Origin: Clostridia bacterium | GTDB lineage: Bacteria; Bacillota; Clostridia; Oscillospirales; CAG-272 | DNA length: 51,596 bases | Reading direction: 5' to 3' | Assembly: GCA_017624395.1 (NCBI GenBank) | Contig: JAGANE010000251.1 | Span: forward strand, 1 to 51,596 | Part shown: positions 1-51,596 of the stretch, one piece after another | How the letters are laid out: each line of letters begins with the position of its first letter | Position numbering within the stretch: position 1 is the stretch's first letter | Notes under the pieces: generated by a model | What the model was told of the DNA's origin: nothing | Database searches by the model: none | The model's input: only the letters and a program-made list of their open reading frames with translations | Position numbers and translations under genes: made by a program

Positions 1-114
1 GGGCTCGGGAACGTCCTCAAACCATATCCCTCTTTTGGGATATTTTTTTACTAATGCTTTCATGTCTACTCCTTTTTCGTCAATATAATATGTTACAGTT
101 GCTCTCAATCGTTT

Positions 115-672
115 TTATTGAATCTTCTTTCCGTCCGAAAACGCCTGCCCAACCTTTTCTCCAAAGCTCCAATACGCGTGCGTGACACCGTCGTAAATGA
201 TGGGATCCAGCTTTTTGGCATCGATCCTGCCCTCTCCGTCAAGGATGCTCTCGTCGGCGGAAACATTGACGATCTGACCAATACAGATACCGTCCTCATT
301 GAATTTGATGAGCTTACATTCCACTGTCATAGGCAGCTCGTTGATGATCGGCGCGTTGACGTACTCGCTTTTGGTAGTGTGAAGCCCTGCTTTGGCAAGC
401 TTATCGGGAACGTCGTTTGCCGAGACGATCCCAACATAGTCACAAGGCACAACGGTCTTTGCCGTGGCAAAGCTGACCGTAAATGCTCCCGTTTGTTTGA
501 TATTTTGGGTGGTCTTATGATCATCCGCAAGACAAACCATGACCTGATTGGTATCATAAACACCACCCCAAGCCGCATTCATGGCATTGGGAGTACCGTT
601 TTTGTCATAGGTTGCAACGATCAACACGGGCATTGGATAAAGCCATGTTTTGGCTCCAAAATTTTTACGCAT
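115..672 (-). CDS. flavin reductase family protein (FMN-binding split barrel)
   Basis: 185-aa ORF with a GAGGAAG SD just upstream of ATG 672. The N-terminal WLYPMPVLIVATYD...NAMNAAWGG pattern is typical of the flavin reductase-like domain. TAA stop. Confidence 0.7.
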   Translation of the reverse strand: MRKNFGAKTWLYPMPVLIVATYDKNGTPNAMNAAWGGVYDTNQVMVCLADDHKTTQNIKQTGAFTVSFATAKTVVPCDYVGIVSANDVPDKLAKAGLHTTKSEYVNAPIINELPMTVECKLIKFNEDGICIGQIVNVSADESILDGEGRIDAKKLDPIIYDGVTHAYWSFGEKVGQAFSDGKKIQ

Positions 673-883
673 AACAGCTTCCTCTCACAAATTTATCGGA
701 TATAGGTCATCATACATTTTCCTCTCTGCCATATTGAAACGGCTTTGATTATTACCACGAATGACACCCTTTTGTTTTGCCTTACTTATTATAACAAATT
801 AAGCAATGATTGTCAATATTTTTAGACATAAAAGCCTTCGGATTTGAATATACTGTCTTACATATTACAATAAGGTGGTTTTT

Positions 884-1408
884 ATGAAACGATCGATAGG
901 ACTTTGGCAGCTGATGGGCTTTTCCGTTACCTCGCTCGCAGGAACGATTTTACATTTTTTGTACGAATGGCTTGGAGAATCGATATGGATCGCACCGCTC
1001 TCGGGAGTGAACGAATCCACCTGGGAGCATATGAAGCTGCTTTTTTGGCCAATGTTCATTTTTGCCATCGTGCAAAGCTTTTTCTTTCGGGATCGCAAGG
1101 ACTTTTGGTGTGTAAAGCTGTGTGGAACCCTCCTCGGTCTTGTTCTGATTCCCGTCCTCTTTTATACCTATAACGGCGTGATCGGAAAATCCCCCGATTG
1201 GCTGAACATTGCCATTTTCTTTATCTCCGGCGCCGTCGCGTACATTGTTGAAACGAAGCTCTTTCGCACCCAAGAGCGACATTGCAGGTCACCAAAAGCG
1301 GCAATTGTTGCGCTTGCGTTCATTGCCCTGCTGTTTGTGATTTTCACGTTTTTCACACCCGAAATTGGGATTTTTAAGGATCCGTTGACTGGAACTTATG
1401 GTATATAA
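884..1408 (+). CDS. small polytopic membrane protein (DUF6512-like)
   Basis: ORF 875..1408. Start moved to ATG 884, which lies 5 nt after an AAGGTGG SD. GTILHFLYEW...NESTWEHMKLLFWP motif and several hydrophobic spans. Confidence 0.55.
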   Translation: MKRSIGLWQLMGFSVTSLAGTILHFLYEWLGESIWIAPLSGVNESTWEHMKLLFWPMFIFAIVQSFFFRDRKDFWCVKLCGTLLGLVLIPVLFYTYNGVIGKSPDWLNIAIFFISGAVAYIVETKLFRTQERHCRSPKAAIVALAFIALLFVIFTFFTPEIGIFKDPLTGTYGI

Positions 1409-1411
1409 AAG

Positions 1412-1449
1412 CTGCCGATGAGGTTTTGGAATTCCTCATCGGCAGTTTT
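1412..1449. terminator. bidirectional intrinsic terminator between convergent genes
   Basis: Perfect 12-bp stem CTGCCGATGAGG (1412-1423) / CCTCATCGGCAG (1434-1445). An A-run lies upstream and TTTT downstream. Confidence 0.75.
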
Positions 1450-1466
1450 ATCTATTTTATCATAGT

Positions 1467-2180
1467 TTACTTTTCATCAAGCGTCCACCCACAGTCGCCG
1501 TGATAGATCATAAGCTTGGTCATGCCCCCGTCAATACAAATATTCTCTCCCGTGATAAAGCCCGCCATATCCGAGCATAAATAGAGAACCATATTGGCAA
1601 TATCATCGGGATTCCCCACTCTGCCAGCAGGCTGCTGCGTGGCATCGGAGCCATTGTAAACTGTGTAACGGTTGTCGATCCATCCAGGGGAGATCGAATT
1701 GACACGCACCCTGCCCGCAAAGCTGACCGCCATTGCATGGGTCAATGCGGAAATGCCCCCCTTTGCCGCCGTATAGCTCTCGGTTTGCGGCTGGCTCATT
1801 CTGTCGCGCGAGGAGGATATGTTGACAATACTCGCCCCTTGACCAAAATACGGTGCAAGAAGCTTGGAAAGATAAAACGGTGCGGTGACGCCCACCTTTA
1901 AGGCATATTCAAAATCCTCATAGCTCCCGTTTTCAATTCCGCACATTTTGGGCGCGGCATTGTTGATCAAATAATCAACGTGACCGTAATCCTCAATAAT
2001 ACGTTTTGCAAAACGCTCAAGCGTTTTTTGGTCGGCAAGATCCCCTACAAAATAGTCATTTTCAAGCAAATCAATGACACAGACGGTTGCTCCCGCCTCC
2101 TCAAATTTTTGGCGTATGCACTTGCCAATCCCTCTTGCACCGCCCGTTACCACGGCAATTTTATTTTTAAAATCAAACAT
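1467..2180 (-). CDS. SDR family oxidoreductase
   Basis: 237 aa. TGGARGIG Rossmann motif at the N-terminus, NNAA motif and a YxxxK-type region (YTAAK). Confidence 0.9.
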   Translation of the reverse strand: MFDFKNKIAVVTGGARGIGKCIRQKFEEAGATVCVIDLLENDYFVGDLADQKTLERFAKRIIEDYGHVDYLINNAAPKMCGIENGSYEDFEYALKVGVTAPFYLSKLLAPYFGQGASIVNISSSRDRMSQPQTESYTAAKGGISALTHAMAVSFAGRVRVNSISPGWIDNRYTVYNGSDATQQPAGRVGNPDDIANMVLYLCSDMAGFITGENICIDGGMTKLMIYHGDCGWTLDEK

Positions 2181-2265
2181 CCTTGTCCTCTTTCATATAA
2201 ACTGATGATCTTTTCCCATTCCTTTTTATCATTATACCATAGATTGGGGTACGATGCAAGGCATT

Positions 2266-2313
2266 TGTGCGAAAAAACAATTTAAAATCTGTGCGAAAAA
2301 ACAATTTAAAATC
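2266..2313. repeat. perfect 24-bp tandem direct repeat, 2 copies
   Basis: TGTGCGAAAAAACAATTTAAAATC occurs at 2266-2289 and again at 2290-2313, identical. It lies in the divergent SDR/MFS intergenic region, just upstream of a TTGCAT-17-TATAAT candidate promoter (2231-2259, minus strand). Confidence 0.95.
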
Positions 2314-2389
2314 ATACAAACAAATTGTCCATTCATGCAAAACATGATAAATATTGACTTAAAAAACGCTGATTTTTTTCTTTTTACTA

Positions 2390-2418
2390 TTGCTTTTTTG
2401 AAATGAATGTGTTATAAT
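2390..2418 (+). promoter_or_regulatory. candidate sigma-A promoter of the MFS gene
   Basis: TTGCTT (2390-2395), 17-nt spacer, TGtTATAAT extended -10 (TATAAT at 2413-2418). Confidence 0.5.
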
Positions 2419-2448
2419 GTGCGTATCTCATGGAAAAGAGGCAAAATC

Positions 2449-3726
2449 ATGAAAAAAAACACGCTTGATCCCAATCGCAGAAGCCGTCGGCTTTTGATTG
2501 TTGAGGCAACGGTTGAGTATTTTATTTCACTTTGCGTGACCTCCACGTTTTTAACGGCGATCCTGAATGAAATGGACGTTTCGGCATCCTTGCAGGGTAT
2601 TATCAGTGCAATTACTTCTCTTGCCTGCAGTGTCCAGCTGTTTGCGGTGTTTGGCGTCAAACGCACCTATCCCTGCAAGCGATGGGTCAGTATTTTGAAT
2701 TTGGTCAATCAACTGCTGTTTGCCGTGCTATACTGCGTGCCGATGATCGACGTCTCCAAGGAGATCAAAATTGCCGTATTCATTGGAATGCTGCTTGCGG
2801 CTTACGTCTGTCAGCACTACCTCACGCCTTCGCGTACCAGCTGGCAGATGTCACTGGTGGAGGATAACTGCCGCGGGATCTTCTCGGCAAAAAAGGAGAT
2901 CGTCTCTTTGATCAGCGGCATGATCTTTTCCCAGGTGGCGGGAATTCTCTTGGACTACTACAAGGCAAAGGACGATATGCAAGCCTGCTTTATCATCTTT
3001 TGTATTACCGTAACCGTGCTGTCGCTTCTGCACCTTGCCATTATGCTGATGACCAAGGAACCAAAGCCCGAAACGGTTGCCCCCTCCAAGACCTTTGGTG
3101 AGATCTTACACGTCGTATTTGACAACTCCGATCTCCGCCGTGTCATCGTTTTTGATACGCTGTTTGGCATTGCAAACGTCTCTCTTTATTTTTACAGCGT
3201 CTATCTGACGCAAACCATGGGATTTTCCTACACCTACATCACAGCGGTCGCTATTGCACATGCAATCTTTCGATCGGTGGTCTCCCCTTTTCTCGGTCGC
3301 ATGGCAGACAAACGCTCCTGGGCAACCATGCTCCGTCTTTGCATGATCGTTTTGGCGGTAGGCTACGTCTTTTTCACGGTAGCAACGCCTAAAACAGCAA
3401 TCTTCCTCTACCCTGTATTCTCTCTTTGTTACGCTTTTTCTCTGGGTGGCAGTAACGCGGGAAGAACCAATCTCTGTCTTGACTACGTCAATCATGAGGA
3501 CCGTCGGTATATTCTCGGCATCAAGGATGCCATCTGCGGTGTGTTAAGCTTTGTCGCCACGCTGGGTGCCTCGGCTTTGGTTTCGCATGTGGAAGGAAAC
3601 GGCAATACCTTCTTCGGTATCGCTGTCTATCCCCAACAGATCCTCTTTGCCATCAGTGCGTTGATGATGCTTGCGTTGGCATTCTTCTTCCTGCCCAAAT
3701 TCAAAAAGCCTACAAGATTGATGTAA
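2449..3726 (+). CDS. MFS transporter
   Basis: ORF 2407..3726. Start moved to ATG 2449 (MKKNTLD), 7 nt after AAAGAGG. About 12 hydrophobic spans, 425 aa. Confidence 0.75.
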   Translation: MKKNTLDPNRRSRRLLIVEATVEYFISLCVTSTFLTAILNEMDVSASLQGIISAITSLACSVQLFAVFGVKRTYPCKRWVSILNLVNQLLFAVLYCVPMIDVSKEIKIAVFIGMLLAAYVCQHYLTPSRTSWQMSLVEDNCRGIFSAKKEIVSLISGMIFSQVAGILLDYYKAKDDMQACFIIFCITVTVLSLLHLAIMLMTKEPKPETVAPSKTFGEILHVVFDNSDLRRVIVFDTLFGIANVSLYFYSVYLTQTMGFSYTYITAVAIAHAIFRSVVSPFLGRMADKRSWATMLRLCMIVLAVGYVFFTVATPKTAIFLYPVFSLCYAFSLGGSNAGRTNLCLDYVNHEDRRYILGIKDAICGVLSFVATLGASALVSHVEGNGNTFFGIAVYPQQILFAISALMMLALAFFFLPKFKKPTRLM

Positions 3727-3766
3727 TTGATGCCTCCGATATTGGCGTGGCATACATCCCAAAAAA

Positions 3767-3803
3767 GAACCGCTTACCGAGCATGGTAAGCGGTTCTTTT
3801 TTT
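3767..3803. terminator. bidirectional intrinsic terminator
   Basis: Stem GAACCGCTTACC (3767-3778) / GGTAAGCGGTTC (3785-3796), flanked by an A-run and T7. Confidence 0.8.
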
Positions 3804-4764
3804 ATTGCACAGGATAGGAAACCAAACGGTTGGCAAAGAAGAATTTTCCAACCACGTACTTGTTGCATGCCGACTCAAAGCTGATGACCACGCGATCTCC
3901 CACAATCGTCAGTCCCTCGCTAAAGGCAGGCATATCTACCGTTTTTTGATGGGTTGCAGAATCCAAATAATACAGAGGAACGCTCTTGCCCGAAACCTCA
4001 ATCATCTCGCCCTTGTTCGTCAATCCCTTGTAAAAATCAAGCTTGGACGAGGTAACGCCCCATGAAGATGAAAGAATAAAGGTATCTCCCTGAACCGCAA
4101 AGCCCTGTACCTGATCGCGAATGGAGATGGAATACAAGGGGTATTCCTCGGCAAGCGCGCCGTTGTGATCTAACAGATAGCAGGAAACCAACGCCTTATG
4201 ATCGTCACCTGCGGGAGTGGTCTTGTGGTGCGTGGGATTGGTTTCATAATCCTCGGCGCGATAAAACTCGCCAACGTAAATAAAGTTGCCCGAAGCAAAG
4301 CAGAAGGATGCTTGCGTATCCACGGGGAAAATACCAATGGATGCCACGCTTGCACCGTCCTGTGCATTTTTCAGATCATCATAACGGAAGATGATCAGCT
4401 TGGATTCGCTCGCCACGTAAACGTAGTCGCCCGCGCGTGCAATTCCGCCGCCGTGTCCCTCCCAAGGATTTCCACCCTCGTCCACGGGTGTTACCTGCTT
4501 GACGTCCTCTCCCTTCACCAAAAACAGCTTTAAGAGATGTCCGTCACCGTAGCCCGAATGAAGATAGCCGCCCTCGCCATCATAGGAAAGCCCTTGCGGC
4601 ACAAAGCCCTCGGAAAGTCCCGGAATCTGCTCTTCAAATTTGCGATTTGCAAGATAATCGGGATAAACCACGCATTTTGCGATCTGCAATCCCGTCCAAA
4701 CAACGAGGAACAACAAAATCAGCACACAGAAAAAATTAAGTAAAACAATACCAAGCTTTTTCAT
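3802..4764 (-). CDS. hypothetical membrane-anchored extracytoplasmic protein, possibly repeat/beta-propeller-like
   Basis: ORF 3802..4797. Start moved to ATG 4764 (MKKLGIVLLNFFCVLILLFLVV signal-anchor), 9 nt after AAAGGAG. ATG 4797 lies inside the promoter. I recognise no family. Confidence 0.6.
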   Translation of the reverse strand: MKKLGIVLLNFFCVLILLFLVVWTGLQIAKCVVYPDYLANRKFEEQIPGLSEGFVPQGLSYDGEGGYLHSGYGDGHLLKLFLVKGEDVKQVTPVDEGGNPWEGHGGGIARAGDYVYVASESKLIIFRYDDLKNAQDGASVASIGIFPVDTQASFCFASGNFIYVGEFYRAEDYETNPTHHKTTPAGDDHKALVSCYLLDHNGALAEEYPLYSISIRDQVQGFAVQGDTFILSSSWGVTSSKLDFYKGLTNKGEMIEVSGKSVPLYYLDSATHQKTVDMPAFSEGLTIVGDRVVISFESACNKYVVGKFFFANRLVSYPVQ

Positions 4765-4797
4765 CGTAAAATACTCCTTTGTTTTCAATATATCCAT

Positions 4798-4826
4798 ATT
4801 ATAGCATGTTTTTGATGTAAAGTCAA
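4798..4826 (-). promoter_or_regulatory. near-consensus sigma-A promoter
   Basis: Minus-strand TTGACT (4826-4821), 17 nt, TGcTATAAT (-10 at 4803-4798). Confidence 0.65.
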
Positions 4827-4831
4827 GAGTG

Positions 4832-4870
4832 AAAAAGAGATCCCTTCTTCAACACCGTGAAAAAGGGATC
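4832..4870 (-). terminator. intrinsic terminator ending the 13030->4880 operon
   Basis: Stem GATCCCTT (4839-4846) / AAGGGATC (4863-4870). On the minus strand it is followed by a U-run (plus-strand A5 at 4832-4836). Confidence 0.6.
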
Positions 4871-4879
4871 GTTTTTTAT

Positions 4880-7090
4880 TTACGGATATTGATCGGTGGT
4901 GGGCAAAGCAAATCGTCTTGCATAGCCCACAGCGTAAGGCAGAGGCAGCTGAACCGCATAATCGCTGTTGGTATAATGCTCCTTGACACCAAGCTCGGTG
5001 TAAATGTAGCGGTCAATGACATAATAGGATGTGGTTCCAATCCCCGACACCAGCTCCTCAAATGACGATTGGCTGCAAGGCCAGAAGCAGGTAGAGGGAG
5101 CGACCGTGCGATAAAATGCCTTGCTGGCACCTTGATTTCCATGGTGCGAAACCTGCAGAATATCGCTTTTAAGCGTTGCCGCCGTGTATCTCTGCAAAAG
5201 CTTTTTACTGCCCTGCGTAAACAGATCACCCGTGATCAGCACCTGACACTTTCCATCGTCGCTCTGATCGGGCACAGTCATACGGAATACGGTGGAAGCA
5301 TCGTTGAAATAATGCAATCTTGACGGAAAATGATCTTCAATGGTAAAGAGAATCTCAAAATTCAAGCCGTACTGATAGAATTTCATTCCCGTGTGCAAGG
5401 CAACGTAATCAAAGCCTCCCTTGACCTGATTTTTTGCCTTTTCCACACGTCCCGCCGCCATATGGAAATCGGGGTTTTTAGAGTTATAGGCAACCGACGA
5501 AGGCACGACACATTCGTAATATTTTTCAATGGTTACCTTTTGTCCGTAAACCTCGCAGAATTTGCGGAAAACGTTGATATGGTCGGCATGGCAGTGAGTA
5601 ATGAGCCAGCCGCGGATCACGATCTTTCCGTCGGGACGCTTGTTGAGCTTGTTGAGCGTGTTCCAGATACGAACACGGTCATTGTTGGTCAAGCCCTTGG
5701 AGGCTGCCGAAGCATTTGTGGTACTACCGCTGTCGATCAGGAAGAACGAACCGTCCTCCAAGGTCATCACGTAGCCCATACCGCCCGAATTGGTGTTATA
5801 ATCCAATTGGAGCTGTGTGATCGACATATCGGTCACCTTTTGGTACTTTTCGGTAGAGCTTTGCGGATATTCTACGTCGTCGGGATCTCCCACAAACAGA
5901 CGCGTCACCTTTTCATTGGCGGAATAAGACATATACACACGGATCTTTTTGGTCTCGTAGCAATCAAAATAGTTTGCCTCGATCTCATTTTCAAAGGTCT
6001 TGGTATAGCCAAGCCCCTCCAGCTTTGCGGCATATGCCTCGTATTCCTCCTGCGTGGTTCCCGCAATGTAATAAAGCATCTCGTTGTAATAGCACTCGGA
6101 AACCGAGACCAAAACACCGCCCTCATATTCGGGGAGAGAGAGGATCCAATTGCCGTTGGAGCGCGCGCCCACGGGAGCCAAGGACACGGTGGTTCCCTTG
6201 GAAAGAATGGTTTTAAAAAGCTTTCCTGCCATTGCAGTGGTGGCAGGACCGTGACCTGCGATCACGATCTTTCCGTTGACGTATCCCGTACCGTATTGCG
6301 TGTAATCAAGCGATTTTAAAAACGCAGTGTTTTCCTCGCGATTGGTGCTTCCCAAAAGGATCTCGTTTGCCACGGGAGCTGCGGCATCGGTGGTTACGGT
6401 CACGTTGGCACCGCAATCCATCAAGAGGTCGCGCAGATCCATTGCAAGCTGCACCTCATAATCGATACCGTTATTGGCGTAGGTGGTATCAACGGAATCG
6501 TCCAGCGTTGCGCTGTAAACGATGGTATAGGGCGTGTTTTTAAGATCTACGTCGGTATAGGGTTGCTTGAGAACAAAATCGTTTGCAAGGCTGATGGTGC
6601 CTTGAGGATCACCTGTTTTTCTGATGATATTGTGAATAAAATACTCCACGGCATCGGCAGTAGCAAGCTCGTCAACACCGTTGATAATGATGGTGCCTCC
6701 CTTGTTTTGAATGACGTAACCCGATTCTATCCCCGCAAGCGACTCGGCGCTTGCCGCGCGGTTGGTGGCACCGATCAGGATCTCCTTGTAGCTTGCATCC
6801 TCGGCAGTAATGTCGTCCTCACGAAGCATTACATCCTTTCCCGTATATGCCTGCAGGAGCGAGACCATACGTCTTGCCGAGTCACGCAGATCGTCCTTGA
6901 TCTTGTAGCTGACAATGATGCGGTAATGATCCAAGGTGAGTGCATTGGGATCGACGTCATCGGCGGTATTCTCCGCTACGGTGGTCTCCTCGGTTGTATT
7001 TTTGTTTCCGTTGCAGGAGGCAAACGCGCCAAGCAGCATCAACAGGCACAGGAGCGCCGAAAGCAATCTTTTCAGCATTGTTTTTTTCAT
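4880..7090 (-). CDS. lipoprotein with ComEC-type MBL-fold hydrolase domain (paralog 1)
   Basis: ORF 4880..7183. Start moved to ATG 7090 (MKKTMLKRLLSALLCLLMLLGAFASC, lipobox-like), which overlaps the upstream stop as ATGA. HCHADH at 5579-5596. VLITGD...QVSHHGNQGA signature. Two N-terminal alpha/beta-like modules. Confidence 0.8.
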   Translation of the reverse strand: MKKTMLKRLLSALLCLLMLLGAFASCNGNKNTTEETTVAENTADDVDPNALTLDHYRIIVSYKIKDDLRDSARRMVSLLQAYTGKDVMLREDDITAEDASYKEILIGATNRAASAESLAGIESGYVIQNKGGTIIINGVDELATADAVEYFIHNIIRKTGDPQGTISLANDFVLKQPYTDVDLKNTPYTIVYSATLDDSVDTTYANNGIDYEVQLAMDLRDLLMDCGANVTVTTDAAAPVANEILLGSTNREENTAFLKSLDYTQYGTGYVNGKIVIAGHGPATTAMAGKLFKTILSKGTTVSLAPVGARSNGNWILSLPEYEGGVLVSVSECYYNEMLYYIAGTTQEEYEAYAAKLEGLGYTKTFENEIEANYFDCYETKKIRVYMSYSANEKVTRLFVGDPDDVEYPQSSTEKYQKVTDMSITQLQLDYNTNSGGMGYVMTLEDGSFFLIDSGSTTNASAASKGLTNNDRVRIWNTLNKLNKRPDGKIVIRGWLITHCHADHINVFRKFCEVYGQKVTIEKYYECVVPSSVAYNSKNPDFHMAAGRVEKAKNQVKGGFDYVALHTGMKFYQYGLNFEILFTIEDHFPSRLHYFNDASTVFRMTVPDQSDDGKCQVLITGDLFTQGSKKLLQRYTAATLKSDILQVSHHGNQGASKAFYRTVAPSTCFWPCSQSSFEELVSGIGTTSYYVIDRYIYTELGVKEHYTNSDYAVQLPLPYAVGYARRFALPTTDQYP

Positions 7091-7995
7091 CGTTCGGTCT
7101 CCTTTCTTTTTCCGATCATCGGAACGGCTCCCGAAAGCACGACCAGCAAAGCACCAAGCCCTGCCGAAAGCGTGGAAGAACATCCCTCCTGTGTGGGTTC
7201 GGGGGTAGGATCGGTGTTCTTTTCTTCCGTCTCAACGGGTTGTTTGACGGGAGGCTCGATGATGGTCGCATCAACCTCTCTGTAGTCGGGCTTGACGGCA
7301 TTGGGATCCTTGGTAAAGATCGAGCATTCCCCCCAAGCACAAGCGCTGGAACTGTAGCTGCTATCGGCAACCACAATCAGAGAAATCGTATGCACGCCCG
7401 TAATGTCCACGTTAAATTCCCCGTAGTTATAAACCACCGATTTGTTAGAGCAAGCCAATTGTACAAAGCCTTTGCCATCTCCGTAGTCCCCGTATACCAT
7501 AAACCAGACACCTGCCGAATTGCGGTTGGTGAGTCCTGCCGCGGCATAAAAATGATTGAACTTGTACTGACCGTTGGGATCGGTATATTTTTGAATGTCC
7601 ACGGTGATCTGACTATATCCCGGCTCACTCGGAGAGTAGTCCGTCACAGGATGTGTGCCAAAGCCCTTGGCAAATTTGTGGACCTGCGAAATTGCAACCC
7701 CCGCTCCCGTTTCTCCCTTGTAGGGCGCATCCTTGAAAGGGGTGTTGCCTCCTGCCGCAGTTCCCGTAAAGGGCAGATCCGAAAGATAGACCTTGGCATT
7801 GTTTCCCGCCTGCCAGCTACCGTAAGGCTTGGACTCGGGGTTGGTGATCTCATCATATACGATGGGTTCAAAATTTGCAGTTTGCTCGCGCTTAAGGTTG
7901 CTGATATTGGCAGTTGCCGCGAAGGCGGGAAGTATGCAGACAACCGTCAAAATGCTTAGCGAAAGCAACAGAAGCAGCATTTTTCTCAATTTCAT
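7087..7995 (-). CDS. secreted NPCBM-like carbohydrate-binding module protein with C-terminal hydrophobic anchor
   Basis: 302 aa. Signal peptide with AFA/A cleavage. VYLSDL...KGFGTHP...FYAAAGL...VWFMVYGDYGDG...ITGVHTISLIV pattern resembles NPCBM (PF08305). C-terminus is a Pro/Glu/Thr linker, then LSAGLGALLVVLSGAVPMIG, then KRKETER. Confidence 0.7.
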   Translation of the reverse strand: MKLRKMLLLLLSLSILTVVCILPAFAATANISNLKREQTANFEPIVYDEITNPESKPYGSWQAGNNAKVYLSDLPFTGTAAGGNTPFKDAPYKGETGAGVAISQVHKFAKGFGTHPVTDYSPSEPGYSQITVDIQKYTDPNGQYKFNHFYAAAGLTNRNSAGVWFMVYGDYGDGKGFVQLACSNKSVVYNYGEFNVDITGVHTISLIVVADSSYSSSACAWGECSIFTKDPNAVKPDYREVDATIIEPPVKQPVETEEKNTDPTPEPTQEGCSSTLSAGLGALLVVLSGAVPMIGKRKETER

Positions 7996-8028
7996 ATGTA
8001 ACAGTCCTTTCTGTTATTTCAAGGGAGC

Positions 8029-8160
8029 TTACTTGGTAAAGCGGTCAAACGAGACCTTGATCTCGTCCTGTCCCTCGCCCACCGACAGTGGAGAGGTGCG
8101 GATCAAATCCTCCTCTGCCACGCAAAGCACCGTAAGCATGGGTGAAATATAAAGCTTCAT
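8029..8160 (-). CDS. candidate 43-aa small ORF (absent from the ORF track)
   Basis: ATG 8160 lies 7 nt after AAGGAG and 2 nt after the TGA of the upstream gene. Peptide MKLYISPMLTVLCVAEEDLIRTSPLSVGEGQDEIKVSFDRFTK, TAA at 8029-8031. Confidence 0.4.
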   Translation of the reverse strand: MKLYISPMLTVLCVAEEDLIRTSPLSVGEGQDEIKVSFDRFTK

Positions 8161-8162
8161 GA

Positions 8163-11100
8163 TCATTCTCCTTGTGCCGTGTATTGTACCGTGACCGTGG
8201 TCTTTCGGCTACACGCATCCTCTCCGTCCATACAGGTGGCGGTGATCTCAAACGTCGGGGCAACATCGGTTGGAATATCGGTGATCACAATCACCACCAC
8301 GTATTTCATTCCAAGATCCTCGGCGGAGATCACAGCATCGGCATAGCCACCGAATGCCGAACAGTCCGCTTTGATAGATTCGTAAACCTTACTCACGGGA
8401 ATATCCACGGTAACGTCTGCATAGGTAACAGCAAAGCAGAGATCCGAAAGATCCACACGGTCAAGTGCCGCAACCAATCTTGCATGATAGGTTCCGTTCT
8501 CGCCTTTCATCGTCTGATAAAATTCAAGTGTAGGCGCGGGGTTTTGGTCACTGCTGTAAACGGCGGCATTTGCCCAAGCGCAAGCGCAGGCGGAGTTTCC
8601 GCTCACGCCCAAAACGTTCAGCTTTAAAAGCTTTGCTCCGACCAAACGCCCGCTAATGGAAATCTCCAACATTTTTGTACCGTTTGCCGCACTGCTTACC
8701 GCCGTAGTGGTCAAAAGGCTGACGTAGCCGTTACCGTCACCGTAGTCGGCAAGGATCTCCCCCACAACTCCTGTGGTACTACCACCCGTCATGACAAGCA
8801 CCGCATAAAAGCTATCAATATTCAAATCGGAAAGATCCACCACCAATTCGGCAGCCTTATTGGAAAGCGGATGTGTCCCAATCCCCTTTGCAAAGGTCAG
8901 CGAGGTACCGTTGACGGTAATACCGTTTGCTGCGGTGCCCTTGTACTCATCATCCTTGGCAGGCAAAGAGCCATTGTTGGTGGTACCGCTGTACGGAAGA
9001 TCAGAAAGATAGATCGGATTGCGCGAGGAAATGTCGGTTACAGACGAGATGGCATTCATGGTATAATCCTCTGCACGCAAGGTCACCTTTTCGGGAAGAC
9101 CAGCTTCGGTCAGAGTCAGCGTCTCTGCATCCTGCGTTGTTGGATCGTAAGGAAGCACAAAGCGGAAGCTTGCATCACTGTTGACGTGATACTCGGCGGT
9201 CTTTTGTGCCAAAGCCTTGTCAACACAACCGTAAGAAGTTTGCAAGCCGTCGGACAAAAAGAGATCGTAAAGCGTTTGACTTGTGGGCCAAAGTGCCACC
9301 ACACCGTCGTTTTCTCCGATCACCGCCTCGTAAAATGCCTCGGTAGCTCCCTGATTGCCGTGGTGCGCCACCTGTACCATATCCGCCGCCAGAACACTTG
9401 CGGGATATCTTGTTGTCATCATCTCGCAGGCATCCGTAAAAATGTCACCCGTGATCAGCACGCGATAATCGTCATCCGTACTTTGGGTATCGGTGCCCGT
9501 GGAAAGGCGCACGACCGTAGAAGCATTGTTAAAATAATGCAACGTGTTGGGGTAGAGATCCTCTACGGTATAAAGCACTTCAAGTTCAAGTCCGTAAAGC
9601 GAGAATTTCATTCCCGAATGCAGGGAAACGATATTTTTTGCACCGTGCGCATCGGCAATTGAGGTTTCCACTTTCCCCTTCAAAAGATGGTAAGCGGGAT
9701 TTTTGGAATTGTACGCCACCGATTCGGGAACGGCACAAATATAAATATTTTCCAGTGTCACTCCCGATCCATAATTCTCGCAAAATCTGCGCATAACCAT
9801 AATGTGGTCATCATGCTCGTGGGTGAGGAACCATCCGCGGATCACGATCTCACCGTCGGGACGGATGTTCAGCTTGTGAAGAAGATTCCAAAGACGGACA
9901 TGATCCTGATTTGCGTCACTCGTGCTACCGCTATCGATCAGGAAGAAGGAGCCGTCCTCCAAGGTCACCACGTAGCCCATACCGCCTGCATTGGTTGCAT
10001 AATCCAATTGCATTTGCGTGATGGAAATGGGAGCGAGGCGTGTGACACTGTCGGCACTGGCGGGAACAGAAACGCCCTCAACCGACTCGGTAATCACACG
10101 GATCGCATTTTCATCGGGAACGTAATAGGTGTAGATCCGCACGCCCGTCTCGGCATTTTGGAGCATACGGTATTCGTTATTTTCGCCGTTGGTATTGGAG
10201 GGCATGGCATTGGAAAAAACCTCCGCATAGCCGCTGTTTTTCAGACCTGTGCAGTAAGCCTCAAACGCGGCAAGGCTCGCGTTCTTGTAGTAATGTAGCA
10301 GTCCGTCACCGTAGCACTCGGACACACCCGCAAGGGTTGCGCCCAAAACCGCAGGGGCAGCGATCCAGTTGGAATTCGGTTGCACCGTAGATGCGCCCAA
10401 CGTCATGGAAAGCTTGAGATTTTCAAGCAACCACTTCCCTGCCATCATATCTGCCGCCGTACTCCACCCGCCAATCACCATTTTGCCGTCCACAACAGCA
10501 ACGCCGTATTGGTTGGGTGCAAGCGCAAGAAGATACTTGGAGCTTGCCTCATAAGCAGTAAAGCCGACAAGGATATCGGCATTTTTTGTCGTATCTGCAT
10601 CGGTAGAAACGGTCACGTCGGTCACGCCAAGCGCAATCAGTGCATCCTTGATTTGGTGCGCAAGATCGACCGCGTAGTCATAATTGTTGCCGTTATAACG
10701 GAATTTTCCGTCCCCCGTTGTGTCGTCCAAGGTGTTACTGTACGCAATGGTGTAGCTCTTAGCGAGGTCAAAGGTAAACGTTGTATCGGTCAGGGCTGCA
10801 GCCTCGGTTGCCGACAGCAAAATGCCCGTTGCGCTGTTCACCTTGGAATAATCGGGCTTTTGTGCCGTTGCATCCGCCTTGAACACACAAGCATTTGCCC
10901 ATACGCAGCCCGAGGAGGCGCTTGACACGTTTGCCCAAACCGAAAGCTTAAGCCGCTTGACGCCCGTAAGCTCCACGTCAAATTCACCCATGGAGTAGGA
11001 AGCAAGCACGTCTGACGAGGCAATGGAAACAAAGGTTCCGTTACCGTAATCTGCCAAAACCTCAAAAATAACACCCTCGGATGCAAAATTGGTCAAGCCT

Positions 11101-11552
11101 ACCGTGGCGTAAAAACGGTCACAGTCAAGCGTGGATAGATCGTAGATCACAAAGCCGGGGGCAGTATTGCTTTTGGGATGCACCCCTAACGCTTTTTTAT
11201 ATTGAAAGGTTTGTCCAAGCGTTACTCCATCCTTCTCCTCACCGTCGTTGGCGTTGTATTCATCATCGGGGAATGCCGTTTTATAGGCACCTTTGGTTGA
11301 ATCATAGGTGCATTCACTGCTCTCCCAGGTGAGATCGGAAAGATAGATCACCGTATCGGTGTTCTTCCCTACCCTCCAAGCCCCAAAGGGCTTGGACTCG
11401 GGATTGGTGGTGCGATGGTAGGTCACCTTGGAATAGTTTGACGTTGCCTCACTCGGCTTGCTCTCTGCCGAAGCCACGGGCAGGATCAGTGCCGACAGCA
11501 AAAGGCAGAGTGTCAAAATCAAGGAAAGTATACGAATTTTTTGATTCATCAT
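8163..11552 (-). CDS. 1129-aa secreted multidomain protein: NPCBM-like / alpha-beta module / ComEC-type MBL / NPCBM-like / C-terminal beta-rich domain (paralog 2)
   Basis: Signal peptide with VASA/E cleavage. IYLSDL...KALGVHP and IYLSDL...KGIGTHP modules. HEHDDH at 9804-9821. VLITGD...QVAHHGNQGA. AAGGA SD 8 nt upstream. Confidence 0.85.
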   Translation of the reverse strand: MMNQKIRILSLILTLCLLLSALILPVASAESKPSEATSNYSKVTYHRTTNPESKPFGAWRVGKNTDTVIYLSDLTWESSECTYDSTKGAYKTAFPDDEYNANDGEEKDGVTLGQTFQYKKALGVHPKSNTAPGFVIYDLSTLDCDRFYATVGLTNFASEGVIFEVLADYGNGTFVSIASSDVLASYSMGEFDVELTGVKRLKLSVWANVSSASSGCVWANACVFKADATAQKPDYSKVNSATGILLSATEAAALTDTTFTFDLAKSYTIAYSNTLDDTTGDGKFRYNGNNYDYAVDLAHQIKDALIALGVTDVTVSTDADTTKNADILVGFTAYEASSKYLLALAPNQYGVAVVDGKMVIGGWSTAADMMAGKWLLENLKLSMTLGASTVQPNSNWIAAPAVLGATLAGVSECYGDGLLHYYKNASLAAFEAYCTGLKNSGYAEVFSNAMPSNTNGENNEYRMLQNAETGVRIYTYYVPDENAIRVITESVEGVSVPASADSVTRLAPISITQMQLDYATNAGGMGYVVTLEDGSFFLIDSGSTSDANQDHVRLWNLLHKLNIRPDGEIVIRGWFLTHEHDDHIMVMRRFCENYGSGVTLENIYICAVPESVAYNSKNPAYHLLKGKVETSIADAHGAKNIVSLHSGMKFSLYGLELEVLYTVEDLYPNTLHYFNNASTVVRLSTGTDTQSTDDDYRVLITGDIFTDACEMMTTRYPASVLAADMVQVAHHGNQGATEAFYEAVIGENDGVVALWPTSQTLYDLFLSDGLQTSYGCVDKALAQKTAEYHVNSDASFRFVLPYDPTTQDAETLTLTEAGLPEKVTLRAEDYTMNAISSVTDISSRNPIYLSDLPYSGTTNNGSLPAKDDEYKGTAANGITVNGTSLTFAKGIGTHPLSNKAAELVVDLSDLNIDSFYAVLVMTGGSTTGVVGEILADYGDGNGYVSLLTTTAVSSAANGTKMLEISISGRLVGAKLLKLNVLGVSGNSACACAWANAAVYSSDQNPAPTLEFYQTMKGENGTYHARLVAALDRVDLSDLCFAVTYADVTVDIPVSKVYESIKADCSAFGGYADAVISAEDLGMKYVVVIVITDIPTDVAPTFEITATCMDGEDACSRKTTVTVQYTAQGE

Positions 11553-11563
11553 GTCGATATTCC

Positions 11564-13030
11564 TTACGTATTGTTGACGGCAGCAAGATCACGAGCCTTG
11601 GCTCTTGCCTCTCCCATCAGGCTGGCAACAATTGTGTTGATGGTATTGCAAACACCAAACAAGGTCTTGCTTCTGTCAACAAAGGTCTGCTTTTCCACAG
11701 CAGAACGAATGCTCGTTGCAAATACAGTACCGCCCCAGTCGATAACACGTGTGTTTCTGACGATCTCCAGCATTTCTACCGATTCGGGATCACGCAGGGA
11801 TCTTCCCTTGATCTGAATATCGTAGAATGCGGGGAACACGTACTTGGAGCTTCCTGCGGCAAGTGCCTCGATCAGAACGCTCATCATATCGGGGTTGGTG
11901 TGGTTGTAGGGTACGACGTGCAGCCAAGCATCAACCACGCGGGTATAGTAACGGCTTTGCTCCTCGTTGTACTTGGGCCAAGGCAAAACGCCGTAATCCC
12001 AGCCCTCAATATCCTTGAGCAGAAGCAGCTTACCAACCACGGTACCCACAAACAGGCTATCGCCCTCCTTAAACACATTGTAGCAATCGTCGGGAGCACT
12101 GTAATCGTAATCGTAGCCCATATAATTAAAATCGATCTTATCAAGAACCGTGGTGGTAATGCTATCCATCTTGGCGTTGGATGCCGCACTGAACACCAGC
12201 TTATCCTCGGTCTTGGTCACGTAATTTTCGCCCGCGGCGGCGTAGAAGGTGGAAAACAGATAGTCGCCGTGACCGTACAAGCCGTAAAAGGTTACCTCAT
12301 TGTCCTGATTGACCTCTGTTACCGTTTCCATTTGCTTGAACATTTCCTCAAACGTCCATGCATCGTTCTTTACCATGGAATAAAAGTTCCCCATACCACG
12401 GTCGGTGGCAACCTGCTTATTGTATGCAATACAGGTGGAGCGCTGGAAGGTGTAAAGAGACTCCTCGGTGTAGCACAGGAACTGATAGCCGTTAAAGGTC
12501 ATCGCATCGTTGATGTCCTTGAGGTAATAATCCTTGCTCTGGTCGATGTACTTCATTTTGCTGACGGGCAAAAGCTCGTTTCTCAATGCCGCGGAGTAAG
12601 CATCGCGGTTGATGAGCATGATCATATCAAAATCATTCTCCCCCGTACCGCCGAGTGCCTGCTTGGAAAGCTGATCGTTACAGCCCTTATAGGAGGTCTC
12701 CGATGCCTCAAAATAAAGGTTGAAGCGCTCCTCAATTTCACGGTTCCTCTCGTAAAGAGAGTCGTCGAGAACGGTACCTCCCAGCTCCTCGGTGTCAAAC
12801 AGCGTGTAGGTGCCGTCGGTGCTTGTCACGCTGAGTACGTTTACGGTGTCACCGTTAAAGTCAAAGCTGCCAAGGTCGTCAAGATAGGGATCCTCCACCG
12901 TCTCGCCGTTTTGCGGCGCTTGGGTGGTGCTTTCAGGGGTCTTGGTGCTGTCCTTGTCACATGCGGCAAGCAATGGAAGCAGCATCAGAATTGCCAACAG
13001 AAGACACAGAATTGAGGTTCTCTTTTTCAT
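11564..13030 (-). CDS. ABC-type extracellular solute-binding-like lipoprotein (orphan)
   Basis: 488 aa. Canonical lipobox LLAAC. Size and composition resemble family-1 sugar SBPs of Clostridia. AAGGAG SD upstream. Confidence 0.65.
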   Translation of the reverse strand: MKKRTSILCLLLAILMLLPLLAACDKDSTKTPESTTQAPQNGETVEDPYLDDLGSFDFNGDTVNVLSVTSTDGTYTLFDTEELGGTVLDDSLYERNREIEERFNLYFEASETSYKGCNDQLSKQALGGTGENDFDMIMLINRDAYSAALRNELLPVSKMKYIDQSKDYYLKDINDAMTFNGYQFLCYTEESLYTFQRSTCIAYNKQVATDRGMGNFYSMVKNDAWTFEEMFKQMETVTEVNQDNEVTFYGLYGHGDYLFSTFYAAAGENYVTKTEDKLVFSAASNAKMDSITTTVLDKIDFNYMGYDYDYSAPDDCYNVFKEGDSLFVGTVVGKLLLLKDIEGWDYGVLPWPKYNEEQSRYYTRVVDAWLHVVPYNHTNPDMMSVLIEALAAGSSKYVFPAFYDIQIKGRSLRDPESVEMLEIVRNTRVIDWGGTVFATSIRSAVEKQTFVDRSKTLFGVCNTINTIVASLMGEARAKARDLAAVNNT

Positions 13031-13075
13031 GGAAATTCTCCTTTTTTATTTATTTTTTGTTGTTCCATTTTTGTG

Positions 13076-13089
13076 TGTAATCGGTTACA
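13076..13089. promoter_or_regulatory. cre / LacI-family-type operator palindrome in 5' UTR
   Basis: mRNA sense TGTAACCGATTACA matches the cre consensus TGWAANCGNTNWCA at every defined position. It lies between the promoter (13173-13201) and start codon 13030. Confidence 0.5.
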
Positions 13090-13172
13090 TAATTAGGATA
13101 ACACGATGCCGCAGAGAAAAAAATCGGTGCGGCATAACGAAAAAAATTTGTATTCAGGATGAATTTACTAAA

Positions 13173-13201
13173 ATTATATCATATAAAAAAACAAATGTCA
13201 A
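13173..13201 (-). promoter_or_regulatory. consensus sigma-A promoter of the SBP-MBL operon
   Basis: Minus-strand TTGACA (13201-13196), exactly 17 nt, TATAAT (13178-13173). It is followed by a leader of about 135 nt containing a hairpin (13106-13135). Confidence 0.7.
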
Positions 13202-13206
13202 CTTTT

Positions 13207-14799
13207 TTATCTCTTTACGCGTTCACTTTTTCCTACAACGTACGGAAGGGGGAGCGTATCGTTGTGCCGTGTGTGCAAAAGGATCTCCTCAGCCCCCATC
13301 TCGTAATAAAGCTTTCGTGCAAGGCGGTGATGATCCTCCACGGGATTTTCAATATTATTCTTGACCAATTGATCGCGCAAGGACCACAAAAGAACCTTGC
13401 CCTCCATCAGGCAGTAAAGCTCCTCCTCTGCCCCGTTGAGTCCGTGGTGCGCCAGTTGAACGATCTCGCTTTTGAGTGTCTTTTTGCTCCAATGCGTACG
13501 TAAGAATTGCGATGGTGCGGTGCAAATATCCCCCAGCCACATAGTGGTCTGACCACGATAGGTCATACGGGCAACAAACGACGAATCGTTGAAATAATGC
13601 AGGCGCTGTGGAAACAGATTGTCCACCGTATAAAGGATCTCAAAGTCAAGCTCACCAAAGGAAAACCGATCCCCCGTGTGCAACGTAACGGTATCAAAGC
13701 CACCGATCCACTCACGTGCCTTGGCAAGACGTCCGCGCGTGGTGGGATAGTCGGGATTTTTGGCGTTGAAGGAAACGGCATCGCTGCAGGAGCAATCGCA
13801 ATAACGCTTGACGGTAACCTTTTTGCCAAAATCATGACAAAAACGGCAAAACCAATAAAAAACGTTAAAATGGTCGGCATGCTCGTGTGTCATCAACCAT
13901 GCGGAGACCACGATCTCGCCGTCGGGACGCTTGTTCAATTCACAAAGAAGCGTATAGAGCCGCAGATAATCGTAGGTTTTGGGCTGTCCGCCCGCAACGC
14001 GCACCTGACCGCCGTCAATGATCACAAAGGAGCCGTCCTCCAAGGTCAGGATGTAACACATACCAAACGAGCCGCCAAAATAATCCAACGCCATTTGCGT
14101 CAAGGTGACGGGCGCATTCAAGGAATCATCCAACGCCCACGGCTCGACGACCGAGGTCTTTTCCAAGGATCCGCTCACTACGCGCAGCGTATGCGTGGCG
14201 CGAAGATAAAGCAATGACAAAAAATGACTTCCCTTTACAAAACGGTATGCGCGATTGCCGTCTCGGAGGTTTTGAAAAATACTTTCATACCCGTTTTGCA
14301 AAAGACACGCAAGATAATCCTCCAGCGCAGAGAGACCGACACGCCCCCACACCCATTCCACACGGTCGTGTGAGCAATCGCTCATTCCAAGATATTTCCC
14401 TGCCGCAAAGCGTGGAAAATCAACGATCCATTCCTCAACCGTCTCCACCAACGAACATCCGTCGGTCAGCTCCAAAGAATCCATGGCGAGGAATTTTTCC
14501 GCCGCCCTCATGGTTGCCGCCACGCAATGTCCCACCACGGCGATGCGGTCGCCAAAGCAAAAAATACCATATTGATTGTAGGCAAGGCGTGCCAGTGCCT
14601 CTCGCGTTTCGGCGCGGCGTGTATTGCCAATCAAAATCTCGTGCTTGTGAGGCTTGATGTCATTTGTGACCGTAGCTCCCGAAAGCCGCTCGGCAATCCT
14701 TTTTGCCAACACCACCTCGGGATCCAGCCCTCCGTTGGCGTATTTTTCCTTTTCCACGTCATCAACACCGACGGGATAAACTACGTATCTCTTTTTCAT
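13207..14799 (-). CDS. cytoplasmic ComEC-type MBL-fold hydrolase (paralog 3)
   Basis: 530 aa with no signal peptide. HEHADH at 13870-13887. QLAHHGLNGA. The N-terminal module has EILIGNTRR...NQYGIF...IAVVGH. The ATG overlaps the upstream TGA as ATGA (14796-14799). Confidence 0.8.
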   Translation of the reverse strand: MKKRYVVYPVGVDDVEKEKYANGGLDPEVVLAKRIAERLSGATVTNDIKPHKHEILIGNTRRAETREALARLAYNQYGIFCFGDRIAVVGHCVAATMRAAEKFLAMDSLELTDGCSLVETVEEWIVDFPRFAAGKYLGMSDCSHDRVEWVWGRVGLSALEDYLACLLQNGYESIFQNLRDGNRAYRFVKGSHFLSLLYLRATHTLRVVSGSLEKTSVVEPWALDDSLNAPVTLTQMALDYFGGSFGMCYILTLEDGSFVIIDGGQVRVAGGQPKTYDYLRLYTLLCELNKRPDGEIVVSAWLMTHEHADHFNVFYWFCRFCHDFGKKVTVKRYCDCSCSDAVSFNAKNPDYPTTRGRLAKAREWIGGFDTVTLHTGDRFSFGELDFEILYTVDNLFPQRLHYFNDSSFVARMTYRGQTTMWLGDICTAPSQFLRTHWSKKTLKSEIVQLAHHGLNGAEEELYCLMEGKVLLWSLRDQLVKNNIENPVEDHHRLARKLYYEMGAEEILLHTRHNDTLPLPYVVGKSERVKR

Positions 14800-15896
14800 T
14801 TTTGAAAATCCTTGCTCTTGGCAACGATCTGTGCCATATGAGGACAGATGGCTTCCACCATGGCGTGATAACCAAGATCGTTGGGGTGAACCCCGTCCAA
14901 AATACCATCATCGTAGCCAAAGGGCTTCATATATTCACTTCCGTCCACAAAGTAAACGTTTTCGTCGCCTGCCGCCTTTGCATCGGCGTAGGTCTTGTAA
15001 ATCACGTCACGTGCGCGCTTTGCCGTTACAGACTCGGGATAAACGTTGGGGCGTGTCAGCATGATCACGGGAAGTGCGGGGTGCGATTGACGGATACGGT
15101 CAAACAGTGCCTTGTGCGTCTCCTCCAGATATTCGGGTGTGGGAGCGTTATGGTCGTAATCAAGAACCAACGCCGCCATATCCAGCCCTGCAAGATATTC
15201 CGCCATAGCGGGCTCTCCCTTGCACTGCCCCGAAAATCCGAGATTGTAAATATTGAGATTGAAGCGGCGCGACAGACGGTTGGAATAGGTAAGACCCGGA
15301 CGCGTGGTACCCGTGCCGTGTGTGATCGACGAGCCGTAAAAAACAACGGGCTTTTGATTGGAATACGGCAAGCCCTTGCCAAGCGTGGAGCCGGGTGCAA
15401 CTCCCACCCACACGTTTTTGACACGTGCGTGGACGGGGAAATTGATGGTCAAAAATCTTTCCTCTGCGGTGCGGAACTTGATGATCTGCTCGTAGCCCTC
15501 CTTCATACCGTAGGGCGGTGTAAAGGGGCGCTCAAAGTGCGAGCCCTCGGGCGTATCGACGTAAAGATCAAACGCGCCCGCCTCCATCAAGGGATAATGC
15601 GAGCCATACCCAACCGCACACATCTCGGCGCGAATGGCAACGCAAGGTGAATTTGTGGAAAAACGGATCCTTCCCCCCGTTGGCTCATTGGAAAGACGGA
15701 GAACGCCCTCGCTGACAGAAGCCGCCGCTTCCTCAGGCATACGGACAAACCATTCCTCGTCCTCGGGGCGGTACATTCCGTAAAGCTCAAACGGAGCACG
15801 ACGAACATCGTACATGTGAAGATCCACATCGCGGATCGATGCGGTAACGATGAGATTTTTGTCAACCTCTACGTAAGAAAACTCATTCTCACTCAT
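14796..15896 (-). CDS. SGNH/GDSL hydrolase with N-terminal GxDLY-type beta-sandwich domain (putative carbohydrate esterase)
   Basis: 366 aa. GAFDLY motif, then FYGSSITHG (Ser block) and DGVHPNDLG (His block). AAAGGAG SD. Confidence 0.8.
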   Translation of the reverse strand: MSENEFSYVEVDKNLIVTASIRDVDLHMYDVRRAPFELYGMYRPEDEEWFVRMPEEAAASVSEGVLRLSNEPTGGRIRFSTNSPCVAIRAEMCAVGYGSHYPLMEAGAFDLYVDTPEGSHFERPFTPPYGMKEGYEQIIKFRTAEERFLTINFPVHARVKNVWVGVAPGSTLGKGLPYSNQKPVVFYGSSITHGTGTTRPGLTYSNRLSRRFNLNIYNLGFSGQCKGEPAMAEYLAGLDMAALVLDYDHNAPTPEYLEETHKALFDRIRQSHPALPVIMLTRPNVYPESVTAKRARDVIYKTYADAKAAGDENVYFVDGSEYMKPFGYDDGILDGVHPNDLGYHAMVEAICPHMAQIVAKSKDFQK

Positions 15897-15958
15897 GCCT
15901 ACAGCTCCTTTGCTATTATTTTCAAAAGGCTTTTATATAGAAAAGAATTCCAAAAAAT

Positions 15959-15987
15959 ATTCTACCATAAACGAAAAAAGTTTTCAA
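15959..15987 (-). promoter_or_regulatory. candidate sigma-A promoter of the SGNH-MBL operon
   Basis: Minus-strand TTGAAA (15987-15982), 17 nt, TGgTAGAAT (-10 at 15964-15959). Confidence 0.6.
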
Positions 15988-15988
15988 G

Positions 15989-16002
15989 TGTTATCGGTTA
16001 CA
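15989..16002. promoter_or_regulatory. second cre / LacI-type operator, abutting the -35
   Basis: mRNA sense TGTAACCGATAACA matches TGWAANCGNTNWCA. It shares the 16-nt core ATGTAACCGAT(T/A)ACAC with the site at 13076-13089. Confidence 0.5.
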
Positions 16003-16097
16003 TTGATAAAATATTGATAAAATTGGCTTAATTTTTGATATTTTTGATCAAAGTCAATCAAAACCAAAAAACTAAAAAATTTGATATTTACAATCCT

Positions 16098-16134
16098 ATA
16101 AAAAATGGATGTCGCGAGAAACTCGCGGCATCCA
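16098..16134 (-). terminator. intrinsic terminator of the PRTase gene
   Basis: Stem GGATGTCGCGAG (16107-16118) / CTCGCGGCATCC (16122-16133), followed on the minus strand by a U6 run. Confidence 0.75.
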
Positions 16135-16158
16135 TTCAAAATTCATATCAGCCAAATA

Positions 16159-16809
16159 TTAAAGCTTGGAATATCCAAAGCTGTTTACCAAGGCATCAAT
16201 TTTTTCTCCCCGACGGCACAAGGGACATTCATGTGAGGCATAGCTCTCAAAATCCTGCAGGTTTTTGGTCGGATTGAAGATAGCACGGACGGGGTACTCA
16301 GCACACTGCTCCACCGTTGCAAAAATTGCTGCAACGCCTGCAATATGTCCATTGTAATACTTGACCGCCTCAATTGCCGATTGTGCGGTGTATCCCGTAG
16401 TAACCGATGCCGCAAGGATCAGCACGTGCTTGCCCTCGATCATGGGAACGATATTATCACGGAAGAACAGCTGACTTCCCGACGTATGCTCGGGGGTAAC
16501 GACGTAAATGGTTTGGTGTGCATTGAGATTGACAAAATCGGCACGCGTCAGTTCATTGGCAAGGCAGGCACCGATGACCTCGGTTCCGTCCAAACACAAA
16601 ATGGTATCCACAATGGTGCTGTGGTTGTAATAGGTCACCAGCTCCTTTGCCACGGCGGTCGCCTCGGAAAGACGCGTTTTTTGCGTGGTCACATCAATAT
16701 AATAATTGATATGGCTATGGCTGGTTGCAAAGTGTCCCTTGGAGACTCTCAAAAAGAGATTGCGATGATTGGTGCGGATTTTGTAAGAATTTTCGGTTGG
16801 CATAGTCAT
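16159..16809 (-). CDS. phosphoribosyltransferase family protein (orotate-PRTase-like) with C-terminal CxxC
   Basis: 216 aa. PRPP-binding-like VLILAASVTTGYT. C-terminal HECPLCRRG. Confidence 0.7.
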   Translation of the reverse strand: MTMPTENSYKIRTNHRNLFLRVSKGHFATSHSHINYYIDVTTQKTRLSEATAVAKELVTYYNHSTIVDTILCLDGTEVIGACLANELTRADFVNLNAHQTIYVVTPEHTSGSQLFFRDNIVPMIEGKHVLILAASVTTGYTAQSAIEAVKYYNGHIAGVAAIFATVEQCAEYPVRAIFNPTKNLQDFESYASHECPLCRRGEKIDALVNSFGYSKL

Positions 16810-16824
16810 AACCCCTTTTTTTTT

Positions 16825-16853
16825 ATTATATCACAGAAAGCATCATATGTCAA
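16825..16853 (-). promoter_or_regulatory. consensus sigma-A promoter
   Basis: Minus-strand TTGACA (16853-16848), 17 nt, TGaTATAAT (16830-16825). Confidence 0.7.
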
Positions 16854-16914
16854 GAATTTTTTTGCCGTCAAATTCCGCCGCGATCCGTCATTCCTCTCAA
16901 AAAACAGAAAAGGA

Positions 16915-17532
16915 TCAAAATTCTATATCTTCTATGATACCCCGATCGATCAATTTTTTGAGCAGTGCGATCTCGGTATCCACACGCTCGGTCATTGCCG
17001 CACTCTCAAACCAATGCTCCCGTGAGCCATCCGAGGATACTGCAGGACACCCCGAAACAGTAAGCGTTCGGGGAAGATAACAACCTGCCAACGCAAGACC
17101 TCGGCGCAGGTGCCAGGGAGAGGTGACCACAATCACGTGATGCACGCTGTAAAGATGAAGCCTTCGGACAATCTGCAACGTACCAAAGATCATATTTTCG
17201 GGTGTGGTGCGTGCTTCGTTCTCGGAAAGAATTGCTTCATCGGGAACCCCTGCCCCACGCAAAAGGCGCGACAAGCCCTCCGATTCGGTCATCTCCTCCC
17301 CTTCATATTCCCAAATAACTCCGCCCGACGGCATGATATAGCGCACACGCTTTTCATGATAAAGCCTTGCCGCAGCCGCGGCACGCTCCTGCCAATACTT
17401 GGGACGTGAGCCAAGCAACAGAGCGACCTCACCCTGCCTTCCGCCGTCCTCGGTTCCTCCGTAAACGATGGCGGTCTTTTGTGCCACGGTCAGCTCCAAA
17501 AGCTCCTTTTCCCCAATTTGTGAAAGACGCAT
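16915..17532 (-). CDS. YdcF/ElyC/SanA family (DUF218) protein
   Basis: 205 aa. The pattern ...IMPSGG...E...M...GVP...I..E..ARTT.EN...VVTS.WHLRR is typical of DUF218. Confidence 0.75.
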   Translation of the reverse strand: MRLSQIGEKELLELTVAQKTAIVYGGTEDGGRQGEVALLLGSRPKYWQERAAAAARLYHEKRVRYIMPSGGVIWEYEGEEMTESEGLSRLLRGAGVPDEAILSENEARTTPENMIFGTLQIVRRLHLYSVHHVIVVTSPWHLRRGLALAGCYLPRTLTVSGCPAVSSDGSREHWFESAAMTERVDTEIALLKKLIDRGIIEDIEF

Positions 17533-17558
17533 ACTTCCCTCTCCTTACAAAATATCTT

Positions 17559-18782
17559 TTATGATCTGATCCCGTATTTTTCAATGACGTAATCCATATC
17601 CTTGTCGCCTCTGCCCGAAAGATTGATCAGCACCGAGCCATGCTCCATCGTTTTTGCAAGCTTCATTCCGTAAGCAACGGCATGAGCGCTCTCAATGGCG
17701 GGAATGATCCCCTCCATGCGCGAAAGCTTGTAAAAGGCGTCAATGGTCTCTTCATCATCGATCACGTCGTATTTGACTCTGCCAATCTCCTGCAAAAAAG
17801 CGTGCTCGGGCCCCGAGGAGGGATAATCCAATCCGCTTGCCACCGAATACACGGGGGCAGGCTCTCCGTTTTCATCCTTGAGCATGATGCTGTTAAAGCC
17901 GTGCATCACACCCTCGGTGCCGTATTTTAAGCTTGCCGCATGATCGCCAAGCTTAGGACCTCTGCCAAGCGGCTCAATGCCGTAGATCTCAACGGGATCG
18001 TTTAAAAATCCCGCAAACAGTCCCGCCGCATTGGAGCCACCGCCCACGCAGGCAACGATGGCACTGGGAAGATGCCCCGTCATGTCAATGAATTGCTCTC
18101 TCGCTTCAATTCCCACCACACTCTGAAAATCACGCACCATCATGGGAAAGGGGTGTGGTCCCAACACAGAACCGATACAGTAAATGGCGTTCTCATATTC
18201 ACGGCAGTAGGCGGCAAAGGCGGCATCCACAGCTTCCTTTAAGGTCTGAAGCCCCTCGGTCACCTCGATCACATTTGCGCCGAGGATCTTCATACGTGCC
18301 ACGTTGGGCGCTTGCTTTTTGATGTCAACCGACCCCATATAAATGTCGCACTCCAATCCAAAGTACGCCGCTGCGGTGGCAAGTGCTACGCCATGCTGTC
18401 CTGCACCCGTTTCGGCAATGACCTTCTTTTTGCCCATATACTTAGCAAGCAGTCCTTCCCCCATGCAATGGTTAAGCTTATGCGCACCCGTGTGATCGAG
18501 ATCCTCGCGCTTGGCGTAAAGCTGAACTCTGCCGCCCATCGCATCGGAAAGCCGCTCTAAGTGCGTTACGGGCGTAGGTCTGCCCTGGAATTCCTTGCGG
18601 ATTCTGCGTAGCTCGGCAATAAATTTGCGCGATTGACAGATCGAATAGTACGCCGTGGTGATCTCGTTCATCGCTCGCTGTAATTCGGGAGTAACAAAAG
18701 AGCCGCCGTATTTACCGAAAAAACCGTTTTGATCGGGATAATTTGCAAAATAAGTGTTAAAATCAACGCCGCTGTATTTCAT
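17559..18782 (-). CDS. trpB: tryptophan synthase beta chain
   Basis: ORF 17559..18791. Start moved to ATG 18782, 9 nt after [29 protein letters not shown] (PLP lysine) and ETGAGQHG motifs. Confidence 0.9.
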
Positions 18783-18894
18783 ATATATCAATCCTCCAAA
18801 AATTCGTTTGTTTGTATTAAGGTAAGCCTTTGATCAATCTCAAAGCGTCGCCATCGTTTTCCCGGCTTCAATTGAACCCCCCCGTAAGGTCAGA

Positions 18895-19175
18895 AAACAA
18901 AAAGTCCCTGACAGAATGATACTTCTGTCAAGGACGGAACATCTATGATCCGCGGTGCCACCTTGCTTCGTGCCAAAAAGCACGCTCTTTTTGAGATACC
19001 AAGCATATCCCCGACAACTGACGTATGCCTCACGTTGCAGAATACTCGGAAGGATCCCCTCCCTTTGACTGCACCCTCCGCGGTCCATTTGTAAGGCAGT
19101 GCCAACCCGACTCTCATCCTCACGGGCTCTCTGTGTGGTCTGTACCCAACGTTATCTCCGCATCAACGGTTTACA
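18895..19175 (-). promoter_or_regulatory. T-box leader (tRNA-sensing riboswitch), probable Trp (UGG) specifier
   Basis: mRNA-sense T-box motif AAGGUGGCACCGCGG (18950-18964). Terminator stem 18904-18916 / 18923-18935 followed by UUUUUGUUUU. AGAGAG motif in stem I. UGG-A at 19087-19084 sits directly 5' of the helix that closes on a UGAUG/GA K-turn-like base. Confidence 0.8.
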
Positions 19176-19181
19176 CAAATA

Positions 19182-19210
19182 AGTATAGCATATTTTTTTG
19201 ACCGTGTCAA
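19182..19210 (-). promoter_or_regulatory. near-consensus sigma-A promoter of the T-box/trpB transcript
   Basis: Minus-strand TTGACA (19210-19205), 17 nt, TATACT (19187-19182). Confidence 0.7.
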
Positions 19211-19250
19211 CTGTTTTTTTCGAATTTCAAAAATTTCCTTTTGCAAATCT

Positions 19251-20168
19251 TCAAAGTTGCTTTAAAATCGGTTCCTCTCGCTCCATGTAAACCGCAGAAT
19301 CATGGATCAAAAGATCGCGATATGCCGAGGGGGGCATTCCCACGTGCTTGCGAAAGCAACGCGAAAAATAGGCAGGGCTTTCAAAACCAAGTCTTTCGGA
19401 AATCTCGCTGACGGTGAGTCGCTTTTGCTTGAGCAGGCGCTTTGCCTCGGAGATCTTCAATCCAAGGTAATAGTGCATCACACTGTCACCCGTGCTTGCC
19501 TTGAACAACTCGCACAGGCGGCTTTTGCCAAAGTGAAAGACCTCCGAAAGCATATCCAGCGTGATGCGGTCATAAAGATGGGCGGAAAGATAAGTACAAA
19601 TTCTTTGTGCCGTGGTATCTCCTGCCGACTCGCGCACAAACACCCCCGTACCGTCCTCACCGCTCTCTTCCGCACTGCGGATCAAACGCAGGAGCAGCTC
19701 CTCCAAATACAAACGGATCAGCTGCTGTCCCCCCACGGGGGCATCGGAACGAAGCTTGAGCGGATAGACCGACGGCAAAAAGGTTGCGGTGCTTTCCTCA
19801 ATCAGCCGCTTGATCAGTGAACGAAGCTCTGCCGAGGGCTTTACGGTTCGTCCGCAAAAGAATCGCATGGCAGGAGAACGGCAATCAAAGGTCATAATAA
19901 ACACCGAGGCGCCCGACACGCCGTCACACTCCACGCCGTGAAATTCGTTGGGCTGATGAAAGGTGATCTCCCCCTGACGCAGGCGATAGCGTCGCTCGCC
20001 CGCACGCACGCTCAATTCACCGCGATCCACGTAAACAAGCTCCCAAAAATCGTGTGCCTCGCCTTTGGTAAAGAAAGAGGGAGAAAGCTCGTAGCAAAGA
20101 ATGGTCGCCACGCGCGTGACCTGGAGTGTATTTTTTAGAGACACCTTAACGTAGGCTTGATTTGACAT
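19251..20168 (-). CDS. AraC family transcriptional regulator (cupin sensor + HTH)
   Basis: 305 aa. The N-terminal cupin-like half has HDFWELVYV. The C-terminal half has the AraC HTH signature (..ISERLGFESPAYFSRCFRKHVGMPPSAYR). Confidence 0.85.
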   Translation of the reverse strand: MSNQAYVKVSLKNTLQVTRVATILCYELSPSFFTKGEAHDFWELVYVDRGELSVRAGERRYRLRQGEITFHQPNEFHGVECDGVSGASVFIMTFDCRSPAMRFFCGRTVKPSAELRSLIKRLIEESTATFLPSVYPLKLRSDAPVGGQQLIRLYLEELLLRLIRSAEESGEDGTGVFVRESAGDTTAQRICTYLSAHLYDRITLDMLSEVFHFGKSRLCELFKASTGDSVMHYYLGLKISEAKRLLKQKRLTVSEISERLGFESPAYFSRCFRKHVGMPPSAYRDLLIHDSAVYMEREEPILKQL

Positions 20169-20364
20169 AAATTTTCCTCGCTTTTCAAAAAATCGGAAGA
20201 TAGTGCAAGTTTTGCGTATGATTTGGTATGGAAAAAAAGAGCAAAATCATGTATCATAAAATAGAAGATGTGCGATGCATATATTGTAGCATATTTTTTG
20301 ACCAATTGCAACCAAAACCAAAAAGTTTTTAAACAAACCCTGATTTTTTTGAGGAGGATAAGAA

Positions 20365-21072
20365 ATGTATACTGTTCTTGCCATTACCACACATCCCGAC
20401 GACATGGAGATCAACTGTGCGGGAACACTGCTCAAATGCAAGGCACGCGGTGACCGTGTAGTCGTTTGCCATCTTTGCAACGGCGACCTCGGACACGAGA
20501 TCATTCAACCCGAGGAGCTTGCCACAATCCGTGCGGGCGAGGCGAAGCGCAGCGGCGACATGGCGGGCTTTGAGGTTATTTGGGGAGGATTTCACGACGT
20601 GGACATCTACTCCGAAAACCGCGAGGCACGCGACAAGGTGGTTGACGTGATCCGCCAAGTCAACCCCGACTTTATCATTACGCACGATCCCAACGACTAC
20701 ATGCCCGACCACACCGCAACCTCACGTCTGGTCTTTGATGCAAGCTTTGCGGCAACCGTTCCGCATTATCAGTCGGGCGTTGACACGCCTGCCCGTCTTG
20801 TTCCCATTTACTACATGGACAACCTTGCAGGGGTCAATTTTGTTCCCACCGAGTTTGTTGACGTTTCCGAGCAGATCGACCAAAAGCTTGCGATGCTGGA
20901 ATGCCATGAATCGCAGGTGGTTTGGATGCGCGACCATGATAACATCGACTTCCCCGATATGGTCAAAACCTGCTGCCGTTATCGCGGCTATCAGTGCGGC
21001 GCTGATTACGCCGAGGCGTTCCGTATGTGTCAGGCATATCTCAAGGGAACCACCAAGCGTCTCTTACCTTAA
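20365..21072 (+). CDS. PIG-L/LmbE family deacetylase
   Basis: 235 aa. AITTHPDDMEI zinc-binding motif. GAGGAGGA SD. Confidence 0.85.
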   Translation: MYTVLAITTHPDDMEINCAGTLLKCKARGDRVVVCHLCNGDLGHEIIQPEELATIRAGEAKRSGDMAGFEVIWGGFHDVDIYSENREARDKVVDVIRQVNPDFIITHDPNDYMPDHTATSRLVFDASFAATVPHYQSGVDTPARLVPIYYMDNLAGVNFVPTEFVDVSEQIDQKLAMLECHESQVVWMRDHDNIDFPDMVKTCCRYRGYQCGADYAEAFRMCQAYLKGTTKRLLP

Positions 21073-21145
21073 TTGATATAAAACATTCAACATAAAAAAC
21101 AAAACAGAAAGGAGATCGCAGACACCCGTCTGCGTAACAAACATC

Positions 21146-22093
21146 ATGAATTTTAACGATACCGTCAAGGGCTCCGCATTGGAGGGCTGTTATCCCGCCG
21201 GCTGGGATTTTGCAAAGATCGATGCCTGCATCGACTCTCCCGAAAAGATCACCGAAAGACAGAGCTATTGGAACCCCGACTTTACGCCCATTCCCTGCAA
21301 CGCCTTGGGCGATTTTGACACCTATATGGGTCATGAGATCGCTTTGCAGATCAAGCTTGCCAAGGACGGAGGCGAAAAGATCGCATTCATTCTGCCCGTA
21401 GGTCCTATGGGAATGTACAAATGGGTGGTCTATTTCCTCAAAGCATGGAGCGTCTCCTGCGAGCACGTCTACACCTTTAACATGGACGAGTGGGCAGATG
21501 CCGAGGGTAATACGCTGGCTCCCGATAACACGGGTGCCTTCCAATACGCCATGGAGCAGGCACTCTTCAATCCTCTGGGTGAATTGACCGTTCCCAAGGA
21601 TCACCGCAACTTTGCAACCAAGCAAAATCTGCCTACTTACCCCGAAAAGATCGCCGCACTCAAGGCAGAGGGTGCAAAGCTGGTATTGGTCTACGGCATT
21701 GGCCGTATGTGCCACATCGCATTCTGGGAGCCCACCTTTGCCGCCGATTACGCAACCGCAGAGGAATGGGAAAAGGCACCCTACCGCATTGCCGCAAAGA
21801 TCCATCCGCTGACCGTGGAGCAGAACGCGCTGACCAGCTTTAAGTCGAGAACCACGTTGGTTCCCTGCCGCGCCAACACCATCGGCCCCGGACTCTTTTT
21901 GCAGGCTGACTACGCCATCGGCGGTGCCGACGGCACTCTCGGCAGAGGTATGCAGTGGCAGGGCATGTCTCTTTGGATGACGCTCCGCTACGGCAAGACG
22001 CCTTGGATCACCTCCACCTACATCCCCACCCTTCCCGGTAAGCTCTTCTTCTTGAACGAGCTTGCAGGTCCTCTGGTAGCAGAGTGTAACTGA
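21146..22093 (+). CDS. glucosamine-6-phosphate deaminase/isomerase-like (NagB fold) protein
   Basis: 315 aa. The [15 protein letters not shown] block resembles the NagB/6-phosphogluconolactonase family. The only in-frame start is ATG 21146. A GCAGAC-ACCC-GTCTGC hairpin separates it from an AAAGGAG. Confidence 0.55.
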
Positions 22094-22094
22094 T

Positions 22095-23060
22095 ATGAAG
22101 GAACGCAGTGGAATTGCCGTTGCGGGATCGATCCTTGTAGATAAGATCTATACGATCTCCGCTTATCCCAAGGCAGGAGAGCTGACACAAATCCGCTCGA
22201 TCACGCAGGCGGTGGGAGGACTTGTTCCCAACAACGGTATCGGCCTGTAAAAGCTTTGCCCCTCGCTTTCCGTCTTTGCCATCGGCAAGGTTGGAAACGA
22301 CGAGCAGGGAGACTTTGTTTTGAAGGCACTGCAGAACAACGACGTGGACACCTCGGGTGTCCGCGTCGCCTGCGGTGAGGTAACCAGCTTTACCGACGTC
22401 ATGAGCATCACGGGAGGTCAGCGCACCTTCTTTACCTACCCCGGTGGAAGTGCCGCCTTTGGATACGACGACATTGATTGGGATTCCCTCACCTGCAAAA
22501 TGCTTCACCTCGGCTATTTTCTGCTTTTGGAAAAGGTGGACTGCGGTGACGGCTTGCGCATTTTAAAGGAGGCACAAGCACGCGGAATCAAGACCTCCAT
22601 TGACCTTGTCAGCGAAAATTCCGACCGTTACACCGCAGTCATTCCTTGCTTGCCTTATGTTGATAATCTGATCGTAAACGAGCTGGAGGCAGGAAAGCTT
22701 TGCGGAATGGAGCCGACCGAGGAGAATCTCCCTCGCATTGCAAAAAAGCTGCTTGACATGGGTGTACGGGAGCGCGTGATCATTCACACCCCCGCGCTTG
22801 GTATTTGCGCGAGTGTAACCGATTGCATCTCTCTCCCCTCCTACCGTTTGCCCGCAGGCTTTATCAAGGGTACAACAGGCGCGGGCGACGCCTTTTGCTC
22901 GGGTGCCTTGATTGCAATCGATCAAGGAAAGAGCGACCGTGAAATTTTGGAATATGCCCAGACCGCGGCAATTGCCGCTCTGCGCACGCCCGATGCCACC
23001 GGAGGTCTGGAACCCCTGAGCACCCTTTTTGGCACGTTTGAAAATTTTGAAAGAATCTAA
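22095..23060 (+). pseudogene. PfkB-family carbohydrate kinase interrupted by an in-frame TAA (codon 52)
   Basis: ATG 22095 (MKERSGIAVAGSILVDKIY...) is in the same frame as track ORF 22320..23060. TAA at 22248-22250 sits within the conserved ...GGLVPNNGIGL*KLCPSLSVFAIGKVGND region. C-terminal TTGAGDAF motif. Confidence 0.8.
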
Positions 23061-23072
23061 AGAGAACACACC

Positions 23073-23927
23073 ATGATAAAGCTTACAAACTACAACACCT
23101 TTCAAGCCGACGTACTGTCGCACGGATTGGAATACGCCGTCCGTCACAGCGTAGACCTCGGCTTTGATGCGGTGGAATTTTTGGACACCTGCAGGATGGG
23201 AGACTCGATTTTGCCCACGCTTGGAGAAGCCAAGGACGTTAAGGCACTCCTTGACCGCTACGGTTTGGGCGTGTCGTGCTATTCGGTGGGAGTACAGCTT
23301 TTGTGCGACGATCCTACGGCAACCGAAAAAGCGCTCTTTGCGCATATTGATTTTGCCGCCGCCATTGGATCCAAGCTCTTTCATCACACCATCGTTCCCG
23401 TTCTTACGCTTCCCGCAGACGCCCCCTCCTACGAGGACGTCATGCAAAAGATCCTCCCTTATGCCGAGCATATTGCCTCGTATTGTACGTCTCGCGGACT
23501 GACTTGTCTGTACGAGCCGCAGGGAATGTATTTTAACGGCATTCAAGGGCTCAAGCCCTTCCTTGCAAAAATGAAGCAAGCGGGACACCGCGTCGGTCTG
23601 TGCGGAGATTTTGGAAATTCTCTCTTTGTGGACGTCGCGCCCGATGCGATCTTTGACGAGTTTATCGGTGACATCAAGCACGTACACGTCAAGGATTATC
23701 TGGTTTCGGACACGGAGATCGACGGAAAGCACACCGATTTTTGCAGTAAGGGCGGAAGGTGGATCTATGAAGCCGACATGGGCGAGGGCTCTGTCAAGCT
23801 TGACCGTTGCTTTGATGCGCTCAGGGCGGTAAACTATGACGGTGCCGTCAGTTTTGAATTTGTAGCCGACGACGAGACCAACAAAAAAGCCATGCAGTTG
23901 GTTCGCGAAAAGCTAGGGATTCTATAA
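23073..23927 (+). CDS. sugar phosphate isomerase/epimerase (xylose-isomerase-like TIM barrel)
   Basis: 284 aa. Pattern typical of AP endonuclease 2/TIM barrel proteins (FDAVEF..., LCYEP, VHVKD). Confidence 0.75.
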   Translation: MIKLTNYNTFQADVLSHGLEYAVRHSVDLGFDAVEFLDTCRMGDSILPTLGEAKDVKALLDRYGLGVSCYSVGVQLLCDDPTATEKALFAHIDFAAAIGSKLFHHTIVPVLTLPADAPSYEDVMQKILPYAEHIASYCTSRGLTCLYEPQGMYFNGIQGLKPFLAKMKQAGHRVGLCGDFGNSLFVDVAPDAIFDEFIGDIKHVHVKDYLVSDTEIDGKHTDFCSKGGRWIYEADMGEGSVKLDRCFDALRAVNYDGAVSFEFVADDETNKKAMQLVREKLGIL

Positions 23928-24112
23928 TTCCCCAAAAAAGCGAACAGGCACACGCCCAAAAATGAGTGTGCTTATCAAAAAAAGTATAAATTCAAACGTT
24001 CCCACAGATCGAGGTAATCGGTTTGTGGGAACGTTGTTGTATAAGCAGAAGAAGTGATTCAGAAAAAGGTTTGCTTACGCAAACGATATCATTGATTTGC
24101 GTAATACCTAAT

Positions 24113-25240
24113 TTATTGATTGCTTTCGTATTTTCCGCAATACCAGCCAACAACGCCATCTTTCTTTACAATACAACCCTTTGAGGTTTTCGAGATCAAT
24201 GACAGCGTATCTCCTGTTTCAACAGGGAGTATATAGTCTGTATAGTCGGAACATTTGATATCTTTTGTTATATATGTGTTTGGAATATAAAGATTTCTCC
24301 CACTATGCACATGTTTAATGTAAGAAAATTCTTCTTCTTTTTCGATAATCATAATTTCGTTGTTCGACCATGAAATATGGATCGGATCGTCACTTGCGAC
24401 CTGTTTGTCAAGTGCTGTGATCGTAGGCTTTTCATCATAACTTACGTATGAAATTTCATCAACCGAGCAATTGATATCGGGTATCACCAAAAGATTTAGT
24501 TGCCCCTCCTCTTTGATACCGCACCCACCGTCTATGGAAATAATTTTTTTGTTTCTGTCGATGATCGGATTTAATTGTTGCACAGAGGTGCTGTATAACG
24601 CTACCGGCCAATGCCCCACTACAACATATTTATCAAAGGTATGAGGGGTGGCGGTCATAAAAGCATTGAATTTCGTCAACTCAAAAAGCCCTTTGTTCTC
24701 GTTATTTGCCACCTCTTTTTCACGCAAGCCGCCGTGAACAAAAATGTAATTTTGAGTTTCTACTATGGCAGGAAGATTGGAAATAAAATCAAATTCCGGT
24801 TTAAAATGAGCAACAACATCTTGCTTTGCTAATAAAATATCTTTCGGAGAATTGATTGTATAACCGCATTCTTTTGCAAGCTCCTCGTAAAAGCTGGAGC
24901 CTACCCATTTTCTCAAATCCAAAATGTAGTTGTAAAAATCGGTTGCAGTCTCTTTTGATAAGTTATGAATCAATTGTAATCGGTAAGCATCAACGTTTCC
25001 TATGAGCGGGATTACGTTTTTTTGCTTACAGAGGTCCATAACATAACGCAAAGCTCCTAAATTTTCAGGTCCTTTTTCTATCATGTCTCCGACAATGAAT
25101 AAAATATCGTTATCTGAAAAAGACACTTTTTTCAAGATGTTTTTTAAATAGGATAAATGTCCATGAATATCACTTGTAACAAGGATCCTTTTTCCTGACT
25201 CCACGGATAATTGTTTGATTTTTGTATTTAACTGTATCAT
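24113..25240 (-). CDS. metallophosphoesterase (PPP-type) with C-terminal SH3-like extension
   Basis: 375 aa. Motifs SDIHGH, GDMIEKGP, GNVD, VHGG. AT-rich codon usage. Confidence 0.8.
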   Translation of the reverse strand: MIQLNTKIKQLSVESGKRILVTSDIHGHLSYLKNILKKVSFSDNDILFIVGDMIEKGPENLGALRYVMDLCKQKNVIPLIGNVDAYRLQLIHNLSKETATDFYNYILDLRKWVGSSFYEELAKECGYTINSPKDILLAKQDVVAHFKPEFDFISNLPAIVETQNYIFVHGGLREKEVANNENKGLFELTKFNAFMTATPHTFDKYVVVGHWPVALYSTSVQQLNPIIDRNKKIISIDGGCGIKEEGQLNLLVIPDINCSVDEISYVSYDEKPTITALDKQVASDDPIHISWSNNEIMIIEKEEEFSYIKHVHSGRNLYIPNTYITKDIKCSDYTDYILPVETGDTLSLISKTSKGCIVKKDGVVGWYCGKYESNQ

Positions 25241-25270
25241 TCCTTACTTCCTTCTGCTGTCTTGTTTTAA

Positions 25271-26065
25271 TCAGATTCTTTTTTTGGACAACAATTCACT
25301 CAACGGTTTGAATTTTAAAGAGGTGTCGATGTATTCTTCTATATATTCGTCATCTTTCCAATAGGATTTTAATCCGTACGCTTCAATCCCATGATAAGAT
25401 GCGTCACTCGTAATCAGTCTGTAGGTATCATCAACAATTTCAAGTGCCGTACAATTTGACATAGAAAGCCCGACCTGATTGCTTTTTTTCAACAGTTCTT
25501 TTACATTTTTTAATCGATCTTTTTCATCGCAATGCGGAACGAACAGTCCCTCAACAAAGCCTAAACAATCCATTCCAATCAACGGCTGGTTATCACCGTA
25601 TTTAATCTTTAGTGAATCAGAGGAACATTCCTTAAACCAACAATTTGCGCCGGCAGAAACGCCACACATCACTTTTCCGTCGATCCACGCTTGCCTTAAA
25701 ATTGAATCAAAGGCTGTTTCTCTCCACAATGCTATCATATCAAGTGTGTTGCCGCCGCCTTCAAAAATAATATCAGCCCAATCAATAAGATTTTTTACAT
25801 AGCTTGTATTAGTCAATTCATCGCTTCTCAAATGACGGCAAGGACAACCGTATATTTTTTCATAAATATCTGTCATCACTTGAAAATAACCGTTTTGTCT
25901 TTCTAACGGTTGTGCGTGAGCCAACAAAAGAAAATTTGGCTGTTTTTTATTTGTTAATCTGATAATTTCCTTATCCTGGTTCGCAAGCTCGTATGGAAGC
26001 CGTGTGCCATTTGCACGCAAACGACCATTCTCTCCGCCACCAATAGCAACGATCTTTTTGCTCAT
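25271..26065 (-). CDS. peptidase S51 (dipeptidase E / cyanophycinase-like) family protein
   Basis: ORF 25271..26092. Start moved to ATG 26065 (MSKKIVAIGGG) after AAGGGGG. GGGNTLDMI and GVSAGANCW (nucleophile Ser) blocks. Confidence 0.7.
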   Translation of the reverse strand: MSKKIVAIGGGENGRLRANGTRLPYELANQDKEIIRLTNKKQPNFLLLAHAQPLERQNGYFQVMTDIYEKIYGCPCRHLRSDELTNTSYVKNLIDWADIIFEGGGNTLDMIALWRETAFDSILRQAWIDGKVMCGVSAGANCWFKECSSDSLKIKYGDNQPLIGMDCLGFVEGLFVPHCDEKDRLKNVKELLKKSNQVGLSMSNCTALEIVDDTYRLITSDASYHGIEAYGLKSYWKDDEYIEEYIDTSLKFKPLSELLSKKRI

Positions 26066-26139
26066 TTTTCCCCCTTTTATCGTAAGCTTCACATTTGTAT
26101 TACAAATGCATCGGGCAAGCTTTTCTCCCTATTATAGTG

Positions 26140-26171
26140 CAAAAACCGCAGAAAAACGATCTGCGGTTTTT
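26140..26171. terminator. intrinsic terminator after fba (bidirectional shape)
   Basis: Stem AACCGCAGA (26144-26152) / TCTGCGGTT (26160-26168), flanked by A5 and T5. Confidence 0.7.
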
Positions 26172-26238
26172 GTATTCTGATTGCTTCGCTAATAAAACAA
26201 GAAAAATTGTGTATTCCTGTTTTAGTATCAAAAATCAA

Positions 26239-27180
26239 TTATTTCTTCAAATATTTTGCTACCTCTGCCGCAACAAGCTCTGCGATCATATCCAAATTTG
26301 TTTTGGATGCCGCAGCTGAAAGATCCGCCTTTCCGTCACTGCTGAACAGCTTCATCTTTTTGGTGGTCTCCTGCTTGACAGCCTCAACAGCCGCAGGAAT
26401 CAGGTCGATCAAGCCCTTGTCCATACTCTGGAATTTTTTGAATTCCGCCTCCACAGCAGCTACGTTGATATCCGTAAAGATGTTGACCTTGCTGATATCC
26501 TCTTTGATTGCCTGTCTGAAATCGTTATCGGTAAGTCCCGAGCCACCGTGAAGCACCAGGGGAACGTCTACGGTGTTTGCAATGGTGCGGATTCTTTCAA
26601 AATCAAGCTTAGGGGGGAGCTTGTATGCGCCGTGTGCGTTGCCTACCGCGATTGCCAATGCATCAACACCGGTCTTTTCTACAAAGTCCTTTGCCATCTT
26701 GGGATCGGTAAAAAACGCGGAAGGATCGGCAAGATGCGAGCTTCCCTCCGCAGAGCCCTCGTTGTCACCAACGTGACCAAGCTCACCCTCGATCGTTGCG
26801 CCGCGGGAATGGGCAATCTCTGCCATTTCCTTAACCTTGCGAACATTTTCCTCATAGGAATCGGTAGAGCAATCGTACATGATCGAAGAAAATCCGAGGT
26901 CAAGCGCCTTGATACAAAGGTCATAGGAAAGACCGTGATCCAGATGGACGACCACGGGAACCGATGCTTTTTTTGCCATGGGAATCAGGTAATAGGATAC
27001 CTCCTCCAGAGGGCCATACGGCAAAAGGACCTCTGCCGTACCCATAATTACGGGAGATCTCGTAGCCTCTGCCGCATTGATAATGCCACGCGCAAGCTCA
27101 AGATTGACCGCATTAAACAGACCTACCGCATAGTGGTTTTTCTTTGCAGGTCTCAAAACCTCATTCATATTCACTAACAT
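26239..27180 (-). CDS. fba: class II fructose/ketose-bisphosphate aldolase
   Basis: 313 aa. N-terminal ...AKKNHYAVGLFNAVNLE..., HLDHG, and GELGHVGD..., HGGSG blocks. Confidence 0.85.
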   Translation of the reverse strand: MLVNMNEVLRPAKKNHYAVGLFNAVNLELARGIINAAEATRSPVIMGTAEVLLPYGPLEEVSYYLIPMAKKASVPVVVHLDHGLSYDLCIKALDLGFSSIMYDCSTDSYEENVRKVKEMAEIAHSRGATIEGELGHVGDNEGSAEGSSHLADPSAFFTDPKMAKDFVEKTGVDALAIAVGNAHGAYKLPPKLDFERIRTIANTVDVPLVLHGGSGLTDNDFRQAIKEDISKVNIFTDINVAAVEAEFKKFQSMDKGLIDLIPAAVEAVKQETTKKMKLFSSDGKADLSAAASKTNLDMIAELVAAEVAKYLKK

Positions 27181-27232
27181 GATTTTATCCTCACATTTTC
27201 CAAAAAAATTGATGATATATCCTAATATGTTT

Positions 27233-27261
27233 ATTATACATCAACGCCCTCAAAAAGTCAA
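27233..27261 (-). promoter_or_regulatory. near-consensus sigma-A promoter of fba
   Basis: Minus-strand TTGACT (27261-27256), 17 nt, TATAAT (27238-27233). Confidence 0.65.
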
Positions 27262-27351
27262 GAGCATTAAAGAAATTACCCCAAAATTTTAACAAATAAA
27301 TATCTTTAAGCTTTATGATTTAAATTTCTTTTTATGCGCCGTGGGTGCGAT

Positions 27352-28122
27352 TTATTTTTCTTGCAGCAACGCAAAAACCTGATCAAACACGGCGGCGTTG
27401 GATGCAATCACATGTTGATTGAAGCGGTCAACGCGCAATTCTCCGTCAAGAGCGCCAACAACACCGCCCGCCTCGCGAATGATACACACGGCTGCGGCAT
27501 AATCCCACGGCTTTAGATAGCGTCCGAGAAAAACGTCGGCAACACCGAGCGCAATATAGGCAAGCTCCGCTGCGGCAGAGCCAAGCGTGCGAATATCCTG
27601 ACAAGCAAGGAAAATGCGCTTTGCTTGCTCCAATGCCGCAGGGTGATCGTTTTTGAAATAGGCGTTATATTCCATCAAGGCAAGACAATCCGAAAGCTGC
27701 CCGTGACTGCTACAACAGATCCGCTCACCGTTGCGGTATGCTCCCATTCCCTTTTGTGCCCAGATCATTTCATCGGTATAGGGCAGATAGATCACTCCCG
27801 CCGCAAAATCGCCGTCTGCGTACAATCCAAGCGAGACAGCACAGCAACTGATGCCATGCATAAAATTGGTGGTTCCGTCCACGGGATCAAGGATCCAATA
27901 ATCCTTTGTCGCGTCGATCTCGGTCTCCCCCTCCTCGGAGATAAATCCGATGGTGGGAAAGGCTTGGGAAAGTCTTTTGTGCAGATATTCCGAGATTTCA
28001 CAGTCCGCACGCGTGACAAAATCGGCATCTCCTTTCTTTTTGACGTCCGCGCGTAACGCTTGATCAAAGAAAATGGCGTCTGTCTCCTTTAAAATACTTC
28101 TGATCTGTACAAGATCGATCAT
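27352..28122 (-). CDS. inositol monophosphatase family protein
   Basis: ORF 27352..28278. Start moved to ATG 28122 (MIDLVQI), which forms an ATGA overlap with the upstream TGA. Motifs FISEEGE, WILDPVDGTTNF, WDYAA. Confidence 0.85.
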   Translation of the reverse strand: MIDLVQIRSILKETDAIFFDQALRADVKKKGDADFVTRADCEISEYLHKRLSQAFPTIGFISEEGETEIDATKDYWILDPVDGTTNFMHGISCCAVSLGLYADGDFAAGVIYLPYTDEMIWAQKGMGAYRNGERICCSSHGQLSDCLALMEYNAYFKNDHPAALEQAKRIFLACQDIRTLGSAAAELAYIALGVADVFLGRYLKPWDYAAAVCIIREAGGVVGALDGELRVDRFNQHVIASNAAVFDQVFALLQEK

Positions 28123-29129
28123 AACGCATCTCCTTTGAGTGCATCCTTGATTTCGGTACACTCTGCCACTTCCTTTTTGTTGGCGGGCATAACAAAAATG
28201 GCAAGCAGGAGCGCTGCGGTCATTACCAGAGTTACCGCCAAGCCTCCCTCCAGTCCAAAGCTGCCGCCGTGGAGCCACGACATACCGTCCTTGATATGAG
28301 AAGCAAGCGGCGATGCCCCCGTACCCGTTCCGCTGACACTAATGCCAAAAACGTTGCCCTGAAAGAAATTCCAAAGGCTATGAATCGCGCAAACGCCCCA
28401 AAGATTGCCGCGCTTGAGTGCATGTACCGAGGCAAACGCGCCAAAAAGTGCAATGTTGATCAGCGGGAGCATACCAAAGCCGGGATTAAAGATATGCAAC
28501 AGCGAAAACATGACCGAGTTTGTCATCACCGCAAGCCAAAGTGCATTTTTACGCGAGACCGAAATCATCATATAGCCGCGGCAGAGGATCTCCTCGCTTG
28601 CACCTTGGATCAAAAATCCCACAAGGTACAATAGCCATACGGCAACCGAAAAATCCGTGAGACGGAGCGTCATTCCTCCGCAAGCCATACAAATGCCCAC
28701 GCAGAGCGAGATCAAGACAATCCCCACAACGCATCCAACAAGATATTCGGATAAAACCCGCCCTTTGCGCAAGCCCATGGACGAGACGGAGCGTTTTTCG
28801 ATCAAACGGCAAAACAGAATGGCAACCACAATGGAGATCACCGTAGAAAACAGCTGTACGAGCATCAGCCACTCGGGCATATCGGTAAGCAAAGCATTGA
28901 TTGCCTCACTGTACGCAATTGCCCCTGTCTCCATGGAATGAACCAACGACGGTATGACGTCCCCCGTAAACAGCCAGATGACCGTAGCAATGCTGACGGG
29001 AATGGACAAAAAGGTTTGTGCAACGGCAAAAACAGCAAGAAAGATCAGGCACTCCAAGCCCCACGAGTGACCTTTTCCGCCCACGCGTGCTTCAACTAAC
29101 ATTTTGCTTTGTGGAATCGGATGCTTCAT
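28119..29129 (-). CDS. CPBP family intramembrane glutamic endopeptidase (CAAX protease-like)
   Basis: 336 aa, polytopic. EEILCRGY and FSLLH motifs. Confidence 0.8.
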   Translation of the reverse strand: MKHPIPQSKMLVEARVGGKGHSWGLECLIFLAVFAVAQTFLSIPVSIATVIWLFTGDVIPSLVHSMETGAIAYSEAINALLTDMPEWLMLVQLFSTVISIVVAILFCRLIEKRSVSSMGLRKGRVLSEYLVGCVVGIVLISLCVGICMACGGMTLRLTDFSVAVWLLYLVGFLIQGASEEILCRGYMMISVSRKNALWLAVMTNSVMFSLLHIFNPGFGMLPLINIALFGAFASVHALKRGNLWGVCAIHSLWNFFQGNVFGISVSGTGTGASPLASHIKDGMSWLHGGSFGLEGGLAVTLVMTAALLLAIFVMPANKKEVAECTEIKDALKGDAL

Positions 29130-29281
29130 GATTTTTCTCCTTTGATTTTTTACTTTTACAATTGGCTATCTGATACTTTATTTTACCTAAAAATAAGTTT
29201 TTTGTCAAGATAGTTGTCCCAATTTGTGAATACTTTTTTATTTTTTACAGTAAAATACGGTAAATTTCGGCAATTTTCATC

Positions 29282-29310
29282 TTGCAAGGGACAGTAAATT
29301 GTGCTATACT
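29282..29310 (+). promoter_or_regulatory. candidate sigma-A promoter
   Basis: TTGCAA (29282-29287), 17 nt, TGcTATACT (29305-29310). Confidence 0.6.
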
Positions 29311-29349
29311 ATTACCAAAATCCAAATGGAATAAAAAAGGAGATCCATT

Positions 29350-30426
29350 ATGAAGGAAGTATTGAAAAAATACGCAAAACGTTATTTTATCGATGCAATG
29401 GGTGCGATGGCACTCGGTCTGTTTGCCTCACTTCTGATTGGAACCATTTTCAACGCCCTCGGTATGATCCCCGGACTTTCGATCCTTTCCACCATCGGCA
29501 AGGGTGCGCAAAGCGTTGCGGGACCCGCCATGGCGGTTGCGATTGCAGTCTCTCTTAAAGCATCGCCCCTTGTGGTCTACACCTGTGCGGCAGTTGGTGC
29601 GCTTGCAAACTCCAACGGTGGCGCGGGAGGCCCCTTGGCGGTACTGATCATCGTCATCATTGCCGCAGAGGTTGGTATGCTGGTTTCCAAAAAAACCAAA
29701 ATTGACATTCTCGTCACACCCTTTGTCACTCTGTTGGTCGGTGGTCTGCTCAGCGTATGATGCGCCCCCTACATCGGCAAGGTGGTGGGTGTAATCAGCG
29801 ACATCATTGCATTTGCCATGACACAACAGCCCTTTGTAATGGGTGTTCTCGTCTCGGTGGTGGTCGGTATTGCTCTGACACTCCCCATCAGCAGTGCGGC
29901 AATTTGTGCGGCTCTCGGTCTTTCGGCGCTCTCCCCTGCCGCCGTTGCCAATCCCGCACTTGCTACGGGACTTGCTATGGCGGGCGGTGCCGCGGTTGCA
30001 GGCTGCTGTGCGCAGATGGTCGGCTTTGCGGTGATGAGCTTTAAGGAGAATAAGTGGAGCGGTTTGGTCTCCCAAGGCATTGGCACAAGTATGCTGCAAA
30101 TGCCCAACATCATCCATAATCCGCGCATCTGGATTCCTACCATTCTCACCTCTGCCATCACGGGTCCGCTTGCCACCTGCGTTTTTGGAATGCAGATGTA
30201 TGGAGAAGCCATCAATTCGGGCATGGGCACCTGCGGTCTGCTCGGCCCCATCGGCATCATTCTCGGTTGGTTTGGCGGCTCCTATCCTACCACCGTTGGC
30301 GTGATGGATTGGATCGGTCTTGCGCTTATCTGCTTTATTCTTCCCGCCATTCTCTCGCTTCTGTTCAGCGAGCTGCTCTATAAGATCAAATGGATCAAGG
30401 CTGGAGACCTGACACTCCCCGAATAA
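29350..30426 (+). pseudogene. PTS EIIC-like permease (PTS_EIIC_2-type) interrupted by an in-frame TGA
   Basis: Track ORFs 29350..29760 and 29782..30426 are in the same frame. TGA at 29758-29760 in ...LVGGLLSV*CAPYIGKVVGVI... The combined 358 codons match the usual single-protein length. N-terminal KRYFIDAMGAMALGLFASLLIGTI. Confidence 0.7.
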
Positions 30427-30442
30427 ATCCTGCGCAAAAAAA

Positions 30443-30492
30443 CAAAAAGATCTGCCCCCAAACGCAAAACACTTTTGGGGGCAGATCTTTTT
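30443..30492. terminator. bidirectional intrinsic terminator between convergent genes
   Basis: 12-bp stem AGATCTGCCCCC (30448-30459) / GGGGGCAGATCT (30477-30488), with an A-run before and a T-run after. Confidence 0.8.
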
Positions 30493-30502
30493 GATAGGTG
30501 CT

Positions 30503-30853
30503 TTAAGGCTCCTTAAAATGCTCGTCCTCCGCCTTGACCAATGCAAGCTTTTGCACAAGGCGATTGAGACGGTGCTTTTGCACCGAAAGCTCGATTGCCA
30601 TGTTAAACAGCTTGATGAGGACAATAAAGATCATAAACAAAAAGACAAAGTTTGCAGGAGACTGTATTCCAAACAGCTCCGATGCAAAAATGGCGATCTG
30701 CGGAAAGATACTGATGATCAACAGCAACACCGCCGAAACAATCCAATAAATGGCATCGTCGATATAGAGCTGAGAGCGTCGGATCTTTTTCAACACAAAC
30801 AACAGCACCAAAAAGGATACGGCAATCAGTGAAATGCGCAAAACGATACTCAT
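30503..30853 (-). CDS. DUF2304-type small membrane protein
   Basis: 116 aa with 3-4 TM spans. ATGA overlap with the upstream GT2 gene, a typical partnership. Confidence 0.65.
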   Translation of the reverse strand: MSIVLRISLIAVSFLVLLFVLKKIRRSQLYIDDAIYWIVSAVLLLIISIFPQIAIFASELFGIQSPANFVFLFMIFIVLIKLFNMAIELSVQKHRLNRLVQKLALVKAEDEHFKEP

Positions 30854-31557
30854 TTTCGATTTCCTCCCTTCAGCTTGACCTTTTTACGGCACCATTGAAT
30901 AAAAATAATGGAAAAACACATATGCGTCATATATTTGATGGAGCGCGAAAGATTGAGATAGCTCTCCCCTGCCGTGCGGTCGTGCATTTCCACCTGCACC
31001 TCCTTGACCACGGCGCCGCTACGCATCAGGTGTGCCAGCGTGTCGGGCTCGGGACCGTAATCGGCATTCTCCGCCATTGCCTTCATGGTAGCACGGTTAA
31101 ACATTCTCATGCCCGAGGTGGGATCCTTGACCGTTTTTCCCGTGGTCAGCTTGAGAGTTGCCTGAATAATGTTACTTCCCAGCATCCGCAAGCCGTGCGG
31201 CTTTTTCTCCGTTACAAAGCGCGAGCCGATGCAAATGTCACACTCCGCCATTGCCTCAAGCATGGTCTCGATAAAACGCGGATCATGCTGACCGTCGCCG
31301 TCAAACTGCAAGGCGTAGTCATAACCGTTCCGATATGCGTACATCATACCCGTTTGCACGCCGTCGGTAAGACCTACGTTGATGGGCAGATCGATATAAC
31401 GGTAATTCTTTCGCTTGCAGATCTCGGGGGTCTGATCGCGCGAGCCGTCGTTGACGATGACGTAATCGTACTGCGGATAATGCTCGATCAAATGATCCAC
31501 CACAGTCTCAATATTCTCTGCCTCATTGTAGGCAGGGATGATAATCAACAGCTTCAT
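30850..31557 (-). CDS. glycosyltransferase family 2
   Basis: 235 aa. N-terminal LLIIIPAYNEAENI and DGSRD motifs. ATGA overlap with wecB. Confidence 0.85.
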   Translation of the reverse strand: MKLLIIIPAYNEAENIETVVDHLIEHYPQYDYVIVNDGSRDQTPEICKRKNYRYIDLPINVGLTDGVQTGMMYAYRNGYDYALQFDGDGQHDPRFIETMLEAMAECDICIGSRFVTEKKPHGLRMLGSNIIQATLKLTTGKTVKDPTSGMRMFNRATMKAMAENADYGPEPDTLAHLMRSGAVVKEVQVEMHDRTAGESYLNLSRSIKYMTHMCFSIIFIQWCRKKVKLKGGNRK

Positions 31558-32669
31558 AATATACCTGTTCCTTTTTCATTCTGTTCCAAAATATCGGCAA
31601 TTCTCTTGCAAGCAAAGCCGTCTCCGTAAGGGTTGCTTGCCTTGGACATTGCGTCGTAGGCATTCTGATCCTCCAAAAGCAGCTTAAAGTTTTCGTAAAT
31701 CACCTGCTCGTCCGTACCAACCAGCTTCAGCGTTCCCGCCTTGATCCCCTCGGGACGCTCGGTCGTGTCACGCATGACAAGCACGGGCTTGCCGAGAGAG
31801 GGCGCCTCCTCCTGAATTCCACCGCTATCGGTCAGGATCATATAGCTACGTGCCAAAAAGTTATGGAAATCCAAAACCTCCAAGGGCTCAATGATGCGGA
31901 TGCGGTCACAGTCTCCCAGCTCCTCGTCGGCAGCCTTGCGAACCACGGGATTCATATGGATCGGATAGATCGCCTTGACGTCGGGATGCTCGTCCATCAC
32001 GCGACGGATCGCGCGGAACATATTGTGCATCGGCTCTCCGAGATTTTCTCGGCGGTGTGCCGTAATCATGATGAGCCTGCTATCCTTTGCCCAATCCAAT
32101 TCGGGGTGGGTATAGTCCTTGCGCACGGTGGTTTTCAGTGCATCGATTGCGGTATTTCCCGTAATATAAATGCTGTCCTCGTCCTTGCCCTCCTTTACAA
32201 GATTTGCCTTGGAAAGCTCGGTGGGAGCAAAGTTATACTTGGAAATAATGGATACCGCCTGACGGTTAAATTCCTCGGGATAGGGGCTGTAAATGTTGTA
32301 GGTGCGAAGCCCTGCCTCCACGTGTCCAATGGCGATCTGCTTATAGAAGCAAGCCAGCGCGGTGACAAAGGTGGTTGAAGTATCGCCGTGAACCAAAACC
32401 ACGTCGGGCTTGACCTCGTCCAGCACCTCGCCGATCTTGGTCAGAATATTGGTGGTAATATCAAACAAAGTCTGCCCTGCCTTCATGATCGAAAGATCGT
32501 AATCGGGAACCACGTGAAAGGTATCCAGCACCATATCCAGCATCTGACGGTGTTGCCCCGTGACACAAACGACGGTTTTGATATTCTCTCTTGTTTTTAA
32601 TTCATTGACAAGAGGACACATTTTGATGGCTTCGGGGCGTGTGCCAAAGACAAGCATTACGGTTTTCAT
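31554..32669 (-). CDS. wecB: UDP-N-acetylglucosamine 2-epimerase (non-hydrolysing)
   Basis: 371 aa. MLVFGTRPEAIKM, VHGDTSTT, HVEAGLRT, TDSGGIQEEAPSLGKPVLVMRDTTERPE. Confidence 0.9.
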   Translation of the reverse strand: MKTVMLVFGTRPEAIKMCPLVNELKTRENIKTVVCVTGQHRQMLDMVLDTFHVVPDYDLSIMKAGQTLFDITTNILTKIGEVLDEVKPDVVLVHGDTSTTFVTALACFYKQIAIGHVEAGLRTYNIYSPYPEEFNRQAVSIISKYNFAPTELSKANLVKEGKDEDSIYITGNTAIDALKTTVRKDYTHPELDWAKDSRLIMITAHRRENLGEPMHNMFRAIRRVMDEHPDVKAIYPIHMNPVVRKAADEELGDCDRIRIIEPLEVLDFHNFLARSYMILTDSGGIQEEAPSLGKPVLVMRDTTERPEGIKAGTLKLVGTDEQVIYENFKLLLEDQNAYDAMSKASNPYGDGFACKRIADILEQNEKGTGIL

Positions 32670-32691
32670 ACTGTCAACTCCTTTATTCTAC

Positions 32692-33546
32692 TCAATCTTT
32701 TTCCGAGGTGTTTTTTGCCGCCTGCGCATCCTTTTGGCGCTGCTTGGCTCTGCGCATATCGCGGTAGTAAACACCGATCTCCTTGATCGCATTCACAAAT
32801 CCGCGGAACTTCCATGCGGCAATAAAGCAGCTGACGTGCGGTGCAATAAAGCGCGGCAGCCACTTGCGGTGACGGTGGCGGAACTCCTTGGCATAACGCT
32901 TTTCGTCGGAAAGCCAGGAGCTGCTGAAATGGTGAATGGTGTAGGTGTTCTCTGTCACCTTGATCTCCTCGGTAATGTTGTCCTTGGGACAAAAATATTC
33001 CTTGGGCATCAGAGTAAAGCCGCCAACCGTTTGCATTTTATTGTTCAGCTTCAAGCCGTAATCCAAACAAGCATCGGTGATGCGAATGACGTTGGTCGTC
33101 ATGTTCATACTGCCGTCCTCGTAAAGAAAATGCTCACCCTCATAGTCCGACAGCAGCTTTTGAAACAGCGGGTGTCCTTTTTTTGCCGCCATCAATCCCG
33201 TAGGGATCGAATCCACCGCCTCAAAGCCCGAAATGGCATCGTAGGCAAGAATATCGTCCAAGGATTTCAGCACCTCTACGTCGGTGTCCATATAGACGCC
33301 GCCAAACTCAACCAGCGCGTAAAGCCTTGCCACGTCGGAAACAAACGCCCATTTTTTTGCCTCGTAGGCCTCCTTGACGTAATCGTTGAAGGTGGGCGGA
33401 AAATTGGTCTCGTTCCACTCAACGATCTCATAGTCGGGACAATATTTTTTCCAGCTTTCAATACACTTTACCGCAAGAGGGGGCAACGGATTTCCTCCAT
33501 ACCAACAGTAGTGTATGGTCTTTGGAATTTTCTGTTCTGCTTGCAT
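32692..33546 (-). CDS. glycosyltransferase, GT32-like (DXD sugar-binding region)
   Basis: ORF 32692..33552. ATG 33546 lies 8 nt after AAGGAG. IPKTIHYCWYGG, ARLYALVEFGGVYMDTDVEV. Confidence 0.7.
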   Translation of the reverse strand: MQAEQKIPKTIHYCWYGGNPLPPLAVKCIESWKKYCPDYEIVEWNETNFPPTFNDYVKEAYEAKKWAFVSDVARLYALVEFGGVYMDTDVEVLKSLDDILAYDAISGFEAVDSIPTGLMAAKKGHPLFQKLLSDYEGEHFLYEDGSMNMTTNVIRITDACLDYGLKLNNKMQTVGGFTLMPKEYFCPKDNITEEIKVTENTYTIHHFSSSWLSDEKRYAKEFRHRHRKWLPRFIAPHVSCFIAAWKFRGFVNAIKEIGVYYRDMRRAKQRQKDAQAAKNTSEKD

Positions 33547-33548
33547 CG

Positions 33549-34823
33549 TCAATTCTCCTTTTTATTCGGTACATCTTCCCCATCCTTTGGGACGGGAGAA
33601 TGAAAAACATAAATGACAAACCGTGTCAGATAAATTGCCGCAATCACGGCAAACGGCAGAATCTGCGCCACGTTGGCACCCGAAAACGCGGCGGTTGGGA
33701 TCAGTGTAACAGACGCGGCAATGCCGACGGCAAGACCGATCACAGCACCGATCAAAAGCGTTTTCATGGATCGCATCACCACCAAAATCATACCAAGCAG
33801 CCACACAAGGGCGGTCAAGGCACTTGCCACAACGGTGGGATACAGTAAATAAACGTATGGAAGGATCTCCTCCCCAAATACCAACGACATGGCAAAATCG
33901 CCAAGCAGGGCAATGGCTCCCATTGCGAGCAGCGTAATGGCAACGATCAAAAGGATCAGCCTTGCAAACAATCGCTTCAGTTTTTTTCGATCTCCCGCCC
34001 GAAACGCCTCGTCAAACACACCGATCAAGGGGGTGAATACGAGAAGCGTAAAGGATTGGATCAGCGTGGCAACCGTGGTCACCGAGCCGTAATATCCCAG
34101 CATCTCCTCCCCGTGGTGCGCCTCTAAAACCGCCTTGACCAAGGGAAGAATGGAATGGATACAAAATCCGTAGCCGACCATTGGCAAGCAAACCTTGGAA
34201 AGGCTGAGCAGGCGGTTGGGGGAAAACGACAAACGAACACGCTCCACTCGCCGCACGGCGTTCCAATCGTAGATCAACAGTGACAAAAGATTGGTCAGTG
34301 CCATTGCAAGGATCGCAAGCAGCAGATTGTGGAAAAGACCGAATACCACCGCAAATGAGGCAACGGTGAGGATTCCGCGAAACAGAAACGAGCGTCCCGC
34401 AATATCCAATCTCCATTTTTTTTGCACGATCCCGTGAAAGACGTCTACAAAATTCTCGGTCAGCTTTAACAGCATATAGGCAAGAATACAGGCCGCGGTA
34501 TAGATGCCATATCCGCCAAGAAAGGTTGTTACGGCACACAGAACAAACGCAAGTGCGCAGGTGACAAATCGGTGGGAAACGTACTCCCCTGCGGAATACA
34601 GCTCCTCGGAATCCGATACCTGATAATTACGGACGTTGAACAGCGCAATGATGGCAAACACGTTGGTCACCGACATGGCAAGGGACAGCAATCCCGCATC
34701 GGAAAAGCCATCCGAAAGACGCACCACCAAAACGGTGATGATCCATTGGCAAACCAGAAAAAAGATCGATCCTGCCGTATTCCATAAAAAATTTTGGGTA
34801 AGACGGCGATCTCCGTGATTCAT
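33549..34823 (-). CDS. polysaccharide flippase (Wzx/MOP superfamily)
   Basis: 424 aa with about 12 TM spans. N-terminal ...NFLWNTAGSIFF... is typical of oligosaccharide flippases. Confidence 0.7.
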   Translation of the reverse strand: MNHGDRRLTQNFLWNTAGSIFFLVCQWIITVLVVRLSDGFSDAGLLSLAMSVTNVFAIIALFNVRNYQVSDSEELYSAGEYVSHRFVTCALAFVLCAVTTFLGGYGIYTAACILAYMLLKLTENFVDVFHGIVQKKWRLDIAGRSFLFRGILTVASFAVVFGLFHNLLLAILAMALTNLLSLLIYDWNAVRRVERVRLSFSPNRLLSLSKVCLPMVGYGFCIHSILPLVKAVLEAHHGEEMLGYYGSVTTVATLIQSFTLLVFTPLIGVFDEAFRAGDRKKLKRLFARLILLIVAITLLAMGAIALLGDFAMSLVFGEEILPYVYLLYPTVVASALTALVWLLGMILVVMRSMKTLLIGAVIGLAVGIAASVTLIPTAAFSGANVAQILPFAVIAAIYLTRFVIYVFHSPVPKDGEDVPNKKEN

Positions 34824-34856
34824 AGGTACTCCTTTCCAAAAAGCTCCAATATCGGA

Positions 34857-36026
34857 TCACTGCTCTGCGGCAGGCTGCTCCAACAGCTTCAAAAAAGCAT
34901 CGGCAGTGTGCTTCCACGTGTAGTTCTCTGCAATACGCTCATAGCAAAGCTGCGTTGCATTCTCACGGTATTCCTTTTGGTCCAAAACACTCTCAAGAGC
35001 CTCCAAAAGCCCCTGCTCGTTGTAATCCGGCAAAATGATCCCGTGTTCCCGCGTGCGCACGATCTCCTTGGCCTCGCCGCGGAAGGTGGTGATCACAAAC
35101 GCGTGGCAAACGCCCGCCTCGATCACGCAGGTGGGAAAGCCCTCCGAAAACGAGGGCAAGCAGAAAATATCGCTCTCGCAAAGCAATGCCGCAATCTGAT
35201 CGGTGGGAAGCTGACCGACAAAATGCGTATTTTCACTTTTAATCTTTGTCAACGGCTCCAAAAGGTACCCACCGCCTGCAGCAAGCAACCAAACGTCTTT
35301 TCTCTTTTCGTTGATCTTCTTTACAACATTGACCAAACGGTCAATTCCCTTTTCTACGGTCAGGCGTCCGACAAAGGAGATTAAAATGGCGTCATCGGGA
35401 ATTCCATACTCGGTGCGAAAGCTGCGGACGGGAGCGCTTTTGTAGCGCTCAAACGCCTCAATATCCACGGCATTATTCAAAAGCAACTCCGAATGAATTC
35501 CAAAATGTTTGATCCATTCCAGCGACGCTTTGGAAACCCCCGCAAATTCCTTGCAATAAAATTTTTCAAGAAAGGTGATGCCATGCTCAAACCATTCCGA
35601 CATTTTGGTGGTCAGCTTGCCACCCGTATTGAGATGGCTGGAGCCGTGATCCAACATGATACAGCGCACCCCCATCTTTTTGGCAAGCCGCACCGCATAA
35701 AGCGAAATGAAGTAAAAGCGCATATTGACCAGCATGACGTCAAAATGGCGCTTGCGAAACTCCTTGGTAAAGCGACGCAGCTCGCGATTAAATTTTAATA
35801 CGGGAAAGCGACCGCCCATAAACTGCTTGGTGGGCAAGCGAATGATCTCGATCAAGCCCCTTTGCTCGTAGGACGGCACACCCTCCATCTCGGAGGTCAG
35901 AATCGTGATCCGATGTCCGCGCAAGGCTAACTCCCGTGAAAGATTATCCACGTAATTTTCCACACCGCCGACGTGCGGCAGATATTGTGAGGAGACAATA
36001 CAGATCGATTTTGTCGATTCCATCAT
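34857..36026 (-). CDS. glycosyltransferase family 4 (GT-B)
   Basis: ORF 34857..36053. ATG 36026 lies 7 nt after AAAGGAGG. ICIVSSQYLPHVGGVENY and the C-terminal SFSEGFP..IEA motif. Confidence 0.85.
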   Translation of the reverse strand: MMESTKSICIVSSQYLPHVGGVENYVDNLSRELALRGHRITILTSEMEGVPSYEQRGLIEIIRLPTKQFMGGRFPVLKFNRELRRFTKEFRKRHFDVMLVNMRFYFISLYAVRLAKKMGVRCIMLDHGSSHLNTGGKLTTKMSEWFEHGITFLEKFYCKEFAGVSKASLEWIKHFGIHSELLLNNAVDIEAFERYKSAPVRSFRTEYGIPDDAILISFVGRLTVEKGIDRLVNVVKKINEKRKDVWLLAAGGGYLLEPLTKIKSENTHFVGQLPTDQIAALLCESDIFCLPSFSEGFPTCVIEAGVCHAFVITTFRGEAKEIVRTREHGIILPDYNEQGLLEALESVLDQKEYRENATQLCYERIAENYTWKHTADAFLKLLEQPAAEQ

Positions 36027-36056
36027 TTCAAGACCTCCTTTTGGATCGATCAAAGC

Positions 36057-37499
36057 TTAAAGCCAATATCTTGCAAATAACACGAAGGTGGTCAAACACA
36101 TCGTGATGAGTGCCGTCATGGAAACGGCATTCTCCAAAAAGCCCTCCACGCGGCGCACCACCTTGAGCTTTTTGAGCAACGGATTGGCAAAAATCAAAAA
36201 CAAAAACAGTGCAATGGGAATAAAGTATCTTCCCTGACCGCCGTAAGCAACGTCACCGCCGACAATGCCCGTCAGGATAGGATTCCACACCGCATACATG
36301 GTGTAGACCGTACCAACCACAAAGACCGTAATTCCCGCCCAAGACAGCACCCGCATATTCCAACGGATCCCCTTAACGGTGGAGACCTCCACCAGAGCGG
36401 TAAAGAACAGCACCATGAAAAAGAGCTTGATGATCATAGCGGGGAAATTGGTATCCAACCAACCGAGAATCCCAAAGAAGCCCTCCAGATAATACCCCGA
36501 AAAATAATCGATGGTGTTAAAAAACATTTTGGGCAAAATTGCGGGGTTCTCTCGGATAAACTGCTGCTGCAACAGCTGAACCTCGCTTGTCACCGTTTCA
36601 CAGTTGGCTGTGATCAGGCGGTTGGCGATCATCGGAACGCCAAAGAACAGAACTGCAAGCCCCGCAACGGCACCCACGCAGGAAAGATAGCGCTTGGTGG
36701 AACCGAATTTTTTGACCGGGATCGCAAGCAACACCAAAATCATCGGTGCATATGCAACCTTGACGCCAATGAGAAACGCCGCCGCAAAGCAGATGGCAAA
36801 AATATCCTCTTTTCCAATTTTGTAATCCTCGTCGGAAAGCAAGATCTTTGTCACGTAGGCAAAGAGCAAAAAGGATGCGGAGATCAGGCAGCCGTCATAA
36901 GACGCGGACGCCGCCTGAAACATCGACATGGGCATCAAAGCCAACAAAAACATGGTTTTGCGCAACACCTTTGTTTTGAGCAACGCCCAACGAACCACGA
37001 TCACATAAAAGATCAGATTTGCAAGCTTTGCCACAAAATAAGAATTAAAGGCATTGAGCGAACCGAGTAAAAAGCGAAGCACAGCAATGGCAAACGCGGG
37101 AACGAGATAAGGCGTGGGATTGAGGGTGGCATCGCCCGTTTTGTAAAACACAAGATCCTCGGTGGGAACGCGTTGTGAGTGTGCCACCATGGAATGAAGA
37201 TCGTGCGTTTTATCGTTGTTGATAAACGCCCCCTCGTAGATCGCCAAAAAATCCAATTCCTCGGCGGTAATATACTAGCCGACCGCTCCGTCCTTGACCT
37301 GCGGAAAAATACTTCCGTGGGAAATGCGGCAGATATTGATAAAATGCTTGTTTTCGTCGGGAATGACGAAGGGGGGCTCGATAAAGATCATCACCAAGCC
37401 AAACAACAACGCCAATATCACAAACAGCTTGACAAGCTTTTGCCCTCTTTCTGCCTCCACGTGTGCTTTTGAAAGCGGCAAACCTTCATTCATCGTCAT
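36057..37499 (-). pseudogene. DUF2142-type polytopic membrane protein (GT-C-like) interrupted by an in-frame TAG
   Basis: Track ORFs 37275..37511 and 36057..37256 share a frame. TAG at 37275-37277 in ...FPQVKDGAVG*YITAEELDFLAIYEG... Start ATG 37499 lies 5 nt after GGAGG. PPFVIPDENKHF motif. Confidence 0.65.
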
Positions 37500-37522
37500 G
37501 AGTTCCTCCAAACATCAGTGCT

Positions 37523-40500
37523 TTAAATCTCAAAATTCTCTTTGATACATACGGCAAGCTCGCTTACGGCATCCGCAAACGGCTCTCCGCCCTTGGCGTA
37601 ATCATTGTCGGCGGCAATGCTTCCGTTTCCGTCATACGCGGCACAGATCTTAAGCAGTGCATCGGCAAGACTACGGGGAGATGCGTCGGCAAGGCAGGTC
37701 ATGTTTTGGTTAAAGGACGAAAGATCCTTGTTTGCATAGCAGTTGGTTACGGTCTTGACACCAAAGGTGGACATTTCCAGCGGCGGGTAGCTCGGGTGCG
37801 GCGACACCATCAAGGAAAGACCCGCATAGGTATCCAGCATGGTATTTGCGTAGCTCTCCAGAGAAAGCTTTCCAAGCGACTGCAAATAGCAGCCGTCACC
37901 GAGATCCACGTCCCCGTGTGCCTCGCCTGCAGAGTAGAGCGTCCACTCCTCAAAATCGGGCTGCGATGCCTTCCAAAGCTTCAGCGTTTCCACCCCCAAG
38001 GCAAAGGCGTTGCGGTCAACCGACGGTCTGCCGTAAACCAAGATCTGCTTTTTCTTGGTGACGGTCTTTTGCTCCTTCGGCAGATATGCCGCAAGCTTTT
38101 TGTTCAGCATCGGCTCAAAATACCATGATTTTGCAAAGGAATAGCCGTTGTGATCAAAAAATTCCTTCAGCAATTTAGAGTTGATAATAGCATAGGTTGG
38201 AGTTGCAAAGCGGTAGGTGCTGTCCGCCATCATATAGCGCGATGACCACGGATAAAATCCCGGCTCGTAATCCTGAATGATATAGATCAGGGGATGCACC
38301 GGCTTTTGGTAGGTTTTTGCCTGCCACTCCATGACGTTGTAAATCGTGTAAGCCGTCCACCAAGCAGTGGTCACAAACACATCACGCTCGCGCACGGGAA
38401 TGGTCTTGTTGGCACGGTCGTTAAATGCAACCAACTGTAAGGGCTCGGAGGAATCGCTTTCGGATTTGACAATGCGATACCCCTCGGGTGCGGTAGAGGT
38501 GGAAGCGATGACGTCGGCATCGGTGGAGATGATGCGTCCGTCACATCCCAGCTGCTTTCGCAGGCTCTCAAAGAGATTCATCGCCGTGGAAATACCGCCA
38601 AACACGTGAGACACGTCCACCGACGGAGTCATAAAGTTAAGACGGAACGACGTATTTCCCGATTTATCCTCTCTTGCATTGATCTCACCGATTTCGGGAA
38701 TGCTGATCTCAGCACAGGGCATCAGCTCACGGCGCAGAGTACGCGCCAACGCCGCAACCGGCGGAATACGCTTTAATACCCTTTTGATACGAATCATATT
38801 CAAGCGAACAACCTCCTCCTTAGGAACCAGAGAATTCAGGTTCAGATTGATATTGTAGTAGGGATCCTTGCCCTCAAGATAAGGATCGTAGCACTGCATG
38901 GAGCGCTTAAAGTCAATGGGCGGGATATAAGAGTTGCGGCTCTTGGATTCCAGATGGAACAGGCGGACGTTGACATCGTAACGGTTATGATAGCCGTACT
39001 CGTAAGCGCGGACACAAAGCTCCACGTCGCTGCCGCAAATGATAAAGCTTTCGTCAAACGGTCCGATATGCTCCAGCTTCTCGCGCGAGATCGCCATGCA
39101 GGCACCTGTGACGGCAAGCACGTTGCGGCTGACCATGGGAGAAATAAAGGGAGAACCGAAATGTGTACATCCCAAGCCCTTGAACACGTGGTCTGCCAGC
39201 TGATTCATACCAACCACAACACCTGCGTGCTGAATGGTCATATCCTCGTACAAAAGCAGCGCGCCAACCACGCCAATGTCGGGACGAAGCGTATTTTCGA
39301 CAAGTCTTTCCAGCCAATCGGGCGAGATCACCAGCGTGTCGTTGTTCAAAAAGACGTAGATCTCACCGCTTGCATTGGCAACGCCAAAATTATTCAGCTT
39401 TGCCCAGTTGAATTCCATATCCGCCTTCAGGACGCGGATGTGGGGATCGACCTTTACGATCTCACGGAACCACTCAAAGGTCTCCAGCTTTTCGGATCGG
39501 TTATCCAACAAAAGGATCTCATAATTGGTATAGGTCGTTTTTTCAAGAATACTGCGCACGCAGGCATCGGTCAAGCCGCACTGATCCTTCATGGGAATGA
39601 TGATCGATGCCTTTGGCGTTTGATCCTGCAACGTGCCAAAGCGCGCATCAAACACAAAGGTATAGTCACTGTCGCACGCCTTAGCTGCATCCCCGTAGCG
39701 ACGCTTGAGATGCGCGTCAAGTGCGCGTCTGCCCGCCTCGTGTGCGTAGGGCTTGGCATCGGCGTTTGCCGCCGTTGAACCGGGACACTCTCTCCACGTA
39801 TAGAGAATAGCAGGAATGTGACAGATCTGATCGGTCACCTCGGAAAGTCGCAGCATCAGATCATAATCCTGACTTCCGTCAAACTCCGAGCGAAAGCCAC
39901 CGATCTGATCAAACAGGCTCTTACGTACCACCGTAAAGTGGCAGGTGTACATCTGGCTATACAAAAGGTCGGGAGACCAATCGGGCTTGAACAGCGGATA
40001 CACATGTACGCCGCGCAACGAAAGATGATCCTCATCGGAATACAGTACGTCGGCATGATTGACAGAAATCGCCTTTGCATTCATAAAAAGTGCAATGGGA
40101 GAAAGCAGATCGTCGTGATCCAAAAGTCCGATATAATCTCCCGTTGCCATTTTTGCACAAGCGTTGGTATTTTCGGAAATCCCCGCATTCTTCTCCAAAC
40201 GCTGATAGCGGATACGCGGATCGGCATCGGCAAATTTTTTGACCACGCGCTCCACGTAGGCATGCGCCTCGTCACTTCCGTCCGCCAGACACAGCTCCCA
40301 ATCGGCGTAGGTCTGTGCGATCACCGATTTGATCATTTCCTTAAGCAGCTTTTCGGGTGTATTGTACAACGGCACAAGAATACTGAACTTAATCTTCTCC
40401 TCAAACACCGTTTTTCGCTGTGCGTCAAGCTCATTTTTATCATAAACGGGAGTCTTGATACCAAGCTTGTTTAAAAGCTTGACTCTGACACGCCGCATCG

Positions 40501-40846
40501 TATAACGAAATCCATTCTGCTTCAAGCATGAAACACCGCCTGCAAGCTTGCGCAGCACGCGGTTTTTCTTACTGATACGCTTTAAAGAGTCAAACATCCG
40601 ACGAAACGGCTTGGTAATCTTCCAAAACTCCGAGTTTTCAACGGTAAAATACTGCTCCTCAAGCAATGCAACACGAGATTGCAGAGCGTTATTCTCGGAA
40701 AGCAGGTCGGCGGAGATACGTCGATACTTCTCCAATTCCGCACGCAATTCTGCAGGGTCATTGGATACCTTGACGCGCTCAAAAGCAGCGTTCAATTCCT
40801 TTTGTGCATCCACGTGTGCGGTACGCTCTTGTTTTGAATCAGGCAT
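37523..40846 (-). CDS. 1107-aa three-module glycosyltransferase: coiled-coil N-terminus, two GT2 domains, WsaF-like C-terminal GT domain
   Basis: FSILVPLYNTPEKLL...DGSD (GT2 number 1). ASIIIPMKDQCGL...LLDNRS (GT2 number 2). The C-terminal ~400 aa begin FRLNFMTPSVDVSHVFGGISTA, resembling WsaF-type rhamnosyltransferases. GGAGGAAG SD. Confidence 0.8.
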   Translation of the reverse strand: MPDSKQERTAHVDAQKELNAAFERVKVSNDPAELRAELEKYRRISADLLSENNALQSRVALLEEQYFTVENSEFWKITKPFRRMFDSLKRISKKNRVLRKLAGGVSCLKQNGFRYTMRRVRVKLLNKLGIKTPVYDKNELDAQRKTVFEEKIKFSILVPLYNTPEKLLKEMIKSVIAQTYADWELCLADGSDEAHAYVERVVKKFADADPRIRYQRLEKNAGISENTNACAKMATGDYIGLLDHDDLLSPIALFMNAKAISVNHADVLYSDEDHLSLRGVHVYPLFKPDWSPDLLYSQMYTCHFTVVRKSLFDQIGGFRSEFDGSQDYDLMLRLSEVTDQICHIPAILYTWRECPGSTAANADAKPYAHEAGRRALDAHLKRRYGDAAKACDSDYTFVFDARFGTLQDQTPKASIIIPMKDQCGLTDACVRSILEKTTYTNYEILLLDNRSEKLETFEWFREIVKVDPHIRVLKADMEFNWAKLNNFGVANASGEIYVFLNNDTLVISPDWLERLVENTLRPDIGVVGALLLYEDMTIQHAGVVVGMNQLADHVFKGLGCTHFGSPFISPMVSRNVLAVTGACMAISREKLEHIGPFDESFIICGSDVELCVRAYEYGYHNRYDVNVRLFHLESKSRNSYIPPIDFKRSMQCYDPYLEGKDPYYNINLNLNSLVPKEEVVRLNMIRIKRVLKRIPPVAALARTLRRELMPCAEISIPEIGEINAREDKSGNTSFRLNFMTPSVDVSHVFGGISTAMNLFESLRKQLGCDGRIISTDADVIASTSTAPEGYRIVKSESDSSEPLQLVAFNDRANKTIPVRERDVFVTTAWWTAYTIYNVMEWQAKTYQKPVHPLIYIIQDYEPGFYPWSSRYMMADSTYRFATPTYAIINSKLLKEFFDHNGYSFAKSWYFEPMLNKKLAAYLPKEQKTVTKKKQILVYGRPSVDRNAFALGVETLKLWKASQPDFEEWTLYSAGEAHGDVDLGDGCYLQSLGKLSLESYANTMLDTYAGLSLMVSPHPSYPPLEMSTFGVKTVTNCYANKDLSSFNQNMTCLADASPRSLADALLKICAAYDGNGSIAADNDYAKGGEPFADAVSELAVCIKENFEI

Positions 40847-40896
40847 AATTCTTCCTCCATCAAATTCGGAAAAAATCTTAAAACATACTCCATATT

Positions 40897-40925
40897 ATTA
40901 TAACACAGTTCACAGACTTTGTCAA
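40897..40925 (-). promoter_or_regulatory. consensus sigma-A promoter of the glycopolymer cluster
   Basis: Minus-strand TTGACA (40925-40920), 17 nt, TGtTATAAT (40902-40897). Confidence 0.7.
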
Positions 40926-40979
40926 CAAAAACAACAAAAATTCAACTTTTGCCAAAGCTTTTAAATAAAAAGTGACAAA

Positions 40980-41020
40980 AAAGCACAAAAAAGCACGCCT
41001 GTCGATCAAACAAACGTGCT
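40980..41020 (-). terminator. intrinsic terminator
   Basis: Stem AGCACG (40992-40997) / CGTGCT (41015-41020), followed on the minus strand by UUUUUUGUGCUUUUUU. Confidence 0.65.
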
Positions 41021-41052
41021 TTGAAAATTTTTTTTCGTTTTTGATTGCCGTG

Positions 41053-41658
41053 TCAGTCTCCGCTTCGTCCCACCAATACACAGTATTCCTCATAGGTGCA
41101 AAGCACTCGCACTGCGGCAAGCAATGCGTTGGGGGTCATGCCCGACGGTAGTCCAAGACGTGCGGCAAATTCATCTCGCCGTCCGACACTTCCCTCGCCC
41201 CCCGTCAGCCCATCACGGTAAAAATCAGCTTTGCAAATGGGATTTTCCAAAATCCGCTCGGCAACGGCATCGGCGTTGGAATATGGCAGCAGCAGGCGGT
41301 AAAGCAGCTCGTTTTCCATGCCCTCCACGCCAAGCACCCCCTCGGCAGAGGGAGCCGTTTTGCGTTTTTCCTTTCCCGCGATCCGCGGAACGTACAGATG
41401 GATCAACCGATCGGGAGGAATGAGAGAGCTGACATGCGAGCGGATCAGCTTTCCCGCGCCATCGCTGTCGGTCAACACAATGATCGGTGTTTTTTGCGAC
41501 AACGCCCGCAAAAGCTGTCTTTTTTCTCCCTTGTTGAAAATTCCAAAGCCATCAGTGGTGAGTATTTGTGCCTCCACCACGTTTTGCAAGCGCAATTTAT
41601 CATAGCGTCCTTCCACAATGATTGGATAAGGAAGCTTCAAACGCTCCCCTGCCGTCAT
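41053..41658 (-). CDS. Toprim domain protein (RNase M5-like, DUF4093-type C-terminus)
   Basis: ORF 41053..41673. ATG 41658 forms an ATGA overlap with the uppP stop. IIVEGRYDKLRL and IVLTDSDGAGKLIR Toprim motifs. Confidence 0.7.
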   Translation of the reverse strand: MTAGERLKLPYPIIVEGRYDKLRLQNVVEAQILTTDGFGIFNKGEKRQLLRALSQKTPIIVLTDSDGAGKLIRSHVSSLIPPDRLIHLYVPRIAGKEKRKTAPSAEGVLGVEGMENELLYRLLLPYSNADAVAERILENPICKADFYRDGLTGGEGSVGRRDEFAARLGLPSGMTPNALLAAVRVLCTYEEYCVLVGRSGD

Positions 41659-42542
41659 CTTCGCACCCACCAAAGAAGCAGCACAAGGATACCCAACGCA
41701 ATACGGTAGATGCCAAACGGTGCAAAGCTATGCTTTTTGACAAAATCCATCAGGAAACGGATTGCCGCCAAGGATACAAGAAACGAGACTAAAAATCCTA
41801 CGGCAAGCACCACCCATGCATCAACGGGGACGCTGACGCCCTGTTCTGCAACCCACGAGCCAAAGCCCAACAGCTTGATTCCACTTGCTCCCACCATGGC
41901 AGGAATTGCCATGAAGAAGGAAAACTCCGCGCCTGCCGTACGGGAAAGCCCCAAGAGCATGGCACCGAGAATGGTAGAGCCGGAGCGCGAGGTTCCCGGC
42001 ACGATGGAAAGCATCTGAAACATACCGATGAAAAATGCGGTCTTGTACGAGATCTGATCTACGCTCTCCACGCGCGCCATTTCACCGTGATGCAATCGCT
42101 CCACCACCAAAAACGCGATACCGTAAACAATGAGTGCGGAAGCAACGACTATCGAATTGTAAAGCCAACCGTCAATGTCACGTCCGCTGAGCTTTTCCAA
42201 AATTTTATCTCCCACGATTCCAACCAGAGCCGCAGGAATGCTTGCAACCAAGACCTTGAACCAAAGGGACCACGTGTTGCGTTTTTCCTCTATACTTTTC
42301 TGTTTGGAAAAGGGCCAAAGCTTACCAAAGAACAGGATCACCACGGCAATGATCGCACCCAGCTGAATCACCACCTGAAACATCTCTCCAAATTCGGCAA
42401 GAAAGGCTTGATCGCTTGTAAAGGCAAAGGGCAACCAATCCTCAATCAGGATCAAATGTCCCGTCGAGCTGATGGGCAACCACTCGGTAATACCCTCCAC
42501 AATGCCATACAGCACCGCCTTCAACCATTCGAGTATGATCAT
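41655..42542 (-). CDS. uppP: undecaprenyl-diphosphate phosphatase
   Basis: 295 aa. VEGITEWLPISSTGHL and PGTSRSGSTI motifs. Confidence 0.9.
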   Translation of the reverse strand: MIILEWLKAVLYGIVEGITEWLPISSTGHLILIEDWLPFAFTSDQAFLAEFGEMFQVVIQLGAIIAVVILFFGKLWPFSKQKSIEEKRNTWSLWFKVLVASIPAALVGIVGDKILEKLSGRDIDGWLYNSIVVASALIVYGIAFLVVERLHHGEMARVESVDQISYKTAFFIGMFQMLSIVPGTSRSGSTILGAMLLGLSRTAGAEFSFFMAIPAMVGASGIKLLGFGSWVAEQGVSVPVDAWVVLAVGFLVSFLVSLAAIRFLMDFVKKHSFAPFGIYRIALGILVLLLWWVRR

Positions 42543-42543
42543 A

Positions 42544-43860
42544 TCAGCAATCTCCTTTCAAGCGGTCTTTTGCTCGGATTTCCAAGCCCTTGCCCGATGC
42601 GGCACGCATAATATCTCCTTCACGCACCTCAAACGGTACACGGCACCAATAAATCATCGATGGGTGCGGCGTTGCATCCAAGGCTTGCCCATCGGGGGCA
42701 TACAGCTCCGAAACAGCAAAGCCCCTGCCGATATGCCCGGGAGAGATCATCTCGGCGCCCTCCCCTGCCGACACCTTATTCCGTTGGATAAAGCGGTAAA
42801 GCCTGCCGTTTTCATTCTCCATCTCAACGCCCGCACTCATGATGGCATCGGCTTCCTCTGTTACATATTCGGTAGCAGTGGAAAAATATGCCTTTTCCCG
42901 CAAATATCCGCAAGCGCTGACCAATTGTGGCTCCTTCATGGGATCGTCAAAGTAAAATCCCGTGCCGTATTCGCGGTGTGAAACGCTTTCCAATTCCTCC
43001 AACCATGCAGGATCAAAGCGATAGCCCGCAGGATCCTCTTGGTACGCGTCAATCGCCATGCGGTAAGCATTTGTCACCACGGCGGTATAATACGCGCTTT
43101 TCATGTGACCCTCAATCTTAAAGGAGGCTATGCCGCTCGCCATCAGCTCGGGAATATGCTCGATCATGCACATATCCTTGGACGACATGATAAAGGTGCC
43201 CACGCCCTCCTGCTGCTCAATCGGGAACGGCATATCGGGGCGCTTTTCCTCCACCAACGCGTAATTCCAACGACAGGGCTGAGAGCAGGTGCCGCGGTTT
43301 CCATCACGCCCGTTAAAGGCGTTTGCAAGCAGACATCTGCCACTGTAAGAAACACACATGGAGCCGTGAATAAACGCCTCCAACTCAATGTCATCAGGCA
43401 ACTCTGCGCGAATACTGCAGATCTCCTCCATCGTCAATTCTCTTGCCAGAACAAGCCGCTTGGCACCCATTGCCGCCCAAGCCCTTGCCGATGCTGGACT
43501 GACAATGCTGGTCTGCGTGGAAATATGGATCTCCATATCGGGAAGAAGCTCGCGGATCGTGGTAAAAACACCAAGGTCGGCAACGATCATCGCGTCGATG
43601 CCCGCCCCCTTGATGTCCTGCAAAAATTTGCGCAGCAAGGGATATTCCTGCACGTGCGGCATGGTATTGACGGTGAGATAAAGCTTTTTGCCGTGGGCGT
43701 GAACGTATTCCACCGCCGCATACAGCTCCTCCACCGTAAAATTATCCGCCGAGGCGCGCATACCAAACATCTGCACCGCGCAATATACCGCGTCCGCGCC
43801 GTAAAGGATCGCCGCCTTTAATTTTTCAAAATTCCCCGCAGGGGATAACAGTTCGGGCAT
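42544..43860 (-). CDS. peptidase U32 family protein
   Basis: 438 aa. N-terminal ELLSPAGNFEKLKAAILYGADAVY and the E..IHGSMCVSYSGRC signature. Confidence 0.9.
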   Translation of the reverse strand: MPELLSPAGNFEKLKAAILYGADAVYCAVQMFGMRASADNFTVEELYAAVEYVHAHGKKLYLTVNTMPHVQEYPLLRKFLQDIKGAGIDAMIVADLGVFTTIRELLPDMEIHISTQTSIVSPASARAWAAMGAKRLVLARELTMEEICSIRAELPDDIELEAFIHGSMCVSYSGRCLLANAFNGRDGNRGTCSQPCRWNYALVEEKRPDMPFPIEQQEGVGTFIMSSKDMCMIEHIPELMASGIASFKIEGHMKSAYYTAVVTNAYRMAIDAYQEDPAGYRFDPAWLEELESVSHREYGTGFYFDDPMKEPQLVSACGYLREKAYFSTATEYVTEEADAIMSAGVEMENENGRLYRFIQRNKVSAGEGAEMISPGHIGRGFAVSELYAPDGQALDATPHPSMIYWCRVPFEVREGDIMRAASGKGLEIRAKDRLKGDC

Positions 43861-43969
43861 AGTTACCTCTCTTTTTTATTCGGGGGCATCCCCGTTCAAT
43901 TGCACAAATCCCTTAGCCGCTTTTTCTTTGCAAAAAGGAGGCGCAAAGAAAAAACTACCAAAAAGAAAC

Positions 43970-44004
43970 GCAAAAAAAGAAATTTCGCGCTCTGCGGAGC
44001 GCGA
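43970..44004 (-). terminator. terminator-like hairpin, one of five consecutive hairpins downstream of aspS
   Basis: Stem TCGCGCTC / GAGCGCGA (43985-44004), followed on the minus strand by AAUUUCUUUUUUU. Confidence 0.45.
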
Positions 44005-44134
44005 GAAGGGCTACGCGCCCTTCACTGCGCGAGCTTTTAAAAAAGCTCGACCAAAACTTTTATCAAGCCGACGGAACCCGTTGGTTTGATCTACAGCCGT
44101 GGGGGACTTAAAAAGTCCCCCAAAAAGCTTTTGA

Positions 44135-45931
44135 TTACTCTTCTTCTCTCTCCACAACCGAAATACCAAGCACGGCAAGGTCGGCGTCGGATACGGGAGT
44201 AGGACATTGCGACATCAGCTCGCTTGCGTTCTGCACCTTCGGGAATGCCACCACGTCACGCAAAGAGTCGGCACCCGACATCACCATTGCAAGGCGGTCA
44301 AGCCCCATCCCGCTACCACCGTGAGGCGGTGCGCCGTACTTATACGCATCCACAAGGAATCCGAACTTGCGCTCAATATCCTCACTTGTCAATCCAAGTG
44401 CGCGGAACATTCTTTCCTGCAACTGCCAATCGGTGATACGGATCGATCCCGAAAGCAGCTCAATGCCGTTGAGCACCATGTCATAGCACTGCGCACGCAC
44501 GGATCCGGGATCGCTCTCCAAGGAATCCAAGCACTCGGGCAGAGGCATGGTAAAGGGATGGTGCATAGCATCCCAATGCTCGGTCTCCTCGTTCCACTCA
44601 AAGAACGGGAATTCCACGACCCAAAGGAAATTGAATTTGCCCTCGGGGATCAGCTCCAGCTTCTTACCAAGCAAGGTACGGAGTGCGCCGAGCGTAGGAA
44701 GAACCACCTTGTTTTTGTCGGCAACGATCAGCATGACGTCGCCCTTCTCCATGCCGCCTGCAACGAGGATGGCATCTAGCTCCTCGGGAGAGAGGAACTT
44801 TGCAAACGAGCAGTTGGGAGCGTCATCCACCCAACGGATATACGCCAAGCCCTTGGCACCGATACCTCTTGCATGCTCGGTCAGCTTGTCGATCTCCTTA
44901 CGTGTCAGAGCTGCAGCAGCGTTCTTTGCTACGATGCAACGTACCGAGCCGCCGTTTTCAATGGCAGAAGTAAACACGCCAAAGCCACAGCTCTTCACAG
45001 CGTCGGAAATATCCTGAATCTCCATACCGAAACGGGTGTCTGGCTTATCCGATCCGTAACGGTTCATAGCATCTGCAAAGGTGATGCGAGGCAGAGGAGT
45101 TTCGATCTCTACGTCAAGCACTTCCTTGAACACACGCTTGATAAAGCCCTCGTTCATCGACATAATATCCTCCTGCGTAGCAAAGGACATTTCCAGGTCG
45201 ATCTGTGTAAATTCGGGCTGACGGTCGGCACGCAGGTCCTCATCACGGAAGCAACGCGCCAGCTGAATATAGCGGTCGTAGCCCGAAAGCATCAACAGCT
45301 GCTTGTAAAGCTGGGGAGACTGCGGCAAAGCGTAAAAGCTTCCCTTATGCACACGGCTGGGAACAAGATAGTCGCGCGCTCCCTCGGGAGTGGATTTGAT
45401 CATCATGGGCGTTTCGATCTCGTAAAAGCCGTTTTCATAGTAATATTCGCGCGCCACTCTTGCAATATCGTGACGCATTTTGATATTGCGCTGCAAAGAA
45501 GGACGGCGCAGATCAAGATAGCGATACTTGAGTGCGATCTCATCCTTGGTCTTTTTGGCATCGGACACCTCAAAGGGAGGCGTTTGTGCTGCGGAAAGGA
45601 TCTTCAATTCGGTAACAAAGATCTCTACCATGCCCGTAGGCAGATTGGGGTTGGTTGCGCCCTCACCGCGCGGACGTACGGTGCCGTGTACACAAAGCAC
45701 GTACTCGGCACGGATTGCAAATGCCTTATCAAAGATCTCCTTTTGGGTCTCACTGTCAAATGCGAGCTGAACGATACCCGTGCGATCGCGCAGGTCAATA
45801 AAGATCAGGGCTCCAAGGTCTCGCTGTCTCTATACCCAACCCATCACGCAAACCTCTTTGCCGATGTCACACTCTCTTACCGTACCGCAATAATGGATAC
45901 GCTTGTCATTTGCATTCAATAATTCAGCCAT
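44135..45931 (-). pseudogene. aspS: aspartate--tRNA ligase interrupted by an in-frame TAG at codon 34
   Basis: ATG 45931 (GAAGGAAG SD) is in the same frame as track ORF 44135..45700. TAG at 45830-45832 in VCVMGWV*RQRDLGALIFIDLRDRTG, where AspRS orthologs have Gln/His. Total 598 codons. Class II motifs downstream (FRDEDLRADRQPEFTQ, GGSGMGLDR). Confidence 0.85.
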
Positions 45932-45933
45932 GA

Positions 45934-46494
45934 TTATACTTCCTTCCCCTCTTTGTCAAACAGAGGTAATTTTTCAAGATAGATCAGGTCGTCGCGCTTA
46001 TGCGCATCGCCCTCGGCAAGAATGGTCATTTTACCGCAGATGATTCCGCCCGCCTCGGTCACAAGCTGCTCCAAGGCACGCAAGGAGTCTCCCAAGGAGA
46101 CAACGTCATCCACGATCAAAATTCGTTTGCCCTTCATCAAAGCGGCATCGGCAGTATCAAGATACAGCCTTTGCTCCTTTGCCGTGGTGATCGAGCGTAC
46201 CTTGACCTCCATCACCCCCGTCATGTAAAGCTTGGGTGCCTTGCGAGCCAAAAAATACTTTTGATTGCCCGCAAGCCGTGCCATCTCATGCACCAAAGGA
46301 ATTCCCTTTGCCTCGGCGGTAATGAGATAATCGTATGCGGGCGCCTTTTCCAAAAGCTCCTTGGCACAGGCGGTGGTCAATTCGGGATCCCCAAAGATCA
46401 CAAATCCCGCAATCATCATTTTCTCGTTCAGCGGGCAAAGAGGCAGATCTCTTTCACAGCCCGCAATCGTCATGTGATAATATTTCTGTTCCAT
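45934..46494 (-). CDS. phosphoribosyltransferase family protein (adenine-PRTase-like)
   Basis: ORF 45934..46536. I prefer ATG 46494 (MEQKYYHMTIAG) because a GGAACC/GGTTCC hairpin occupies 46508-46531. PRPP loop ILIVDDVVSLGDS. The start is uncertain. Confidence 0.65.
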   Translation of the reverse strand: MEQKYYHMTIAGCERDLPLCPLNEKMMIAGFVIFGDPELTTACAKELLEKAPAYDYLITAEAKGIPLVHEMARLAGNQKYFLARKAPKLYMTGVMEVKVRSITTAKEQRLYLDTADAALMKGKRILIVDDVVSLGDSLRALEQLVTEAGGIICGKMTILAEGDAHKRDDLIYLEKLPLFDKEGKEV

Positions 46495-46579
46495 ATGTTT
46501 TTTTGCAGGAACCTTTTTGAAATAAGGTTCCCGCACCCTCCAAAAACTTTCACAAAAATTTTATATAATTTCTTCAAAG

Positions 46580-47758
46580 TCAAAATTCCGTACGGATATG
46601 CTCCACGTACGTACCGTCCAACGCCTCCTGCACGAGCGCCTCAAAATCCAGCTTGCGCTCCTGCTCCAAAACCTTTGCAAGTTCGGGACGCGTGCGCGGA
46701 TGCTTGGGGGTAAATACGGTACAGCAATCCTCGTAGGGTTGGATCGAGGTCTCAAACGTGCCGATCTTACGTGCGATCTGCACGATCTCCTCCTTGTCAA
46801 GACCGATGCAAGGACGGAACACGGGGAGCGTTGCCACGGGATCGGTCACCCCGATCGCTTGCATGGTCTGTGACGCCACTTGCCCCAGACTTTCTCCCGT
46901 AATCAGACCGCCGCATCCCAATTTGTGTGCCAAGCGGTCGGCAATTGCCATCATATAACGGCGCAACAGCAGTGTGAAATAATCCTCCTCACAGCTCTTG
47001 ACCAGCTCCTCCTGAATATGTGTCAGCGACACGACGTGTACGTTGAACGAGCCTGCGTACTGCGCCACCTCGCGCGCCAATTCAAACACCTTTTCACGCG
47101 CGCGCTCACTGGTGTACGGGAAGGATTCAAAGTGAACCGCCTCGATCTGCACACCGCGCTTGGCGATCATGTAGCCTGCCACGGGGGAATCGATACCTCC
47201 CGACAGCAGCAGCAAGCCCTTGCCGTTGGAGCCAACGGGCATTCCGCCCGCCCCCTTGAACTGCCCTGCGTGAATATACGCGGCAAACTCACGGATCTCC
47301 ACGTGTACCACGGTCTCGGGGTTGTGAACGTCCACGCGCAATTTCGGCATAGCTTCAAGAACGACACCGCCGATCTCGCGGGCAATCTCGATAGACCCCA
47401 ACGGGAATCTCTTATCCGAGCGCTTTGCCTCCACCTTAAAGGTCTTTTTACCAATCAAAAATTGCGGAACGTACTCGCGCACCGTGTCGGCAATGCTTTG
47501 CATATTCTTTTCGCAAACGGCACAACGGCTGATACCGACAATACCAAACACCTTGGACGCCGTCTCAAACATACCGTCTATATCGGCATCGTCGTCCAAC
47601 GGCTCGATCACCAGCGTGCTTTGCGAGCGTGTGATCTCAAAATTGCCGTAATGCTTGGCACGGAAGCGCAGCGTTCTGCAAAGCGTATCCTCAAACCAAC
47701 GGCGATTGGCACCCTTCAGCACGATCTCGCCGTATTTGCAAAGTAAGATCTCCTTCAT
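46580..47758 (-). CDS. thiI: tRNA 4-thiouridine(8) synthase
   Basis: ORF 46580..47824. ATG 47758 (MKEILLCKYGEIVLKG). PP-loop LLLSGGIDSPVA. THUMP-like N-terminal half. Confidence 0.9.
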   Translation of the reverse strand: MKEILLCKYGEIVLKGANRRWFEDTLCRTLRFRAKHYGNFEITRSQSTLVIEPLDDDADIDGMFETASKVFGIVGISRCAVCEKNMQSIADTVREYVPQFLIGKKTFKVEAKRSDKRFPLGSIEIAREIGGVVLEAMPKLRVDVHNPETVVHVEIREFAAYIHAGQFKGAGGMPVGSNGKGLLLLSGGIDSPVAGYMIAKRGVQIEAVHFESFPYTSERAREKVFELAREVAQYAGSFNVHVVSLTHIQEELVKSCEEDYFTLLLRRYMMAIADRLAHKLGCGGLITGESLGQVASQTMQAIGVTDPVATLPVFRPCIGLDKEEIVQIARKIGTFETSIQPYEDCCTVFTPKHPRTRPELAKVLEQERKLDFEALVQEALDGTYVEHIRTEF

Positions 47759-47759
47759 C

Positions 47760-48068
47760 TCATACCTCGTCGCCCTCGGTGTCCTCTGCACAGTCCTCCA
47801 CAGGATCACCGTTGCGGTAAGCATCCAAAAGCTCGTTTGCCTTTTCTAACAGTGCCACAGGAACAAAAATGTCGGAGCCGTACATTGAATATCCCGCAAT
47901 CACCTTTACCACGCCGCCGCTTCCGCGCTCTCTGATGCGATAAGGAATCTCCTCTGCCTCCAGAATACTGCGCAGGATCGAAAGCTCCACGTTGTCGTGT
48001 GCCGTCGTCAGATGCGCTGTGTATTCATCGTGGGATGCGGGCTTGTCAAGTCCAAATAAATGATCCAT
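47760..48068 (-). CDS. DUF2007-like small protein
   Basis: 102 aa. The ...ELSILRSILEAEEIPY... and ...IFVPVALLEKANELL pattern fits the DUF2007 family. AGAGGTG SD. Confidence 0.55.
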   Translation of the reverse strand: MDHLFGLDKPASHDEYTAHLTTAHDNVELSILRSILEAEEIPYRIRERGSGGVVKVIAGYSMYGSDIFVPVALLEKANELLDAYRNGDPVEDCAEDTEGDEV

Positions 48069-48078
48069 ATTTCACCTC

Positions 48079-48741
48079 TTAATTTTTCTCGGTCTGTGCA
48101 AGATACTGCAAAATCTGATCCTTGATCTGTTCCATTCCCTTAACGGTGGGATGACCGTTTTGCATATCAACGTCTGCCAAATTGACACACTCAATACCGT
48201 AGTGCGTGCAGGCGGTGCGATAGCCGTCGGCATACGTCGGCTTTAAGCATGCGTTGACAATGCAGATCACGCGCGTATCGGGCAGCTTTTCCCGCGTGCG
48301 GGCAAGCAGATAGCAGAAGGCGGGCAACGCCTCCTTCAAATCCGCCTTTGTCCAATCGGCATATTGCAGCTCCCCAAGTGGAGAATGAGCGCCCGAATCA
48401 TTGGTGCCGCCAAACAGCAAAAGAGTATCCACGCGGTTTTCTTGAAAATATCCCGCCTCGATCAATCGATCCAGACGTGTGATAAAAGACCACTCCGAGG
48501 CATCTCTGCCCCCGTGCCCCGTATTGCAAACCGTGGTTCCTGACCAACTGCAATTAAGAAGTAGCGTGGACTCGGTCTCCTTGATCAGTTGATGCCACCA
48601 GGTTTGTTCCACGTACTTGACGTCGGTTTCAATATCCGGTCGCGTCTTTGGTGCGTAGTACGGCACATAGCCATCGGGAATGTGTCCCTCAAATGTGGTG
48701 TAACTATCTCCAAGCAGCAATACGTTTCCAACGTTGATCAT
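48079..48741 (-). CDS. SGNH/GDSL hydrolase family protein
   Basis: ORF 48079..48939. ATG 48741 (MINVGNVLLLGDSYT, Ser block), GGTND block, and a late D..NGHP His block. Confidence 0.7.
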   Translation of the reverse strand: MINVGNVLLLGDSYTTFEGHIPDGYVPYYAPKTRPDIETDVKYVEQTWWHQLIKETESTLLLNCSWSGTTVCNTGHGGRDASEWSFITRLDRLIEAGYFQENRVDTLLLFGGTNDSGAHSPLGELQYADWTKADLKEALPAFCYLLARTREKLPDTRVICIVNACLKPTYADGYRTACTHYGIECVNLADVDMQNGHPTVKGMEQIKDQILQYLAQTEKN

Positions 48742-48754
48742 GAAACGCGCCCTC

Positions 48755-49837
48755 TCAGTTATCGTAATAATTTGGGAAGAGCTTTTCCCAGACCTTGGCG
48801 CATCCGATGGTATCGGCAATGGAGGTATGTGCCACGCCGTCCCAAGCGATTTCAAGACGCTCCATTGCGTCGCCGAGGGATGCATGCACCATATCGGGAT
48901 AATGCTCGGATTGGAAGCGGACGAACTCATTTGCGGCACAGCGTGCCTTTTTGTGCAACGCCTCGCGCTCCGCCTCGGTGTCGTAAATATACTTGATGTG
49001 ACTGTAATCGGTGGAAATACCGTACGCGATCAGAATGTCAGCCTCGGCAAAGATCTCCTTGATGCGCGGTGTCAGCTCGATCAGCGACGGTGCATCCTCA
49101 ACCATAGCAGGCGTGATGCCGTGAATCTTTTCGGTCTGCTTCCACTTCTTTTTGTGCGCGGGCTTCACTAAGGTATCCATGATGACCTTGCCCGTACCGT
49201 CCACGATCGATACTGAAAGGATCTCATCGTGGTTGTAAACACCCGTCAATTCAAGATCAAAGAACAGCACGCGCTCACGCTTCATGTGATAATGCTCGGC
49301 ACGGTGTGCGTCTCCCTCGGCACGGCGGACAGCAAGATCCGCCTCAAAGCAGGCACGGCAAAGCTTGCGACGGTAGCGAATGTCCTTGCCGCACTCCACG
49401 CAGGTCAAGGGACGACGAACCGCCGTCTTTTTGTCATAGAAGTAGATCATGCTCTTGTCATTGCGAAGCGTATATGCCACGGGCTCCTCAATGACGTCGT
49501 AATTCATCTGATCCAAACGCTCCTTGGTATAGTAGCCGCAGGATGCCGCGCGCTTGGTGCTCATGCGCACCAATTGTACCCCGTTTTCGGTGGTGTGTGT
49601 CTCGGTCTTTTGTGCGGGCGCGTACCAAAGCTCGGGCGGTGCCTCAACCACACGGGAGGGATCAAAGAAGTATGTAATACTTCCGTCCGTGTTCTCATCG
49701 TATGCAATCGGATCGCCTGCAGGCATCAGATGCATTTTGTTGAGGACAGAGCGCGTCAGATAGTGCCTTTGCACTGCCTCGTCGGCAGTGACCTGCGGAA
49801 TGGTAGCGCCGGAGCGCAGCTTCATGGTCTGTTTCAA
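48755..49837 (-). CDS. DEDD-type 3'-5' exonuclease (DnaQ-like) with N-terminal extension containing CxxC...CxxC
   Basis: ORF 48755..50002. The promoter at 50006-50034 and AAGGAGG at 49843-49849 favour TTG 49837 (5-nt spacing) or ATG 49825. FFDLELTG (Exo I), ILIAYGISTDYSHI, and HTSIADTI (Exo III). The start is uncertain. Confidence 0.65.
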   Translation of the reverse strand: MKQTMKLRSGATIPQVTADEAVQRHYLTRSVLNKMHLMPAGDPIAYDENTDGSITYFFDPSRVVEAPPELWYAPAQKTETHTTENGVQLVRMSTKRAASCGYYTKERLDQMNYDVIEEPVAYTLRNDKSMIYFYDKKTAVRRPLTCVECGKDIRYRRKLCRACFEADLAVRRAEGDAHRAEHYHMKRERVLFFDLELTGVYNHDEILSVSIVDGTGKVIMDTLVKPAHKKKWKQTEKIHGITPAMVEDAPSLIELTPRIKEIFAEADILIAYGISTDYSHIKYIYDTEAEREALHKKARCAANEFVRFQSEHYPDMVHASLGDAMERLEIAWDGVAHTSIADTIGCAKVWEKLFPNYYDN

Positions 49838-50005
49838 AATTTCCTCCTTACCGTCGGGACCTTTTGCGTGCACGCCTGCGCGGCAGAACGGAGAGCCTTC
49901 CCCGTACAGCGGCAGCGGTCGCCGGTTTCCCATAACGGTTTTGCAAATAATCGGTGTGCCCGTAGCCCTCGGTGATCTATAACCGAAAAAAGCACATACC
50001 AATAT

Positions 50006-50034
50006 ATTATAACATATCTATAAACAATAATCAA
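50006..50034 (-). promoter_or_regulatory. candidate sigma-A promoter
   Basis: Minus-strand TTGATT (50034-50029), 17 nt, TGtTATAAT (50011-50006). Confidence 0.6.
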
Positions 50035-50043
50035 TAGAATTTT

Positions 50044-50085
50044 CAAAAAAAGAACTCCCCACTCGCAAAAATTACGGGTGGGGAG
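50044..50085 (-). terminator. intrinsic terminator
   Basis: Stem CTCCCCAC (50055-50062) / GTGGGGAG (50078-50085), followed on the minus strand by UUCUUUUUUU. Confidence 0.75.
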
Positions 50086-50102
50086 ACAGTATTTATCGCA
50101 TT

Positions 50103-51038
50103 TTAATAAAAGGTGGCAACCTCCTGCGCAGGCTTGACAGCAAACTCGGTTGCCGTGACGTACAAAACGGGGCCGGGGCCGCGGTAAAGCTTATGCTTTT
50201 CCAGCTTGATCTTGCCCGTCAGTGTCACCCAATCCCGCGTTTTGAGATTGGTAGGCTCGGAAAAGATACAAACCAGCGGATGGTAGGCAATGTCGTCGGC
50301 ACAGCAGGTCATCACGTGGCGTCCTGCCAACACTGTGTTGCCGTCACGCGCAACCATCCCCTTGAATTTGACGGTCTTGCCGTCGTATTTCTGCAGCTCC
50401 TCGGAAAGATCGCGGTAAAAAATGGCATAATCATTGTCACCAATCGTCACCACGGGCGCATCAAGATCAAAGGGCAACGGATCCTCGATCTCGTCGTATT
50501 CCACGTGACCGTCGGGATAATCGTAGGTAATGGCAGCACGGCGCGAAACACCTCGCACCACCTTGTGGATCTCCTCCTTGTCGATCCCGTCGGGAGTACG
50601 GTTCAGCACGATCATCTCGCAGTTTTGCAGCTTATCCACCATCAATTGACGCATGTTGGCATTGTAGGAGAGAAATGTGTTGGCATCGGCAAACATCATT
50701 TCCTGATAGATCACCCAATTGGCAGGCAGATTTTGATAGAGCGTATTCAACAGCCACATGCCGTTGTACTCAATGATTACGCGGTCAAAGCGGTTCTTTT
50801 TTGCAAGGGCGGTAAGATTTTCCGCAGTAAAGTCGCTTTCATCCTCAATGGTTTCCAAATAGACGTTCTGCCCGTAAAAGCGGGAAAAATCCAGCTCGTC
50901 CACGCCCTCCTCGCATTGAATGATCAGCGTCTTTTCGCCCGAATTAAATTTTTGATCCTCCATGGACTCCTGAATAATGTGGGTCTTTCCCCCCTCCAGA
51001 AAGCCCGTAAAAAGATAAACGGGTAATTGGGAAGCCAT
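50103..51038 (-). CDS. COG0523/CobW-like P-loop domain fused to a DUF1980-like C-terminal domain (CCxDD motif)
   Basis: 311 aa. Walker A GFLEGGKT. DRVIIEYNG (Walker B-like). LNRTP. QCEEG sits where CobW-type proteins have GCxCC. C-terminal GRHVMTCCADDIAYHPL...LTGKI.... Confidence 0.55.
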   Translation of the reverse strand: MASQLPVYLFTGFLEGGKTHIIQESMEDQKFNSGEKTLIIQCEEGVDELDFSRFYGQNVYLETIEDESDFTAENLTALAKKNRFDRVIIEYNGMWLLNTLYQNLPANWVIYQEMMFADANTFLSYNANMRQLMVDKLQNCEMIVLNRTPDGIDKEEIHKVVRGVSRRAAITYDYPDGHVEYDEIEDPLPFDLDAPVVTIGDNDYAIFYRDLSEELQKYDGKTVKFKGMVARDGNTVLAGRHVMTCCADDIAYHPLVCIFSEPTNLKTRDWVTLTGKIKLEKHKLYRGPGPVLYVTATEFAVKPAQEVATFY

Positions 51039-51049
51039 AAAAATCCTCC

Positions 51050-51596
51050 TTATTTAACACCGAACAGATCTGCCAGCGCGTGCTTGTTAAGCCCCGATCC
51101 GATGACGCAAAGTCTGCCTATGATACCTGCGGTTCCGTAACGAACATCCGCCTCTCCCGGCACGTAGTCAAAATGGAGCCACTTGCCATCGTTGCCCGCA
51201 ACGATTCCCTTTGCGCGCAATACGATGCCGTAGGATTTTTCCTCCAGCAGTGCGTCCAGAATCTCACGCAGCTCGTCCATGTCCAAGCTCTTGGTAGTCT
51301 CAACACCCCAACTGACAAACACGTCGTCGGCATGGTGATGGTGGTGATGGTGATGCTCATGCTCGTCCTCACCCTCGCCGTGATGATGGTGACAGCAACA
51401 ATCGGGATCGTCACACTCGTCCTCGTCATGGTGATGATGGTGGTGATGGTGATGCTCATGCTCGTCCTCATCCTCGTCGTGATGATGGTGGCAGCAACAA
51501 TCGGGATCGTCACACTCGTCCTCATCGTGGTGATGATGGTGGTGATGGTGATGCTCATGCTCGTCCTCATCCTCATCGTGATGATGGTGGCAGCAA
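51050..51596 (-). CDS. COG0523/CobW family metallochaperone-like GTPase, C-terminal part (partial, runs off the window)
   Basis: The frame is open from 51596 to TAA 51050. His/Cys/Asp/Glu-rich repeats are followed by a CobW_C-like domain (GIVLRAKGIV...WLHFDYV...). The track shows only 51050..51322. Confidence 0.7.
   Translation of the reverse strand, partial: CCHHHHDEDEDEHEHHHHHHHHHDEDECDDPDCCCHHHHDEDEDEHEHHHHHHHHHDEDECDDPDCCCHHHHGEGEDEHEHHHHHHHHADDVFVSWGVETTKSLDMDELREILDALLEEKSYGIVLRAKGIVAGNDGKWLHFDYVPGEADVRYGTAGIIGRLCVIGSGLNKHALADLFGVK
51331..51596 (-). repeat. 99-bp in-frame tandem repeat (at least 2.2 full units plus a partial unit), continuing past the window edge
   Basis: Unit starts at 51380, 51479 and 51578, exactly 99 nt apart. 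The encoded 33-aa unit is DEDEDEHEHHHHHHHHHDEDECDDPDCCCHHHH. Copies differ by a few substitutions. Confidence 0.85.

Follow-up and report, generated by a model that had tools for sequence, protein, structure and literature searches.

Three metallo-beta-lactamase paralogues in a two-operon cluster of a gut Clostridia bacterium: a candidate system for scavenging phosphodiester-containing glycans

A cluster of six tightly packed genes and a 43-aa open reading frame, all on the minus strand, reads, at what we consider about even chances, as a catabolite-controlled two-operon system for scavenging a phosphodiester-containing glycan or glycopolymer. The most likely target of its three metallo-beta-lactamase (MBL) proteins, A, C and E, is the phosphate-ester links in a sugar polymer. 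The window, a 51.6-kb stretch of DNA, comes from an uncultured gut Clostridia bacterium. Operon 1 (F-E) encodes an SGNH esterase, F (14796-15896, 366 aa), and the paralogue E (13207-14799, 530 aa), both predicted to be cytoplasmic. Operon 2 (D-C-orf43-B-A) encodes a sugar-type solute-binding lipoprotein, D (11564-13030, 488 aa), the secreted paralogue C (8163-11552, 1129 aa), a conserved small ORF, orf43 (8029-8160, 43 aa, beginning MKLYISPMLTVLCVAEEDLIRTS), an exported single-NPCBM protein, B (7087-7995, 302 aa), and the lipoprotein paralogue A (4880-7090, 736 aa). F and E overlap by 4 nt, as do B and A; a longer ORF for A extends to 7183, and it is the lipoprotein start at 7090 that gives the 4-nt overlap with the stop of B. 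As an earlier note on this DNA had claimed, 4880-16002 encodes neither a glycoside hydrolase nor an ABC permease or ATPase. A scan of the larger ORFs elsewhere in the window turned up none either, and no GDPD or phosphatase gene lies within the cluster.

The ORF positions, colinear blocks and catalytic-motif coordinates reported in that note are exact. A aligns with C at 43% identity over 550 aa (E=3e-139) and with E at 34% over 550 aa (E=5e-97), a similarity far beyond chance that marks the three, on sequence comparison, as evident true paralogues. They have in common an alpha/beta domain resembling the N-terminal domains of GH84 and GH20 enzymes, a beta-sandwich and an MBL domain whose HxHxDH motif lies at A499, C578 and E305 (nt 5579-5596, 9804-9821 and 13870-13887). 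In A, BLAST-based limits place two N-terminal alpha/beta domains at about 6611-6943 and 6191-6529, the beta-sandwich at about 5846-6163 and the MBL domain (HCHADH) at about 4916-5818. In C, whose limits come from BLAST against B and against C itself, a first NPCBM module (about 10839-11420) precedes the alpha/beta domain (about 10428-10769), beta-sandwich (about 10053-10400) and MBL domain (HEHDDH; about 9123-10019), which are followed by a second NPCBM module (about 8538-9020) and an unassigned C-terminal domain (8166-8537). E consists of the alpha/beta domain (aa 1-110), beta-sandwich (aa 115-212) and MBL domain (aa 234-530), with HEHADH at 305, FNDSS at 403, D424 and HHG at 451. HxHxDH, N404, D424 and HHG are invariant across the family alignment (28 sequences).

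The enzyme class rests on these invariant motifs, on the family profile, which reaches ComEC (5.8e-11) and Pce (1e-4) as the earlier ComEC-type assignment anticipated, and on the AF2 model of E (pLDDT 93.6), whose best Foldseek matches are ComEC (9ic4) and Pce (2bib), both at 1.2e-10, with further phosphodiesterases behind them, among them YhfI, an ElaC-like protein and PhnP. Pfam Lactamase_B recognizes A (9e-8) and C (1.8e-7); E has no Pfam match at all, yet is clearly homologous to both. NCBI lists a MAG protein with exactly the sequence of A (100% identity) as "MBL fold metallo-hydrolase", and C appears there as "NPCBM/NEW2 domain-containing protein". The N-terminal alpha/beta domain resembles those of GH84, GH20 and GH138 enzymes, a fold match whose weakness (E about 6e-3) counts against the phosphodiester-glycan reading.

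No match to a characterized family of known role is close. Pce joins an MBL module to a targeting module and trims phosphodiester-linked groups off teichoic acid (PMC4929436). Pce/CbpE (2bib, 1wra) thus resembles the proteins described here as a secreted MBL-fold binuclear-metal phosphodiesterase with a polymer-targeting module and the canonical HxHxDH, but identity is only 12-13%, its targeting relies on choline-binding repeats instead of NPCBM, and it remodels its own cell wall, whereas the present cluster adds the GH84-N-like domain, the beta-sandwich and lipoprotein and cytoplasmic paralogues in a cre-controlled operon setting with a solute-binding protein (SBP) and an SGNH esterase. The ComEC nuclease domain (9ic4, 9vc6) is the best profile match and a best fold match (target-normalized TM-score 0.74) and has the N-x-x-S, (T/L)GD and HHG motifs in common; however, the cluster encodes no competence channel, its context is glycan-related and not competence-related, and NCBIfam ComEC models score 25-39 bits against cutoffs of 190-969 and cover, in A, only the MBL part.

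The remaining assignments of the earlier note, including its three compartments, also hold up. Export signals of A-F were read directly from the sequence: A has a lipobox (FASC, Cys26) and is predicted to be lipid-anchored at the surface, C has a cleavable signal peptide (ASA|E, nt 11466-11552) and is predicted to be secreted, and E and F have no signal peptide, which would leave E inside the cell. NPCBM passes Pfam thresholds in B (4e-9) and in two stretches of C (8e-26), and B is 37% identical to both modules of C. B carries a cleavable signal peptide (AFA|A) and a C-terminal anchor (nt 7090-7200) of GCSS, a hydrophobic stretch and a KR tail, with a weak likeness to MYXO-CTERM-anchored proteins (0.0015). 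D has the lipobox LLAAC and matches SBP_bac_8 (33.2 bits against a cutoff of 27; 6e-8), and a profile of D-like proteins finds the arabino-oligosaccharide-binding protein 6rjy (1.3e-4) and maltose-binding proteins. F matches GxDLY (5.8e-19) and Lipase_GDSL_3 (2.1e-33), with an N-terminal GxDLY (SsfX3_N-type) beta-sandwich and the motifs GSSI and DGVHP; its nearest PDB sequences are an uncharacterized protein (4lhs, 2.8e-30) and SsfX3 (3skv). The orf43 frame looks real: its ATG at 8160 follows an AAGGAG site 7 nt before, within the last codons of C, to which it appears to be translationally coupled, a close relative has an 86%-identical copy, and homologues with the motif MKxYIxP...[ED]D[VL]I..S occur at two further loci (L005, L070).

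Each operon has one sigma-70-like promoter and one exact cre-type palindrome, so both promoter regions carry the flag that the earlier note gave them. The operon 1 promoter (15959-15987, minus strand; TTGAAA-17-TGgTAGAAT, 10/12 in the promoter scan with an extended -10 TG) has its -35 box abutted by the palindrome TGTAACCGATAACA (15989-16002, minus strand), an exact match to TGWAANCGNTNWCA, and a hairpin with a T-run at about 16100-16134 closes the gene upstream. The operon 2 promoter is a perfect consensus (13173-13201, minus strand; TTGACA-17-TGaTATAAT, 12/12 with TG), and its palindrome, TGTAACCGATTACA, lies in the 5' leader of D (13076-13089, minus strand) and matches exactly on both strands. 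An intrinsic terminator (4839-4870, minus strand; a 13-bp stem, then a T-run) ends operon 2. A separate promoter (4798-4826) serves the next gene (3802-4797). At no more than one mismatch the window holds 11 cre matches against 3.3 expected, and none of 100 shuffles reached 11. Cre-like operators are kept at five homologous loci (L003, L005, L006, L010, L070): the 15989-16002 palindrome has equivalents upstream of the orthologous operons of L003, L010 and L070, the exact 13076-13089 14-mer recurs upstream of F in L070, and similar sites precede D in L006. A dedicated LacI-type regulator may act on these sites instead of, or besides, CcpA.

A neighborhood survey found the gene set in at least five other Clostridia/Oscillospiraceae genomes, the hosts being herbivore gut bacteria. 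The order F-E-(D)-NPCBM-A recurs in L001, L003, L006, L013 and L070, with E 49-63% identical, and flanking genes are not conserved between loci. In the closest extended locus, L070, the F+E operon also holds a cytoplasmic GH28 and a GFO/IDH oxidoreductase, and the D/NPCBM/A operon a xylose-isomerase-like TIM-barrel, an HpcH/HpaI aldolase, an esterase and a 2-hydroxyacid dehydrogenase; L005 has the same catabolic trio. D, which the earlier note took for an orphan, turns out to be a recurrent partner: D-like genes lie directly upstream of family MBL lipoproteins in L008, L043, L044, L048, L051 and L053/L054.

The wider family comprises about 2,400 clusters at 50% identity. In P0170 an alkaline phosphatase is fused to the family core, at a locus with a GDPD-PHP protein, an SBP, two ABC permeases, a Zn-ADH, an SsfX3_N-SGNH esterase and a six-hairpin glycoside hydrolase, and a Paenibacillus sepulcri SLH protein fuses the core to a purple acid phosphatase. 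GDPD, EEP or Metallophos genes neighbor family members at about 11 loci. Shorter cytoplasmic members, about 400 aa long, are found next to sugar importers of the LplABC type, regulators of the AraC type and GH38, GH125 or GH31 enzymes. In a member from Eubacterium segne the protein includes an F5/8-type-C-like galactose-binding domain, and tandem arrays of up to four paralogues occur (L021, L027). Most of the phosphoesterase and glycoside hydrolase associations involve relatives only 23-30% identical, and some come from related genomes, so that independent events are few. The family is linked throughout to sugar uptake and to phosphoesterases, and the phosphatase fusions and neighborhoods support phosphodiester chemistry on a glycopolymer; the link to glycans draws on the NPCBM modules of B and C, the GH-like N-terminal domain, the oligosaccharide binders related to D and the E. 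segne domain. The fusions to phosphatases and the neighborhoods with phosphatases, phosphodiesterases, sugar ABC systems and glycosidases strengthen the proposal of an outside-to-inside pathway removing phosphodiester- or ester-linked groups from a glycan, which we still put forward as an inference.

Could the same architecture act on a different bond? The MBL domains might cleave off carboxyl-ester, lactone or sulfate groups, the substrates being acidic oligosaccharides of plant walls (pectin or rhamnogalacturonan type) and F the acetyl-esterase, which we consider unlikely. The partner genes of L070, with the trio again in L005, point to acidic plant sugars and not to phosphoglycans, the hosts live in the herbivore gut, and an MBL-fold arylsulfatase (8gyg, 1.9e-7) is among the Foldseek matches of the E model. 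With a pI of 4.6 and a net charge of about -23, the MBL domain of C is so acidic that it fits a polyanionic substrate poorly and would be better suited to a non-anionic or esterified one. The phosphodiester-glycan reading is also weakened by the absence from the cluster of the glycoside hydrolase, permease, ATPase, GDPD and phosphatase genes, and by the closest E homologue (78% identity), which stands alone amid housekeeping genes. However, sequence profiles reach ComEC and Pce only, the N-x-x-S, D and HHG signature is that of the ComEC/Pce clade, in which we know of no described carboxyl-esterase, and the two independent phosphomonoesterase fusions and the GDPD/EEP/Metallophos neighbors are hard to explain without phosphate chemistry.

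Extracellular and intracellular nucleases scavenging DNA or RNA, with NPCBM as a mere tether to a glycan matrix, are a rather more doubtful alternative. NCBIfam gives a weak match to an anti-phage MBL protein, and the alkaline phosphatase, acid phosphatase and EEP partners would fit nucleotide breakdown too, but the proteins lack an OB-fold or other DNA-binding module, the modules attached are of glycan type, the partner SBP resembles oligosaccharide binders, and the neighbors are glycosidases and sugar ABC systems instead of nucleoside transporters or 5'-nucleotidases. The strong negative charge of the C domain speaks against it as well, a constitutively folded cytoplasmic paralogue would be a hazard if it were a nuclease, and motif 2 is HxHxDH as in Pce, against HxDxDH in the Mn-dependent Moorella ComEC.

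It is quite improbable that the surface enzymes trim phosphodiester-linked decorations of the wall polysaccharide or teichoic acid that the cell itself makes, with E and F working on precursors or recycling turnover products. Pce sets the precedent (PMC4929436), and cell-wall-polysaccharide biosynthesis genes (GT2, UDP-GlcNAc 2-epimerase, a WsaF-type fusion, DUF2142 and BacA) lie in the window 15-25 kb from the cluster, while GT2, BacA and polysaccharide deacetylases flank it in L001 and L013. Yet flanking genes vary from locus to locus, cre/LacI-type operators and AraC and sugar-ABC contexts are hallmarks of catabolism, and nutrient capture better fits the tandem arrays and the sugar SBP partner.

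Phosphate is probably rarely limiting in gut contents. Phosphodiesterase chemistry serving Pho-regulon-like phosphate acquisition instead of carbon is very improbable: the alkaline phosphatase, purple acid phosphatase and GDPD partners recall the PhoA, PhoD and GlpQ set with which Bacillus subtilis mines teichoic acid for phosphate (PMC7086022), but the operators are of cre/LacI type and not Pho boxes, a search of the window found no pst or pho genes, and the family travels with sugar SBPs, glycosidases and sugar-catabolic genes.

The phosphodiester-glycan reading borrows from several known systems. GlpQ, a GDPD-family teichoicase (PMC7086022), and PhoD are likewise extracellular hydrolases of polyol-phosphate polymers, and GDPD genes adjoin several members of the MBL family, but they are members of the Pho regulon with folds unrelated to that of the MBL proteins, and the window cluster has no GDPD gene. 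In the yeast-mannan utilization locus of Bacteroides a phosphatase, the EEP-fold BT3783, acts alongside GH38, GH92 and GH125 (PMC4978465), and EEP, GH38 and GH125 also adjoin cytoplasmic members of the MBL family; that locus is a Gram-negative SusC/D system, and its enzyme is a monoesterase of a different fold. Gram-positive polysaccharide-utilization loci likewise combine a sugar SBP lipoprotein with surface enzymes that carry CBMs, enzymes for the finishing steps in the cytoplasm, and catabolite control, whereas this locus lacks a glycoside hydrolase, permease, ATPase and local regulator and has an MBL hydrolase family as its enzymatic core.

In the pathway that we favor, operon 2 would export four proteins. 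A, on its lipid anchor, and C, secreted with two flanking NPCBM modules, would be binuclear-metal hydrolases belonging to the ComEC/Pce branch of the MBL superfamily, B a membrane-tethered NPCBM protein and D a sugar-type binding lipoprotein. NPCBM modules would hold the polymer, the MBL domains would hydrolyze its phosphodiester bonds, whether bridging or substituent-carrying, and D would capture the oligomers set free and pass them to an ABC permease whose gene lies elsewhere. Operon 1 would supply the cytoplasmic finishing, E cutting the same bond type in imported fragments and F stripping O-acyl groups, while CcpA or a LacI-family repressor would repress both operons through the TGTAA[C/G]CGNTTACA operators. 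As substrates, polyol-phosphate polymers resembling teichoic acid, or else phosphoglycans, are the foremost candidates. We found no paper describing the cluster, and the family around it is large, with neither a name nor a characterized member; its size and lack of a name are new here, as are its adjoining D-like lipoproteins, its cytoplasmic short forms and its phosphatase fusions and neighbors.

The cluster between 4880 and 16002 consists of two tightly coupled operons, an arrangement which the earlier note proposed and which gene spacing, overlaps, promoters, cre-type sites and terminators bear out. The upstream gene ends at a hairpin and T-run terminator (~16100-16134), and all features of the two operons lie on the minus strand. 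Operon 1 opens with a cre-type palindrome (15989-16002) and a sigma-70-like promoter (15959-15987), followed by the genes for the cytoplasmic GxDLY-SGNH esterase F (14796-15896) and, with a 4-nt overlap, the cytoplasmic MBL protein E (13207-14799). Operon 2 has a perfect TTGACA-17-TGnTATAAT promoter (13173-13201) and a second cre-type palindrome (13076-13089) within the ~140-nt leader of D. It encodes the sugar-type SBP lipoprotein D (11564-13030), then after an 11-nt gap the secreted MBL protein C (8163-11552), the 43-aa orf43 (8029-8160), whose ribosome-binding site lies within C's last codons, the exported NPCBM protein B (7087-7995) and, overlapping it by 4 nt, the MBL lipoprotein A (4880-7090), with a strong terminator (4839-4870) closing the operon. 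Rfam and tRNA scans find no Rfam family or tRNA in the window, and therefore no known riboswitch in the leader of D. The export signals, as read from the sequence, fit A and D as lipoproteins, B and C as secreted and E and F as cytoplasmic proteins. Pfam returns the domains that had been called: both A and C have Lactamase_B, B has one NPCBM stretch and C two, D matches SBP_bac_8, and F has GxDLY with Lipase_GDSL_3. A 331-aa membrane-anchored protein encoded at 3802-4797 on the minus strand has its own near-consensus promoter (4798-4826), no Pfam or NCBIfam match and no homologue in any fetched locus.

Candidate cre operators, matching the consensus of the CcpA/cre regulon, sit at the promoters of both operons and are kept in orthologous loci. 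The motif takes the form TGTAA[CG]CGNTTACA, and exact palindromes of this type lie upstream of the orthologous operons in five related loci (L003, L005, L006, L010 and L070), one of them identical to that of the window. In L005 and L070 the cluster has LacI-family genes next to it, so the operator may be the target of a LacI-type repressor of its own, in addition to CcpA or in its place; the window has no LacI-family gene. A third cre-like palindrome at 22814-22827, TGTAACCGATTGCA, has one mismatch and falls within the ORF of a pfkB-type kinase; it precedes by ~250 nt a TIM-barrel gene of the xylose-isomerase-like type (23073-23927), whose family also has cre-like sites in L070.

A, C and E are members of the metallo-beta-lactamase superfamily by their ligand motifs, their fold and, for A and C, their Pfam scores. 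The HxHxDH motif, for which the earlier note had given exact positions, reads HCHADH in A, HEHDDH in C and HEHADH in E, and H305, H307, D309, H310, N404, D424, H451, H452 and G453 (E numbering) are invariant in 28 of 28 family sequences. PF00753 scores 32.7 bits in A and 31.8 bits in C (cutoff 22.7). E has no Pfam match, though the claim that the three are paralogues holds for it too: over 550 aa each, A is 43% identical to C and 34% identical to E (E=3e-139 and 5e-97). With 28 family sequences as input, AF2 models E at a pLDDT of 93.6, and the model yields 103 Foldseek matches in the PDB at E<=1e-3, of which the top 50 listed are proteins of the MBL fold (alpha-beta/beta-alpha sandwich), as E is predicted to be. 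Further matches to this fold include YhfI, an ElaC-like protein, RNase J, PhnP and NAPE-PLD, as well as an MBL-fold arylsulfatase (1.9e-7).

Which branch of the superfamily do they belong to? The family profile finds ComEC (5.8e-11) and Pce (1e-4) and nothing else significant, and the HMM alignment places the ComEC-type signature (N-[DN]-x-S, [TL]GD, HHG) in register with 9vc6, 9ic4 and others. Profiles are needed to see this: a single-sequence PDB search with A reaches ComEC at E=0.03 only, and such searches with E, D and B give no match. Metal-dependent nuclease activity is proven for the ComEC domain, whose closest structural relative is Pce (PMC12455585; PMC5031224). The paralogues are not ComEC proper, because the channel and the N-terminal OB fold are absent (no Competence or DUF4131 Pfam match in the cluster proteins) and the NCBIfam ComEC models match the MBL part only, at 21-39 bits against cutoffs of 190-969. 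Nor are they Pce proper, since Pfam finds no choline-binding repeats in A, C or E; the Pce fold matches the model of E at 1.2e-10, yet identity is only 12-13%. N404 is presumably the equivalent of a Pce metal ligand, and the alignment register agrees.

The MBL domain is preceded by a region with a confidently predicted fold of its own (the first 230 residues of E, pLDDT 92.7), in which an alpha/beta domain, present in two copies in A, is followed by a beta-sandwich. In the model, the alpha/beta domain resembles domains found at the N-terminus of GH84, GH20 and GH138 glycosidases (E ~6e-3, probability ~1), a likeness that we keep as weak support. The top Foldseek matches for these 230 residues, to BcsB, are rejected on an rmsd of 18-19 A and a TM-score of 0.14.

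Among the partner proteins, PF08305 (NPCBM/NEW2) scores 37 bits in B, and it scores 91 bits in two stretches in C (cutoff 23.9), with the modules 37% identical to one another; both proteins carry predicted carbohydrate-binding modules. The C-terminus of B (nt 7090-7200) has a GCSS motif, then a hydrophobic stretch, then a KR tail. A tail of this kind, G-C-(S/Q)-S with ~20 hydrophobic residues and a KR-rich end, is found in related loci on surface proteins, those with NPCBM among them (L070 15010-17178; L042 6148-8871); it bears a weak likeness to MYXO-CTERM-anchored proteins (E 0.0015 and 0.025) and may be a clostridial sorting signal that has not been described. F scores above threshold for both Lipase_GDSL_3 and GxDLY (116.6 and 68.8 bits, cutoffs of 27), and its catalytic blocks can be read as GSSITHG (Ser) and DGVHP (DxxH); its Pfam family has no characterised member (PMC9487903). 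A second SGNH-type gene (48079-48939, minus strand) matches Lipase_GDSL_lke (8e-49), likewise a Pfam family that is uncharacterised, and adjoins a gene for an RNase T-like exonuclease domain protein. Small peptides of the orf43 type (43-49 aa) share the N-terminal motif MKxYIxP(6-8)L(2-3)[ED]D[VL]I(1-2)S. Their genes (8029-8160 on the minus strand of the window, 7575-7724 in L005, 3988-4125 in L070) each directly follow that of a large secreted protein, which in the window is C and in L005 and L070 is a GGLxG-repeat (GLUG-like) protein of 576-658 aa. Neither Pfam nor NCBIfam has a family for orf43, and a homology search of the database returns four proteins only.

D is an SBP_bac_1/8-type protein (33.2 bits, cutoff 27) with the lipobox LLAAC, and a profile of D-like proteins matches oligosaccharide-binding proteins. 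The earlier note called it an orphan, which stands as far as a cognate transporter is concerned: no BPD_transp_1 or ABC_tran match occurs among the larger window ORFs scanned, and permease and ATPase genes are also missing beside most D-like genes in other loci. It does not stand for the MBL family. A survey that clustered ORFs over 58 genome loci places a D-like SBP in 12 loci besides the window, directly upstream of an MBL lipoprotein in L008, L043, L044, L048, L051 and L053/L054 and usually with an AraC-type regulator; D-like SBPs are therefore a conserved partner of the family. AraC-type regulators occur near family members in 17 other loci, and in the window an AraC-family regulator (19251-20168, minus strand) is divergent from a PIG-L/LmbE-type de-N-acetylase (20365-21072, plus strand).

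The window is an entire contig of a metagenome-assembled genome that NCBI names 'Clostridia bacterium', and the only names that its proteins bear there are 'MBL fold metallo-hydrolase' and 'NPCBM/NEW2 domain-containing protein'. MAGs of Clostridia/Oscillospiraceae, from deer caecum among other sources, share the gene order F-E-(D)-NPCBM protein-A, with E 49-63% and A 40-58% identical to those of the window and one to three modules in the NPCBM protein. The NPCBM-core-NPCBM fusion is found in C only, among the family members examined; P0055 and P0074 are ruled out as C-type orthologues, being tandem double-core fusions without NPCBM. A closer homologue of E (78% identity) is solitary among housekeeping genes, and the contexts of three distant homologues (L007-L009) are uninformative at first look. 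An inositol or GIPC reading, suggested by PIG-L, inositol monophosphatase, PfkB and class-II aldolase genes of the window, is dropped because these genes are not co-conserved with the cluster. A low-GC island at 24001-26000 (GC 0.37 versus ~0.50 elsewhere in the window) encodes a calcineurin-like phosphoesterase (24113-25240) together with a peptidase S51 (25271-26092) and may be horizontally acquired. A cell-wall polysaccharide biosynthesis cluster occupies 30850-42542 (GT2, UDP-GlcNAc 2-epimerase, DXD sugar transferase, GT4, DUF2142, BacA), including a 1107-aa protein (37523-40846) in which a region like the WsaF rhamnosyltransferase accompanies two GT2 regions.

The family as a whole is large, with 2,398 clusters at 50% identity in an exhaustive profile search (E<=1e-30), most of them proteins of 700-800 aa that match the profile in two stretches. 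Paralogues form tandem arrays of up to four in a row (L021, 2589-11992; L027, 1-8352), and the family also grows by tandem fusion, with two complete cores per polypeptide of 1103-1133 aa (P0055, P0074); some cores have HxDxDH in place of HxHxDH. Cytoplasmic short forms of ~400 aa adjoin LplABC-type sugar importers, with GH38, GH125, GH31 and EEP proteins among their neighbours, and other members neighbour GDPD, a GH63/MGH1-like enzyme, GH65 and Metallophos; a Eubacterium segne member has a galactose-binding-like module. Most informative are two independent fusions: an alkaline phosphatase (2e-58) joined to a family core in P0170, and a purple acid phosphatase joined to one in a Paenibacillus sepulcri S-layer protein. 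The P0170 locus also encodes a GDPD-PHP protein, an SBP, two permeases, a Zn-dependent alcohol dehydrogenase, a six-hairpin GH and an SsfX3_N-SGNH esterase distantly related to F.

Literature searches on the family or its Pfam domains found no description of either family or cluster. Gram-positive polysaccharide-utilisation loci combine a glycoside hydrolase or lyase with a transporter and a regulator, and none of these lies within 4880-16002. The cluster is real and conserved, and no described system that was found explains it; it can be likened to targeted MBL phosphodiesterases and to Gram-positive glycan-utilisation loci, and the family to which it belongs is large and has no characterised member. 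The simplest account, to which we give an even chance, is a surface-to-cytoplasm pathway of phosphodiester cleavage in a glycan or glycopolymer. The NPCBM modules would hold the polymer, ComEC/Pce-type binuclear hydrolases would cut its phosphodiester bonds, D would capture the fragments, and E and F would complete the breakdown inside the cell, with catabolite-type repression over the whole system. The phosphodiesterase chemistry is inferred, and most of the contexts that favour this account are those of relatives only 23-30% identical. A diesterase-then-monoesterase logic would explain the phosphatase fusions. In L071 and L053, GDPD occurs together with a polyol dehydrogenase, an SGNH esterase and a GH, which points to teichoic-acid-like polyol-phosphate polymers; GlpQ, of the GDPD family, is a known teichoicase (PMC7086022). 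The neighbourhoods with GH38, GH125 and EEP are reminiscent of the processing of phosphomannan or N-glycans (PMC4978465).

Could the bond be of another kind? Cleavage of a non-phosphate ester is unlikely, and is kept alive by the nearest extended locus, L070, which has GH28 and sugar-acid catabolic genes besides its LacI gene, and by the MBL domain of C, which is strongly acidic. That the paralogues are nucleases, like the ComEC domain, is a little less probable still: the attached glycan modules, the sugar SBP partner, the charge of C and the existence of a cytoplasmic paralogue all speak against it. Remodelling of the bacterium's own wall is improbable, and scavenging of phosphate rather than carbon the least probable of these. 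The phosphodiester pathway can also be taken further, to a view that we hold only tentatively and consider rather doubtful: that the cluster is the core of a previously unrecognised gut-Clostridia system feeding on phosphodiester-bridged glycopolymers, and that A, C and E found a new, very large glycopolymer-phosphodiesterase family. The polymers would be the teichoic acids that other Gram-positive bacteria make, or phosphomannans or capsules; the family would be marked by an SBP partner dedicated to it, by carbohydrate-binding modules and by extracellular isoforms matched with cytoplasmic ones; and the family would be the phosphate-ester counterpart of carbohydrate esterases.

Teichoic acids, phosphomannans and many capsules are phosphodiester-linked and make up a large share of gut microbial biomass. 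To our knowledge, how anaerobic Firmicutes dismantle such polymers is essentially unknown. The family of ~2,400 clusters, annotated only as 'MBL fold metallo-hydrolase' or 'hypothetical', is repeatedly linked to sugar-binding proteins, sugar importers, glycosidases and phosphatases. Should its chemistry prove other than that of a diesterase, it would still be a large, conserved and surface-exposed enzyme set of gut Clostridia without a known function. If it is the missing diesterase class, thousands of genes would be re-annotated, models of Gram-positive glycan utilisation would gain a new auxiliary activity, and enzymes for trimming teichoic acids or phosphoglycans would come to hand.
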